From Thermoanaerobaculia bacterium (lineage in GTDB: Bacteria; Acidobacteriota; Thermoanaerobaculia; UBA5066), in contig CAWFJJ010000024.1 in the NCBI GenBank assembly GCA_963816185.1, positions 6,635 through 70,634 on the forward strand: a DNA stretch of 64,000 bases, in the 5' to 3' direction. A program made the position numbers and the translations under genes. How positions within the stretch are numbered: the first letter of the stretch is position 1; each line of letters begins with the position of its first letter. The notes below the pieces were generated by a model that saw only the letters and a list, made by a program, of their open reading frames with translations, had not been told where the DNA came from and did no database searches. Positions 1 to 64,000 of the stretch are shown here, piece by piece.

Positions 1-130
1 TTAGGCTATCCCGTTTACTTCCAATGCTTTATGGCGAGTGATATTAAGGAGAGCGCGGACACGAACTGATTTACCCGGTTTCGGGGTGAGCTTCTGGACC
101 TGCCAGTTCAGGATCTCGACGACATGATCT
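1..130 (-). pseudogene. 3' remnant of an NHL-repeat beta-propeller paralog (duplicate of the 3' end of the gene at 3296-4378)
   Basis: Minus-strand translation ...VVEILNWQVQKLTPKPGK... parallels the C-terminus ...YVAEILNWRVQKLTLKPGK* of the NHL gene. DNA 60-125 is a close match to 3296-3365. The next gene starts at 257, so a full gene cannot fit. Confidence 0.3.
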
Positions 131-256
131 TCGTGACGGTGCGGTCAAATCGTGACGGTGCGTTCCAGATGATGGATTGGCGGGTATGGGTGGGGTCCTA
201 GCCCGCGTCGCGAACCAGGACCCGCATGGTTCCGAATACTTGCTGCTGAATAACTC

Positions 257-1435
257 CTAATCGGCCTGGCCGTATCCGAAGAGAGTCTGCGTCCCGTTGG
301 ATTGGCTGAATTCGAGCTCCGGTCGGTCTGACGTGCTACGCCCTTGCGTAAGGATGAAGTTGAGCGAGAGCGCGGGATTTGAGGTGGTCGACCCTGTGGC
401 GGTGGTGGTTGTGTTGGTCGAGTTCATCAATCCGAGAGTCAGCGTGCCGGTGCAATCGTTATTGACCGTGTAGGTTCCGACGAATTGCAAGAAACCGAGG
501 GGCGACGGCGTCGCGGACGGGGCGGTTAGGCTCCCATTTCCATCGAACTGAACCCGGCCAAACAGGAAGTAAGGGGTCTCGGTTGGCGCAGCGATCCCGG
601 TGCCCGTGCCTGTACCAGTGCCCGTTCCCGCGCCAGGTGTGGTCGTGGTTCCGGGACCCACCGGGGTGCCCGTGAATCCGGAGGTCGCCACTCTGGTTCC
701 AGACGCTACGATCGCGTAGGGCCCGACCAGGTTGCTCGTGGTGCAAAAGGTAGCCAGCGGCCGAACGAGCTTAATCAATATGTTTGATTGAAAAACTCCC
801 GGTGTTGTGCTGGCGGTAGCGCTGGTGCCAGTGCCGGTTCCCGTCCCCGTTCCTGTAATCGTTCCGCTGGGAATCGAAATGTTCTGCAGCACACCGAGAT
901 CGATCTCAGCGCCATCACCGAGAACCACCCCTTGCAGATTCGCCTTGGTCGTGTTTGTTCCGAAGCCGTCGTTCAGCGTCACGGAGATCGTACAGTCGGA
1001 ATTCAGCACGTAGCTCCCGACCACCGCCGAGGCAGTCGCGAATTGCGGTGTCGAACTGGCGCGGATGTTTCCCGAGCCGTCGAAATAGAGTGTTCCCGCG
1101 CCCGAGAAGGGGATGGAATTAGTAGATCCGCCCACCAATTGGCCGACGCCGGTATTGGTAAAGGTAGGAAACGCCAGAGTGCCCATCTGGGTTCCGGTGC
1201 TGGTCCCCGTGCCGGTTCCGGTTCCTGTGCCGATCCCTGTACCCGTGCCTGTCCCGATCCCGGTTCCTGTACCGTTTGTGGCGATCAGGGCGCCAGGGAT
1301 GCCGTTCCCGATCGCCGTGTAGGAGTAAAAACCATTGATCGTGGATGGGCAGGTTTGCGCCGAACCCACCGCGGCGCAAAGAACTACGCCTAGACTTAGA
1401 GAAATGCTCGCGCGCGAAAACGCCGTCTTTAACAT
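257..1435 (-). CDS. Secreted Gly/Thr-linker repeat protein with duplicated ~110-aa modules; function unknown
   Basis: 392-aa ORF with N-terminal signal peptide MLKTAFSRASISLSLGVVLCAAVGSAQ. Three (GT)n linkers (GTGTGIGTGTGTG...) separate modules that share the motifs G.Y, FDG.GN and N.DCT. Confidence 0.6.
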   Translation of the reverse strand: MLKTAFSRASISLSLGVVLCAAVGSAQTCPSTINGFYSYTAIGNGIPGALIATNGTGTGIGTGTGTGIGTGTGTGTGTSTGTQMGTLAFPTFTNTGVGQLVGGSTNSIPFSGAGTLYFDGSGNIRASSTPQFATASAVVGSYVLNSDCTISVTLNDGFGTNTTKANLQGVVLGDGAEIDLGVLQNISIPSGTITGTGTGTGTGTSATASTTPGVFQSNILIKLVRPLATFCTTSNLVGPYAIVASGTRVATSGFTGTPVGPGTTTTPGAGTGTGTGTGTGIAAPTETPYFLFGRVQFDGNGSLTAPSATPSPLGFLQFVGTYTVNNDCTGTLTLGLMNSTNTTTTATGSTTSNPALSLNFILTQGRSTSDRPELEFSQSNGTQTLFGYGQAD

Positions 1436-1663
1436 ATGCTGCTTTGGTCCTCCAGGTAAAAGTCAAATGCACTTCTCGATTAGCATTTGGAGGACCATCT
1501 TCATTCTGGGCATGCCGCTAGGGAACACCCCGGAGAGAGCCGGTGACAAGCACGGCTTCCCTTCATAGGCACTCGGCATGCACTTCTGCACGATGCAAAT
1601 TCTTCGGCATGCCGTGCATCTTCGGCTAGGCCCGGGCCAACGCGACGCTCTATGAGCGATGTC

Positions 1664-3284
1664 TTAATCCGGCACGTGGTTAATTTTCAACTGTACGGAG
1701 GAGGTTGAGCCTGGTTCAACCCGCACGGTGGCCGCATTGGGCATCAGGGCGCGCAGACGCGAAGGGTCCGCGATGGTGGGCGGATCGAACTTGTCCAGCG
1801 CGATCGCGTTGTACCCGCCTGGAGGAATCCCGGTCAGTTCGAAGGTCTTGCCGGAGGCTTGAACCGAGTAACCCACCCCCGTCAAATTCGGCGGGAACAA
1901 AACGATCGTGGCAGTATCCGCATCGTCAATGGTCCCGCGAACGGTACCAGCCGGCTTGAGGACAATCTTTAGCGGCGGGGATGCGGGCGTCAGCTCGACG
2001 CTTTGCCCCGTGATGTCGGCGGATCCTTGCAATATCGAGTCAACGTAGTAGTTTCCAGTCTCGACGTCGGCCTGGATTCGACTGGTTCCCGGAAGCATCA
2101 TCTCACCGAATCGCAATACGCCATCCGGGCCGATCGGGGCCCTCATCATGGCGGAGGCGGTATCCGACATTACGGTCACAGACACAGAGACCCCGGGGGC
2201 GGGAGTAGAGCCATCGCTCACGACCACCGATACAGGGAGAGAGAGACTGACGGGTGTCACGAACTGTATCGTCAAGTTCGTCCGGGTCCTGGTGCTCCAC
2301 TCGGAACGCGGCGCTGCCGAATCTGAGGAAATTTCGCTGCTGGATCTCGTCGCGAATCCAGTCGGAGGTGGCTTGAGCTGTCCACTCGCCCATCCGGACC
2401 GAAGGGAACTCGAACACCCCATCTGCCGCCGTGGTGACGGGCTGCTCGTCAGCTTGCCCTCCACCTGGACCATTCCTGAAGGAAAAGGTGAGCCCTTTGC
2501 CGGCGGACCCATTAATGGTGAGACCCGGTGTAGTTAGGAACCTTGGCATGGAGCTGGACTTTGGCTTTGGCGGCCGGTTTGCCATCGGGGTCCAGCACGA
2601 TGCCTCGGACGCGGTGGACCTCGGCGGACTGCAATCGGATCTCATACCCGTCCAACTCCGCGCCTGGGTGAACCGCGATTGATTCCGCCTGGGACCGGTC
2701 GAGAGCGGACGGGTAGTAAGTGGGGACCACTTCCGTTCGGATTTCATCCTTCGCCGACACATGTTCCGCAACACGTTTTGTCAGGATGGGCCGTGCCAGC
2801 AGGGTGTATTGGCCGGGTGCGAGATTTTCGAAAACGAAGGAGCCGTCCGTACCGGTGTTGAGGCTGCTGCTGCGGACTAAGCTCCACCGCCGCTCGCGCC
2901 GGGTTTCCGTCCGTGCCGATGACGCGGCCGCGAAGAACGGCGGGCGGAATCAGCTCGAATCGGTAGCGAACCGGTTCGGCACTAGCAGCTGATGTGGCGC
3001 TTGGGTGGCTCCTTTAAGGGATCAAGTCGCGTCCGACTGGGGGTACTGTATCCGGTCTTCTGCACGGAAGAACTATAGTCGCCGTCAGTCAGTCCGGAGA
3101 GGTGAAACGTTCCCGCGTCGTCCGTGACGGCTTTGTAGCTGTTGGTGCCGCTGCTCCAGAACCACACGGTAACGCCGCCGATGCCCGCGCCGGTGACTTT
3201 GTTGACCACCACGCCTTCGACGGTCGCAGTCTCCTGCGCGGCCGCTAAAGCGGCCAGAGCGGCGCAGAAGACTGCGAGTTTCAT
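1664..3284 (-). CDS. Secreted protein with several carboxypeptidase-regulatory-like (CarboxypepD_reg, prealbumin-fold) domains; frameshifted in this sequence
   Basis: ORFs 2982-3284 (signal peptide + TVEGVVVNKVTGAGIGGVTVWF...DDAGTFHLSGLTDGDY), 2512-2760 (VRGIVLDPDGKPAAKAKVQL), 2103-2774 and 1664-2512 lie in three frames on the same strand. Each carries the G.V.D..G.P...A.V CarboxypepD_reg signature. Confidence 0.5.
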
Positions 3285-3295
3285 GGAACGAGTAT

Positions 3296-4378
3296 TTATT
3301 TACCCGGCTTGAGGGTGAGTTTCTGGACGCGCCAGTTCAGGATCTCGGCGACGTACAGCTCGTTTTCCGAGGGGCACGCCATTTCGTGGATCCAGCCGAA
3401 CTCCTTGGGCTGGCGGCCGGACCGGCCGAGCCATCCCAGCACCTTTCCGTCCAGCGACAGCTTGTACACGCGGCCGGGGTAGGCGTCGGCGCTATAGAGA
3501 TACTGCGTTCCAGGTCCGGGCGTGATGCAGATGGCCCAGGGCGCGCCGGCGCTCGCCACGTCCGCTTGGGTGCGGAGTGTTGCTGAACCAGGATTTGGCG
3601 TTGGGCGCGACCGGCACGTCGATGGTGATGATCTTCTTGAAATTGCCGTCGTGATCGTATACCTGGATGCGGCGGTTGCCGCGGTCGGCGATATAGATGT
3701 TGCCTTGCGCGTCGGCGGCGATGCTGTGCGGCGTGTTGAACTCGCCCGGCGCCGGCATGGCGCGATTCATCGGACCGGACCGCCCCAGGACTTGATCCAG
3801 TCGCCATTCTTATCGAGCTTGGCGACGCGCGAGTTGATGTAGCCGTCGCTGATGAAGATGTTGCCTTCCGGGTCCCAGGTGACGTCGGTGGGCTGGCGGA
3901 ATCGGCCGTCCTGCGCGGGACGCGGCGGATTCGGATGCTCCAGGGGATTCGCGTTTTCGTCGGAGGCTTCGGACTTGCGGCCGAACACCATCATGACGCG
4001 TCCCTGCGGATTGAACTTGACGATCATGTCCGAGCCTTTGTCGACGGCCCAGAGATTATCCTGGCGGTCGACCCGCACGGTGTGCGCGAAGGACCAGGCG
4101 TAGAGGTTCTTGCCGATTTCGCGCAGGAACTTGCCGTTCTTATCGAACAGCAGGACCTGCGACGCGGTGGCTCCATAGGCGGGGCCGGTGGTGTTGCCGC
4201 GCGAGAAGACGTAAACCTGGCCCTGGGAGTTCACCGCGACGCCGGCGGTTTCGCCGAAATGCAGATCGTCGGGCAGTTTGAAGAAATCCGGGTTCGAGTC
4301 AAACGGGATTTCGGGAACGCTCTGGCCGAATGCGAGCGCCCCGGCCGCGCAGAACAGGGCGAGGGTGGCAGTTTTCAT
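3296..4378 (-). CDS. NHL-repeat six-bladed beta-propeller protein, secreted; two frameshifts
   Basis: Pieces 3767-4378 (signal peptide MKTATLALFCAAGALAFGQ; GQVYVFSRGN, DNLWAVDKGSDMIVKF, GNIFISDGYINSRVAKL), 3492-3770 (GNIYIADRGNRRIQVYDHDGN) and 3296-3559 (YLYSADAYPGRVYKLSLDGK) tile a contiguous NHL propeller in three frames. Confidence 0.6.
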
Positions 4379-4401
4379 GAAGCAAATTGTAGCGCGTTAT
4401 A

Positions 4402-6040
4402 GTGGGGAATAGAATGGGAGCGCGGCAGTGGGCGGTCGTCGGTTTCTGGATTGCGCTGCCTGCATGGGCGCAGTTGCCGACCTGCAGCGTCCCAACCTGG
4501 AGCGCCTGCGATCTGGCGTTCGATCTTGAGGCCGGCGAAAATCCCGCCACGGTCCAATTGCATGGCGAGTTCCGGTCCGCCAAGCGGACATTGCTGATTC
4601 AGGCGTTCCGCGACGGCGATCGTAGATATGTCCTGCGGTTCGCGCCTACCGAGCCCGGCGAATGGGCCTATCGGCTGACCAGCAACCTGAAGCGTCTGGA
4701 CGGGCAGTTGGGCAAGGCTACGGCCACCGCTTCGGACTCGCCGGGTTTTGTCAAAGTGGCGAACGTCCATCATTTTGCCTACGAAGGCACCAACAAACAG
4801 CATCTCTGGATGGCGACGGCGATCGACGATTTCGTCAAGATCCCACGCGCCGACTTCGACAGCGCTGTGACACAGAGGGTCGCTGAGAAGTTCACGCATC
4901 TGCGCGTGACCATCGCCAAGGATGCCGATCTGGACGAGGCGGCGGAACGGATTCGGGCGATCAACGCGCGGGGCGTGGTCGCGGACGTGGTTCTGGGCGG
5001 CATTCCTCCCGATAGGCAGGAGCGGGAACGATACATGACGGATATCGCGGCGACGTTTCTCCGCGTTCAACATTACCTGGATGGGCGCGCCGGCTTTCGA
5101 GAATATTCCCAACGGGAAAGCGATCCTGAAAGATGCGGGAACGCTGCTGGCGAAGCTCGATCCTTATAATCATCCGCGAACGTCCATGGCGGAGGTGACC
5201 TCTTCGCCGCTCCTGGGCGATCAGTGGATGAGCGTTCTCAGTTACGGCACCGCCGATCCGAACGTGGGCGCGGTGGAGCACCAGTTTTACGCGATGCCGG
5301 CGGTGAACACCGGAATCCAGTCCGAGCGCGATTTGTGGAACGCCACCATGAACGGGCAGTATCCGGCCTCCGGATCGGGCAAGTATATGACGGCCTGGTT
5401 CGATTTCATGTCGGGAAATCGCTACTGGGAGCTGGAGCCTTATTTCGACGTGGATGGCGGGCGGGCGGTGGCGCTGGAAGACGTGGAGTATATCGTTTAC
5501 GTCGAGAAGCCCGGGCCGGTGGAGCTGACGGTCGAGGATCACGGCTACGACGTGGTCTGGATCAATCCGGAGACGGGCGAGCGCATCAAGGCGAAGAATT
5601 ACAAAGGCAAACATTTCACCGGCGAGCCTCCCGACAAATCGCATGACTGGGTGCTGCGCGTTTCGCGCGAAGGGACCAAGGAGGGGATGCTGAGGTCCTA
5701 CAAGTTCGACTCGCGGGAGGTTCCTATTCGGCTTCAGGAGATCGAGACGAATCCAGCAGAAGATGCCGTTCGAGGTGGCGACGCCCGACGGAGACATTTC
5801 GATGGCGTTGCCGCCGCCGTTATTCCTTGAAGATCACGCGCCCGACGCGCGCTACGCGGGAACTTCTGGTCGAATGGACGGCTGAGGTGGTGCTGGATGG
5901 CGAAGGTTTTCGCGTGGTGGGAACCGGCAGCAAAGGGATGATGCGTATCCCGAGCGTCGATTGTGCACAAACTGCCCGGCACGTTGAGCCTGCGGGTGTC
6001 GATCCTGAACGCGAATGGCAAGGCGTACGCGATCGATAAA
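4402..6040 (+). CDS. Secreted DUF5060/DUF4038-like putative glycoside hydrolase with a collagen-binding-like C-terminal domain; frameshifted
   Basis: Signal peptide MGARQWAVVGFWIALPAWAQ. The N-terminal Ig-like region has the EPGEWAYRL motif; the central region continues in ORF 5081-5830; the YWELEPYFDVDGG...VWINPETGE tail resembles the collagen-binding beta-sandwich usually fused to DUF4038. Family assignment is from memory of domain signatures. Confidence 0.4.
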
Positions 6041-6057
6041 GTGTATCGGCTGGGACC

Positions 6058-6711
6058 GTGAGCGAGACGAACTGTTGCTTGGCGATCGATACCACCGAGC
6101 GAGATTCAGCGTAAGCTGGAGACTGTGCGCTTCTGCATCGATACGACGGCGCCGCAGTCGAGGCCGCGTGCTGGAAGAAGTCGCGCTGCATTCGCCCGAC
6201 GGCTTCGCGCACGTCATGTTTCCCGAGATCGAGGCGCTGCTCGCGCGGCACAATCTCAAGATCACCGACATCGAAGGCTTTGCCGCCGCCGCGGGACCCG
6301 GATCGTTTACCGGCGTTCGCGTGGGCCTGACGGCCGCGAAAGGTCTGGCGGAAGCGACCGGCCGCAAAGTGGTCGCGGTTTCGAACTTGCAAGCCATCGC
6401 GTCCTTCGGCACGCGCGCGCTGCGCGGCTCCGGTGATCGACGCGCGGCGCGGCGACATATTCGGCGCGGTCTACGATGCGGATCTGCGGCTGGTGGCCCC
6501 CGAGGTCGTGATGAAATTCGACGACTGGCTGCGAACGTTGCCTGAGGGACGTGGAAGTGATCGACCGACGCTCCGAAACTGCTCGCCGGAGCCATCGCGC
6601 AGAATCGCCGCAGCGCGGTTCGAAGCCGGACTGGCGCAAGATCCCGCCGAGATCGACGCGAACTACGTTCGCCGCTCCGATGCGGAATTGATGTGGCGAG
6701 ATAAGGTATAA
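6058..6711 (+). CDS. tsaB: tRNA threonylcarbamoyladenosine biosynthesis protein TsaB (YeaZ); frameshifted
   Basis: GTG start with LAIDTTERDSA in one frame, then HVMFPEIEALLARHNL...GFAAAAGPGSFTGVRVGLTAAKGLAEATGRKVVAVSNLQAIA, then the C-terminus IDARRGDIFGAVYDADLRLV in ORF 6433-6711. These are classic TsaB motifs. Confidence 0.7.
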
Positions 6712-6718
6712 CGATTGA

Positions 6719-7629
6719 ATGGTCGTCATCCTGGAGGCGGTTTCCGGACCGGTTTTAGGAAGGCGAATCGAAGTGCGCGGCGGGAGCATCGTGCGCATCG
6801 GGCGCACGGGCAAATCCGACTATCCCGATCGCCGAAGACGGATACCTTTCTGGCCTGCACTTTGCGGTGGAATGCGACGGAACGCAGTGCCGCATCCGCG
6901 ACCTCGGTTCGAGCAACGGAACCTTCGTAAACGGATCGCGCGTTACCGAACAAGTGGTTCAGGAAGGCGATTCCGTGGTGGCGGGCGGATCCACGTTTTG
7001 CGTTCACGTCGACCTGCTGCCCTCGATCACCGGCGGTCGGGATGCCCAGGGCGGCAACGGCGCCGACGCCGCTCGCGGTCGCGACCAAGGTCATGAGCGA
7101 GCCCGCAGCCGCCGGAGAGCTGGATACTCGCCCGCGGAAACGGCGTTGTTGAGCGCGATGTACGTCGCCCGGCGAGGAAGTATTCGCGGTGGTGGACGCA
7201 TCGCGCGATTCGCGCATCCCGGCGTTTCTGGATGCCGCCGGCGAGATGTACACGCCTTGGAATCGTCGAAGAGCGCGCCGGTTTCTGGTCGCGCTGCCGG
7301 CCGATTCTCGCCTGGTGCACGTGCTGATCAAGGACGGATGGGGCCGCGGCTGGGGGTTTTACGGAACGTCCAAGGCCAGCCTGGAGACCGTTCGCGCGCA
7401 TTTCACCAGCTTCGTGAGTCTGCAGACGTCTTCCGGAGCGGCCATGACCTTCCGCTTCTGGGACCCGCGCGTGTTGCGGGCGATGGTGCCCGCGATGCCG
7501 CCGGAAGAAGCCGACGCGTTCTTCGGGCCGTGCGAGAGGATCATCGTGGAAGCGGAAAAACCGACCATGGCGCTGGAGTTTTCGCGGTCGCCAGGGCGAC
7601 CCCGGCAGCAGACCATCGTGCTGGGTTAA
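6719..7629 (+). CDS. FHA domain protein fused to a C-terminal DUF4123 domain; two apparent frameshifts
   Basis: N-terminal FHA: GRRIEVRGGSIVRIGRTGKSDY...LHFAVECDGTQCRIRDLGSSNGTFVNGSRV. C-terminal ~155 aa in a single frame (7162-7629): VFAVVDASRD...WGRGWGFYGTSKASLETVRAHFTSF...MTFRFWDPRVLRAMVPAMPPEEADAFFGP, matching the DUF4123 signature (FRFYDPRVL, FGP). Confidence 0.6.
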
Positions 7630-7639
7630 CTTAAAAAGC

Positions 7640-8323
7640 TTAGAAGTGCTGCTTTAAATCCGCGAAGCGCTCGACTCGCAGGAATCGCGCGCCGGGCGGG
7701 GTGCGCAGCTCCTGATGCTCCAGCACCCAGGTGCGGGCGTGGGGCACCAGCACAGCTCCCAAACCCGCCTCGAGCGCGGGATTGATGTCGGACTTGGGCG
7801 AATTGCCGATCATCCACGTTTTCGCCGCGGAGAACGCGTTCTCCGCTATCAGACGGGAGTAAGCCCGCGAATCTTTTTCCTTCACGATCGCGGTGTAGGA
7901 GAAATGGCGGCCCAGGCCGGAGCGGTCGACCTTCATGCGCTGCTCATCGGGATGGCCTTTGGTGAACAGCGCCAGTTGATGCCGCTGGGCGAGTTCTTCG
8001 AGCGTTTCTTCCACGCCTTCGATCAGCTCGATGGGCTGCTCCAGAATGCGCTCGGCCAGCGACATCACGTGCTCCAGGTCGTCGGGCCGGATTTCCCGCT
8101 CGGCCAAGTGCTGGTAGGCCTGCTGCAGGTTGCGGCCGAAATTGCGCGATCCGTAGCCGTGGATCTTGGAATTCACCAGCTCGATTTCATTGAGCACGTC
8201 GCGGATCTGCGGCGGCGGTCAGCGAGGAATGCGCCAGAAACTCCACGAAATCGTCGAACGCGCTCTCGAAGTAGATATTGTTTTCCCAGAGCGTGTCGTC
8301 CGCGTCGAAAATAAGGACACTCA
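7640..8323 (-). CDS. HAD-superfamily hydrolase (subfamily IA-like); one frameshift near 8200
   Basis: Motif I MSVLIFDADDTLWE lies at 8323 in one frame. The rest (ORF 7640-8197) carries the HAD motif IV segment MIGNSPKSDINPALEAGLGAVLV. Confidence 0.7.
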
Positions 8324-8339
8324 TTCGGGTTTGTGGTGG

Positions 8340-8945
8340 GCGTGGCCGTTGCTGCCGGCGACGTTCTTGGTGTGTTGAATCTTCCTGCGGCGCTCCAGGA
8401 ATCCCGGCAGGAAGCCGGCGATCTGGCGCATTCGCTCGGCTTCGCTGCGCATGGTCAGCAGGGTCTGGCGGAACCCCAGGTCGGGCACTTCCTGGGCCAG
8501 GCGAAAGCTCAGGCGTGGATCACCCTGTTTGGGTCGTTACTGTTGAGCGATTGCAGCTCGCTGAATCCGGCGATCACGTTTCGTGAGCAGGTCCGGATCC
8601 GCGCGGCTCGGATCGGATCGGGCTCATCATCGTCAAAGAATTCGACGGCCCCGCGCAAGAAGGATCGCTCGTCGTTCAGCAGCAGCACTTCGAAGCGGCG
8701 CCGGCCGCGGGTCAGGATATCCAGCCGTCCATCGGGATACTCTTTCAACACGCGGTCCACCGTGGCCTGCAGCCGGTATTGACGATGCCTTTTTCGCTGG
8801 CCAGAACCACGCCGAACTCGAGCTTATCGCGCAGCACTTCCCCGATCATTTCCTTATAGCGGTCCTCGAAAATATGGAGAGGGAGCTGCGATCCCGGAAG
8901 CAACACAACCTGAAGTGGAAACAACGGCAGCAAGCCGTCCTGCAT
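8340..8945 (-). CDS. LON substrate-binding (N-terminal) domain protein; frameshifted
   Basis: LPLFPLQVVLLPGSQLPLHIFEDRYKEMI matches the start of the Lon N-domain. It continues in ORF 8509-8760 (RVLKEYPDGRLDILTRGRRRFEV). Confidence 0.55.
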
Positions 8946-8981
8946 GTTACTATTATGGCGTTGGATCTGTTTTCAGCGCGA

Positions 8982-9520
8982 TGATTCTTAAGCTCAAGCG
9001 AACGCCGGGAATTTTTCTGGTGGGGTTCATGGGAAGCGGCAAATCCACGGTCGGCCGCGCGCTGGCCGAAGAGCTCGGCTGGGGATTCGCCGATCTGGAT
9101 GAAGACATCGAGAAGCGCGAAGGCATGTCCATCAGCCAGATTTTCGATACCCGCGGGGAAGCGGAGTTCCGGCAAGCCGAGACGGCCGCGCTGCAGGAAC
9201 GCGTGCGCCTGATCGAGCGCGGGAAGCCGTGCGTGATCGCCCTCGGCGGCGGGGCTTTCTTGAGCGAAGAGAATTTCGAGATCGTCTCGAACAACGGCGT
9301 CAGCGTGTGGCTGGATTGTCCGTTTTCGACGGTCGAGCGGCGGTTGGCGGGGCAACACGTGGAATAAACCATCGTCCGCTGGCGCGCGATCCGGAAAAGC
9401 TGCGGGAGTTGTTCGCCGTGCGCCGCGCAGGGTACGAGCGCGCCGATTACTGCGTTCGCGGTGGAGAACGACGACGCGGCCGCGACGACCGCGAAAATCC
9501 TGGCGCTGCCGCTGTTTTAG
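8982..9520 (+). CDS. aroK: Shikimate kinase; one frameshift
   Basis: The Walker A segment IFLVGFMGSGKSTVGRALAEELGWGFADLD is followed by SQIFDTRGEAEFR. The C-terminus RPLARDPEKLRELFAVRRAGYERADYCV is in a second frame and ends at TAG 9518-9520. Confidence 0.75.
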
Positions 9521-9608
9521 GAAAATGGGGACAGCCAGCCGATTTCGGCGTGCCGTACCGGACAGGGAAGCGATCGTTCTTCGAAATCGGAGGCAGTCCC
9601 CATTTTCC
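9520..9608. terminator. Long imperfect nested inverted repeat (~28-bp stem, 34-nt loop) between aroK and the glycerate kinase gene; possible terminator/attenuator or structured RNA
   Basis: Left arm GGAAAATGGGGACAGCC..CCGATTTCG pairs with right arm CGAAATCGG..GGCAGTCCCCATTTTCC. It shares the AAAAWGGGGAC...GTCCCCWTTTT core with the hairpin at 36827-36896. Confidence 0.35.
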
Positions 9609-9612
9609 GGTA

Positions 9613-10870
9613 ATGCGTAAACACGCTCTCCAGATCTTTCGCGCGGCGCTGGATGCGGCCGATCCTTACGCGGCGGTTCTGCGGCATCTGAAATTTGACG
9701 GGCGCACGCTGATCGCGGGCCGCCGCCGGTACCGGATGGCCGATTTCGATCGCATTCAGGTGATCGGAGCGGGGAAAGCCAGCGCCGCGATGGCTCGCGC
9801 GGTGGAGCACGTTCTGGGGCGGTTCATCAAAGGCGGAATCGTCAATGTGCCCGACGGAACGGCACGCCAAGCTGCGGCGAATCGAGCTAAACCAGGCTGG
9901 CCATCCGATTCCGGATGAGCGCGGCCAGCAGGGAGCGCAGCGGATTCTCGAAATCGCGCGAGAAGCTGGGCCGCGGGATCTGCTCATTTGCGTGATCTCG
10001 GGCGGCGCGTCGGCGTTGATGCCCGCACCGTCTCCGCTGCTGACTCTGGCCGCCAAGCAGGAGATCACGCGCAAATTGCTGCAACGCGGGCGCGACGATC
10101 CACGAGCTCAATACAGTCCGCAAGCATCTGAGTCTGATCAAGGGCGGACAGCTCGCTGCCGCGGCATCTCCGGCGTGTGTGCTTAGCCTGATCCTCTCGG
10201 ATGTGATCGGGGACGATCTGGATGTGATCGGGTCAGGACCGACGGTCGGAGATTCGTCCACGGTGGCAGCAGGCGGAGTCCGTGCTGCGAAAGTTTGGTG
10301 TTTCCGTTCCCGCGGGCGTTCTTCTCGAAACGCCGAAAGCTACGCAGGCGCAGAACCTGATCTTTAATTGATCATCGGCAGCAACCGGCTGGCGATGGAT
10401 GCGGCGGCTGCGAAGGCCAAGGATCTGGGATATCGCACGCTGGTGCTCTCGAGTTCGGTGGACGGAGAGACGCGCGAGATCGCACGAATGCACGCGGCCA
10501 TCGTGAAGGAAATCCTGACGGCAGGGCGGCCCGTGCGTCGTCCGGCGTGTCTGCTTTCGGGCGGCGAGACGACGGTCACGGTGCGCGGCAAAGGGACTCG
10601 GCGGACGGAATCAGGAATTCGTTCTGGCGGCGGCGATCGCGCTGGAGGGTTTCGGTCCTGCGACGATTTTCAGCGCGGGCACCGATGGTCTGGATGGTCC
10701 CACGGATGCGGCGGGGGCGATCGCGGATGAAAGAACGCCGCTGGCGGACGCGCGCCGAATTCCTGGACAACAACGACTCGTATCACTTCTTCGAGAAGCT
10801 GGACGCGTTGGTCAAAACCGGTCCGACGGGAACCAACGTCATGGACGTGCGGATTCTGCTGGTTCCGTGA
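9613..10870 (+). CDS. Glycerate 2-kinase, MOFRL family (TtuD/GckA-like); about four frameshifts
   Basis: Segments [26 protein letters not shown]...[16 protein letters not shown], then [45 protein letters not shown], then [22 protein letters not shown], then a C-terminus [35 protein letters not shown] spread over four ORF fragments. Confidence 0.7.
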
Positions 10871-11015
10871 ATGGAGCAGGCGCCACGCCTGCACGGGCTA
10901 GCCGCGCTGGGTCGAAGTCGGACTTGAGGCCCGCCCGTCAGGGCTGGAGACCTACCACACGAGCTACTGCTCGACCGGCTGCGGCGGTTTAGCCGCAGCT
11001 GGCGACACACTATCG

Positions 11016-12372
11016 CTAGCCGAAGCCGACCGCACCAACACCTGGCCGTCGGTCGAAATATTCACGGACGGTCCGCCGTTGGAGCCGCGCAAGGTAGCGC
11101 CCCGGCGGCCCATCGGTTCCAGCTTCAGCGGCGCGCCGAACTCGTTTTCCACCGAACCGAGTCTGCTGGTGGCGGTCAGATCGAATTTGGCGGACAGCCG
11201 GCAGCGCCAGCTCGATGTGACCGGTGCGGCTGCGGACGTCCATTTTCGCCAGCGGGAGCAGGCCGGGCCGCAAGTCCACGTCGCCTCCGTTCAGATTGAT
11301 GTCGAGCGAATTGGTGAAATTCGCGAGGCTCACGTCCCACGACCGCGAAGACGTCATCCGCACCGGACCGGTCAGATCGGACGCGTTCAGATTACCCAGC
11401 GTGACGCGCATATCGGTCACCTTCTCGGCGGAAAACTCGGTATAGGGGGTGACGATCCGCAGCGGCTTGGCGAGATTGTGAAGCTGCGAGTTTCCGGTAA
11501 ACGTGCCGTTGATGGTGACCGGCCCGGCGATGTCCTGCAGGTCGATATCGGAACCGCGGCCCTTCAACTCCACCGATCCTTTGACTTTGGCCGCGCGCAG
11601 GATGTCGCTGCCGCGCACCTCCACCATCACGTCGCCCCCGATGTCTTCCAGGCGCACGCTGGCATTATCGGAGTTGACGTCGATGGAGCCATTGACGCCG
11701 CTGATATCGAAATCGCCCGAGCGGCCGTGCGCTTCAATGGTGGCTCCTTTGGGAACCACGATCTCCAGGTCGGCCGACATGCGGCGGTTGCCGCCGGAAA
11801 CCCGGTTCTGCCAGGTGCGAACGTGGATTTCGTTGGGATCTCCATCCACTTCGAGCGGCGCTTCCTGATTGGCGCGATCCGCGGAAGCCTGGTCCAGGCT
11901 GCGAATGGTGGAATGGCCGGTCACTTTCACGGTCTGGACATCGGCGCCGGTGATGCGGGCATTGCCGCGAAAACTCTCGAGGATCACGCGCGGGGCTTTG
12001 GTCGAGGGTTTCTCGGCGGCGACCGGGTAGTCGTAACTCTCGCCGAAGATATCCAGGCCTCCCAGTTCAATCCGGCTGCCCGGTCAGCCAGGGGGAGAAT
12101 CCACGTACGGCGTGCAGGCTCACGCCGAGAAAGCACAGGAAGATGACCAGCACCCATTCGCCGCTGCTGATGCCGTGCGAGGGAAGCGAACGGGAGGTGG
12201 CCGCCCAGAACAGGATCTCGATCAGCCGCAAGCCGCCCCACACGACCAGAAGCAGCGGCCAGTACCTGGCCAGATAGTCCAGCAGCTGCATCTCGGGAAA
12301 AACGTTGCGGGCCAGGAACAAAAGCCCGATGCCGATCAGCAACAGGGGCGCGACCAAGGAAGCTCGTCTCAT
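11016..12372 (-). CDS. LiaF-like envelope-stress-module protein: N-terminal LiaI-LiaF-type TM region fused to a C-terminal Toastrack (DUF4097) domain; one frameshift near 12000-12070
   Basis: N-terminus MRRASLVAPLLLIGIGLLFLARNV...YWPLLLVVWGGLRLIEIL is membrane-embedded (ORF 12067-12372). ORF 11016-11987 is a repetitive beta-strand domain (G.V.V...GSI.V..) typical of DUF4097. Confidence 0.55.
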
Positions 12373-12590
12373 AGGTTTCTGGCTCCCGGGTCGTTTGGAT
12401 TAAAGGGGGGCGGGGCGGCGTCTTTAGGTCCCAGATGTTCGGCCAGCTTGAACAGTCCGAACAGGATCAGCAGCACCGGCCAGGTGCGCGAGAAACTCAT
12501 CCGGTCGAGCTGATCGGCGGCCATCAGCAGCCCCAGCGCGACCAGCAGCACGGGTCCTCGAATCGCCACAAGAAAACTACCGCCGGTCAT
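12369..12590 (-). CDS. Small membrane protein, paralog of the LiaI-LiaF-TM region of neighbouring genes
   Basis: 73 aa, two TM helices; RTWPVLLILFGLFKLAEHL parallels RYWPLLLVVWGGLRLIEIL (11016-12372) and LKYWPVMLIALGLYMLYL (12587-13266). It overlaps both neighbours by 4 bp. Confidence 0.45.
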   Translation of the reverse strand: MTGGSFLVAIRGPVLLVALGLLMAADQLDRMSFSRTWPVLLILFGLFKLAEHLGPKDAAPPPFNPNDPGARNL

Positions 12591-13266
12591 TGATTCACCC
12601 CCGAGGAATTTCCGGTCATCCGCAGATACAGCATGTAGAGACCCAGCGCGATCAGCATCACCGGCCAGTACTTGAGCATGCGCCGGAGCTCGAAGAGTTC
12701 GAGATTGTTCAGCAGGAACACCACGCCCAGAGCGATCAGCAGAATGGGCGCTACCGGGAACCGCGATCCGCCGTGGCCCGGCACCAGGCTGGAGAATTCG
12801 TCCACCGGCTGGCCCATCTGGCGGAGCTTGGCGGTGTGGTACGCCTCAAACGCCATGTACGCCCAGAATCCCGGGATCAGCACTCCAAACAGCGGCTCGA
12901 ATCCGCCGACATCGTTGCTGCCGACAATCGTGAACAGCATCCCCAGGATGAAAACATGGATCAGGCCCTTGGCGTACTGGCCGTTATAGATCGCGCCGAC
13001 TCCCGGGATCAGCCCCAGGACAAAAGCGACTCCCGGAGACACGTCGGAGTGCGGAATCGGAGGCGGCTTGCGGAATAGCTGTATAAGGGCTGGCGTAAGG
13101 AGAATCGCTTGGCTGGGAAGATGGGTTCGGCAGGCACGTGCTCGGCGCAGTAGATGGTCCCGTGCGCGGTATGGACGCTGGCCGCATCGAGCGCTTTTCC
13201 GCAGGCCCGGCAATAGCCGACGATGGGGGTTTCGGGTGGAATCGAAGGAGGGGCTTCCGGGTTCAT
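12587..13266 (-). CDS. Zinc-ribbon membrane protein with C-terminal LiaI-LiaF-TM-like region; one frameshift
   Basis: N-terminus (ORF 13009-13266) holds the zinc ribbon YCRACGKALDAASVHTAHGTIYCAEH. It continues in ORF 12587-13321 with TM helices (GLIPGVGAIYNGQYAKGLIHVFILGMLF) and the C-terminal LRRMLKYWPVMLIALGLYML. Confidence 0.5.
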
Positions 13267-13865
13267 TTCGTTTCTCCTGCGGGACTGCGGGTGGCTGCGG
13301 TTGTGACGGCCGGCTGCTCATCGGCCCATTCCTTGAGCCGGGTTTGGATTTCGTAGACGACCTTCAGGCTGTCGTAATACTTCACGCCGCGGTTATACCA
13401 GCGGACCACGCGATCCTCCGCCGCGGTCCAGACTTTCACCGGATCGAGGTCGGCGGGCGTCAGTTGGCGCACATTCGTAAAGCGGCCGATCATGGCGAAG
13501 GACAGGACGGTCATCGCCATGCCCATGGCGAATCTCGGCTGCAGCACCGGCTCGCAGCACTCCTCCAAACAACCGGCCGAACAGGCGGCGAGCCAGCGAA
13601 GGCTTGATGATGGCGTGGCTGGGTCCCGCGGTCACCTCGAACAGGATGCGCGTGACCAGTTCGGCAGGCGCGTCGACTGCCGAGGCGCGCTCCATGAAGG
13701 CGACTGCTCCGGCGGAATCGCGAGCCAGTTCCGCGCAGGCCGCGCATCCGGCCAGGTGGGCTTCGAGGGCGGACTTCTCCTCAGCCTGGGCGCGAGCGTT
13801 CCGTCCACGTAGTCGGCCAGCAGGATTTCTACATCCCGCAGTTCACAACATTCCTTTAAAGGCAC
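13263..13865 (-). CDS. Anti-sigma factor (zf-HC2-type N-terminus, single TM); several frameshifts; start approximate
   Basis: LKECCELRDVEILLADYVDGTLAP follows directly after sigma region 4 inside ORF 13632-14624. The C-terminal part is in ORF 13263-13568 with TM helix PVLQPRFAMGMAMTVLSFAMIGRF. Confidence 0.45.
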
Positions 13866-14465
13866 TGAGCCCTTGTAATGCTTGAGGATCCGCCCCAGTT
13901 CGGCGCGGCCCCGATTCAATCTCGACTTCACTGTGCCTTCCGGCACATTCAGCACCTGAGCGATTTCCCGGTATTCCAGCTCTTCCAGATCGCGCAGGAT
14001 CACGGTTTCGCGCAAATCCGGCGAAAGCTTCTGCAGCGCGGCCTGCAGGACCTCGCTCGCTTCCCGCCCGGCCAGCAACCCTTCGGTCCGGCCCATGGAA
14101 GCGGTTTTTTCCTCCAGCATCGGCAACTGCTCTTCGATCGAGCTGCTGGCGCGCTCCAGCTTGCTACGACGGTAATGATCGATCAACAGATTACGCGTCA
14201 GCCGGGAAAGCCACACCGCAAACGAACCCTCGCCGGCCCGGAAGCTTTTGAGCGACCGGAACACGCGCAGGAAGACGTCCTGGGTGAGGTCCTGGGCTTC
14301 GTGATCCGAGCCGGTGAACCGGTAACAGATCGCGTACACACGCCGGGTATGGACTTTGACCAGGTCCTCCCAGGCGGCCTCCTCGCCGCCCAGGCAGCGC
14401 TCGACCAGTTGAGTGTCTGCGTCCAAGAGCCGTCCCAGGATCTCACGAGGCTCGCGAAATCCGAC
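13866..14465 (-). CDS. ECF-type RNA polymerase sigma-70 factor (group 4); start approximate
   Basis: Region 2: LVERCLGGEEAAWEDLVKVHTRRVYAICYRFTGSDHEAQDLTQDVFLRVFRSL. Region 4: LSPDLRETVILRDLEELEYREIAQVLNVPEGTVKSRLNRGRAEL. The track ORF runs on into the anti-sigma factor (stop lost or frameshift). Confidence 0.7.
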
Positions 14466-14565
14466 CCGATATCCGGCTCCAAAGCGATCCCTCTCCGGCG
14501 GCCGAGCGGCTGGGCGTGGTAACCTGTCGGACTGTAGCGATTGCCGCCATGGCGTTGCGTCGTGC

Positions 14566-14593
14566 GAACGAATCCTTGTGTCTCGATATGTTC
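14566..14593 (-). promoter_or_regulatory. Candidate ECF-type autoregulated promoter (GGAAC-N18-TCGTT) upstream of the sigma/anti-sigma operon
   Basis: On the minus strand GGAAC (14593-14589), an 18-nt spacer and TCGTT (14570-14566) sit ~90 nt upstream of the predicted sigma start, in the divergent region shared with the gene at 14746. Confidence 0.3.
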
Positions 14594-14745
14594 CCGGATA
14601 CCGTACTCGTTTATGAGGTTCCACATATGAGAACGAAATCCCCGCATGGAAAGTTCGCTCTACATTCTATCCACATGCGAGGGTATGGCGGGGCCGAGCA
14701 TGATCGAAGTCGATCCGGGACGTCCGAAGGGAGCAGCTGTAAGAG

Positions 14746-15795
14746 ATTGAAAAAGCAACACGTGGGCGCCGGGCTGGGAGTTCTCGCGATCCTCGCCGCC
14801 GTGCTGTTCGTGGTCTACCGCTGGCGCCATTCCGGTTTCGTCTGGGAGAAGTTCGCGGCCGTCTTCAGCGACGTCGACTGGAGCTGGCTGTCGCTGGCCC
14901 TGGCGCTGATCCTGGCGACCTACGTCGGCCGCGCCCTGCGCTGGGAGATCATGCTGCGGCCTTTGACCAAGGGGGTCCGCCTGTGGGGCCTGGTGGTGGC
15001 CACCTGCATCGGATTCACCGCAGTGGTGCTGTTTGGCCGCGCGGGCGAGCCGGTTCGCCCCTATCTCATCGCCCGGAAGGAGGGCGTGTCGTTCTCGAGC
15101 CAGGTGGCCGCCTGGCTGGTGGAGCGCATTCTGGACCTGCTGATGGTCCTGCTGATCTTCGGCATCGCCCTGACGCAGATATCGCGCAGCGGAATCCAGC
15201 CCGGGCCGCACATCCAATCGGCGCTGCAGGCCGCGGGCTGCTGGCGGGAATCACCGGGGCGCTATCCTTGGCCTTGCTGCTGGGGCTTCGGTACTTCCGC
15301 GGAAGCGTCCGGACCCGGCTGATGGATTCCCTATCGTTCCTGCCGGAAGCGCTGCATCAGAAAGTCGCCCGATTCCTGCATGCCTTCGAAGAAGGGATGC
15401 AATCCACGCCAGCGCCAGTCCTACGTCTGGCTGCTGGTGACTTACACGGTCATCGAGTGGCTGGTGATCGCGGGATGTTTTTTCTGCGTCTTCCGGGCGT
15501 TTCCGGCTACGGCGGGATGCGTATTACGGATGTAATCATCGCGTTAGGCTTTGTTGCCTTTGGGAGCGTCCTGCAGATACCGGGGGTGGGCGGCGGCATG
15601 CAGATCGCGACGGTTCTGGTGCTGACCGAGCTCTATGGGGTCAGCCTGGAGGAGGCCAGCGGAATCGCATTGGTGCTTTGGATCATCACATTCGTAGTGA
15701 TTGTGCCGCTGGGGCTGGTTCTGGCGTTCCATGAAGGAATCAAGTGGCGTAGTTTAAGACATATAGACTCGTCTTCCTCAGGCTACGAATTATGA
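14746..15795 (+). CDS. UPF0104 / lysylphosphatidylglycerol-synthase-TM-region family (flippase-like) integral membrane protein; one frameshift near 15200
   Basis: Multi-pass membrane protein GVLAILAAVLFVVYRW...LRWEIMLRP...FTAVVLFGRAGEPVRPYLIARKEGVSFSSQVAAWLVERILD. It continues in ORF 14983-15795 (IALGFVAFGSVLQIPGVGGGMQIATVLVLTELYGVSLEEASGIALVLW). The start is TTG 14746 or GTG 14761. Confidence 0.55.
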   Translation: MEKATRGRRAGSSRDPRRRAVRGLPLAPFRFRLGEVRGRLQRRRLELAVAGPGADPGDLRRPRPALGDHAAAFDQGGPPVGPGGGHLHRIHRSGAVWPRGRAGSPLSHRPEGGRVVLEPGGRLAGGAHSGPADGPADLRHRPDADIAQRNPARAAHPIGAAGRGLLAGITGALSLALLLGLRYFRGSVRTRLMDSLSFLPEALHQKVARFLHAFEEGMQSTPAPVLRLAAGDLHGHRVAGDRGMFFLRLPGVSGYGGMRITDVIIALGFVAFGSVLQIPGVGGGMQIATVLVLTELYGVSLEEASGIALVLWIITFVVIVPLGLVLAFHEGIKWRSLRHIDSSSSGYEL

Positions 15796-16310
15796 CTTGC
15801 CCGTTCTGCCGCCATCGCCAGGACCGGGTGATCGACTCCCGCGAGAGCAAAGAAGGCGACCTGATCCGCCGCCGTCGGGAGTGTCTGAAGTGCCTGCGCC
15901 GGTTCACCACCTACGAGCGCAGCGACGAGATTCCCTACATGGTGGTGAAGAGGGACGGCCGGCGGGAGCGCTTCGACCGCCAAAAGGTGCTGGAAGGGCT
16001 GCTAAGAGCTTGTGAGAAAAGGCCGGTACCCATCGCCAAGCTGGCGGAAGTGGTGGATGCCGTCGAGTCGGCGCTGGCCGAGAACCCGGAACGCGAGGTT
16101 TCGACGACAGCGATCGGGGAACTGGTGTTGGAGCGCCTGAAGAAGCTGGATAAGATCGCCTATGTGCGGTTTGCTTCGGTTTACAAGGACTTTCAGGACG
16201 CGGAATCCTTCCTGGTGGAGCTGAAGGACCTGTTCCAGGACGGAAATGAGCTCGTTGCGAGTCCTGGCAAGCCTGTAACCAAAAGCGATTTCAAGCATCT
16301 TTTGAAATAG
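15792..16310 (+). CDS. nrdR: Transcriptional repressor NrdR
   Basis: Intact 172 aa: MTCPFCRHRQDRVIDSRESKEGDLIRRRRECLKCLRRFTTYE (zinc ribbon) followed by the ATP-cone (YVRFASVYKDF). The start overlaps the upstream stop (ATGA). Confidence 0.9.
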   Translation: MTCPFCRHRQDRVIDSRESKEGDLIRRRRECLKCLRRFTTYERSDEIPYMVVKRDGRRERFDRQKVLEGLLRACEKRPVPIAKLAEVVDAVESALAENPEREVSTTAIGELVLERLKKLDKIAYVRFASVYKDFQDAESFLVELKDLFQDGNELVASPGKPVTKSDFKHLLK

Positions 16311-16427
16311 AGACTTAACTTAATTTCGGAAGACTGATATACTGGATGCGGCTTCGACGCCAAGGCAGGAATTGCATACACTACCGTTGGGTCTAGCTAA
16401 GTCTTTGGAAAACAAGGTGTTTATAGT

Positions 16428-17984
16428 TTGGCGCGGGTGAACCACGTGGATCATTTCGAAGACCAATTCCTAGGCGAGGGTCACGAGCCGCTCGGTGGAC
16501 TTCCTTTCGACGAGGAAGGCGGCTTTTTTCACCCTGAGGAGGTGCATGACGGCGAAGATTTCGCCCACGCGCATCCCGTCGAGGAATCGATTTACACCGA
16601 CGACCCGGTTCGCGTGTATCTGCGCGAAATGGGCGCCGTGCCCCTGCTGACTCGCGAGGGCGAAGTTAATCTGGCCCGCCGCATGGAGCGGGGCAAGCTG
16701 CGGATGCAGAAGGCTATTAGCCGCTCCGCGCTGGTCCAGTTGCGGGCCGTCGAAATCGCCGATCAGATCAAGCACGAGCCCGAGGAACTGGATACCTACG
16801 TGGATCTGGGGGATCTCGAGGAAGAGAGCCCCGCCTACAACAAGCGCCGCAACGAAGTTCGCGCGGACTTGGCCGAGCTGGCGGTTCTGCACAAGAAGCT
16901 GGGGCAGGTATCCGACAAGCTGGATTCGGTTCCGCTCAGCAACAAGAAGCTGCGCCGCAAGTGGATCGGCAAGATGAAGCGCGCCCGGGTGCAGGTTTCC
17001 CAGGCGATCCGGCATCTGCCCTACTACCTGTCGCAGTGGAAGGAATTCACCAAGGAAATCGAGAAGGTCGCGGAAGAGATGTCGCGCCTGGAAGCGGATC
17101 TGCGCAAGATCGAGGGACGTTCGAGCCAGACCGCGCAGACCAAGGCCCGGGAAATCCGGCGCGAAATCCGCAAGCGCGAGGAAATCGCCGGGGCGAACCT
17201 GGGCGACCTCAAGCACACGCTCTCCGTGATCCGCCACGGCGAAATCGAAGCCGAGCGGGCCAAGAAAGATCTGGTCGAGGCCAACCTCCGCCTGGTGGTT
17301 TCCGTCGCCAAGAAGTACGTCAACCGCGGTCTGCACTTGCTGGATCTGATCCAGGAAGGCAACATCGGCCTGATGCGCGCCGCCGACAAGTTCGAATACC
17401 GGCGCGGCTACAAGTTTTCGACCTACGCCACCTGGTGGATCCGGCAGGCCATTACGCGCGCCATCGCCGACCAGTCGCGCACCATTCGTATTCCCGTTCA
17501 CATGAACGAGAGCATGAACAAGTTCCTGCGCGCCACTCGCGAGCTGGAAAAAGAAATGGGCCGCGCGCCGTCGAACGACGAAATCAGCCGGCGCATGGAC
17601 ATTCCGGTGGAGAAGGTCCAGAAGCTGAAGACCATCTCGCGCGATCCGGTGTCGCTCGAAACTCCGGTCGGCCGCGACGGCGAATCCGCCCTGGGCGATC
17701 TGATCGAAGACCGCTGGGTGGGATCGCCGGTGGACGCCGTCATCGACACCAACGTTCGCGACGAGACCGCCAACATCCTCAAGACGCTTTCTCCCAAGGA
17801 GGAGAAGGTGATCCGGCTGCGCTTCGGCATCGGCTGCGAGCGCGAGCATACGCTCGAAGAGATCGGCCAGGAGTTCGACGTCACGCGCGAACGTATCCGG
17901 CAGATCGAAGCCAAGGCGCTGCGGCAACTGCGGTCGCCGGAGCGGGCTCGGCACCTGCGGGCTGCTGCTGGCCGCGCGCGATAA
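16428..17984 (+). CDS. rpoD: RNA polymerase primary sigma factor RpoD
   Basis: Intact 518 aa: [17 protein letters not shown], the rpoD box [71 protein letters not shown], and region 4 [27 protein letters not shown]. Confidence 0.9.
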
Positions 17985-17995
17985 CGCTTCCACAG

Positions 17996-19247
17996 TCAGT
18001 TCGCGACCCGCCAGGGCGAAAACTCCGTCCACGTCTTGAGCGACTTGTTGGCCCACTCCGCGGTCTCGCCGGTGTGACAGGACGTGCAGGAGTTGGGCAT
18101 CTTCAGGCGATCGGCTTCCAACGGGGCGATGAACTTGAACGTGTGGCTGCGCACGTTGGTGGTGGTGAATTCCTGCTCGATCTTCGGCATGTGGCAGTTC
18201 ACGCACTCGTTGCCCGGCGGATCCGGCGGGATGATGAGTGTGCTGCTCGATGCGTCGCCGGTGTGCGGGCCGTTCGGCGAATTCGGGCCGTGGCATTGCA
18301 GGCACAGCTCATTGGCTGGGCGGATCAGGTCGGCGTTGTTCTCCGTGCCGTGCACGTCATGGCAGGTGAAACAGGTGATGCCGCGGGTGTACATCAGGCT
18401 CTGGACGAAGTCATTGCCCTGCATGCGATTCTTATGTGCGGTTCCATCTGGGAAGTGAGTGAACGTCGTTTCGCCCAGCTTGTGATCTTCGAGCTTCCAG
18501 AAATCGCTTAGCTTCTTCGTCGCATCGTTCGTCACAGTGAAGCCGACCGGCCAGTCGTAGTATTTTCCCTGAATCGGATTCGCCAGCGGCTGGCCTTGGG
18601 AGTGGCATTGAATGCAGACGTCGACTCCGCGAGCGCCGAGGCGCGCCGGATTCACGATATTCGCGCGGGAAGGCCGGGCGACATGCAGGCTGCCCGGGCC
18701 GTGGCATTTTTCGCAGCCCACGTTCCATTCGGTGACGGTCTTGGTCTGGATGTTGTAGTTGACCGAGTGGCAGCCGTCGCACAGCGGGCCGGTGGGCCGC
18801 TGCATGTTGTCGGGAGGATAGTGAGCCGCCCACCAATCGGTGCCATTGGCGACCTGATATCGGCTCCAGCGTTGATTGGCCACGTCCCACTGCGCGGGCA
18901 AGGGAAAGTAATCGTCGCCGACCTTGGTGAAGTAGCGCTGCTTCCACTTGCTGCCGTAGACGAAGGCGATGGCGTCCTTGGTGAAGGTGACGATGGCCGG
19001 ATCGGCCTTGCTGAGATCGGGAATGATCGCGTCCGGATGCTCCTTGGGATCGCGCACGACGTTCGCCATGCGGGTCTTCGTCCAGCGCTCGTAGGTCGAG
19101 GCGTGGCAGGTCTTGCAGGCGGCCGATCCGGTGTAGGTGGCCGTCTGCGCGGAGAGCGCCCCGGCGAATGCCGAATGCGAGAAAACCAATCACTCCGAGT
19201 GAGCGCCAGGATCTGGCGAGTTCTCTTGGAAATAGCATTTTGGACAT
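17996..19247 (-). CDS. Octaheme c-type cytochrome (8 CxxCH), periplasmic; frameshift inside the signal peptide
   Basis: Heme motifs CKTCH, CDGCH, CEKCH, CIQCH, CFTCH, CLQCH, CVNCH, CTSCH. ATG 19247 (MSKMLFPRELARSWRSLGVIGFLAFG) joins the main frame at TTG 19189. Confidence 0.7.
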
Positions 19248-19449
19248 ACCCCGTTAGAGATAAGTATGGCAGGAATGAGGCATGAAGAAATACGTTCGTG
19301 CGGTTCTGGACGACCTGAAATCGAAAGCCGGGAAGAAGCAAAATCCGGTGGTGCCGCAGGATCTGAACAACCAGACTCTGTCCAAGGATCCGCAGCAAAA
19401 GGTCCGGCAACTCGACTATCAGGCGCAGAAGGACGAGGAGCGGAGACGC

Positions 19450-20589
19450 TTTCCTAGAATACCGGCGTTCCCGGCCTAGCAGCACGGCGCGGCGGGCGCC
19501 GGTGGCCGAAGGCAGGTTGCCGGGCCGGCTCATGACGAACTCGTGGGCGAGCAGGGCGAAGGCGATGGCTTCTTTGGCGTCCGGGTCGATACCGTGGTCG
19601 GCGCTGGTCGACACGTTGAAACCCGGCAGAAGCTCGCGCAGGCGGCGCATGAGCCAGCGATTGTGAACGCCGCCGCCGGAGGCGATGACTTCGCGCGCGT
19701 CACCTGCATCAGAACCGGAATACGCGTGATCGCCGAAGCGACGGAGCGCGCCGTGAACTCGGTGGCCGTGGCGATCAGAACGTCCAGCGCGAAGGCCGGT
19801 CGCGGCCAGGCCGCTGGCGAACTCCTGGCCGAACTGTTCGCGGCCGGTGGTCTTGGGCGGACGAAGCTTGAAATAGGGATCGGCCAGCATCGACGCGAGC
19901 ATGCGATCGTGGACTTTGGCGCGGCGTGCGATGCGGCCGTCGCGGTCGTAAGTCTGGCGGCCTTCGGTCATGCGGGAAACCAGCGCGTCGATCACCATGT
20001 TGCCGGGGCCCGTGTCGAACGCCAGGACGTCGTCGCGCGTGGCGCCGCCCGGAATCACGGTGATGTTGGCGATGCCGCCGAGGTTCAGCGCGACGCGGCC
20101 GATGCGGCGATGGCGGAACAACAGGTAATCGGCAAGCGGCACCAGGGGAGCGCCATGCCCGCCGGCGGCGATATCGCGCTCGCGGAAATTGGAGATGGTC
20201 CACAGGCCGGTGCGCTCGGCCACGACCGAGGCGTCGCCGATCTGGAACGTGCTGGCGACGCGGCGGCCGAGATAGTTCACCGGCGCGCCTTCGTGAAAAA
20301 TGGTCTGGCCGTGCAGGCCGCACAGCGAAATCGAGTGCAGGGGAACGCGCCGGCGGCGGCAGGTTTCGCGAACGGCTTCGGCGTAAAGCTCGCCCAGCAG
20401 GAAGTGCAGACGCGCGATGGCCGAGGTGTGGGTCATGGTGTTGGACACGCCCAGGATGGCCTCGCGCACGTTCTTGGGGTAGGGAACCGTGTGGAAGGCG
20501 ACCGGCTCGATCTTCTTGCCGCGGATATCGACGATGGCGACGTCGATCCCGTCGAGCGAGGTGCCGCTCATGATGCCGGCGACTCGCAT
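19450..20589 (-). CDS. anmK: Anhydro-N-acetylmuramic acid kinase
   Basis: ATG at 20589: MRVAGIMSGTSLDGIDVAIVDI...GHGAPLVPLADYLLF...AIAFALLAHEFVMSRPGNLPSATGARRAVLLG. The 3' end is approximate. Confidence 0.75.
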
Positions 20590-20602
20590 CAATTCTTTAG
20601 TT

Positions 20603-43188: not shown

Positions 43189-44190
43189 CTAGCTCTGCCA
43201 TATCTCCTCGAGAGAGAGCGCCGACGCCTCGGCGTCGACGACGCCTTCGAGCGCGGCGAAGCGGGCGAACGACTCGTCGCCGTAGTTCGAGACCACGGCC
43301 TCGATGCCCCAGCCGCGCACCTTCACCTTGACCGAGTCGAATGCGGACAGCTCCTGCCCATACGCCGCGGCGTCCTCCGTCGCCTCGTTCCCGTAGCGCA
43401 GGCGCCGGAAGCGCGCCTTGAGCGTCTCGAGGTCCTCGTCGACGACGAGCCTGCCGCCCTTGAGGATCCCGACGCGGTCGGCCATCTTCTCGACTCCCGC
43501 GAGGTCGTGCGACGTGAGGAGGACGGTCGTCCCCCGGTCGGCGAGCTCGCCCACGAGCTCGTCGAAGAACGCCGCGCGCGCCACGGCGTCGAGGCCGAGC
43601 GTCGGGTCGTCGAGGACGAGGAGGTCGGGCCAGGATGCGAGGGCGAGGGCCAGGGAAACGAGCGCCTTCTGGCCCTTCGAGAGGTTGCCATACGGAGCGG
43701 CGGCAGGCACGCCGAAGCGGGACAGGCGCGCCTCGACGGACTCCGCATCCCACGCGGGATAGACCTTCGCGCAGAACGCCGAGAGCTGGCGGGCGGTCAT
43801 GGACGGCGGCGCGTCCGGGTCCTCGGGTACGATGCCGACCTTCGCCATCAGGCGCGCGCGGTTCTTCCAGACGTCCTCGCCGAAGAGCGCGCACGAGCCG
43901 GCTGTCGGCTTCTGCTGGCCGAGGAGGCAGCGCACGAGGGAGGATTTCCCGGCGCCGTTCCGACCGAGTAGGGCATAGACGGAGCCACGGGGAATGGAGA
44001 AAGAGATTTCTTCGAGAGTGGGCTTCGGGTTGCCGCCGTACCTCACGAGAAGACGACGAACCTCGACGGCGGGCGCGGAAGATTTCTTCGAATGCGATTC
44101 CGCCGGGAAAGGCGCCGGCGCGCCCGAGCGACCCGCCGCGGCGGCCAGGTCCGCTGCCCGCGACGGTTCTGATCCGCGCATCGCGCTCAT
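43189..44190 (-). CDS. ABC transporter ATP-binding protein (second ATPase of a YtrA-type operon)
   Basis: Intact 333 aa: GSVYALLGRNGAGKSSLVRCLLG (Walker A), LSKGQKALVSLALAL (signature), LLVLDDPTLGLD (Walker B), TTVLLTSHD. Confidence 0.8.
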   Translation of the reverse strand: MSAMRGSEPSRAADLAAAAGRSGAPAPFPAESHSKKSSAPAVEVRRLLVRYGGNPKPTLEEISFSIPRGSVYALLGRNGAGKSSLVRCLLGQQKPTAGSCALFGEDVWKNRARLMAKVGIVPEDPDAPPSMTARQLSAFCAKVYPAWDAESVEARLSRFGVPAAAPYGNLSKGQKALVSLALALASWPDLLVLDDPTLGLDAVARAAFFDELVGELADRGTTVLLTSHDLAGVEKMADRVGILKGGRLVVDEDLETLKARFRRLRYGNEATEDAAAYGQELSAFDSVKVKVRGWGIEAVVSNYGDESFARFAALEGVVDAEASALSLEEIWQS

Positions 44191-44214
44191 GCGGCAACTC
44201 CCCTGCTTTTCCTT

Positions 44215-44619
44215 CTAAGAATCTTCATTTCTCTTCTTTCTAAGAAATCCCAAACTGCGTTTCACGCGCTCCACCGCCTCATCACTGGGCGCGCCGATCG
44301 TGACGGCGAGCGACGCGTACCGCATCGCACCTCCTTCGAGCTCCTTTTCGCGCTCGCCGCGCGGGAGAGCCGGCGGCCTGTCGGCGACGAACGTCCCCTC
44401 CCCGCGCTTGACGGCGAGGACTCCCGAGTCCACGAGGCGCTGGTAGCCCTTCGCGACCGTCGCCGGGTTGATCGACAGGTCGCGCGCGAGGTCGCGCACG
44501 GACGGCATGGCCGAGCCAGGCTTCATCGCGCCGGACGCCACGAGCCGCCGGACGTTCTCCTCGATCTGCTTCCAGAGGGGAACGGCGTCGGAAGGATCGA
44601 TGGAGAGGCTGCGGCTCAT
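44215..44619 (-). CDS. GntR-family (YtrA subfamily) transcriptional regulator
   Basis: MSRSLSIDPSDAVPLWKQIEENVRRLVASGAMKPGSAMPSVRDLARDLSINPATVAKGYQRLVDSGVLAVKRGEGTFV is a winged HTH with a short C-terminus (YtrA-like). It overlaps the upstream permease stop by 4 bp. Confidence 0.8.
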   Translation of the reverse strand: MSRSLSIDPSDAVPLWKQIEENVRRLVASGAMKPGSAMPSVRDLARDLSINPATVAKGYQRLVDSGVLAVKRGEGTFVADRPPALPRGEREKELEGGAMRYASLAVTIGAPSDEAVERVKRSLGFLRKKRNEDS

Positions 44620-45329
44620 ACGCGGACCTCCGCGTACGTGATCTCCCGCCGCTCGAGCACCCACGCGGCAAGAACAAGCGCAGCCGCGGTGACGAAGACG
44701 GTCACGAATAGCTCAGAGATGCCTACCGCCGGAGGAGAGCCCGAGGCCATGCCCCAGCCGGGGGCGAGGACGAACTGGAGACCGTCGCCCAACCGGATCC
44801 AAAAATCGTCGCGGTTGAAGAATCCGACCATGCGGGAGGTCTGAGCTGCAACCGAAGCGAGGCCCCACACGGCGAGATCCGAGAGCCCGCTTCCGAGCGC
44901 GGAAAGGAACAGGAGCACCGCCGAAGTTCCCGCCGCCGCGAGGATCCGTTCAAGGAGCCGCGGACCGAGCGCATCCGCCTCGAACGAGCCGTGGCAGACC
45001 CGGAGGATCAGAACGACGGCCAGGAGCTGCGCGGCGGAGAGGACGCCTGCTGTCGCCGTGACGGACGCCCACTTGCTTAGCGCATAGACCCAACGTTTGA
45101 TTGGTCGCGTGAACACTAGAGCGAGAACGCCGCTCGAGATGTCGAGACCCAAGATGCCGTTCGCGAGTGTCACGGCGAGGAGCGGATGGAAGAAGGAGAC
45201 GCTAGAGTTCGGCCGCGGGTCCACCAGGGCGATGGGGATCGGGAACAGGGCGAGGCCGAGCAGAGTTGCAACGCGGATGGGATTCGAGAGCCGCTCGCGC
45301 AGCGTGGCCGCGCAGATGTCGAGGTTCAT
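44616..45329 (-). CDS. Integral membrane protein, putative ABC-2-type permease component
   Basis: Intact 237 aa with ~6 TM helices; 4-bp overlaps with the flanking ATPase and GntR genes. Confidence 0.55.
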   Translation of the reverse strand: MNLDICAATLRERLSNPIRVATLLGLALFPIPIALVDPRPNSSVSFFHPLLAVTLANGILGLDISSGVLALVFTRPIKRWVYALSKWASVTATAGVLSAAQLLAVVLILRVCHGSFEADALGPRLLERILAAAGTSAVLLFLSALGSGLSDLAVWGLASVAAQTSRMVGFFNRDDFWIRLGDGLQFVLAPGWGMASGSPPAVGISELFVTVFVTAAALVLAAWVLERREITYAEVRV

Positions 45330-46075
45330 GCGACCGTTTCTCCGGCGCCCGCATCCTCGGGCTGGAAGAGGGACTCGAGCCGAACTCCCTCGGGAACGTC
45401 CGCGAGTCGCCCCGCGCGGAGGAAGAGGACGCGGTCCGAAACCCGCTCGACCTGTTCGAGCTGGTGCGAATTGAAGAGAATCGTCACGCCGTCGGCTTTA
45501 AGGCTCGCGAGGAGGCGGCGGACGAGGAGCACGCCGTGCGGGTCGACCCCTGACGTCGGCTCGTCGAGGAAGAGGAGACGCGGCCTTCCGACGAGCGCTT
45601 GCGCGAGCGCGAGGCGCTGGAGCATGCCCCGGGAATACGTTGAGATGCGTCGCCGCCGTGCCGACGGCTCGAGCTCCACGCGGTCGAACGTTTCGGCGAC
45701 ATCCGACTCCTGCGTCGCGCGAGGACGTCCCGCGAGGGCATGGTGGTAGGCCACGAAAGCCCGGCCGCTCATCCAGCGGTCGAAGGACAGGCGCTCGGGG
45801 ACGTATCCGACGAGGCGGTTAACCTCCGGTGTGCCGGGCCCTCCTCCGAGGATCCGGATTCGCCCCTCGTCCGGGAAGAGAAGTCCGAGCAGGCATCCGA
45901 GAAGCGTCGTCTTCCCGGCGCCGTTCGGGCCAACGAGGCCGAGGACGATGCCGGGCTTCACTTCGAACGACACGCCGGACAACGCGGGAACCGGCTTACC
46001 CGCATAGCGCTTCGTGAGGCCGGAGACGGCAATCGCGGGATCTGGAGCCGGTGCCGAATCAGTGTATCGCAACAC
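45326..46075 (-). CDS. ABC transporter ATP-binding protein (first gene of the operon)
   Basis: Intact 249 aa: GIVLGLVGPNGAGKTTLLGCLLG, YSRGMLQRLALAQAL, LLFLDEPTSGVD. GTG start at 46075. Confidence 0.8.
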   Translation of the reverse strand: MLRYTDSAPAPDPAIAVSGLTKRYAGKPVPALSGVSFEVKPGIVLGLVGPNGAGKTTLLGCLLGLLFPDEGRIRILGGGPGTPEVNRLVGYVPERLSFDRWMSGRAFVAYHHALAGRPRATQESDVAETFDRVELEPSARRRRISTYSRGMLQRLALAQALVGRPRLLFLDEPTSGVDPHGVLLVRRLLASLKADGVTILFNSHQLEQVERVSDRVLFLRAGRLADVPEGVRLESLFQPEDAGAGETVA

Positions 46076-46084
46076 TGATACACT
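46061..46084. promoter_or_regulatory. Perfect 8-bp inverted repeat AGTGTATC-N8-GATACACT overlapping the start of the ABC/GntR operon; candidate YtrA-type operator
   Basis: AGTGTATC (46061-46068), spacer GCAACACT, GATACACT (46077-46084). GntR/YtrA repressors bind palindromes at their own operon promoters. Confidence 0.4.
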
Positions 46085-46133
46085 ACGGACGCCGAGAGCC
46101 GTTTGTCAAGGATGCCGGAGAAAAGATCGATTC

Positions 46134-47375
46134 CTAGCCCGGGGCCCGCCCGGCCGCGAGCCGAGATGCGAGGTCGTCCAGGTGCGACGCGCGCAGCCGC
46201 GCCTCGGCCTCGGAGATCGTCCCCGCCTGCACGAGTGCGGCGAGCGAGTCCTCCATCGTCATCATCCCGAAACGCTTTCCGAGCGTCAGCTCCGTGTGAA
46301 TCTGGTGGAACGAGCCCCGGCGGATGTGGGCGCGGATGGGGTCGGTCGCGACGAGGATCTCCACGGCGGCCGCGCGGCCGGATCCGTCCTTCTTCGGGAC
46401 GAGCTGCTGGCAGACGATGGCCGACAGTGCGAGCGAGAGCTGGTGCTTCACCTGCCCCTGCTGCTCGGCCGGGAAGATGTCCAGGATCCGGTTGATCGTC
46501 TGCGGGACGTCGTTCGTATGGAGCGTCGTGAGCACGAGGTGGCCGGTCTCGGCGGCCGTCACGGCGGCGCGCGTGGTCTCGAGATCCCGCATCTCGCCCA
46601 CGAGAATCACGTCGGGGTCCTGGCGGAGCGCGGCGACGAGCGCCGAGGCGAAGTCCGGCACGTCGACTCCCACCTCGACCTGCTCGACGAGCGATTTCGC
46701 ATGGGTGTGCTCGTATTCGACGGGGTCTTCGATGGTCACGATGTGCCGCCTCTCCGTCCGGTTCATGCGGTCCACGAGGGCCGCGAGGGTCGTCGTCTTG
46801 CCGGAGCCGGTCGCGCCCGTCACGAGGATGAGGCCGCGCGCGGCTTTCGTCAGGTCGTAGAGCATCTCCGGCAGACCGAGCTCGGAGAGAGAAGGGACGC
46901 GCTTGGGCAAAACTCGCAAGGCCGCCGCGACCCCCCGCCGCGTGCGGTGGAGGTTCACGCGGAAGCGGCCGAGGCCCGCGAGGTGGAGCGAGAGGTCCAC
47001 GACGCCCGTCTCGTGATAACGGCGGCGCCGGTCGCCGGAAAGCGACGGCGAAAGGAGATCGAACACCTCCTGCGCCGAGATCGACTCTCCTCCGCCCGCC
47101 CTTTCGAGAGAGCCGTGCATCCGCACGACCGGCGAAGCGCCGGGCACGAGGAGGAGATCCGTTGCGCCGCGGCGGACGGTCTCCGAGAGAAGAGCCACGA
47201 GGACGGGAGGGATCTCGTCCGCGCCCGCCGGTGAGATCTTCGCGGGCAGATCGAGCTCGGGCGCCGGCTCCTCGGGACGCACGAGCTCCAGCTCGGGCTC
47301 GGCGGCGCCGCGCCGGTCGGAACCGGCGCCCTGATTCAGCGACCGGATCAGCTTGTTCAGCTCGTCCGTATCCAC
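46134..47375 (-). CDS. pilT: Type IV pilus retraction ATPase PilT (PilT/PilU family)
   Basis: Intact 413 aa: LILVTGATGSGKTTTLAALVD (Walker A), HIVTIEDPVEY, VILVGEMRDLET, HLVLTTLHTNDVPQTINRI. Confidence 0.85.
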   Translation of the reverse strand: MDTDELNKLIRSLNQGAGSDRRGAAEPELELVRPEEPAPELDLPAKISPAGADEIPPVLVALLSETVRRGATDLLLVPGASPVVRMHGSLERAGGGESISAQEVFDLLSPSLSGDRRRRYHETGVVDLSLHLAGLGRFRVNLHRTRRGVAAALRVLPKRVPSLSELGLPEMLYDLTKAARGLILVTGATGSGKTTTLAALVDRMNRTERRHIVTIEDPVEYEHTHAKSLVEQVEVGVDVPDFASALVAALRQDPDVILVGEMRDLETTRAAVTAAETGHLVLTTLHTNDVPQTINRILDIFPAEQQGQVKHQLSLALSAIVCQQLVPKKDGSGRAAAVEILVATDPIRAHIRRGSFHQIHTELTLGKRFGMMTMEDSLAALVQAGTISEAEARLRASHLDDLASRLAAGRAPG

Positions 47376-47412
47376 GGGTGAATTCTACGGACGTCCCGCG
47401 GCTCCCGCCTCG

Positions 47413-48252
47413 TCAGGAGCCGGTCTTTCGCCTGAGCTCGTCGAAGGCGAGGAGGTCGGACAGGAATTTCGGGAGGGTCGCGAGCGGGAGCTGCGTGGCG
47501 CGGTCGGACTTCGCGTGTGCAGGATCGTCGTGGACCTCGAAGAAGTAGCCGTCCACGCCGACCGCCGCCGCCGCGCGGGCGAGGGCGGGCGCGTACTCGC
47601 GGGAGCCGCCCGTCTCGGTCCCGAGCCCGCCGGGGAGCTGGAGGGAGTGCGTCGCGTCGTAGACGACGGGCACGCCGAGAGCGCGCATCATGGGAAGGCC
47701 GCGGAAATCCACGACCAGGTTGTGGTAGCCGAAAGTCGTCCCGCGCTCGGTGAGCGTCACGTTCGAGTTGCCCTTCGCCCGGCATTTCTCGACGATCTGC
47801 CTGCAGTCGTCCGGCGCGAGGAACTGACCCTTCTTCACGTTCAAGGCCCTCTTCGTCGCGGCGGCGGCTTCGATGAGATCCGTCTGCCGGCAGAGGAACG
47901 CCGGGATCTGGAGGACGTCGGCGACCTCCGCGGCGATCGCGCATTGCTCGGGCTCGTGGACGTCCGTCAGGATCGGCAGGTCGGTCTTTTCCTTCACCTC
48001 GGACAGGATCGAGAGGCCCCGCTCGATGCCGGGGCCGCGAAAAGAGGCGCCCGCGCTGCGGTTCGCCTTGTCGAACGAAGACTTGTAAACGAGCCGGTCG
48101 GCCGCGCCGCAGCCCTCGAAGACCTGCTTGATCGCCTTCGCCATCTTCAAAGCGTGCGCACGTGACTCAATCACGCACGGGCCCGCGAAGAAGACGGGCC
48201 GGCAGCGATCCCCGACGGAGAGGTGAGGCGTGATCGAGACGAAGACCTTCAC
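47413..48252 (-). CDS. kdsA: 3-deoxy-8-phosphooctulonate synthase
   Basis: PVFFAGPCVIESRAHALKMAKAIKQV...LVYKSSFDKANRSAGASFRGPG...VPVVYDATHSLQLPGG. The track ORF starts at 48324, but that would overlap the divergent gene at 48291; GTG 48252 (VKVFVS...) is more likely. Confidence 0.75.
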   Translation of the reverse strand: MKVFVSITPHLSVGDRCRPVFFAGPCVIESRAHALKMAKAIKQVFEGCGAADRLVYKSSFDKANRSAGASFRGPGIERGLSILSEVKEKTDLPILTDVHEPEQCAIAAEVADVLQIPAFLCRQTDLIEAAAATKRALNVKKGQFLAPDDCRQIVEKCRAKGNSNVTLTERGTTFGYHNLVVDFRGLPMMRALGVPVVYDATHSLQLPGGLGTETGGSREYAPALARAAAAVGVDGYFFEVHDDPAHAKSDRATQLPLATLPKFLSDLLAFDELRRKTGS

Positions 48253-48290
48253 CGCGTCGATGTTACAGAATGTGGGGACCGGGAGGTCCG

Positions 48291-48779
48291 ATGGCGATCC
48301 GCATTCTCGTGACGGGCGGGACATTCGACAAGGAGTACGACGAGCTGACGGGCCGTCTCTTCTTCAAGGACACCCACATCCAGGAAATGCTCCGGCTCGG
48401 CCGCTGCCGGGTGCCGGTGGCCGTCGAGACCCTGATGATGATCGACAGCCTCGAAATGACGTCGGCCGACCGCGAGACGATCGTGCGCCGCTGCCGCGAG
48501 GCCTCCGAGAGCTGGATCGTCATCACGCACGGCACCGACACGATGGTCGAGACCGCCGCGCCTCTCGCCGCCGCCGAGACGGGGAAGACGATCATTTTGA
48601 CCGGCGCGATGGTGCCGTGGGCGTTCGGAAGCTCCGACGGGCTCTTCAACCTCGGAAGCGCGCTTTCCTTCGTCCAGTCGCTCCCGGCCGGCGTCTACGT
48701 CGCGATGAACGGCCGCTGTTTTGCGTGGAACAACGTCCGGAAAGACCGCGTCTCGGGGGTCTTCGAGGCCATCCGCTGA
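48291..48779 (+). CDS. Asparaginase/glutaminase N-terminal-domain-only protein (~160 aa)
   Basis: MAIRILVTGGTFDKEYDELTGRLFF...WIVITHGTDTMVETAAPLAAAETGKTIILTGAMVPW resembles the asparaginase N-domain (TGGT.. threonine motif) but the protein stops after ~160 aa. Confidence 0.45.
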   Translation: MAIRILVTGGTFDKEYDELTGRLFFKDTHIQEMLRLGRCRVPVAVETLMMIDSLEMTSADRETIVRRCREASESWIVITHGTDTMVETAAPLAAAETGKTIILTGAMVPWAFGSSDGLFNLGSALSFVQSLPAGVYVAMNGRCFAWNNVRKDRVSGVFEAIR

Positions 48780-48857
48780 GCGTGAGCGGCGCCACGTTTC
48801 CGCGACGACGCGGCGCGAGTTTTGCGTCGAAAACCCCGAGAGGTGAAAAAGTTACAA

Positions 48858-49447
48858 TGAGGAAGAGGCAGATGCAACGTCGTTCGTCGATTCTGGTGCT
48901 CGTGGTCGCGTCCGCTCTGCTCTCCTCGGCGAACTTCGTCCGGGCCGCCGAGCCGAAGCCGATCGAGACCTACACCGCGTTCGCGGCGAGTCTCGGAACC
49001 GGAAAGACCGCGGTGATCGACATCGCCGTCAGCCGCTGGTCGACGGACCAGGAGCGGGAGATGCTTCTGGCCACGCTCCAGGAGTTCGGCCGAGACAAGC
49101 TCGTGGACACGCTCCAGAAGCTCAAGCCGGTCGGCACGATCCGCGCGTCCAACTCCCTCGGCTATGATCTCTATTACGCCCGCGAGCACAAGGCGGCGGA
49201 CGGCAGCCGGCGCGTGGTCCTCGCGACGAACCGGCGCGTGTCGTTCCGCGAGCTCGCGAACAACCTGCGCTCGAAGGACTTCCAGCTCACGCTCATCGAG
49301 ATTCACTTGGGCCCGGACGGGAAGGGCGAGGGCAAGCTCGTGCCCGCGGCGAAGGTCACTTGGGACAAGGAATCGAAGAGAATCGAGATCGAGAACTACA
49401 GCGCGCTCCCGGTCGACCTGTTACAGGTCATCGCGAAGAAGCCCTGA
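48858..49447 (+). CDS. Hypothetical secreted protein
   Basis: MRKRQMQRRSSILVLVVASALLSSANFVRAAEP signal peptide; ~196 aa; no family recognised. Confidence 0.4.
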
Positions 49448-49482
49448 CAGCCGGGTGCCGCATCCGGCCTCAGAATGGGGCC

Positions 49483-51153
49483 GTGCACAAGGCCCCGGCG
49501 TCCCCGTTCACGACCCTCGGCCTCGACGCGCGCCTCGTGAGCGCGCTCGTGGCGCTGGGCTACGAGGAGCCCACGCCGATCCAGAGCGCGGCGATCCCAC
49601 GGCTCCTCGAAGGGCGCGACGTTTTCGCGCAGGCAGCCACCGGAACGGGGAAGACTGCCGCATTCGCGCTCCCGATCCTCCATCGCATCGGAGCGGAGGC
49701 CGAGCGGGGGGTCGCGCCTTCGGCCCTCGTCCTCGTGCCGACCCGCGAGCTCGCGATGCAGCTCGCCGAGGCCGTGCACCGGTACGGCCGGGGGATCGGG
49801 ATCCGTGTCCTCCCCGTCTACGGGGGCGCGTCGATGGAGACGCAGCTCCGGGCCCTGAAGCGCGGGGTGGACGTCGTCGTCGCAACGCCCGGGCGCGCGC
49901 TCGACCACGTGAACCGCCGCTCGCTGGTTCTCGGAAGCGTCCGCACGCTCGTTCTCGACGAGGCCGACGAGATGCTGGACATGGGGTTTGCCGAGGACCT
50001 CGACGCGATCCTCGCGGCGACTCCGAAGGCGCGGCAGACGGCTCTGTTTTCCGCCACGCTTCCGCCGCGCATCGCGACTCTCGCCGCCCGCCATCTCCGC
50101 GAGCCGGTCCGGATCGAGATCGAGAAGGAGAAGACCGCGCCGGGGAAGATGCCGAAGGTCCGGCAGACGGCGTACGTCGTCGCCCGAGGCCACAAGCGCG
50201 CGGCGCTCGCACGCATCCTCGACCTCGAGAGCCCCGCAGGGGCGCTCGTCTTCTGCCGCACGCGTCTCGAGGTCGACGACCTGACCGAGAGCCTCAAGGG
50301 ACGCGGGATGCGCGTGGAGGCGATGCACGGCGGGATGTCTCAGGAGCAGCGCGACCGCGTGATGACGAAATTCCGCGCGGGGACGCTCGAGCTTCTCGTC
50401 GCCACCGACGTCGCGGCGCGCGGCCTCGACATCGGGCACCTCTCGCACGTCGTCAACTTCGACGTGCCGTCCTCGCCCGAGGTCTACGTCCACCGGATCG
50501 GCCGGACGGGCCGCGCCGGGAGGGAAGGCGTCGCCATCACGCTCGCCGAACCGCGCGAGCACTGGCAGCTTCGCAACATCGAGCGCCTGACAAAGCAGAA
50601 GATCGAGGTCGCGAACGTCCCCACGGTCGCCGACCTTCGCGCGAAGCGCCTCGAGCTGACGCGGGCGTCTCTCCGCGAGTCGATCCTCTCGGGCGGGCTC
50701 GAGGACTATCGCGTCGTCGTCGAGTCCCTCGCGGAGGAGTTCGACCCCATGGACGTGGCCGCGGCCGCCGTGAAGCTGGCGGACCCTTCCGCGGCTGGCT
50801 CGGGCTCGGTTGCGGACGAGCACGAGATTCCCGCGATTGCCGCGCCTCCTCCTCCGCGCGCGGCGAAGGCCGGGACGAAGTACAAGTCCGGGGGCAGGGA
50901 GCCGGGCGGCTCGGCGAGCATTTTCATCGGAGCGGGCCGGGCCGCGGGCGTCCGGCCCGGAGATCTCGTGGGCGCGATCGTCAACGAAGCCAAGGTGAGT
51001 CCCCGCGACGTGGGCTCGATCCAGATCGCCGAGCGGTTCTCGCTCGTGGAGGTGCCGGAAAGAATCGCCGAGTCCGTCATGCGCGCTCTCCGCGGCACGA
51101 TGATTCGCGGTCAGAAGGTGGTCGTGAGGCGCGACAAGGATGCGGGGCGCTGA
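49483..51153 (+). CDS. DEAD-box ATP-dependent RNA helicase with C-terminal DbpA-type RNA-binding domain (DeaD/CsdA-like)
   Basis: Q-motif FTTLGLDARLVSALVALGYEEPTPIQ, AQAATGTGKTAAF (motif I), PTRELA, LVLDEADEMLDMGF (DEAD), SAT, HRIGRTGRAG. The C-terminus ...GVRPGDLVGAIVNEAKVSPRDVGSIQIAERFSLVEV is DbpA-like. The start is approximate (GTG 49483). Confidence 0.8.
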   Translation: MHKAPASPFTTLGLDARLVSALVALGYEEPTPIQSAAIPRLLEGRDVFAQAATGTGKTAAFALPILHRIGAEAERGVAPSALVLVPTRELAMQLAEAVHRYGRGIGIRVLPVYGGASMETQLRALKRGVDVVVATPGRALDHVNRRSLVLGSVRTLVLDEADEMLDMGFAEDLDAILAATPKARQTALFSATLPPRIATLAARHLREPVRIEIEKEKTAPGKMPKVRQTAYVVARGHKRAALARILDLESPAGALVFCRTRLEVDDLTESLKGRGMRVEAMHGGMSQEQRDRVMTKFRAGTLELLVATDVAARGLDIGHLSHVVNFDVPSSPEVYVHRIGRTGRAGREGVAITLAEPREHWQLRNIERLTKQKIEVANVPTVADLRAKRLELTRASLRESILSGGLEDYRVVVESLAEEFDPMDVAAAAVKLADPSAAGSGSVADEHEIPAIAAPPPPRAAKAGTKYKSGGREPGGSASIFIGAGRAAGVRPGDLVGAIVNEAKVSPRDVGSIQIAERFSLVEVPERIAESVMRALRGTMIRGQKVVVRRDKDAGR

Positions 51154-51155
51154 GC

Positions 51156-51995
51156 ATGGCCGTTTCTTCCGTCGCCGCCGCCGGTCTCGCCTTCGCGATC
51201 GCTCTTGCGGACGGCGGGAAGTCCGTGCCGATCGACCGATTCACGCTGAAGGTGCCCGGCGTGAAGGGCGCTCTCGTCCTTTCGTTAGAAGGCGTCGACC
51301 TCATCGGCGGCGCCGTCGTCGCGCCCGTGCGCCTCGCGAACGAGACGGACTTCGACGTCCTTTCGCCGAGGATCGACCTCGTTTCCGTCACCGAGACGCG
51401 GCGCGAAGGCGGACGCGACGTGGCGCGCGCGCTCGATGCCGCGGCGCCTTTGCCGCCCGCCTGGGACCTGCTTCGCAAGAGGACGGACGCCGCGGGGCAG
51501 CTCTTTCGGGCCTCTCCGGTCGGGTTCTCTCCGGACACCTCGCTCGTCGTGATCCTCGGGGCCGTGAGCGGCGCCCTCGCAGTGGGATCGTTCGAGGTCG
51601 AGGGTGCGAGAAACCCCGCCCGGCTCGACATCGATTCCGGCTCGCTCTTCGTCACGGACGCGTCGGGACGCATCGTCAGGTGCGCGCTCGACGGGCGCGG
51701 CGCCGCGGAAGTGAAGCAGCGGCCCCCGCAGAGGAGTGACCCGGCGGGAGGACCGTGCGCGCGAGCGCGCGTCCAGGCCCTCGTGTGCCGCACGGCGCCC
51801 GACGGCGGCGCCTGGGCGATCGAGGGGCGCGAAGTGACGCAGCTCGATGCCGAGGGAGGGAGAGTGCGTTCATTCCCCCCCGGGGGCGAAGGCCCGCCGG
51901 TCGCGCTGGCGCTCGGCCCGGACGGAAGGCTTTACGTGGCGACGGCGGGCGAAGGTGGAAGCAGCGGGTCCGTGCGGATCTTCAGGCCCTTCTGA
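51156..51995 (+). CDS. Hypothetical protein, translationally coupled to the helicase
   Basis: ATG sits 2 nt after the helicase TGA; 279 aa; N-terminus MAVSSVAAAGLAFAIALADGG is signal-like; C-terminus ...LGPDGRLYVATAGEGGSSGSVRIF. No family recognised. Confidence 0.4.
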   Translation: MAVSSVAAAGLAFAIALADGGKSVPIDRFTLKVPGVKGALVLSLEGVDLIGGAVVAPVRLANETDFDVLSPRIDLVSVTETRREGGRDVARALDAAAPLPPAWDLLRKRTDAAGQLFRASPVGFSPDTSLVVILGAVSGALAVGSFEVEGARNPARLDIDSGSLFVTDASGRIVRCALDGRGAAEVKQRPPQRSDPAGGPCARARVQALVCRTAPDGGAWAIEGREVTQLDAEGGRVRSFPPGGEGPPVALALGPDGRLYVATAGEGGSSGSVRIFRPF

Positions 51996-51998
51996 CGG

Positions 51999-52406
51999 CT
52001 ACTTTTTCAGGAGCAGATTGAAGTCCGCACGATAGAACGTGCGGCCCTGTCCGTCGCGCCGCGTCGGAATGACGAAGAGCGGGAAGCGGCCCATCTTCTC
52101 CTGCTCGACGGTATACGTGCCCTCGGCGAGGCGCTCGCCTCCGGGCGCGACGAACGTGAGCGAGAACTGGTGCGTTCCGTTCGAAGAAGGTTTCTCGTCG
52201 TACGCCTCGAGGACGACGTCGATCGAGCCCCGTGAATCGGCCGTCTGGACGTGAAACGTCCGGCCGACGTATTGCGCGAAGTTGCGGACCGGCGTGATCG
52301 AGCCCATCGCGCCCACGGCCTTCGTGGCCGCCGACAGCGGACGGACCGCCGCGCCGACGACACCGGTCACGACCGTGAAGAGGAATTTCTTGCGGGTGAT
52401 TTTCAT
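51999..52406 (-). CDS. Small secreted protein of unknown function (family ending ...Y.A.FN); paralog of 52446-52742
   Basis: MKITRKKFLFTVVTGVVGAAVRPLSAATKAVGA signal, then ...HQFSLTFVAPGGERLAEGTYTVEQEKMGRFPLFVIPTRRDGQGRTFYRADFN. Confidence 0.45.
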   Translation of the reverse strand: MKITRKKFLFTVVTGVVGAAVRPLSAATKAVGAMGSITPVRNFAQYVGRTFHVQTADSRGSIDVVLEAYDEKPSSNGTHQFSLTFVAPGGERLAEGTYTVEQEKMGRFPLFVIPTRRDGQGRTFYRADFNLLLKK

Positions 52407-52445
52407 CGAAGACCTCCGGGGACGGTTTGTGCCACGATACGGCGC

Positions 52446-52742
52446 ATGCTCGAGAGCTTGACGTTCGGAGATTTCTCTGGAAGGGTCGGAGAGGGGTTTC
52501 GCCTCGAGGGACCCGCCGTCATCGTCGAGCTGACGCTTGTCGAGGTCACGGACCTCGCGCGGCGCGAAAAACCGGGTCCGCGGCGGTCGCCGTTTTCGCT
52601 CGTCTTCCACGGCCCGTTCAGCCCCGTAATGCCCCAGCGCACATACGCGCTCGAGCATGCCTCGCTCGGGCGCCTCGACATCTTCCTCGTACCGATCGGG
52701 CCCGACGCCGACGGCATGCGGTACGAGGCGGTCTTCAACTGA
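52446..52742 (+). CDS. Small cytoplasmic paralog of the preceding protein, divergently transcribed from a 39-bp intergenic region
   Basis: 98 aa: ...RSPFSLVFHGPFSPVMPQRTYALEHASLGRLDIFLVPIGPDADGMRYEAVFN aligns with the C-terminal 60 aa of the gene at 51999-52406 (FSL.F, TY..E, G...F..P, Y.A.FN). Confidence 0.4.
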   Translation: MLESLTFGDFSGRVGEGFRLEGPAVIVELTLVEVTDLARREKPGPRRSPFSLVFHGPFSPVMPQRTYALEHASLGRLDIFLVPIGPDADGMRYEAVFN

Positions 52743-53238
52743 CTCTCGCCGCGGACACCGCGGGACGCCGCTCCATCAGCAGATAGACGCCGTGCTCCTC
52801 GGCGGGCGCGAACCCGAGACGCTCGTAGAGACTTCGCGCGGGGTTCGACATCTCCACGTGGATCGTCAGGGTCACTTCGCGCCCCTTCGCTTCCGCGATG
52901 AGCTCGGCCAGGAGCCGCGTTCCGATTCCCGTCCCCCGGAACCGAGGCAGGAGAGCGATGTCCATGAGCCGGATCTCTCTCGGCCTGCGGTGGACATAGA
53001 GCCGCCCCACGGGCACCCCATCCACCTCGATCACGTCGTACGTCGCGCCTTCGTAGTGGGCGCGGTAATGCGCGTCCTGGGCGTCGAACTGCATCTTCAC
53101 GAACGCGGCCTTCTGCTCGTCCGTCCAGGGCACCGGCGCCAGCTCCTCCGCGCGCGTCGACGCGTACACGGAGAGGAGGAACTCCCGGTCGTCGGGGCGG
53201 ACGGGGCGGAGGGTCACCATTCGTCGGGTGCTCCTCAC
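52735..53238 (-). CDS. GNAT-family N-acetyltransferase; last gene of the adhesin/tail-collar operon
   Basis: VTLRPVRPDDREFLLSVYASTR...GVPVGRLYVHRRPREIRLMDIALLPRFRGTGIGTRLLAELIAEAKGREVTLTIHVEMSNPARSLYERLGF. 4-bp overlap with the upstream gene. Confidence 0.75.
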   Translation of the reverse strand: MRSTRRMVTLRPVRPDDREFLLSVYASTRAEELAPVPWTDEQKAAFVKMQFDAQDAHYRAHYEGATYDVIEVDGVPVGRLYVHRRPREIRLMDIALLPRFRGTGIGTRLLAELIAEAKGREVTLTIHVEMSNPARSLYERLGFAPAEEHGVYLLMERRPAVSAARVS

Positions 53239-53750
53239 GTCCGCGGCGGGTAGACGCCCTGCAGGGCGATGCAGAAGTTGAGCGTGAGGTACGGCTGCAT
53301 GTTGTTGTGCGGCTGGTCGGCGCCGGCCGGTGCGATCGCCTGCGAGCTGAGCTGCGTCACGGCGCCCGGCACGGCGTAGGCCCCGATTCCGATGCCCTTG
53401 GCCAGCAACTCGTTCCCGGCATTCGTGTCCACCCCATCTGCCTTGGAAGCCTGGAGCCCGTGCGAATGCGAAGGGATCTCCGACTCGAGCAGGGTAACGG
53501 TCTCGCTCCCGCCGGTCTCGCCGAGATCGTGGAGCGAGAGGCCGGGACCCTGTCCCGGGTGCATCGGCGCGTTGCCTTGCATGTTCGGGAGCGCGAAGTT
53601 GCTCCTCCCGTCCCCGCCGTACGTCGTCCCAAGCAGGGAGAACAGCGCCGTGTTCTGCGAGAGAGGCAGGATCTGGCCGTCGCAGAACGCCCAGCCCGCT
53701 GGGGCGAAGTTGAACGGGAAGATGCGGATTTCGGCGACGAATGGGTCCAT
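53235..53750 (-). CDS. Phage tail-collar domain protein (MdpB / COG4675), paralog 1
   Basis: MDPFVAEIRIFPFNFAPAGWAFCDGQILPLSQNTALFSLLGTTYGGDGRSNFALPNMQGNAPMH...SHSH. Confidence 0.8.
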   Translation of the reverse strand: MDPFVAEIRIFPFNFAPAGWAFCDGQILPLSQNTALFSLLGTTYGGDGRSNFALPNMQGNAPMHPGQGPGLSLHDLGETGGSETVTLLESEIPSHSHGLQASKADGVDTNAGNELLAKGIGIGAYAVPGAVTQLSSQAIAPAGADQPHNNMQPYLTLNFCIALQGVYPPRT

Positions 53751-53759
53751 GGCGTCTCC

Positions 53760-54269
53760 TCAGGTCTGTGACGGGAAGATGCCGAAGAGAGAAATGATGA
53801 AGTCGACGCAGAGGTACGGCTGGAAGTTCGTGTGAGGCTGGCTTCCTCCCGTGCTGCCGACGGCGGACGGGCTCAGCGGGGTCAGAGGCGCATCGGTGCC
53901 GTACGGGGTGATCGCGGCGTTCGGAGACTTCGCGGGGAGCTGGCCCTGGGGGGCGGTGCCCGTCGCGGGATTGTTCGACGCGAGAAACGCGTGTGAGTGC
54001 GCCGGAATCTGGCTGACCGTCAGGGTGATCTCCTCCACGCCGCCCGTCTCCGCGAGCGTAAAGCCGTTCCCGAAGTGGAGCGGGACACGACCGCGCAGGT
54101 CGGGCAGCGCGAACGTGGACTGCCCGTCGCCGCCGTACGTCGTGCCGATCAGGTTGAAGAGCGTTTCGTACTCCGAGATCGGCAGGAGCTGGCCTTCGCA
54201 GAACATCCAGCCCGCGGGCGCGAAGTTGCCCGCGAACATCCGGATCTCACCGACGTAAGGCTGGGCCAT
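53760..54269 (-). CDS. Phage tail-collar domain protein (MdpB / COG4675), paralog 2
   Basis: MAQPYVGEIRMFAGNFAPAGWMFCEGQLLPISEYETLFNLIGTTYGGDGQSTFALPDLRGRVPLHFG...PAHSH. Confidence 0.8.
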   Translation of the reverse strand: MAQPYVGEIRMFAGNFAPAGWMFCEGQLLPISEYETLFNLIGTTYGGDGQSTFALPDLRGRVPLHFGNGFTLAETGGVEEITLTVSQIPAHSHAFLASNNPATGTAPQGQLPAKSPNAAITPYGTDAPLTPLSPSAVGSTGGSQPHTNFQPYLCVDFIISLFGIFPSQT

Positions 54270-54279
54270 CGCGTGCCTC

Positions 54280-54783
54280 CTAGGTCTGGCTCGGGAAGAT
54301 GCCCTGGAGGGCGATCGAGAAGTTCAGGACGAGGAACGGCTGCATGTTGAGGTGCGCCTGCGAGCCGCCCACGTTGGCGAGGGCGTTGGGGGCCATGGCC
54401 ACGGGGTTGCCGGAGCCGTAGAGCTGGGCCCCGGCGGACTGCGCGAGCATGACGTTCGACGCCGGGACGTTCGTCGACGCGACCGCGCTGACCGCATTGG
54501 CGACGTGCGCATGCGTGGGGATCTCCGAAATCGAGAGCGTGTGGGCCTGCTCGCCGCCTTGCTCTCCGAGGGTGTGGCCGTTCCCCATGTGGATCGGGGC
54601 GCGCCCCTGCAGATTGGGAAGCCCGAAGTTCACGCGCCCGTCTCCTCCGTAGGTCGTGCCCAGCAGCGAGAACAGCGCCTGGTTCTGATTGATCGGCAGG
54701 AGCTGGCCGTCGCAGGTCGCCCAGCCCTTCGGTGGGAAGCCGAAGCTCATGATCCGGATCTCGGCGAGGAAGGGTTCCGCCAT
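54280..54783 (-). CDS. Phage tail-collar domain protein (MdpB / COG4675), paralog 3
   Basis: MAEPFLAEIRIMSFGFPPKGWATCDGQLLPINQNQALFSLLGTTYGGDGRVNFGLPNLQGRAPIHMG...PTHAH. Confidence 0.8.
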   Translation of the reverse strand: MAEPFLAEIRIMSFGFPPKGWATCDGQLLPINQNQALFSLLGTTYGGDGRVNFGLPNLQGRAPIHMGNGHTLGEQGGEQAHTLSISEIPTHAHVANAVSAVASTNVPASNVMLAQSAGAQLYGSGNPVAMAPNALANVGGSQAHLNMQPFLVLNFSIALQGIFPSQT

Positions 54784-54800
54784 CGCTGTTTCTCCTCGTG

Positions 54801-57800
54801 TTAGAAGCCGCCGGGTTCGACGCAGGTCGAGAACCCGCTCGTGGCGGAGATGAGGGTCGTGCCGCCGACGCCGAAGTTGCCGGGCGCGCTCCCCGGGTTC
54901 TGGCTGTTCACGTAGTTCTCGACGTCCGGCGTCGACGTCGACCCGCCGGGCAGGCCGACGATTCCGAACGCGTTGATCGCGGAATTCGTCCCCTGCTTGC
55001 GGAGGCCGATGCCGGAGGCGATGAAGCCGCCTCCGCTGTCACCCGCCGTCGTGTTGCCCGTGATCTCGAGGCATACGGTCTCGTTGGCGCTGGAAGCGCT
55101 GCCGGAAGAGACGCGAATGCCGAACGTCGTCCCGCTTCCCGAGGTCGGGGCCGCGACGGTGTTCGTCCGGATCCTCACGTGCGCCTGGCCGGTCGCGCCG
55201 ATCGTGTTGACGAGGATACCGTTCCCGTCCGTCTGGCTGATGTTGTTCGCGCCGCCGGCCGTGCCGTCGCCGATGCTCAGGTTCAGGACGGGCGTGTCGC
55301 TCGACGAGAACGTGCTCGTCGTGCCGCCGCCGATCCCGGCGCTGCTGAAGATGTTGTGCGCGACGATCGTGTTTCCGGCGATCGTGCCGGTGTACGTCGT
55401 GAGGCCGTTCGATCCGAAGCCGATCCCGAGTCCCTTCACGTTCGTGATCGAGTTGTTCGTGATGACGAAGAACCCGGTGCCGCGGCCGTTGAGCGCCGTG
55501 TTGATCCCCTGCGTCCCCATCTGGTTGGCCGCGCTCTGTCCCGAGATCACGTTGTTCGTGATCGCGATCGCGTTCGTCGAGAGGTCGGACCCGTACGTCC
55601 CCGCGGGCGCGAGGGTGCTCGTCGCGTTTCCGCCGAGGAACAGGATCCCCGCGTCGCTCGGGAAGTTCGTGATCGTGTTCCCGTTGATCGTAGCCTTCGA
55701 GTAGCTCGCGACGGTGGACGCCGAGCCGAAGCCCACGAGCCGGATCGCCGATCCCTTCGACGCCGTCGTGAGCGTGCTGCTCGTGAGCGTGTTGTTCGAG
55801 ATGTTCGTGTTGCTGATCGTGCCGTCGAACTGGAAGACGTCCACGCCGTGGTAGTAGGCGTTCGTCAGCGTGCTGCCCGTGATCGTCAGCGTTCCCGTGA
55901 GGTTCTTCTCGTTGCCGATCGTGGGCGAGTAGGCGCCGGCGTTGAAGGCGATGTTCGAGTCTCCGGTTCCGCTGGCGGTACCGGAGTTGTTGATCGTGCC
56001 GTTGACGAAGCTGAACGTCTGGACGTTATTGGATCCCTTCACGCCGCTGTGCCCCGTGTTCTGGATGCTCATCGAGGTGAGCGAGACGCTCTGGGCGTTC
56101 GACAGGAGGACACCGTCTCCGGTCACGCTCTGGATCGTGCCGCCCGTCCCCGCGCCCCCCGTCCCCGTGACGGTGAAGCTGCCCGTCGAGTTCTGCAGGA
56201 CGATGCCGTTGGCGCCCCCGTTCGCGGACACGGCCTGGAAGGTGAACGCGCCTCCGGCGGCGTTCAGCGACACCGCCGTGCCGGTCGTCGTCGTCACCGT
56301 GACGCCGTTCTGCACGGTCGCGCCCGTGATCGCGCCCGAGTTCGTCACGCCCGTGCTCGAGCCCGCGCTGACGTCGAGGGAGCTGACCGTGAGCGTGTTC
56401 GCCGCGAGCGTGAGAGTCGAATTGAGCGTGGGCTTGCCGCCCGCGCCGATCGTGAGGGGCCCGAGCGTGAACGTCGTGCCCTGGCCCCAGAGCGTCAGGC
56501 CGGCCTTGTTCAGCGAGGCGCCCGCGTAGTTGGACGAGCCCGTGTGCAGGAAGATCGTCTGGTTCGCAGAGGCGTTCGTCACCGCCTGCGCGACCGTCGC
56601 GAGAGGCTCGTGCGACCGCCCGCGCGAGGCCGAGTCGGAGCCGCCCGAGTTGTTCACGTACCAGACCATGCCGGTCAAGGTGACGTTCAAGGGCGCGGTC
56701 GCGCTCGCGGGCGTCCCGGTCCCGCCGCTGTCGCTTGAGACCGTATAGGTGCACGTCGAGGACGTCGCGCCCGCGTTCGGCGTGTAGACGAAGCGGCCGA
56801 GTCCGTCGAAGGTCGAGATGGCCGCGCCGGCGGTGCAACCCGCGGCGGTCACGGTGACGCTGCCGGCCGGCTGGGCCGACGTGAGGAGCCCCGACACCGT
56901 CGCGACGGCGGGAGTCGTCGGCGCGCCTGTGACGCCGGTGACGTAGAGCTGCGTGTTCCCGACGCCCGAGTAGGTCTGCGTCACGATCGCGGGTGCGACC
57001 GAGAGCGTGTAGGTGCCGCTCGTTCCGAAGCAGCCGTTTGCGTCGGTCGCCTTCACCGTGATCGTGAACGTGCCGGTCTGGGTCGGCGTGCCGGTGAGGA
57101 CACCGGCGGTCGAAAGCGAGACACCCGTCGGGAGGGAGCCCGTCGTGAGGGTGAACGTCGCGGGCGTGTGCGTCCCGACGCCCGACTGCGTAAACGTGAA
57201 ATTGCCGGCTGGGGCGAGCGCCGTGTTGTACGTCGCGATCGTCGAGGTCGGGTTCGAGACCGTGATCGTCTGGCAGGAGATCACGAGCGTGTAGGTCGCG
57301 CCCGTGCCCGTGCAGCCGTTCGCGTCCGTCACCGTGACGACGATCGGGAACGTGCCGGACGAAGAGGGCGTGCCGGAGAGGACGCCCGCGGCCGACAGGG
57401 TCAGCCCGGCCGGGAGCGTCGAGGATGTCGTGAACGTCGCCGGCGTGTGCGTGCCGACGCCGGCCTGGGTGAACGTCTGGCTGAACGGCGCGTCGACGGT
57501 GCCCGTCGTCGTTCCGGGGTTCGAGACCGTGATCGTCTGGCAGGAGATCACGAGCGTGTAGGTCGCGCCCGTGCCCGTGCAGCCGTTCGCGTCCGTCACC
57601 TTGACGACGATCGGGAACGTGCCGTTCTGTCCCGGCGTGCCCGAGAGCGTTCCGTCCGCCGCGAGCGTCAGGCCGCCCGGGAGCGTCGAGGACGTCGTGA
57701 ACGTCGCCGTGCCGGCCGCGCCGGTCTGCGTGAACGTCTGGTTGAAGGGGGCGTCGACCGTGCCCGTCGTCACGCCCGGGTTCGTGATCGTGATCGTCGG

Positions 57801-60122
57801 GCAGACGGTCACGAGGCTGTACGAGGTCGCGCCCGAGCAGCCGGCGGCGTCGGTCGCGGTGACGACGATCGGGAAGGTGCCGCCCTGCGTCGGCGTGCCC
57901 GAGAGAACGCCGGCCGAGAAGGTCATCCCGGCGGGCAAGGCGCCCGTCTCCGTGAGCGTGTAGGGCGACGTCCCGCCGCTCGCCGTGAACGTCACGGGGC
58001 CGTACGGCGAGCCGACGGGGCCCGAGGCGAGCGTCGGGGGCGCGACGGTGATCGTGACGCCGTTACACGTCACGGTGACCACGTAGTCCTGGCTCCCGAC
58101 GCAGCCGCCGACCGAATCGGTCGCCGAGATCGTGATCGGGAACGTCCCGGTCTGGGTGGGCGTCCCGTCGAGAGTGGCGCCGGTGAAATTCATGCCCGTC
58201 GGCAAGGAGCCGGCCTCGGCGAACGTGTAGGGCCCCGTTCCGCCGCTCGCCGTGAACGTCGTACTCGGGAAGGGTGAGCCGGCCAGGACGGTCGGCAGCG
58301 AGCTCGGCGAAAGCGTTATGGACGTCCCCGAGCAGGCCACGACCACGAGGTAGTCGCGGCTCGCCGTGCAGCCGTTCGAATCCGTGACGGTGACCGTGAT
58401 CGGGAAGCTCCCGGTCTCGGTCGGCGTGCCCGCGAGCGTGTCGATCGAGAAGCTCATCCCGTTCGGGAGGGCGCCCGTCTCGGAGAACGTGACGGAGCCG
58501 ATGCCGCCTGTCTGCGTGAACGTCGTCGCGGGGTACGGGGTGCCGGTCGTTCCCTGCGGGAGCGTCGCGGGAGACAGGGTGATCGACTGGCAGCTCACGA
58601 CGAGCGTGTACGTCGCGCTCGTCCCCGTGCAGCCGTTCGCGTCCGTGACGGTGACGCCGATCGGGAACGAGCCGGTCTGACCGGGCGTGCCCGACAGCGT
58701 CCCGTTCGCCGCGAGGGACATTCCCGACGGGAGCGTCGACGCCGTCGTGAACGTCGCGCCGCCGATCGCGCCCGTCTGCGTGAAGGTCTGGCTGAACGCG
58801 GTGCCGATGGTCGCGGTCGCCGTCGCGGGGTTCGTGACGACGATCGTCTGGCAGCCGATCGAGAGGTTGTAAGTCGAGCTCGTGCCCGTGCAGAGGTTCG
58901 CGTCCGTGACCGTCACGACGATCGGGAAGAGGCCGGTCTGGGTCGGCGTTCCCGCGAGGACGCCGTTCACGGCGAGATTCAGCCCGGCCGGAAGCGTCGA
59001 CGCGGTCGTGAATGTCGCCGATCCGATCGCGCCGGCCTGCGTGAACGTCTGGCTGAACGCCGTACCGGCCGTTCCGGCGGCCACGGCCGGGTTCGTCACC
59101 GTGATCGTCTGGCAGGCGATGACGAGGTGGTACGTCGCGCCGCTGCCCGTGCAGCCGTTCGCGTCGGTCGCCGTCACGAGGATGTCGAAGCCGCCCGCCT
59201 GCGTCGGCGTGCCCGAGAGGACGCCGTTCGCCGCGAGCGTCATGCCGATCGGAAGGGCGCTCGCCGTCGTGAACGTCGTCGCCCCGACGCCACCCGCCTG
59301 CGTGAACGTCTGGCTGAAGAAGACGTTTGCCGTGCCCGTCGCCGTCACGGGGTTCGTCACGGTGATGGTCTGGCAGGAGATCACGAGCGTGTACGTCGCG
59401 CCCGTCCCCGTGCAACCGCTCGCGTCGGTCGCGGTCACGGTGATCGGGAAGGTGCCCGGCTGGGTCGGCGTGCCCGAGAGCGTCCCGTTCGGAGCGAGCG
59501 TCAGGCCGGCGGGCAGCGGCGACGCCGTCGTGTACGTCTTCGTCCCCGTGCCGCCGGAGGACGTGAAGGTCTGGCTGAACGGCACGTTGACCGTGCCCGA
59601 CGCCGTCAAGGGGTTCGTCACCGTGATCGTGCTCGTGCACGCCGGGACCCAGTAGCCCGAGATGTCGATGATGAAGTCGGCCGCCCCCGCCGAGACGTTC
59701 GCGAGCGCGACGGTACCCGTGTTGTCGCTCGCAAGGGCCACGATCGTGTTGCTCGCGCGGGTCTTGCCCGCCGAGAAAGCCAGGACCAGCGTCGGGGGTG
59801 CCGCCGCATCGCCCGCATAGAGCTGCGCGTAGCCCATTTCCGCCGGCGAGACGACGGTGAGGTTGACGGCCAGGCCTAGGGCGGTCGGCGGCACGCCGCA
59901 GGCTCCCGTGAGCGTGAAGAGACGTGTCTCGTTCGGATTCAGGGCGGGGCCTCCCAGAGGGTCTGCCGGGTTCCGCGTGTCGACCGCTCGGCAGGGAGAG
60001 ATCGTCATGAGGGCTTGGCCCCCGGCCGCGGAGAGAGGGAGCGGCAGGGAAAGCAGCGCCAGCGCGACGACGAGAAATCCCGGACGGGGAAGTGAACGGT
60101 CCTCGCGGTCGAGCAGTCTCAT
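54801..60122 (-). CDS. Giant (1773-aa) secreted surface protein: N-terminal conserved domain, ~12 tandem putative Ig / cadherin-like repeats, C-terminal right-handed parallel beta-helix (pectin-lyase-fold) region
   Basis: Intact ORF. Signal region ...RPGFLVVALALLSLPLPLSAAGG. N-domain ISPCRAVDTRNP...LFTLTGACGVP...VNLTVVSPAEMGY. Repeats of ...LPAGLTL..NGTLSGTPTQ.GTFPITVTATDANGCTGTGATYTLVISCQTITVTNP.... Beta-helix segment MVWYVNNSGGSDSASRG...TIFLHTGSSNY plus many NxxxNxxI rungs. The gene is 17 bp upstream of the first tail-collar gene. Confidence 0.8.
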   Translation of the reverse strand: MRLLDREDRSLPRPGFLVVALALLSLPLPLSAAGGQALMTISPCRAVDTRNPADPLGGPALNPNETRLFTLTGACGVPPTALGLAVNLTVVSPAEMGYAQLYAGDAAAPPTLVLAFSAGKTRASNTIVALASDNTGTVALANVSAGAADFIIDISGYWVPACTSTITVTNPLTASGTVNVPFSQTFTSSGGTGTKTYTTASPLPAGLTLAPNGTLSGTPTQPGTFPITVTATDASGCTGTGATYTLVISCQTITVTNPVTATGTANVFFSQTFTQAGGVGATTFTTASALPIGMTLAANGVLSGTPTQAGGFDILVTATDANGCTGSGATYHLVIACQTITVTNPAVAAGTAGTAFSQTFTQAGAIGSATFTTASTLPAGLNLAVNGVLAGTPTQTGLFPIVVTVTDANLCTGTSSTYNLSIGCQTIVVTNPATATATIGTAFSQTFTQTGAIGGATFTTASTLPSGMSLAANGTLSGTPGQTGSFPIGVTVTDANGCTGTSATYTLVVSCQSITLSPATLPQGTTGTPYPATTFTQTGGIGSVTFSETGALPNGMSFSIDTLAGTPTETGSFPITVTVTDSNGCTASRDYLVVVACSGTSITLSPSSLPTVLAGSPFPSTTFTASGGTGPYTFAEAGSLPTGMNFTGATLDGTPTQTGTFPITISATDSVGGCVGSQDYVVTVTCNGVTITVAPPTLASGPVGSPYGPVTFTASGGTSPYTLTETGALPAGMTFSAGVLSGTPTQGGTFPIVVTATDAAGCSGATSYSLVTVCPTITITNPGVTTGTVDAPFNQTFTQTGAAGTATFTTSSTLPGGLTLAADGTLSGTPGQNGTFPIVVKVTDANGCTGTGATYTLVISCQTITVSNPGTTTGTVDAPFSQTFTQAGVGTHTPATFTTSSTLPAGLTLSAAGVLSGTPSSSGTFPIVVTVTDANGCTGTGATYTLVISCQTITVSNPTSTIATYNTALAPAGNFTFTQSGVGTHTPATFTLTTGSLPTGVSLSTAGVLTGTPTQTGTFTITVKATDANGCFGTSGTYTLSVAPAIVTQTYSGVGNTQLYVTGVTGAPTTPAVATVSGLLTSAQPAGSVTVTAAGCTAGAAISTFDGLGRFVYTPNAGATSSTCTYTVSSDSGGTGTPASATAPLNVTLTGMVWYVNNSGGSDSASRGRSHEPLATVAQAVTNASANQTIFLHTGSSNYAGASLNKAGLTLWGQGTTFTLGPLTIGAGGKPTLNSTLTLAANTLTVSSLDVSAGSSTGVTNSGAITGATVQNGVTVTTTTGTAVSLNAAGGAFTFQAVSANGGANGIVLQNSTGSFTVTGTGGAGTGGTIQSVTGDGVLLSNAQSVSLTSMSIQNTGHSGVKGSNNVQTFSFVNGTINNSGTASGTGDSNIAFNAGAYSPTIGNEKNLTGTLTITGSTLTNAYYHGVDVFQFDGTISNTNISNNTLTSSTLTTASKGSAIRLVGFGSASTVASYSKATINGNTITNFPSDAGILFLGGNATSTLAPAGTYGSDLSTNAIAITNNVISGQSAANQMGTQGINTALNGRGTGFFVITNNSITNVKGLGIGFGSNGLTTYTGTIAGNTIVAHNIFSSAGIGGGTTSTFSSSDTPVLNLSIGDGTAGGANNISQTDGNGILVNTIGATGQAHVRIRTNTVAAPTSGSGTTFGIRVSSGSASSANETVCLEITGNTTAGDSGGGFIASGIGLRKQGTNSAINAFGIVGLPGGSTSTPDVENYVNSQNPGSAPGNFGVGGTTLISATSGFSTCVEPGGF
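56990..59640. repeat. Tandem ~270-bp (90-codon) direct repeats inside the giant adhesin gene (Ig-domain coding repeats)
   Basis: Near-identical blocks, e.g. TGGCAGGAGATCACGAGCGTGTAGGTCGCGCCCGTGCCCGTGCAGCCGTTCGCGTCCGTCACC at 57271 and 57541, with diverged copies at ~57001, ~59101 and ~59371; period 270 bp. Confidence 0.6.
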
Positions 60123-60368
60123 CAGGTGGAGCCCTTTCCTCGTCGAGCCTCGACGTCGTACGGGATCTGTGTGCCGAATCGGAACCGTGAGCCGAGCTCC
60201 ACGTCGCGATCGACTTCTTCTCCCTCTCGCTTCGGATTACCGGCGAGATCCTATCTCAAGTCGGGATTCTCGACGAGCCCTTTGAACTCCCTCTCCAGCG
60301 GGACCTGATTCATTTGCGGCATACCGCCGGAACCGGCCGGCCGGTACCTTGACACTGGAGGTTCCCGC

Positions 60369-64000: not shown

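Follow-up and report, generated by a model that had tools for sequence, protein, structure and literature searches.

The locus considered here raises the question of why a gene that joins an FHA domain to a DUF4123 domain, the latter best known from adaptors of type VI secretion systems (T6SS), should be found between tsaB and a gene for a HAD-family hydrolase, away from any secretion genes. A first-pass annotation of the window (the whole 64-kb stretch of DNA analysed) had already described this setting, and it is borne out: tsaB lies directly upstream, the HAD gene is convergent, and tblastn searches of the 64 kb gave no homologues of TssA, TssB, TssC, TssE, TssF, TssG, TssK, TssL, ClpV, VgrG, PAAR, Hcp or ImpE. 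A kinase catalytic-loop motif was likewise not found in the window. There is no promoter-like site between tsaB and the FHA-DUF4123 gene (hereafter FD) in the window, and to judge from the sequence the two genes are likely to be co-transcribed. The features of the locus are collected in Table 1.

Table 1. Features of the FD locus. Coordinates are positions in the window; amino acid (aa) numbers refer to the conceptual FD protein.
Feature	Coordinates	Strand	Remarks
DUF5060-family gene	4414–6058	+	upstream of tsaB; conserved left flank, present also where a T6SS operon follows tsaB
tsaB (TsaD/Peptidase_M22 family)	6096–6711	+	separated from the FD start codon by 7 nt
FD gene (FHA-DUF4123)	6719–7629	+	conceptual CDS of ~302 aa; ATG at 6719, TAA at 7627–7629; ~7 small indels corrected
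FHA domain, aa 1 to ~98	6719–7015	+	phosphothreonine-binding residues G28-R29, S44, H47, N66
Linker, aa ~100–133	7016–7120	+	Pro/Ala/Thr-rich, disordered, poorly conserved
DUF4123 alpha/beta domain, aa ~134–302	7121–7626	+	corresponds to the N-terminal lobe of Tap-type T6SS adaptors; C-terminal helical lobe apparently absent
Window-specific indels breaking the FD frame	6824–7280		from DNA alignment with six intact relatives and frameshift-aware protein alignment
HAD-family hydrolase gene	7643–8348	-	conserved right flank of the orphan arrangement

The FD region does not contain a single long ORF, and one protein is spread over the three forward frames. When the conceptual translation was compared with Pfam profiles, both domains named by the first-pass annotation passed their thresholds, FHA (PF00498) with 50.0 bits against a cutoff of 20.7 (aa 25–87) and DUF4123 (PF13503) with 64.1 bits against a cutoff of 25.8 (aa 156–266). 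The phosphothreonine-binding residues of the FHA domain are all present in FD and are invariant throughout the FD family, the linker differs in length among the aligned homologues, and the DUF4123 half carries the motifs FRFWDPR and FFGP. Comparison with NCBIfam gave only sub-threshold matches of FHA type, and the Tla1 chaperone model was matched faintly.

A homology search with FD returned 564 matches, among them more than 100 intact, full-length homologues (55–84% identity) that are encoded by single ORFs of 285–320 aa. Nearly all of the best 120 of these 564 matches are single-ORF FHA+DUF4123 proteins with 52–84% identity, and FD matches the family with an E value of ~1e-155 over 100% of its length, collinear from end to end. 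An exhaustive profile search gave 476 clusters (at 50% identity) with E<=1e-30, most of them of 290–330 aa and matching end to end. Those homologues that carry a taxonomic name come from metagenome-assembled genomes (MAGs) of Acidobacteriia/Terriglobia/Bryobacterales. Since intact single-ORF homologues are abundant in Terriglobia/Bryobacterales, the sequence comparisons identify the fusion as genuine and not as two genes with a true stop between them, just as had been proposed. The architecture was, on the other hand, called unusual in the first-pass annotation, which overstates its rarity: apart from the numbers just given, Unterweger et al. (2015) listed 'Fha' among the extra domains of DUF4123 proteins, and Liu et al. 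(2020) found FHA to be the commonest extra domain, present in 1.1% of DUF4123 proteins. No functional study of the FHA-DUF4123 architecture was found in the literature searched. What is new is thus not the architecture itself, but the behaviour of FD as a member of the core operon, its single-lobe structure, its repeated retention as an orphan and the existence of a parallel FHA-DUF1795 fusion, all described below.

The broken reading frame had been put down to two frameshifts, a number that proved too low and not specific to this gene. Alignment with the DNA of six intact relatives, all from short-read assemblies (contigs named in the k141 or NODE style), places one-base insertions at 6824, 7035, 7107, 7119 and 7167, a deletion of one base after 7256 and a deletion of two bases after 7279, so that about seven corrections are needed. 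A frameshift-aware protein alignment to intact homologues gave four frame corrections (6824, 7035, ~7109 and 7164); the pair of indels at 7256 and 7279 was missed by this low-penalty aligner and called by the DNA alignment. Some seven frame-breaking indels within 911 bp, in a place from which the T6SS genes have gone, could be read as the mark of a decaying pseudogene, with real frameshifts and FD as the dead remnant of a deleted T6SS operon. The surroundings speak strongly against this. Using as references the proteins of a syntenic contig (L004) whose genes are called intact, the frameshift-aware aligner detected 42 frameshifts in 12.3 kb across 14 neighbouring genes (block 3270–16250), or 3.4 per kb, including four in tsaB and two in the shikimate kinase gene, both of them essential, and the density in FD by the same aligner, 4.4 per kb, is not exceptional. 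In-frame stops are absent from FD once the frames are corrected, and essentially absent from the neighbouring genes. The corrected protein is ~89–90% identical to intact homologues (268/301 residues to P0003 and 273/302 to P0001), and in the clade of orphan copies (see below) all the full genes examined, which lie on contigs with intact calls for the adjoining genes, are intact as well and subject to purifying selection. Because the essential neighbours are equally riddled, the frame breaks in FD are assembly errors and not gene decay, and a pseudogene is very improbable.

As to the origin of this noise, the closest public relatives have contig names of metaFlye style and several are 'MFD' MAGs; the window is probably an error-rich assembly of long-read origin. 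Indels of one or two bases are pervasive in 3270–16250 and probably in the whole window, and any call of a 'pseudogene' within it is therefore unsafe. More generally, frameshifted ORFs in long-read MAGs should be compared with their neighbours before they are called pseudogenes.

The close homologue P0001 was modelled with AlphaFold2 from 73 aligned sequences (mean pLDDT 84), and the model consists of an FHA beta-sandwich (residues 1–98), a disordered linker (101–133, with pLDDT <50) and an alpha/beta domain (137–300). A sequence search of the PDB recovered FHA domains only, and the DUF4123 relative emerged solely by fold comparison, in which this half of FD has the fold of the N-terminal alpha/beta lobe of the solved adaptor Tap3. 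According to the paper describing it, Tap3 is bilobed, with an alpha/beta N-domain (1–198) and a five-helix C-domain (199–302), and its effector is contacted by both lobes; the C-lobe had earlier been proposed as the variable, effector-recognising lobe of Tap6. The DUF4123 domain of FD is ~165 aa long and ends in beta strands, and from its length and secondary structure it would have room for the N-lobe only, so that FD, not being bilobed, apparently lacks the helical C-terminal lobe.

In the relatives of FD that are embedded in T6SS clusters, the operon reads tssB-tssC-hcp-impE-tssA-tssE-tssF-tssG-clpV-[vgrG]-[variable cargo]-[PAAR]-FD-tssK, with tssK as the last gene and FD as the penultimate one (~40 related loci). 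Such loci include L002 with L089, L003, L008–L011, L086/87, L091 and L092. An earlier scan of contigs had been dominated by generic FHA matches, with full-length FD relatives at only 6 of the 80 loci kept; the scan of JGI metagenomes accordingly used an alignment of DUF4123 only to avoid such matches, and returned 80 loci. At 32 of these 80 listed loci FD is flanked by T6SS genes, and nine of the 32 show clpV-FD-tssK with no vgrG. Since clpV-FD-tssK occurs without vgrG, gene order indicates that FD behaves as a constant member of the operon, beside spike and cargo genes that vary. At the level of the family, the connection with T6SS that had been drawn from the domain content is thus confirmed, as relatives sit inside T6SS operons beside vgrG/PAAR and tssK. 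At L003 a PhdYeFM/PIN toxin-antitoxin pair (11011–11720) has been inserted between FD and tssK.

The more specific proposal, that FD is an effector adaptor, stands only in part. With the Tap/Tec adaptors (V. cholerae Tap-1/VasW, P. aeruginosa Tap6, P. putida Tap3, PDB 9R8G) FD shares a DUF4123 match above threshold and the fold of the Tap3 N-lobe, and its relatives are likewise encoded after vgrG/PAAR within T6SS clusters. These likenesses would fit a classical Tap/Tec adaptor that loads one cognate effector, encoded elsewhere, onto one VgrG. Unlike those proteins, however, FD carries DUF4123 C-terminally, behind an FHA domain, and appears to consist of the alpha/beta N-lobe alone, without the five-helix lobe, which in Tap3 shares effector binding with the N-lobe. 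The FD gene is constant over clusters in which the number of vgrG genes, the cargo and PAAR vary or are absent, down to the nine clpV-FD-tssK loci; it always adjoins tssK and not a toxin-immunity pair, and the copy in the window has neither vgrG nor an effector/immunity neighbour. We regard a classical adaptor as highly unlikely.

The other known system with which FD invites comparison is TagH/Fha1 (TIGR03354), an FHA scaffold of the T6SS threonine-phosphorylation pathway. Both have an N-terminal FHA domain with intact phosphothreonine-binding residues, and FD is the sole FHA gene in the T6SS operons examined, adjoining tssK. This position recalls the fha-tssJ-tssK-tssL gene orders of Proteobacteria. 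The TagH model nevertheless fails on FD (21 bits against a cutoff of 120.25), matching only the FHA part (aa 25–97), and the C-terminal domain of FD is DUF4123 and not the C-terminal region of TagH. The genes for PpkA and PppA, which accompany TagH, were not seen in the FD flanks (up to 10 kb on each side), nor were genes for TagH, TssJ or TssM annotated in the relatives' operons and fetched flanks, L089, L091 and L092 among them; the same flanks, up to 10 kb per side, contained no members of the Ser/Thr kinase (Pkinase) or PP2C phosphatase families. A tssL (DotU) gene was found only in L011, where it follows a second, divergent tssK (40% identity) 3.5 kb downstream (15870–18035), so that the membrane-complex genes may be encoded separately.

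A second protein of comparable design was found in a T6SS operon of Bryobacterales type (L093, sample ERZ26871208). Here, the slot between vgrG and tssK that FD occupies elsewhere contains two genes on the opposite strand (20235–21332, minus strand), one for PAAR and, adjoining it, one for a 241-aa fusion of FHA with a C-terminal DcrB domain (PF08786, 31.5 bits against a cutoff of 27.2). DcrB belongs to the DUF1795/Eag class of adaptors. The FHA domain is homologous to that of FD (hhalign probability 98%, 37% identity) and in both proteins a domain of an adaptor class stands behind it. The two differ in that the adaptor domain of L093 is not homologous (DUF1795 instead of DUF4123), in the orientation of the gene and in the shorter length of the L093 product. 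As one operon slot holds FHA domains of a single kind joined to either of two non-homologous adaptor classes, the comparison argues for an 'FHA-tethered adaptor' as the functional unit.

Orphan copies of FD share the gene order DUF5060-tsaB-FD-HAD(-)-LON_substr_bdg(-)-SKI-MOFRL…, which is found in the window, in L001, L004/5, L006 and L088, and in at least 39 metagenome loci; none of the orphan-type loci listed had T6SS genes in its 10 kb flanks. The gap between tsaB and FD in this arrangement is 6–22 nt. At L091 and L092 the genes run Lactamase_B_3-DUF5060-tsaB-[tssB…vgrG-PAAR]-FD, with the T6SS block exactly between tsaB and FD. Because the block falls between the same two genes, the tsaB-FD-HAD site of the window is, as judged by synteny, the T6SS locus of its relatives minus tssB…PAAR upstream and tssK downstream, and its location, which the first-pass annotation had seen as oddly remote from any T6SS, is largely explained by this synteny and is not a random one. 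The intergenic region between tsaB and tssB contains a conserved sigma-70-like element, TTGACG-N18-TATACT followed by CGAAC, in both L091 (~6590–6625) and L092 (~6570–6605). This is likely to be the promoter of the T6SS operon, and the orphan arrangement lacks it.

The orphan tsaB-HAD sequences, that of the window among them, group into one large derived clade in neighbour-joining trees, with T6SS-linked sequences on the deeper branches. Three more orphans beside tsaB (L007, L147 and L156) fall among T6SS-linked sequences and differ in what lies to their right; L147 and L007 have a right flank of rubrerythrin-VIT1 and Pyr_redox genes in common. L007 has a cheB-cheD-cheA-cheW block (3712–9545, minus strand) between tsaB and FD, at the point where other relatives carry the T6SS operon. 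FD is also flanked on both sides by T6SS genes at sites away from tsaB (L089/L002, L151 and others). Given that FD travels with T6SS operons at other sites and that the deep branches are T6SS-linked, we infer that the T6SS block was lost or relocated, and FD retained, at least twice; the number of such events is uncertain, since the trees are distance-based and L132 takes an odd position with the L003 group. The reverse course, insertion of a T6SS block between tsaB and a pre-existing FD, was considered and is less parsimonious, with FD flanked by T6SS genes elsewhere and T6SS-linked branches lying deep.

Rates of substitution in the orphan clade bear on whether the retained gene still matters. 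Its dN/dS values are 0.11–0.15 for FHA, 0.20–0.33 for DUF4123 and ~0.5–1.5 for the linker, compared to 0.07–0.09 (FHA) and 0.10–0.13 (DUF4123) for T6SS-linked pairs at similar dS, and 0.05–0.20 for neighbouring housekeeping genes. Among alignment columns with at least 90% conservation, 94 are identical in the orphan and T6SS-linked groups, two are switched and eight are relaxed in the orphans. By these measures the orphan FD is a maintained gene, with both domains under purifying selection and with conserved surfaces that appear essentially unchanged. In a comparison of few pairs at similar dS, the orphans exceed the T6SS-linked copies ~2–3 fold in the DUF4123 ratio; this half is perhaps under somewhat weaker constraint, and the difference could reflect relaxed or changed function.

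Taken together, these observations make it probable that FD is a phospho-dependent accessory of the T6SS spike or baseplate which was retained after local loss of the T6SS and which putatively acts in trans. The arrangement in the window would have arisen when the T6SS block was lost or relocated and FD was selectively retained, with the orphan gene from then on probably riding on the transcription of tsaB. The DUF4123 lobe would dock a partner on the spike side (VgrG, PAAR or a cargo domain) and the FHA domain would engage a phosphothreonine carried by a partner in the baseplate or membrane, or by a kinase. In this manner FD could couple the loading of spike and cargo, or the assembly of the baseplate, to Ser/Thr phosphorylation, a role similar to that of TagH/Fha but on the chassis of an adaptor. 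In the genome from which the window derives it would most probably serve a putative T6SS encoded elsewhere, for example one with an operon like that of L090 (15290–19304), in which clpV is followed directly by tssK, with no vgrG, PAAR or FHA-adaptor gene, and which is not beside tsaB; L090 is a candidate for a system that relies on a trans-encoded FD.

The alternative that deserves most attention is that FD has been kept for a job independent of T6SS, as a phosphothreonine-dependent scaffold expressed along with the housekeeping tsaB operon in a genome without T6SS. It would account for the retention of orphan copies next to tsaB on two or more distinct branches of the tree, for the tight spacing to tsaB with no promoter-like site, for the raised dN/dS of DUF4123 and for the absence of T6SS genes within 64 kb. 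Set against it are the near identity of the conserved columns in orphan and T6SS-linked groups, from which the binding surfaces look unchanged, and the abundance of T6SS operons in this bacterial order (4385 TssA matches). The L090 operon could make use of a copy supplied in trans, and the second tssK beside tssL in L011 suggests that genomes of this group may have more than one T6SS-related locus. On this evidence we consider repurposing unlikely.

Attempts to connect orphan FD copies with a second T6SS locus were negative within the material searched. When contigs bearing orphan FDs were compared with the contigs of 120 TssA matches, the only match was the positive control, a T6SS-type contig of 454,562 bp, and the GenBank accession ranges of three orphan FDs (MBZ5674675, MBZ5632955 and MCU1338985) did not overlap with those of ten TssA proteins. 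The G+C content and tetranucleotide similarity of the loci to the window gave no discrimination, and nothing relevant on T6SS in Acidobacteria/Solibacter was found in the literature searched.

The FD family is of significance beyond this locus. All characterised DUF4123 proteins are, to our knowledge, effector-specific bilobed adaptors, and the FD family is unlike them in joining one half of an adaptor to a phosphopeptide reader, in behaving as part of the core operon and in being kept when the operon is lost. DUF4123 proteins serve as markers for finding T6SS effectors, and the present case cautions that 'orphan' adaptor genes need not flag a nearby effector. The bacteria in question are abundant soil organisms, and we know of no experimental study of T6SS in them. 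A wider model, which we put forward tentatively and hold to be doubtful as it stands, is that in the T6SS of Acidobacteriota (Bryobacterales) the fusion of FHA to adaptors (DUF4123 in most clusters, DUF1795 in at least one) replaces the TagH/PpkA-type module and provides a phosphothreonine-gated checkpoint that ties the loading of spike and cargo to the assembly of the baseplate (TssK); this component would be of enough value to survive repeated loss of the operon, either through a second T6SS served in trans or through a signalling role independent of T6SS. If FHA does gate spike loading or baseplate assembly, this would represent a new wiring of Ser/Thr phosphorylation into T6SS firing.

Some features of the remainder of the window should be mentioned. 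Between ~44000 and 64000 the G+C content rises from ~0.62 to ~0.68–0.71 and the tetranucleotide correlation with the first 44 kb falls to 0.88; this step could mark an island or stem from misassembly or a chimeric join. The window as a whole yielded no tRNA genes. A 1502-aa ORF on the minus strand (18652–23160) encodes MutS domains I–V and, behind them, a complete AnmK (anhydro-MurNAc kinase) domain; it probably represents two adjacent genes which an indel, or the loss of a stop codon, has run together in the noisy sequence. Within the high-G+C part, a 1773-aa ORF, also on the minus strand (54801–60122), has ~10 Ig-like repeats of the He_PIG family and resembles a giant surface protein or adhesin.

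What the first reader, a model, noticed from the sequence alone, without database searches (positions are those of the whole stretch)
11016..14600. ECF sigma / anti-sigma operon translationally coupled to a zinc-ribbon membrane protein, a mini LiaI-LiaF-TM protein and a LiaF-like Toastrack (DUF4097) protein
Five minus-strand genes (sigma ~13866-14465, anti-sigma 13263-13865, zinc-ribbon-TM 12587-13266, small TM 12369-12590, TM-Toastrack 11016-12372) abut with 4-bp ATGA-type overlaps. The last three share the same C-terminal two-helix membrane element (R.WP.LLI..GL..L). Zinc ribbons, LiaI-LiaF-TM regions and Toastrack domains are components of Psp/Lia-type envelope-stress sensing networks, which are usually controlled by LiaRS two-component systems or PspF. 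Here the whole module is hard-wired to an ECF sigma/anti-sigma pair and preceded by a candidate GGAAC-N18-TCGTT autoregulated promoter. This would be a variant envelope-stress circuit in which the Toastrack/LiaF-TM proteins may act as the stress-sensing partners of the anti-sigma factor.
Basis: partly seen in the sequence, partly recalled or inferred. Interest (0 to 1): 0.5.

Follow-up and report, generated by a model that had tools for sequence, protein, structure and literature searches.

The report
ECF sigma operon with LiaF-like/Toastrack proteins
This is a real five-gene envelope-stress operon of soil Acidobacteria (a stress sigma factor, its membrane inhibitor and three LiaF-like membrane proteins), conserved in every related genome examined, but the same gene arrangement is already published for Acidobacteria and the copy in this window is full of single-base sequencing errors.

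Summary
The five minus-strand genes exist in the stated order, and Pfam supports every domain call: ECF sigma, zf-HC2 anti-sigma, LiaI-LiaF-TM in three proteins, DUF4097/Toastrack. The window copy is not clean. Four of the five genes carry about 9-10 frame-breaking indels. The neighbouring housekeeping genes are broken too, while substitutions still show purifying selection, so this is assembly error, not decay. Corrected spans: sigma 13856-14550, anti-sigma 13263-13846, ZnR/LiaF-TM 12577-13266, small TM 12369-12590, TM-Toastrack 10964-12372.

The operon is present in the same order in 78 of 78 informative species loci (Bryobacterales, Acidobacteriota). It sits in conserved rpoD-nrdR-LPG_synthase_TM synteny, and 4-nt overlaps are the commonest junction type at three of four junctions.

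The conserved site is CGAACTT-N14-TCGTT (14657-14632), found upstream of the sigma gene in 79 of 79 loci.

The idea itself is published. Ravi et al. 2024 (mSystems, Table S4 and Text S2.4) list sigma, zf-HC2 anti-sigma, (B-box+)LiaI-LiaF-TM and LiaI-LiaF-TM+Toastrack in Granulicella and Acidobacterium, and propose Lia-like signalling through the sigma factor. B. subtilis sigma-W already controls a Toastrack operon.

Verdict: real, ordinary-to-moderately interesting, a new member of a known, experimentally uncharacterised kind.

The parts
14632..14657 (-). Conserved ECF-type promoter: -35 CGAACTT (14657-14651), 14-nt spacer, -10 TCGTT (14636-14632). It lies about 82 nt upstream of the sigma ATG.
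   Evidence: GAAC-N17-CGT occurs once upstream of the sigma gene in 79 of 79 loci. The strict motif occurs 78 times in 2.18 Mb, 76 of them upstream of sigma. It is the only perfect match in the 64-kb window. Alignment.
14661..14669 (-). Conserved TAGAATGTA element 3 nt upstream (5') of the CGAACTT -35 element, which starts at 14657. TAGAAT resembles a sigma-70 -10 box. Function unknown.
   Evidence: Invariant in the window's clade and replaced by CTTGGATTCAAG in another clade.
14567..14594 (-). It is present but not conserved, and the GAAC-to-CGTT spacing is 19 nt against 17 nt in the conserved site.
   Evidence: The segment is gapped in L005 and L006. In other clades the homologous GGAAC lies 10-12 nt from the ATG.
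13856..14550 (-). ECF sigma factor, about 230 aa with a conserved N-terminal MAAIATV... extension. The window copy has two frame-breaking indels (14451 +G; about 13883-13875).
   Evidence: Pfam Sigma70_r2/r4_2 and NCBIfam sigma70-ECF 116 bits against a cutoff of 42.9. Start and stop mapped from L001, L002 and L004. Closest solved relatives are SigE 9e-31 and SigW 6e-28.
13263..13846 (-). Membrane-anchored zinc-binding (ZAS, zf-HC2) anti-sigma factor, about 195-204 aa: N-terminal C-x25-H-x3-C-x2-C motif, one moderately hydrophobic TM segment, and a conserved C-terminal domain of about 80 aa. The window copy has three frame-breaking indels.
   Evidence: zf-HC2 28.4 bits against a cutoff of 22.2. 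The ZAS ligand motif is present in 74 of 75 orthologs. Indels.
12577..13266 (-). Zinc-ribbon (B-box-like) protein: Pro-rich linker, multi-helix membrane region, and a C-terminal LiaI-LiaF-TM hairpin (about 228 aa). As read, the frame stops at 12587 because of an extra G at 12596. There is one further net frameshift in the linker.
   Evidence: PF18917 1.2e-11 and PF22570 2.3e-9. More than 5,600 homologs, the best 120 of which are nearly all full-length. The zinc-ribbon motif is found in 81 of 82 loci, 77 of them in frame; the miss at L001 is a search-window artefact, since its protein carries the motif. Alignment A2. The AF2 model is low-confidence (pLDDT 61).
12369..12590 (-). Small two-helix LiaI-LiaF-TM protein (73 aa). 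It is the only intact ORF of the five.
   Evidence: PF18917 1.4e-8. Present in all 80 species loci. 11 of 18 substitutions against L001 are at codon position 3.
10964..12372 (-). Three-helix LiaI-LiaF-TM anchor, flexible linker and Toastrack (DUF4097) beta-helix domain (468 aa). The window copy has two +1 insertions (12083, 11199).
   Evidence: Intact 468-aa homologs up to 94% identical. DUF4097 34 bits against a cutoff of 22.9. AF2 pLDDT above 90 for residues 111-449. Top Foldseek hits are 4QRK, 3LJY, 4YGU, 3PET and 4OPW.
14747..15795 (+). Divergently transcribed LPG_synthase_TM (flippase-like) membrane protein gene, also frameshifted in the window. It is a conserved neighbour, not shown to belong to the system.
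   Evidence: No second copy of the ECF motif faces it.

Best explanation
This is the Bryobacterales ortholog of a conserved acidobacterial cell-envelope-stress module: an autoregulated ECF sigma factor operon.

Shown:
- The sigma gene is preceded by a GAACTT-N14-TCGTT promoter of ECF type.
- It is followed, mostly with overlapping stop and start codons, by a zf-HC2/ZAS single-pass anti-sigma factor, a zinc-ribbon-LiaI-LiaF-TM protein, a mini LiaI-LiaF-TM protein and a LiaI-LiaF-TM-anchored Toastrack protein.

Inferred mechanism:
- In unstressed cells the cytoplasmic ZAS domain of the anti-sigma holds the sigma factor at the membrane.
- Perturbation of the membrane or envelope is sensed by the membrane complex formed by the anti-sigma and the three LiaF-like proteins. 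Their shared two-helix hairpins would pack together in the bilayer.
- The Toastrack beta-helix, probably on the outer face, would act as a docking or sensing surface next to the anti-sigma's conserved C-terminal domain.
- The sigma factor is then released, by a conformational change or by proteolysis of the anti-sigma.
- The released sigma transcribes its own operon (positive feedback that also re-supplies the inhibitor and sensor proteins in fixed ratio) and an unknown regulon elsewhere.

The frameshifts in the window are sequencing or assembly errors, not biology.
For: - Domains.
- Fold: AF2 beta-domain pLDDT above 90. Best PDB matches are the Toastrack exemplars 4QRK and 4OPW.
- Strict co-conservation and order: 78 of 78 informative species loci, down to 41% Toastrack identity.
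- Junctions: 4-nt overlaps are commonest at three of four junctions. Small-to-Toastrack 53 of 71, sigma-to-anti-sigma 43 of 72, anti-sigma-to-ZnR 37 of 77. ZnR-to-small overlaps by 4, 11 or 14 nt in 58 of 70.
- Promoter: one GAAC-N17-CGT site upstream of sigma in 79 of 79 loci. 76 of 78 strict matches in 2.18 Mb lie there.
- Anti-sigma: the ZAS ligand set C-x25-H-x3-C-x2-C is present in 74 of 75 copies.
- Closest solved sigma factors are SigE and SigW, which by established knowledge are envelope-stress ECFs. Sigma-W controls yvlABCD and pspA (PMC3498285).
- The same architecture and the same functional proposal are published for Acidobacteria (PMC11237479).
- Error rather than decay: 61-72% of substitutions against L001 fall at codon position 3 in all five genes and in the neighbours. 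Housekeeping neighbours are equally broken. The re-assembled genome pair L002/L003 shows the same clustered 1-nt indels.
Against: - There is no experimental evidence for any member of this operon type.
- The sensing-partner role of the three membrane proteins is inferred only from co-conservation and overlapping genes. They could equally be outputs.
- Topology is uncertain. Three helices and the positive-inside count (inside 3.6 K+R against outside 1.9) put Toastrack outside. Ravi et al. 2024 infer Toastrack domains to be intracellular, and B. subtilis LiaF's C-terminal domain is, from my own knowledge, cytoplasmic.
- The anti-sigma's TM segment is only moderately hydrophobic (median Kyte-Doolittle maximum 1.44).
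- No regulon member other than the operon itself was found in the window or in 2 Mb of flanks.
- No PspA gene lies nearby.
- Foldseek TM-scores are low (0.15-0.49), although the probabilities are 0.9-1.0.
Confidence: 0.6

Rival explanations
1. Effector model. The sigma/anti-sigma pair senses stress on its own, for example by regulated proteolysis as with RsiW or RseA. The ZnR-LiaF-TM, mini LiaF-TM and Toastrack proteins are sigma-dependent outputs that stabilise or repair the membrane, like sigma-W-dependent YvlB/YvlC or LiaI/LiaG. They would not be regulators.
For: - The three genes lie downstream of the autoregulated promoter, so stress induces them by construction.
- In B. subtilis the Toastrack protein YvlB is a sigma-W regulon member and interacts with PspA/LiaH in two-hybrid assays (PMC9239133).
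- LiaI is, from established knowledge, a membrane anchor for LiaH rather than a sensor.
Against: - Pure outputs are rarely kept in invariant order with overlapping stop and start codons next to the anti-sigma across a whole order (78 of 78 loci).
- LiaF and VraT, the best-studied LiaF-TM+Toastrack proteins, are regulators (stated in PMC11237479).
- No PspA-like partner is encoded nearby.
Confidence: 0.25
2. Redox or thiol switch. The anti-sigma is an RsrA-like ZAS protein whose zinc-thiolate site is oxidised under disulfide or electrophile stress, releasing the sigma factor. The membrane proteins would be secondary.
For: The full C-x25-H-x3-C-x2-C ligand set is conserved in 74 of 75 copies, 72 of them with exactly 25 residues between the first Cys and the His. 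From my own knowledge this equals the RsrA C11/H37/C41/C44 spacing. There is a weak NCBIfam match to RsrA (4.9e-4, far below cutoff).
Against: - Many ZAS anti-sigmas (RslA, ChrR, RsiW) bind zinc without sensing redox (established knowledge).
- This one is membrane-anchored with a conserved extracytoplasmic tail and is welded to three membrane proteins.
- The best PDB matches, RsiW and RslA, are insignificant.
Confidence: 0.08
3. The operon is a decaying pseudogene array in this organism. The roughly 10 frameshifts are real and the system is non-functional here.
For: As read, four of the five genes are interrupted. The indels cluster in 8.9-15.8 kb, while nrdR and rpoD next door are intact.
Against: - Substitutions against L001 are 61-72% third-position in the intact frame on both sides of every frameshift.
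- Shikimate kinase, glycerate kinase and the LPG_synthase_TM gene are broken in the same way.
- The same kind of clustered 1-nt indels separates two assemblies of one genome: L002 and L003 differ by 14 events, 13 of them within the last 1.8 kb.
- 8 of 80 reference MAG loci also have split operon genes.
Confidence: 0.05

Closest known systems
Sigma / zf-HC2 anti-sigma / LiaI-LiaF-TM / Toastrack operons of Acidobacteria catalogued by Ravi, Anantharaman, Aravind, Gennaro et al. 2024 (mSystems; PMC11237479, Table S4: Granulicella mallensis Acix8_0610/AEU34960.1; Text S2.4: Acidobacterium ACO33311.1)
   Same: [quoted passage not shown] The phylum is the same. The functional proposal is the same: Lia-like membrane signal passed to a sigma factor.
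   Different: - The window's operon comes from a different order (Bryobacterales).
- It has an extra 57-73-aa mini LiaI-LiaF-TM gene that the published string does not list.
- It lacks the DUF2089 protein and the HEAT-repeat anti-sigma of the paper's core four-gene version.
Bacillus subtilis sigma-W / RsiW and its regulon operon yvlABCD (Toastrack YvlB, PspC-like YvlC) and pspA-ydjGHI
   Same: An ECF sigma of the SigW/SigE type controls Toastrack- and Psp-type membrane proteins. SigW is the second-best solved relative of the window's sigma (6e-28). RsiW is the best, though insignificant, anti-sigma match. Regulon data are in PMC3498285.
   Different: - In Bacillus the Toastrack genes are unlinked regulon members, not welded to sigW-rsiW.
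- YvlB has SHOCT-like N-terminal helices, not a LiaI-LiaF-TM anchor.
- The sigma-W promoter consensus (TGAAAC-N16-CGTA, from my own knowledge) differs from GAACTT-N14-TCGTT.
LiaIH-LiaGFSR (B. subtilis) and VraTSR (S. aureus)
   Same: The building blocks are the same: LiaI-LiaF-TM hairpins (LiaI, LiaF) and Toastrack domains (LiaG with DUF4097, LiaF with DUF2154). LiaF and VraT are membrane regulators of a transcription switch (PMC11237479).
   Different: - The output here is an ECF sigma/anti-sigma pair, not a histidine kinase and response regulator. No kinase or regulator gene lies within about 6 kb.
- No PspA/LiaH gene lies nearby.
- The NCBIfam LiaG equivalog scores 40.7 bits against a cutoff of 285.
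Mycobacterial SigE-RseA
   Same: It is the best solved sigma relative (9e-31) and the best NCBIfam model (SigE PRK09647, 150 bits). It has a ZAS anti-sigma and an N-terminal extension on the sigma factor. From my own knowledge it is linked to a PspA response through ClgR.
   Different: - The score is far below the equivalog cutoff of 265 bits.
- From my own knowledge RseA is soluble, and no LiaF-TM or Toastrack genes sit in the sigE operon.

Membership tests
ECF (group 4) sigma-70 factors | Only regions sigma-2 and sigma-4 are present, and the protein matches ECF models above threshold. | tested here: met
   PF04542 75 bits and PF08281 65 bits. TIGR02937 sigma70-ECF 116 bits against a cutoff of 42.9. 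No r1 or r3 hits.
ECF (group 4) sigma-70 factors | A cognate anti-sigma is co-transcribed, and an autoregulatory promoter has a GAAC-type -35 and a CGT-type -10. | tested here: met
   The anti-sigma is adjacent in 78 of 78 loci. GAACTT-N14-TCGTT is conserved in 79 of 79 loci. Promoter activity itself was not tested.
A specific ECF group (ECF Hub / Casas-Pastor 2021 classification) | The protein scores above threshold against a group-specific HMM. | not testable with these tools
   Group HMMs are not available here. The main text of PMC7826278 mentions no DUF4097 or LiaF context, and its supplements are not held. All NCBIfam equivalogs (SigE, SigW, RpoE and others) score below cutoff.
ZAS (zinc-binding, zf-HC2) anti-sigma factors | N-terminal H-x3-C-x2-C with an upstream Cys or His ligand, and a Pfam zf-HC2 match. 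| tested here: met
   PF13490 28.4 bits against a cutoff of 22.2. C-x25-H-x3-C-x2-C is present in 74 of 75 orthologs. Zinc binding was not tested.
LiaI-LiaF-TM (PF18917 / PF22570) | HMM match above the gathering score to the two-helix hairpin. | tested here: met
   PF18917 scores 44.9, 35.1 and 27.6 bits against a cutoff of 27 for the ZnR, small and Toastrack proteins. The third is marginal in the window but is also annotated in its orthologs.
Toastrack (DUF4097/DUF2154/DUF2807) | [quoted passage not shown] | tested here: met
   PF13349 34 bits against a cutoff of 22.9. The AF2 all-beta domain 111-449 has pLDDT above 90. Foldseek rank 1 is 4QRK (E 1.4e-5, probability 1.00) and 4OPW is also hit; TM-scores are low at 0.15-0.49. 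The PDB sequence search found nothing.
LiaFSR / VraTSR three-component systems | The LiaF-like protein is encoded next to its histidine kinase and response regulator. | tested here: not met
   No HisKA/HATPase or response-regulator genes lie in the 6-kb flanks of L001, L002 or L004. The neighbours are LPG_synthase_TM, nrdR, rpoD, MOFRL and SKI.
LiaG (NCBIfam NF049997 equivalog) | Score at or above the curated cutoff. | tested here: not met
   40.7 bits against a cutoff of 285, with only the C-terminal 120 residues aligned.
Classical Psp system | A PspA/IM30 effector is encoded in or next to the operon. | tested here: not met
   No PspA_IM30 family appears in any called gene of L001-L004. The rest of the genome could not be searched.
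Ravi et al. 2024 sigma-linked Toastrack context, core four-gene version | Anti-sigma with extracellular HEAT repeats, plus a DUF2089 (ZnR-HTH-SHOCT-like) protein. | tested here: not met
   The anti-sigma has only about 80 residues after its TM segment and no HEAT hit. No DUF2089 appears in the neighbourhoods. The operon matches instead the acidobacterial variant in Table S4 and Text S2.4.
B-box zinc finger (as named for ACO33311.1) | A cross-brace C-x2-C...C-x2-C...C-x2-H ligand pattern, or a Pfam zf-B_box match. | tested here: inconclusive
   No Pfam zinc-finger hit at E<=0.1. Many orthologs have C-x2-C-x4-C-x2-C-x9-C-x2-H. The window's clade keeps only C-x2-C...C-x2-H, with Asp and Ser in place of the middle Cys pair. 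The AF2 model shows four short strands at modest confidence.

The most novel reading that the evidence does not exclude
In this acidobacterial family the Toastrack beta-helix is periplasmic (three TM helices, N-terminus inside). It directly gates the conserved 80-residue periplasmic tail of the ZAS anti-sigma, with the ZnR protein and the mini LiaF-TM protein completing a four-protein intramembrane sensor. This would be a LiaF-type sensing module that controls an ECF sigma factor without a histidine kinase. It could act as the primary sigma-E-like envelope-stress pathway of Bryobacterales, which would fit its fixed position next to rpoD.
Probability: 0.2. Interest if true: 0.55.

Novelty: new member of a known kind. 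Interest (0 to 1): 0.3.

Why it matters
Acidobacteria are among the most abundant soil bacteria, and their stress signalling is almost unstudied. This operon is found in every Bryobacterales locus recovered here. It is a tidy, genetically compact candidate for how LiaF/Toastrack-type membrane sensors can feed an ECF sigma factor instead of a two-component system.

What this analysis adds beyond the published catalogue entry:
- the operon was present, in the same order, in every informative locus recovered, spanning many Bryobacterales species, and it lies in conserved core synteny;
- a third, mini LiaF-TM gene;
- the real autoregulatory promoter (GAACTT-N14-TCGTT), which could be used to predict the regulon genome-wide;
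- a topology prediction that conflicts with the published generalisation that Toastrack domains are intracellular.

None of this changes the category. It is a predicted but experimentally untested envelope-stress module.

Tried and rejected
It is not conserved, it has a 19-nt GAAC-to-CGTT spacing against the invariant 17, and it lies 16 nt from the conserved ATG.
- Apparent absence of the zinc ribbon in L002 and L004: this was a gene-calling artefact. The ribbon is in frame upstream.
- Search for further regulon promoters in the window and in 2.18 Mb of related loci: nothing beyond chance.
- ECF group assignment from Casas-Pastor et al. 2021: the main text is uninformative and the supplements are not held.
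- PDB sequence searches for the Toastrack protein and the anti-sigma: no significant hits.
- AF2 model of the ZnR protein: too low in confidence (pLDDT 61, pTM 0.38) to settle its topology.
- GC3 frame-tracking to map indels across the whole window: too insensitive and abandoned.
- Rfam and tRNA scans of 10.0-16.0 kb: nothing.
- Sigma-70 promoter scan: no hit. The terminator scan was not above shuffled expectation.
- Long opposite-strand ORFs such as 11079-12146(+): treated as high-GC artefacts, because the minus-strand frames carry all the homology.

Full report
**1. What is in the sequence**

- Two of the stated spans are not multiples of three (680 and 1357 nt).
- The stated anti-sigma span contains a stop codon.
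- The Toastrack reading frame changes twice.
- Only the 73-aa gene (12369-12590) is intact.

Even so, each frame segment carries obvious homology. Provisional frame-corrected proteins gave clear Pfam matches:

| Protein | Pfam matches |
|---|---|
| Sigma factor | Sigma70_r2 and Sigma70_r4_2 |
| Anti-sigma | zf-HC2 |
| ZnR protein | LiaI-LiaF-like_TM1 and LiaF-TM |
| Small protein | LiaI-LiaF-like_TM1 and LiaF-TM |
| Toastrack protein | LiaI-LiaF-like_TM1 above the gathering score (LiaF-TM below it, 23.9 against 27 bits), plus DUF4097/Toastrack |

NCBIfam places the sigma factor in the ECF superfamily. Its best models are SigE and SigW, both below cutoff.

**2. The frameshifts are errors in this window, not biology**

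Database searches returned many full-length, single-ORF homologs. The ZnR protein reaches 89% identity and the 468-aa Toastrack protein reaches 94%.

The closest intact locus, L001 (JGI soil metagenome), is 91% identical in DNA over 7.5 kb. The window differs from it by scattered one-base insertions and deletions. Inside the five genes there are 9-10 frame-breaking events.

The same kind of indel breaks the neighbouring shikimate kinase, MOFRL glycerate kinase and LPG_synthase_TM genes.

Read in L001's frame, 61-72% of the window's substitutions fall at third codon positions in every gene, on both sides of every frameshift. The genes are therefore under purifying selection.

Two assemblies of one related genome (L002 and L003) differ by 14 one-base indels, 13 of them within the last 1.8 kb. 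Eight of the 80 reference MAG loci also have split operon genes. The pattern is typical of long-read metagenome assemblies.

Corrected boundaries, mapped through L001:

| Gene | Window span (minus strand) | Start / stop |
|---|---|---|
| Sigma | 14550-13856 | ATG / TAA |
| Anti-sigma | 13846-13263 | GTG / TGA |
| ZnR protein | 13266-12577 | ATG / TAG |
| Small protein | 12590-12369 | ATG / TGA |
| Toastrack protein | 12372-10964 | ATG / TAG |

The sigma start is the conserved ATG of MAAIATV... It is shared by L002 and L004, and the substitutions around it look like coding sequence.

**3. Conservation**

A scan of one genome per species returned the 80 best loci. All 80 loci are from Acidobacteriota, mostly Bryobacterales, Bryobacteraceae and 'Solibacteraceae' MAGs.

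Profiles built from intact copies found sigma, anti-sigma, ZnR-TM, small TM and Toastrack in that order on one strand in all 78 loci with enough upstream DNA. This holds down to 41% Toastrack identity.

The operon lies in conserved core synteny:
- nrdR in 72 loci;
- rpoD in 63 loci;
- a divergent LPG_synthase_TM gene next to the sigma gene in roughly 67 of 74 loci.

Overlapping junctions are the rule:

| Junction | Commonest arrangement |
|---|---|
| Small to Toastrack | 4-nt overlap, 53 of 71 |
| Sigma to anti-sigma | 4-nt overlap, 43 of 72 |
| Anti-sigma to ZnR | 4-nt overlap, 37 of 77 |
| ZnR to small | 4-, 11- or 14-nt overlap, 58 of 70 (14 nt commonest, 30 of 70) |

In the window the ATGA overlap at ZnR/small may itself be produced by the extra G at 12596.

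The zinc ribbon is essentially universal. The motif is found in 81 of 82 loci, 77 of them in frame. The one miss, L001, is a search-window artefact, because its protein carries the motif. In many lineages the ribbon is a fuller C-x2-C-x4-C-x2-C-x9-C-x2-H module.

**4. Promoter**

In other clades the homologous GGAAC sits 10-12 nt from the ATG.

What is invariant is an upstream element, TAGAATGTA...CGAACTT-N14-TCGTTCTC (window 14669-14632).
- A GAAC-N17-CGT site occurs exactly once upstream of the sigma gene in 79 of 79 loci.
- The strict motif GAACYT-N14-TCGTY occurs 78 times in 2.18 Mb scanned on both strands, and 76 of those are at this position.
- It is the only perfect match in the 64-kb window.

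This is a textbook ECF-type autoregulatory promoter. No other regulon member could be identified in the available sequence.

**5. Proteins and topology**

*Anti-sigma.* It has the complete ZAS ligand set C-x25-H-x3-C-x2-C in 74 of 75 orthologs. It also has one moderately hydrophobic segment near residue 100 and a well-conserved tail of about 80 residues.

*Toastrack protein.* AlphaFold2 (mean pLDDT 81.6, and above 90 in the beta domain) gives three N-terminal helices (7-24, 29-58, 70-91), a disordered linker and an all-beta domain at 111-449.
- The best PDB matches are 4QRK, 3LJY, 4YGU, 3PET and 4OPW.
- Ravi et al. name 4QRK and 4OPW as Toastrack exemplars.
- Foldseek probabilities are high, but global TM-scores are low.
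- K+R counts over 15 orthologs favour N-terminus inside, loop 2 inside, and loop 1 and the Toastrack domain outside.

That topology agrees with Popp et al. 2022, who describe LiaG's DUF4097 as extracellular. It disagrees with the general inference of Ravi et al. 2024 that Toastrack domains are intracellular. I treat the topology as unresolved, leaning towards outside.

*ZnR protein.* The model is low-confidence and is used only for gross layout.

*Sigma factor.* Its closest solved relatives are SigE (9e-31) and B. subtilis SigW (6e-28).

**6. Comparison with what is known**

Ravi, Anantharaman, Aravind, Gennaro and colleagues (mSystems 2024, PMC11237479) defined LiaI-LiaF-TM and Toastrack.
- Text S2.4 describes sigma/zf-HC2/Toastrack operons. 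It notes variants with a LiaI-LiaF-TM anchor and an additional B-box+LiaI-LiaF-TM protein in Acidobacterium.
- It proposes that the system works like the lia operon, acting through the sigma factor.

ECF control of Toastrack and Psp genes also has experimental precedent. yvlABCD and pspA-ydjGHI are sigma-W regulon members (PMC3498285).

The window's operon therefore belongs to a known, catalogued kind that has not been characterised experimentally.
- It fails the membership tests for LiaFSR-type systems (no kinase or regulator nearby), for the LiaG equivalog, and for a classical Psp system (no PspA nearby).
- It differs from the published core four-gene version by lacking DUF2089 and a HEAT-repeat anti-sigma.

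**7. Mechanism**

My best-supported reading (confidence about 0.6) has these steps:
- The ZAS anti-sigma sequesters the ECF sigma factor at the membrane.
- The three co-translated LiaF-like proteins form the sensing and modulating complex with it.
- Stress releases the sigma factor.
- The sigma factor then drives the GAACTT-N14-TCGTT promoter of its own operon and an unknown regulon.

The sequestration and autoregulation steps rest on family knowledge plus the conserved motifs. The sensing role of the three membrane proteins is an inference from their invariant linkage.

The main rival (about 0.25) is that they are sigma-dependent effectors. A redox-switch reading of the ZAS motif (about 0.08) and true pseudogenisation (about 0.05) are less likely.

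**8. Verdict**

The genes, domains, order and overlaps are real. The coordinates, ORF integrity and promoter are wrong or imprecise.
- Novelty: new member of a known kind.
- Interest: 0.3.

Noticed in passing
window 8900-15800: About 25 single-base indels relative to the 91%-identical locus L001 break the shikimate kinase gene (8915-), the MOFRL glycerate kinase gene (about 9500-10870, + strand), four operon genes and the LPG_synthase_TM gene (14747-15795). The adjacent nrdR (15792-16310) and rpoD (16428-17984) are intact. The errors are clustered, as in the L002/L003 assembly pair.
   Followed up: partly
window 14661-14669 (- strand): TAGAATGTA lies 3 nt upstream of the -35 CGAACTT and is invariant in the window's clade. 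A different conserved block (CTTGGATTCAAG) replaces it in another Bryobacterales clade. It could be a sigma-70-type -10 box for a second promoter, an operator, or a signal for the divergent LPG_synthase_TM gene.
   Followed up: partly
window 14550-14420 (- strand): The ECF sigma factor has an N-terminal extension of about 45 residues. Its first 12-13 residues (MAAIATVxQ(I/V)(S/T)T) are conserved across clades. Its role is unknown.
   Followed up: no
window about 11730-11700 (- strand); Toastrack protein residues 214-223: An invariant E-x-H-G-x-x-G-D-F-D motif, plus further invariant S/N/R/D positions, lies on consecutive rungs of the beta-helix in all 15 aligned orthologs. It may be a ligand- or partner-binding site.
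   Followed up: no
window 14747-17984 (+ strand) and loci L001-L084: The ECF operon sits in a fixed core-genome block across Bryobacterales: rpoD, nrdR and LPG_synthase_TM on one strand, divergent from the ECF operon. MOFRL glycerate kinase and shikimate kinase often lie downstream, convergent. This argues for vertical inheritance and a housekeeping-level role.
   Followed up: yes
L002 and L004: Public gene calls for the ZnR protein start at an internal ATG and cut off the zinc ribbon (193-195 aa instead of about 230). L001's sigma gene is called from an internal TTG, and a spurious 60-aa ORF covers the true N-terminus.
   Followed up: yes
L026 (CALQCC020000007.1): A contig titled 'MAG: Bordetella parapertussis' carries the typical Bryobacterales operon and synteny at 52% Toastrack identity. 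The record is probably mislabelled or the bin contaminated.
   Followed up: no

Follow-up and report, generated by a model that had tools for sequence, protein, structure and literature searches.

Organization of the cassette

Why would a bacterial chromosome carry three consecutive phage tail-collar genes beside the gene for a giant secreted protein? We addressed this question in a contig of a Thermoanaerobaculia bacterium (GCA_963816185.1, CAWFJJ010000024.1, positions 6,635–70,634 of the forward strand); the whole 64,000-nt stretch is referred to in the following as the window, and coordinates are relative to it. A preliminary description had recognized a block of five genes on the minus strand, and an open reading frame check confirmed their coordinates: a giant protein (1773 aa, 54801–60122), Collar A (167 aa, 54280–54783), Collar B (169 aa, 53760–54269), Collar C (171 aa, 53235–53750) and a GNAT N-acetyltransferase (52735–53238). 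The intergenic gaps of 17, 10 and 9 bp between the giant, A, B and C were also correct, and Pfam found the predicted domains: Collar in the three small proteins, He_PIG in the giant and GNAT in the last gene. However, the block does not end at 52735. Two further genes encode DUF6916 (PF21880) proteins, and the cassette thus comprises seven genes at 51999–60122.

No sheath, tube, baseplate, portal, terminase or integrase gene was found among the genes around the cassette in the window. The neighbors include a DEAD helicase, asparaginase, DAHP synthase, T2SSE ATPase, ABC ATPase, POR oxidoreductase and MutS; those examined that could be assigned to a family were housekeeping or ordinary cellular genes. 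The absence of phage genes had been claimed for 10 kb on either side. This was borne out on the low-coordinate side, while on the high side the window extends for only 3.9 kb, which holds the POR/TPP oxidoreductase. PADLOC returned no match. The view that the locus is neither a prophage nor a tailocin therefore survived a check chosen beforehand as a possible refutation.

The collar proteins

Each of the small proteins matched the Pfam Collar domain (PF07484), with E-values of 1.9e-26 for A, 2.8e-30 for B and 2.8e-27 for C, which also gave a weak Gp10_C match. Collar A, which is preceded by a GAGGAG ribosome-binding site, has a gp12-like collar and tip. The three proteins carry the motifs IPTHAH (A), IPAHSH (B) and IPSHSH (C), and A, B and C alike have invariant histidines at both positions of this IPxHxH motif (H91 and H93). 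Sequence matches to Collar B in the PDB were phage tail fibers (8kec, 1ocy and 9nxk), and it was 80–88% identical to the 119 best-scoring metagenome clusters among the matches listed.

The paralogs are 49–56% identical over their full length. Their C-terminal halves had been described as diverged; the N-terminal half is indeed conserved, but the divergence is confined to residues ≈96–138, and the last ≈28 residues are equally conserved. Across phyla, residues 1–95 and 140–167 are mostly 80–99% conserved, compared to only 10–50% for residues ≈96–138. A conserved collar base with a variable segment at this position is the pattern expected for a receptor-binding tip. The collar cores are 65–88% identical across phyla, while phage homologs reach at most ≈40% identity. 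No signal peptide was found in Collars A, B or C, and the gaps of 9–17 bp are too short to hide one, so extracellular display would require a separate export route.

The giant secreted protein

Pfam and the translation show that the giant starts with a Sec-type signal peptide (aa 1–33, MRLLDREDRSLPRPGFLVVALALLSLPLPLSAA, 60024–60122, minus strand), followed by an N-terminal domain, ten He_PIG (PF05345) Ig-like repeats (aa ≈166–1050, 56973–59627, minus strand; ten stretches, E 3e-88), one Ig-like domain (Big_9/cadherin-like), a right-handed beta-helix and a C-terminal cap. Giants at related loci also begin with Sec-type signals, but their repeat part is a variable stalk, with Big_9, Cadherin_5, CLIPPER or other repeats at that place. 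The part common to giants beside collar triplets, referred to as the B module (aa 1051–1773, 54804–56972, minus strand), consists of an Ig-like sandwich (aa ≈1051–1156), a ≈570-aa right-handed parallel beta-helix and the cap. The last ≈620 residues had no Pfam match; their fold is a right-handed parallel beta-helix, as had been guessed at the outset.

In alignments of 53 and 56 sequences, the conserved positions of the beta-helix formed only a ladder of Gly, Asn, Ile, Val and Leu, and no position with Asp, Glu, His, Lys or Arg was invariant or nearly so. The Pfam Beta_helix family matched only 10 of the 53 members, and the non-enzymatic adhesins PfbA and Vag8, which share the fold, scored close to the best matches. 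The beta-helix is probably non-catalytic.

The GNAT and DUF6916 genes

The GNAT protein matched Acetyltransf_1 (PF00583, E 1.2e-15), and its nearest PDB matches were RimI-type and N-terminal acetyltransferases. The 4-bp overlap with Collar C that had been reported is uncertain, although the tight packing of the genes stands: the more likely start is the ATG at 53220, 12 nt downstream of a GAGGAG, yielding 161 aa, similar in length to the ortholog at locus L001, whereas the alternative GTG at 53238 gives 167 aa.

The smaller DUF6916 gene (98 aa, 52446–52742, plus strand) is convergent with the GNAT gene, and their 3' ends share 8 bp. An independent assembly gives the identical gene call, and the identical protein (P0192) is called as a gene with PF21880 by NCBI/ENA. 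Its AF2 model is a six-stranded beta-barrel (pLDDT 91). The larger DUF6916 gene (135 aa, 51999–52406, minus strand; E 4.8e-19), with a GGAGG ribosome-binding site, was also called in the independent assembly. Its product has an N-terminal export signal, MKITRKKFLFTVVTGVVGAAV; in other phyla, the orthologous proteins have canonical twin-arginine (Tat) signals. No signal peptide was found in the GNAT or the smaller DUF6916 protein.

Distribution of the cassette

A genome scan yielded 589 relatives, and the best 80 loci were analyzed. These contain the nearest relatives of the window's collars, and the conservation figures therefore hold for this subfamily, not for all PF07484 proteins. The best 80 of the 589 came from Acidobacteriota, Verrucomicrobiota, Chloroflexota, Bacteroidota, Pseudomonadota, Actinomycetota and Gemmatimonadota; more copies of the cassette were present on Deinococcus plasmids. 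The cassette is thus present in at least eight bacterial phyla. A search of 2.9 million viral contigs gave only 18 loci.

At these best 80 loci, the collar genes occurred as triplets, and 75 of 85 runs followed the order A-B-C. The three positions are distinct orthogroups, with scores of 260–320 bits to the own ortholog vs. 150–180 bits to the paralogs; Collars A and C of the window fall into orthogroups A and C, and a GPGLS insertion in Collar C is a trait of the latter. A same-strand giant with the window's C-terminal beta-helix module was found at 73 of the 80 loci; it lies immediately upstream of the triplet at some loci and downstream of the whole triplet/GNAT/DUF6916 block at others. GNAT was present at ≈70 and DUF6916 at ≈65 of the 80. 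The DUF6916 gene is usually convergent with GNAT and not co-transcribed, and one locus (L106) has the GNAT–DUF6916 pair without collars. Accessory proteins with Tat signals are enriched at cassette loci. Reverse look-ups starting from three beta-helix homologs (P0123, P0157 and P0184; 38–51% identity) led to collar triplets again. Chance pairing of triplet and giant had been named in advance as a possible refutation; the recurrence of triplet and giant together at 73 of 80 loci, in eight phyla, and the reverse look-ups show that the pairing is conserved.

Collar fusions and comparison with known systems

The top matches in a library of 1.84 billion proteins included many proteins of 507–560 aa with exactly three collar units, two-unit proteins of 330–350 aa, and giants with 3, 6, 9 or 12 units. 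Natural single-chain fusions with exactly three units number in the dozens, and two-unit fusions of the B-C or B-A type also occur. Seven larger fusions (>1000 aa) were scanned with Pfam. All seven had exactly three Collar domains, and six were joined to Big_9, Cadherin_5, He_PIG, SdrD_B, Calx-beta or FG-GAP. Several triple-collar fusions had Sec signals or LEDRxLL-type N-termini.

One of the closest parallels, in gene arrangement and PF07484 family, is the virophage DSLV2 (Aquatic Virophage 1 lineage; J Virol 2025, PMC12724248), which also has three consecutive genes, each for a small PF07484 collar-plus-tip protein. The three proteins co-purify as a ≈55 kDa complex, and co-purification, native PAGE and EM of ≈16 nm fibers established a 1:1:1 heterotrimer that binds cells; its collar is conserved, and its variable head binds a cell-surface glycan (PMC12724248). 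In DSLV2, the trimer sits on the viral capsid and its genes lie beside capsid genes, whereas the present cassette is located in a bacterial chromosome, is tied to the giant beta-helix/Ig protein, GNAT and DUF6916, and spans eight phyla. The fixed A-B-C order, the three-unit fusions, the invariant histidines and the virophage trimer indirectly support the heterotrimer proposed in the preliminary description: most likely, A, B and C form one 1:1:1 complex in the present organism as well.

The collar domain, HxH motif and C-terminal QPxxxxQPYL strand are homologous to those of the T4 gp12 short tail fiber and gp37-type long fiber tips (1OCY, 1PDI, 5IV5 and 8KEC). The gp12 and gp37 tips are trimeric, metal-clamped and receptor-binding. 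They are homotrimers that end long shafts in virions, whereas the cassette units are shaft-less ≈170-aa proteins, present as three fixed paralogs outside phage. The cassette collars also share their Pfam/COG family with MdpB/MrpB/RhiB (COG4675, "microcystin-dependent protein"), and JGI names orthologs accordingly. COG4675 proteins have been found in soil metaproteomes (PMC5579227). Within rhiABCD, RhiB is the only protein with a Collar domain (PMC13133039), and that operon lacks both the A-B-C triplet and the giant beta-helix protein. The right-handed beta-helix adhesins PfbA (3ZPP) and Vag8 (7AKV), phage tailspikes (6F7K and 7EEA) and AlgE4 (2PYG) are only 7–19% identical to the giant's beta-helix, which, unlike them, is part of a protein with ten He_PIG repeats and is genetically linked to a triplet of collar genes. 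R/F-type tailocins and the mosaic adhesive trimer fibers of Bdellovibrio are examples of phage fiber or tip modules re-used by bacteria for cell-surface recognition. These are long homotrimeric fibers, and tailocins also have a sheath, tube and baseplate; the cassette has none of these, nor a long fiber, but three separate small chains. We found no literature on a cassette of adhesin, collar triplet, GNAT and DUF6916, which seems to be uncharacterized so far.

Alternative explanations

The beta-helix could act enzymatically on glycans, as a hydrolase, lyase or epimerase comparable to AlgE4 or a tailspike depolymerase, with the collar trimer as the lectin that targets it to carbohydrate, in which case the cassette would remodel or degrade exopolysaccharide (its own matrix, a prey's or a competitor's) instead of simply adhering. 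We consider this unlikely in view of the missing conserved catalytic-type residues, the sparse Beta_helix matches and the nearly equal scores of PfbA and Vag8. Slightly less probable is that A, B and C form separate homotrimers that provide the cell with three binding specificities. The solved phage collar tips (1ocy, 8kec and 9nxk) are all homotrimers and each paralog has its own variable loop region, but one copy of each gene in strict order across phyla, single-chain fusions with three units or multiples thereof, the mixed two-unit fusions and the experimentally shown virophage heterotrimer (PMC12724248) all argue for a joint assembly.

It is improbable that the collar complex, alone or on the giant, is a lectin-like bacteriocin or contact-dependent weapon, with GNAT and DUF6916 as immunity or toxin–antitoxin-like partners. 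GNAT and its ≈100-aa partner superficially resemble GNAT-type toxin–antitoxin pairs and occur without collars in L106, the tip loops are hypervariable, and there are signs of horizontal transfer, with plasmid-borne cassettes in some taxa. However, none of the components showed a toxin domain, PADLOC found no match, and DUF6916 is a beta-barrel rather than an RHH/DUF1778 antitoxin and is usually not co-transcribed with GNAT; collar cores so similar across phyla would also be unusual for arms-race proteins. A cytoplasmic role for the collars, for example in assembly or quality control or with a storage or structural function, and with only a regulatory link to the giant, is marginally less probable again: it would explain why A, B, C, GNAT and the small DUF6916 protein lack signal peptides, but not the secretion signals and extracellular repeat domains of the fused triple-collar proteins, the receptor-binding fold with its hypervariable distal loops or the enrichment of Tat-signal proteins. 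Finally, a decayed prophage or tailocin remnant, suggested by the phage origin of collar domains, is effectively refuted by the lack of further phage genes in the window, the retention of the cassette in varied chromosomal, non-phage contexts in eight phyla, its near absence from viral contigs and the low identity of phage homologs.

A proposed role in ligand recognition

The reading that we favor, with a probability of roughly 55%, is an extracellular ligand-recognition (adhesion) module in which a heterotrimeric collar tip works with a giant stalk. This agrees with the original suggestion of a domesticated receptor-binding module rather than a prophage or tailocin, which is supported by the lack of phage genes and the pairing conserved across phyla. 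In this model, A, B and C, which are stand-alone homologs of the T4-type tail fiber distal tip, most likely assemble 1:1:1 into a single heterotrimer. The three HxH motifs would hold a metal ion that clamps the conserved collar base, and the hypervariable distal loops (residues ≈96–138) would form the ligand-binding face. The Sec-exported giant would serve as the stalk, with its Ig-like repeats and probably non-catalytic beta-helix. The trimer might work with the giant or dock on it through physical contact, although a right-handed beta-helix formed by one chain offers no evident three-fold surface for it, which counts against docking. The cassette-specific GNAT and the two DUF6916 beta-barrel proteins may have accessory roles in modification, assembly or export. 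The split collars would be extracellular, where they would bind a presumptive ligand. Overall, the cassette is best read as a widespread, horizontally mobile, non-phage element, by which bacteria of many phyla may recognize ligands outside the cell.

Organization of the cassette

ORF calling on the minus strand returned the five genes of the preliminary description, with gaps of 17, 10 and 9 bp between the giant and the three collar genes. The giant gene (54801–60122) encodes 1773 residues, which begin with a Sec-type signal peptide, as expected for the secreted protein that had been proposed, and match Pfam He_PIG in ten stretches (E 2.9e-88). It is followed by collar A (54280–54783, 167 aa), collar B (53760–54269, 169 aa) and collar C (53235–53750, 171 aa), which match the Pfam Phage Tail Collar family with E-values of 1.9e-26, 2.8e-30 and 2.8e-27, respectively, and by a GNAT gene (52735–53238, 167 aa from a GTG start; Pfam GNAT, E 1.2e-15). 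The HMM searches thus agreed with the domains assigned to these proteins. All five genes were present, but the five-gene set was incomplete, since two genes for DUF6916 proteins had been missed. These were found through GC3 frame analysis, Pfam and comparison with a syntenic contig, and both are called genes in public records (P0192 for the smaller protein) and in an independent assembly. The larger gene (51999–52406, minus strand) has a GGAGG ribosome-binding site and encodes 135 residues with an N-terminal export signal (MKITRKKFLF...), scoring 68.7 bits against the PF21880 HMM (cut-off 27). The smaller one (52446–52742, plus strand) encodes a 98-aa protein with a precomputed PF21880 match and is convergent with the GNAT gene; the 3′ ends of the two genes overlap by 8 bp (52735–52742).

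A GAGGAG-type ribosome-binding site was found at every collar gene. For the GNAT gene, such a site was present only before the ATG at 53220, which would give a 161-aa protein, as long as its ortholog at the related locus L001. The 4-bp overlap previously reported between collar C and GNAT is therefore doubtful, although the genes remain tightly packed with the start at 53220. A scan for sigma-70 promoters and intrinsic terminators detected no promoter and one terminator-like site, on the wrong strand.

The GNAT protein scored 58 bits against the Acetyltransf_1 HMM (cut-off 20.7), including the acetyl-CoA binding core. The RimI equivalog models scored under their cut-offs, showing that it is not RimI itself; the nearest solved structures are RimI-type or N-terminal acetyltransferases. 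Two of the collars start with Met-Ala, and from these relatives and starts it is a reasonable guess that the GNAT N-terminally acetylates the collars. Neither the giant nor the collars could be assigned to an NCBIfam family, and none of the seven cassette proteins matched the PADLOC anti-phage defence models.

The giant protein carries a right-handed beta-helix

The last 723 residues of the giant (aa 1051–1773, referred to in the following as the B module) were modeled from a 56-sequence alignment with a pLDDT of 92.7 and a pTM of 0.92. The model consists of an Ig-like sandwich, a long right-handed parallel beta-helix and a small cap, confirming the beta-helix anticipated in the preliminary description and placing the protein in the pectin-lyase-like class of single-chain right-handed parallel beta-helices. 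The polysaccharide lyases, hydrolases and epimerases with this fold have catalytic acidic or basic residues. No Asp, Glu, His, Lys or Arg was invariant or nearly so in the 53- and 56-sequence beta-helix alignments, in which the repetitive helices align imperfectly, and this hints that the giant may not be such an enzyme.

The collars resemble phage fibre tips

All three collars scored 92–104 bits against the Collar HMM PF07484 (cut-off 24), and they are 49–56% identical to each other over their full length. Alignment of each orthogroup across 80 related loci (described below) showed residues 1–95 and 140–167 to be mostly 80–99% conserved, and residues ≈96–138 only 10–50%. The C-terminal halves had been described as diverged; this holds for residues ≈96–138, but the last ≈28 residues are conserved. 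Within the conserved part, both histidines of an IPxHxH motif (H91 and H93) are invariant among the three collars.

Matches to phage tail-fibre families extend along the entire collar proteins, and the solved fibre tips 8kec, 1ocy, 9nxk and 9qgo were matched as well. The alignment spans IPxHxH, which corresponds to LPSHQH of 8kec, and the C-terminal QP..QPYL strand, which corresponds to the QPYL segment of 8kec. Since these elements flank the variable region, the latter is a distal insertion. In the T4 proteins gp12 and gp37, three HxH motifs together provide six histidines that coordinate a metal on the axis of the trimer; the HxH following the collar and the C-terminal strand returning to it, both typical of such tips, also occur in the collars of the window.

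Genomic context

The surroundings were searched for other phage genes. Pfam searches of the 42–64 kb region and of the larger ORFs elsewhere in the window found no sheath, tube, baseplate, portal, terminase or integrase; past the giant gene, the search covers 3.9 kb. PHROGs matched only the collars and the GNAT. The genes near the cassette are ordinary cellular ones, including Ysc84, an ABC ATPase, a T2SSE ATPase and DAHP synthase, and a divergent POR/TPP oxidoreductase lies upstream. Plus-strand neighbours ending at 51995 converge on the cassette and comprise an unknown 279-aa protein, a DEAD-box helicase, a protein of ≈196 aa and an asparaginase. The ≈196-aa protein had no Pfam match and has a signal-like hydrophobic stretch at its N-terminus. 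MutS, AnmK, DAP decarboxylase and a GAF protein are found further off in the window.

The phage homologs of the collars are at most ≈40% identical to them (794 records, all <60%), and only 18 of 2.9 million viral contigs carried a relative. The earlier statement that no other phage genes lie nearby was upheld within the range searched, and the cassette is not a prophage.

The GC content of the window rises from ≈0.60 at 1–42 kb to 0.67–0.71 at 44–64 kb, but the high-GC part also contains housekeeping genes, so that the cassette is not set apart as an island by this difference. At 18652–23160 on the minus strand, a 1502-aa ORF combines MutS domains I–V (aa 11–797) with an AnmK anhydro-MurNAc kinase domain (aa 858–1229) in the same frame with no stop between them, which could be either a gene fusion or two genes in frame by chance.

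The cassette is conserved across phyla

A scan of one genome per species, using an alignment of the three collars as query, yielded at least 589 relatives. The best 80 of these, in which collar A was 65–84% identical, were taken as the locus set, and six-frame ORFs were searched for partners with the proteins of the window. The 80 loci belong to seven phyla: Acidobacteriota, Verrucomicrobiota, Chloroflexota, Bacteroidota, Pseudomonadota (alpha, beta and gamma classes, including cultured Mesorhizobium and Chiayiivirga), Actinomycetota and Gemmatimonadota. Copies were also found on Deinococcus and Aminobacter megaplasmids. The collar cores are 65–88% identical across eight phyla, which by rough estimate would be about the range of core housekeeping proteins. 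Among metagenome protein clusters, the 119 best-scoring ones listed were 80–88% identical to collar B, and the source names of close homologs assign the window to Thermoanaerobaculia (Acidobacteriota); an exact-sequence look-up of collar B returned no entry. A copy from Chloroflexales (80%) is nearer to that of the window than are many copies from Thermoanaerobaculia (66–75%), pointing to horizontal transfer.

Essentially everywhere among the 80 loci, the collar genes occur as triplets, in the order A-B-C in 75 of 85 runs; the others were contig ends, two B-A-C runs, one A-B-B-B-C run and one double triplet. Each position forms its own orthogroup, scoring 260–320 bits to the ortholog vs 150–180 bits to the paralogs. 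Several triplets may adjoin one another, as in a Gemmatimonadales MAG with three (L041:3733–13303), in Chthoniobacter with two (L070:10001–14693) and on an IMG/VR contig with two of B-A-C order (L085:5693–8906).

A same-strand giant ORF of 1,200 to >3,300 aa lies either directly upstream of the triplet (gap 15–400 bp) or downstream of the triplet/GNAT/DUF6916 block. An iterative profile search identified a giant with a module homologous to the last ≈570–720 residues of the window giant in 73 of the 80 loci. The repeats around this B module vary between loci (He_PIG, Big_9, Cadherin_5, CLIPPER and others), and where the locus includes the 5′ end of the giant gene, the protein mostly begins with a Sec-type signal peptide. 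Reverse look-ups from the beta-helix homologs P0123, P0157 and P0184 (38–51% identical) led back to collar triplets. No triplet adjoined the more distant beta-helix/Big_9 homologs P0187 and P0189 (30–32% identity), so the coupling is restricted to the closer B-module family. The gene-neighbourhood analysis therefore supports the proposed association: the pairing of triplet and giant is conserved, rather than triplets standing beside unrelated genes with no conserved adhesin.

A GNAT ortholog was present in ≈70 and DUF6916 in ≈65 of the 80 loci. Where both were close (55 loci), they were convergent, tail to tail, in 39, the ends of the two domains being a median of 6 bp apart. The 3′ ends of GNAT and a small DUF6916 gene overlap or abut in the window, L004, L019, L029, L039 and others. 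The conservation of such an antisense-overlapping pair in different phyla suggests that the two genes are regulated in a coupled manner or interfere with each other in transcription. In one locus (L106:13848–14712), no collar genes accompany the DUF6916–GNAT pair, which lies at a distance of ≈4 kb from a Peptidase_M10 fragment and a Big_9/Cadherin_5 protein, showing that the pair can occur without the triplet. L103 has neither GNAT nor DUF6916; there, a lamin-tail-domain (LTD) protein and a Big_3_5 protein follow the cassette (13322–16733). On Aminobacter aminovorans plasmid pAA01 (L104), it is followed by a SapC family protein (16561–17358). RefSeq lists this pAA01 cassette as a "hypothetical protein" (>4,100 aa in partial view), three "tail fiber protein" entries and a GNAT between two further hypothetical proteins. 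Taken together, the cassette is real and conserved.

Triple-collar fusions

Collar B served as query against 1.84 billion cluster-representative proteins. The family is very large, with 57,207 representatives matching at E ≤0.001 and 3,235 at E ≤1e-30. Fusions dominated the best matches. Proteins of 507–560 aa (P0313, P0314, P0316, P0319, P0321 and others) consist of exactly three full collar units, and two-unit proteins of 330–350 aa, including P0002, were also found. Giant proteins contained 3, 6, 9 or 12 units. In P0312, P0348, P0381, P0328, P0390 and P0396 (1,300–6,000 aa), the units (3, 6 or 12) are arranged in blocks of three, as if single-chain pseudo-trimers had been built into very large surface proteins; several of these have Planctomycete-type LEDRxLL N-termini.

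When seven of the larger fusions (>1000 aa) were scanned with Pfam, all had exactly three Collar domains, accompanied in six by Big_9, Cadherin_5, He_PIG, SdrD_B, Calx-beta, Golvesin_C or FG-GAP domains. Several fusions start with Sec signals or LEDRxLL-type N-termini, and in P0407 three collars are combined with a Big_9 domain and the beginning of a B-type module. These fusions to repeat-rich surface proteins speak for an extracellular role of the triple-collar unit, attached to such proteins, and lend support to the earlier reading of the cassette as an adhesin plus collar tip.

There is a precedent for a tripartite collar. In virophage DSLV2, three consecutive PF07484 proteins co-purify as a ≈55-kDa 1:1:1 complex that forms ≈16-nm fibres and binds Synechococcus cells (PMC12724248). 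The window likewise has three consecutive PF07484 genes in the ≈170–190 aa range of the virophage proteins, but the virophage triplet lies beside capsid genes, whereas that of the window is in a chromosomal housekeeping context. From the fixed order of one member per orthogroup, the Rosetta-stone fusions and this precedent, we infer that A, B and C would form one heterotrimer.

Proposed function and export

We propose that a metal would be held on the trimer axis by the six histidines of the three HxH motifs, that the variable collar loops would bind a lineage-specific ligand, and that the trimer would act with, and probably on, the giant stalk. We put the probability of this functional reading as a whole at roughly 0.55.

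The collars lack signal peptides, and their export route is more speculative. Tat substrates carry the motif S/T-R-R-x-F-L-K, followed by a hydrophobic region. In 33 of 60 loci, an ORF with an RR signal was found within 3.5 kb, an enrichment of ≈2.4-fold relative to the outer flanks. DUF6916 orthologs of other phyla have canonical twin-arginine signals; that of the window reads T-R-K-K-F-L-F, with one Arg only. Many loci also have, between collar C and GNAT, an extra "gap" protein of 230–290 aa with a canonical twin-arginine signal (L004:5707–6567, L005:4291–5139, L015:11627–12424, L020:6252–7133, L026:11807–12754 and others). It is absent from the window and had no Pfam domain, and a relationship to DUF6916 was rejected (hhalign probability 2.8%).

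One could imagine that the collar trimer assembles and takes up its metal while still in the cytoplasm, perhaps with N-acetylation by the cassette GNAT, and that it hitch-hikes out in folded form on a Tat-signal partner, either a DUF6916 protein or the gap protein, to dock outside the cell onto the beta-helix stalk of the Sec-exported giant. The result would be a new, horizontally exchangeable surface organelle with a phage-derived heterotrimeric, "programmable" head, diversifying in its tip loops, on a non-phage stalk. As the signal-bearing accessory proteins are the sole hint of it in the loci, Tat hitch-hiking of a pre-folded trimer is a guess, and we consider this scenario unlikely.

Relation to known systems

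Collar tips, beta-helix stalks and GNAT enzymes are of known kinds, and the heterotrimeric collar triplet is known from a virophage. What appears to be undescribed is the bacterial cassette as a whole and its breadth across phyla, the obligatory coupling of the A-B-C triplet to a specific beta-helix module and a dedicated GNAT and DUF6916, and the single-chain triple-collar variants within giant proteins. In the open-access literature, we found no paper on DUF6916/PF21880 and nothing on the bacterial cassette under COG4675 or PF07484, in line with the earlier impression that this architecture had not been characterized, although a description may exist. The rhiABCD genes were considered as an equivalent triplet and rejected, since only RhiB has a Collar domain (PMC13133039). 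In public records, the cassette genes are named only "tail fiber protein", "microcystin-dependent protein" or "hypothetical protein". COG4675 proteins have been detected in soil metaproteomes (PMC5579227), showing that members of the broader family are expressed in soil.

If our reading is correct, the cassette would provide many bacteria of soils and sediments, among them cultured Mesorhizobium, Aminobacter, Flavobacterium, Chiayiivirga and Deinococcus, with a heterotrimeric binding head of phage origin that is coupled to a giant adhesin. Heterotrimeric collar tips would then be a general design beyond virophages, occurring also as single-chain pseudo-trimers in giant proteins, and the cassette would represent a new route of cell-surface or cell–cell recognition and a natural scaffold with exchangeable specificity loops.
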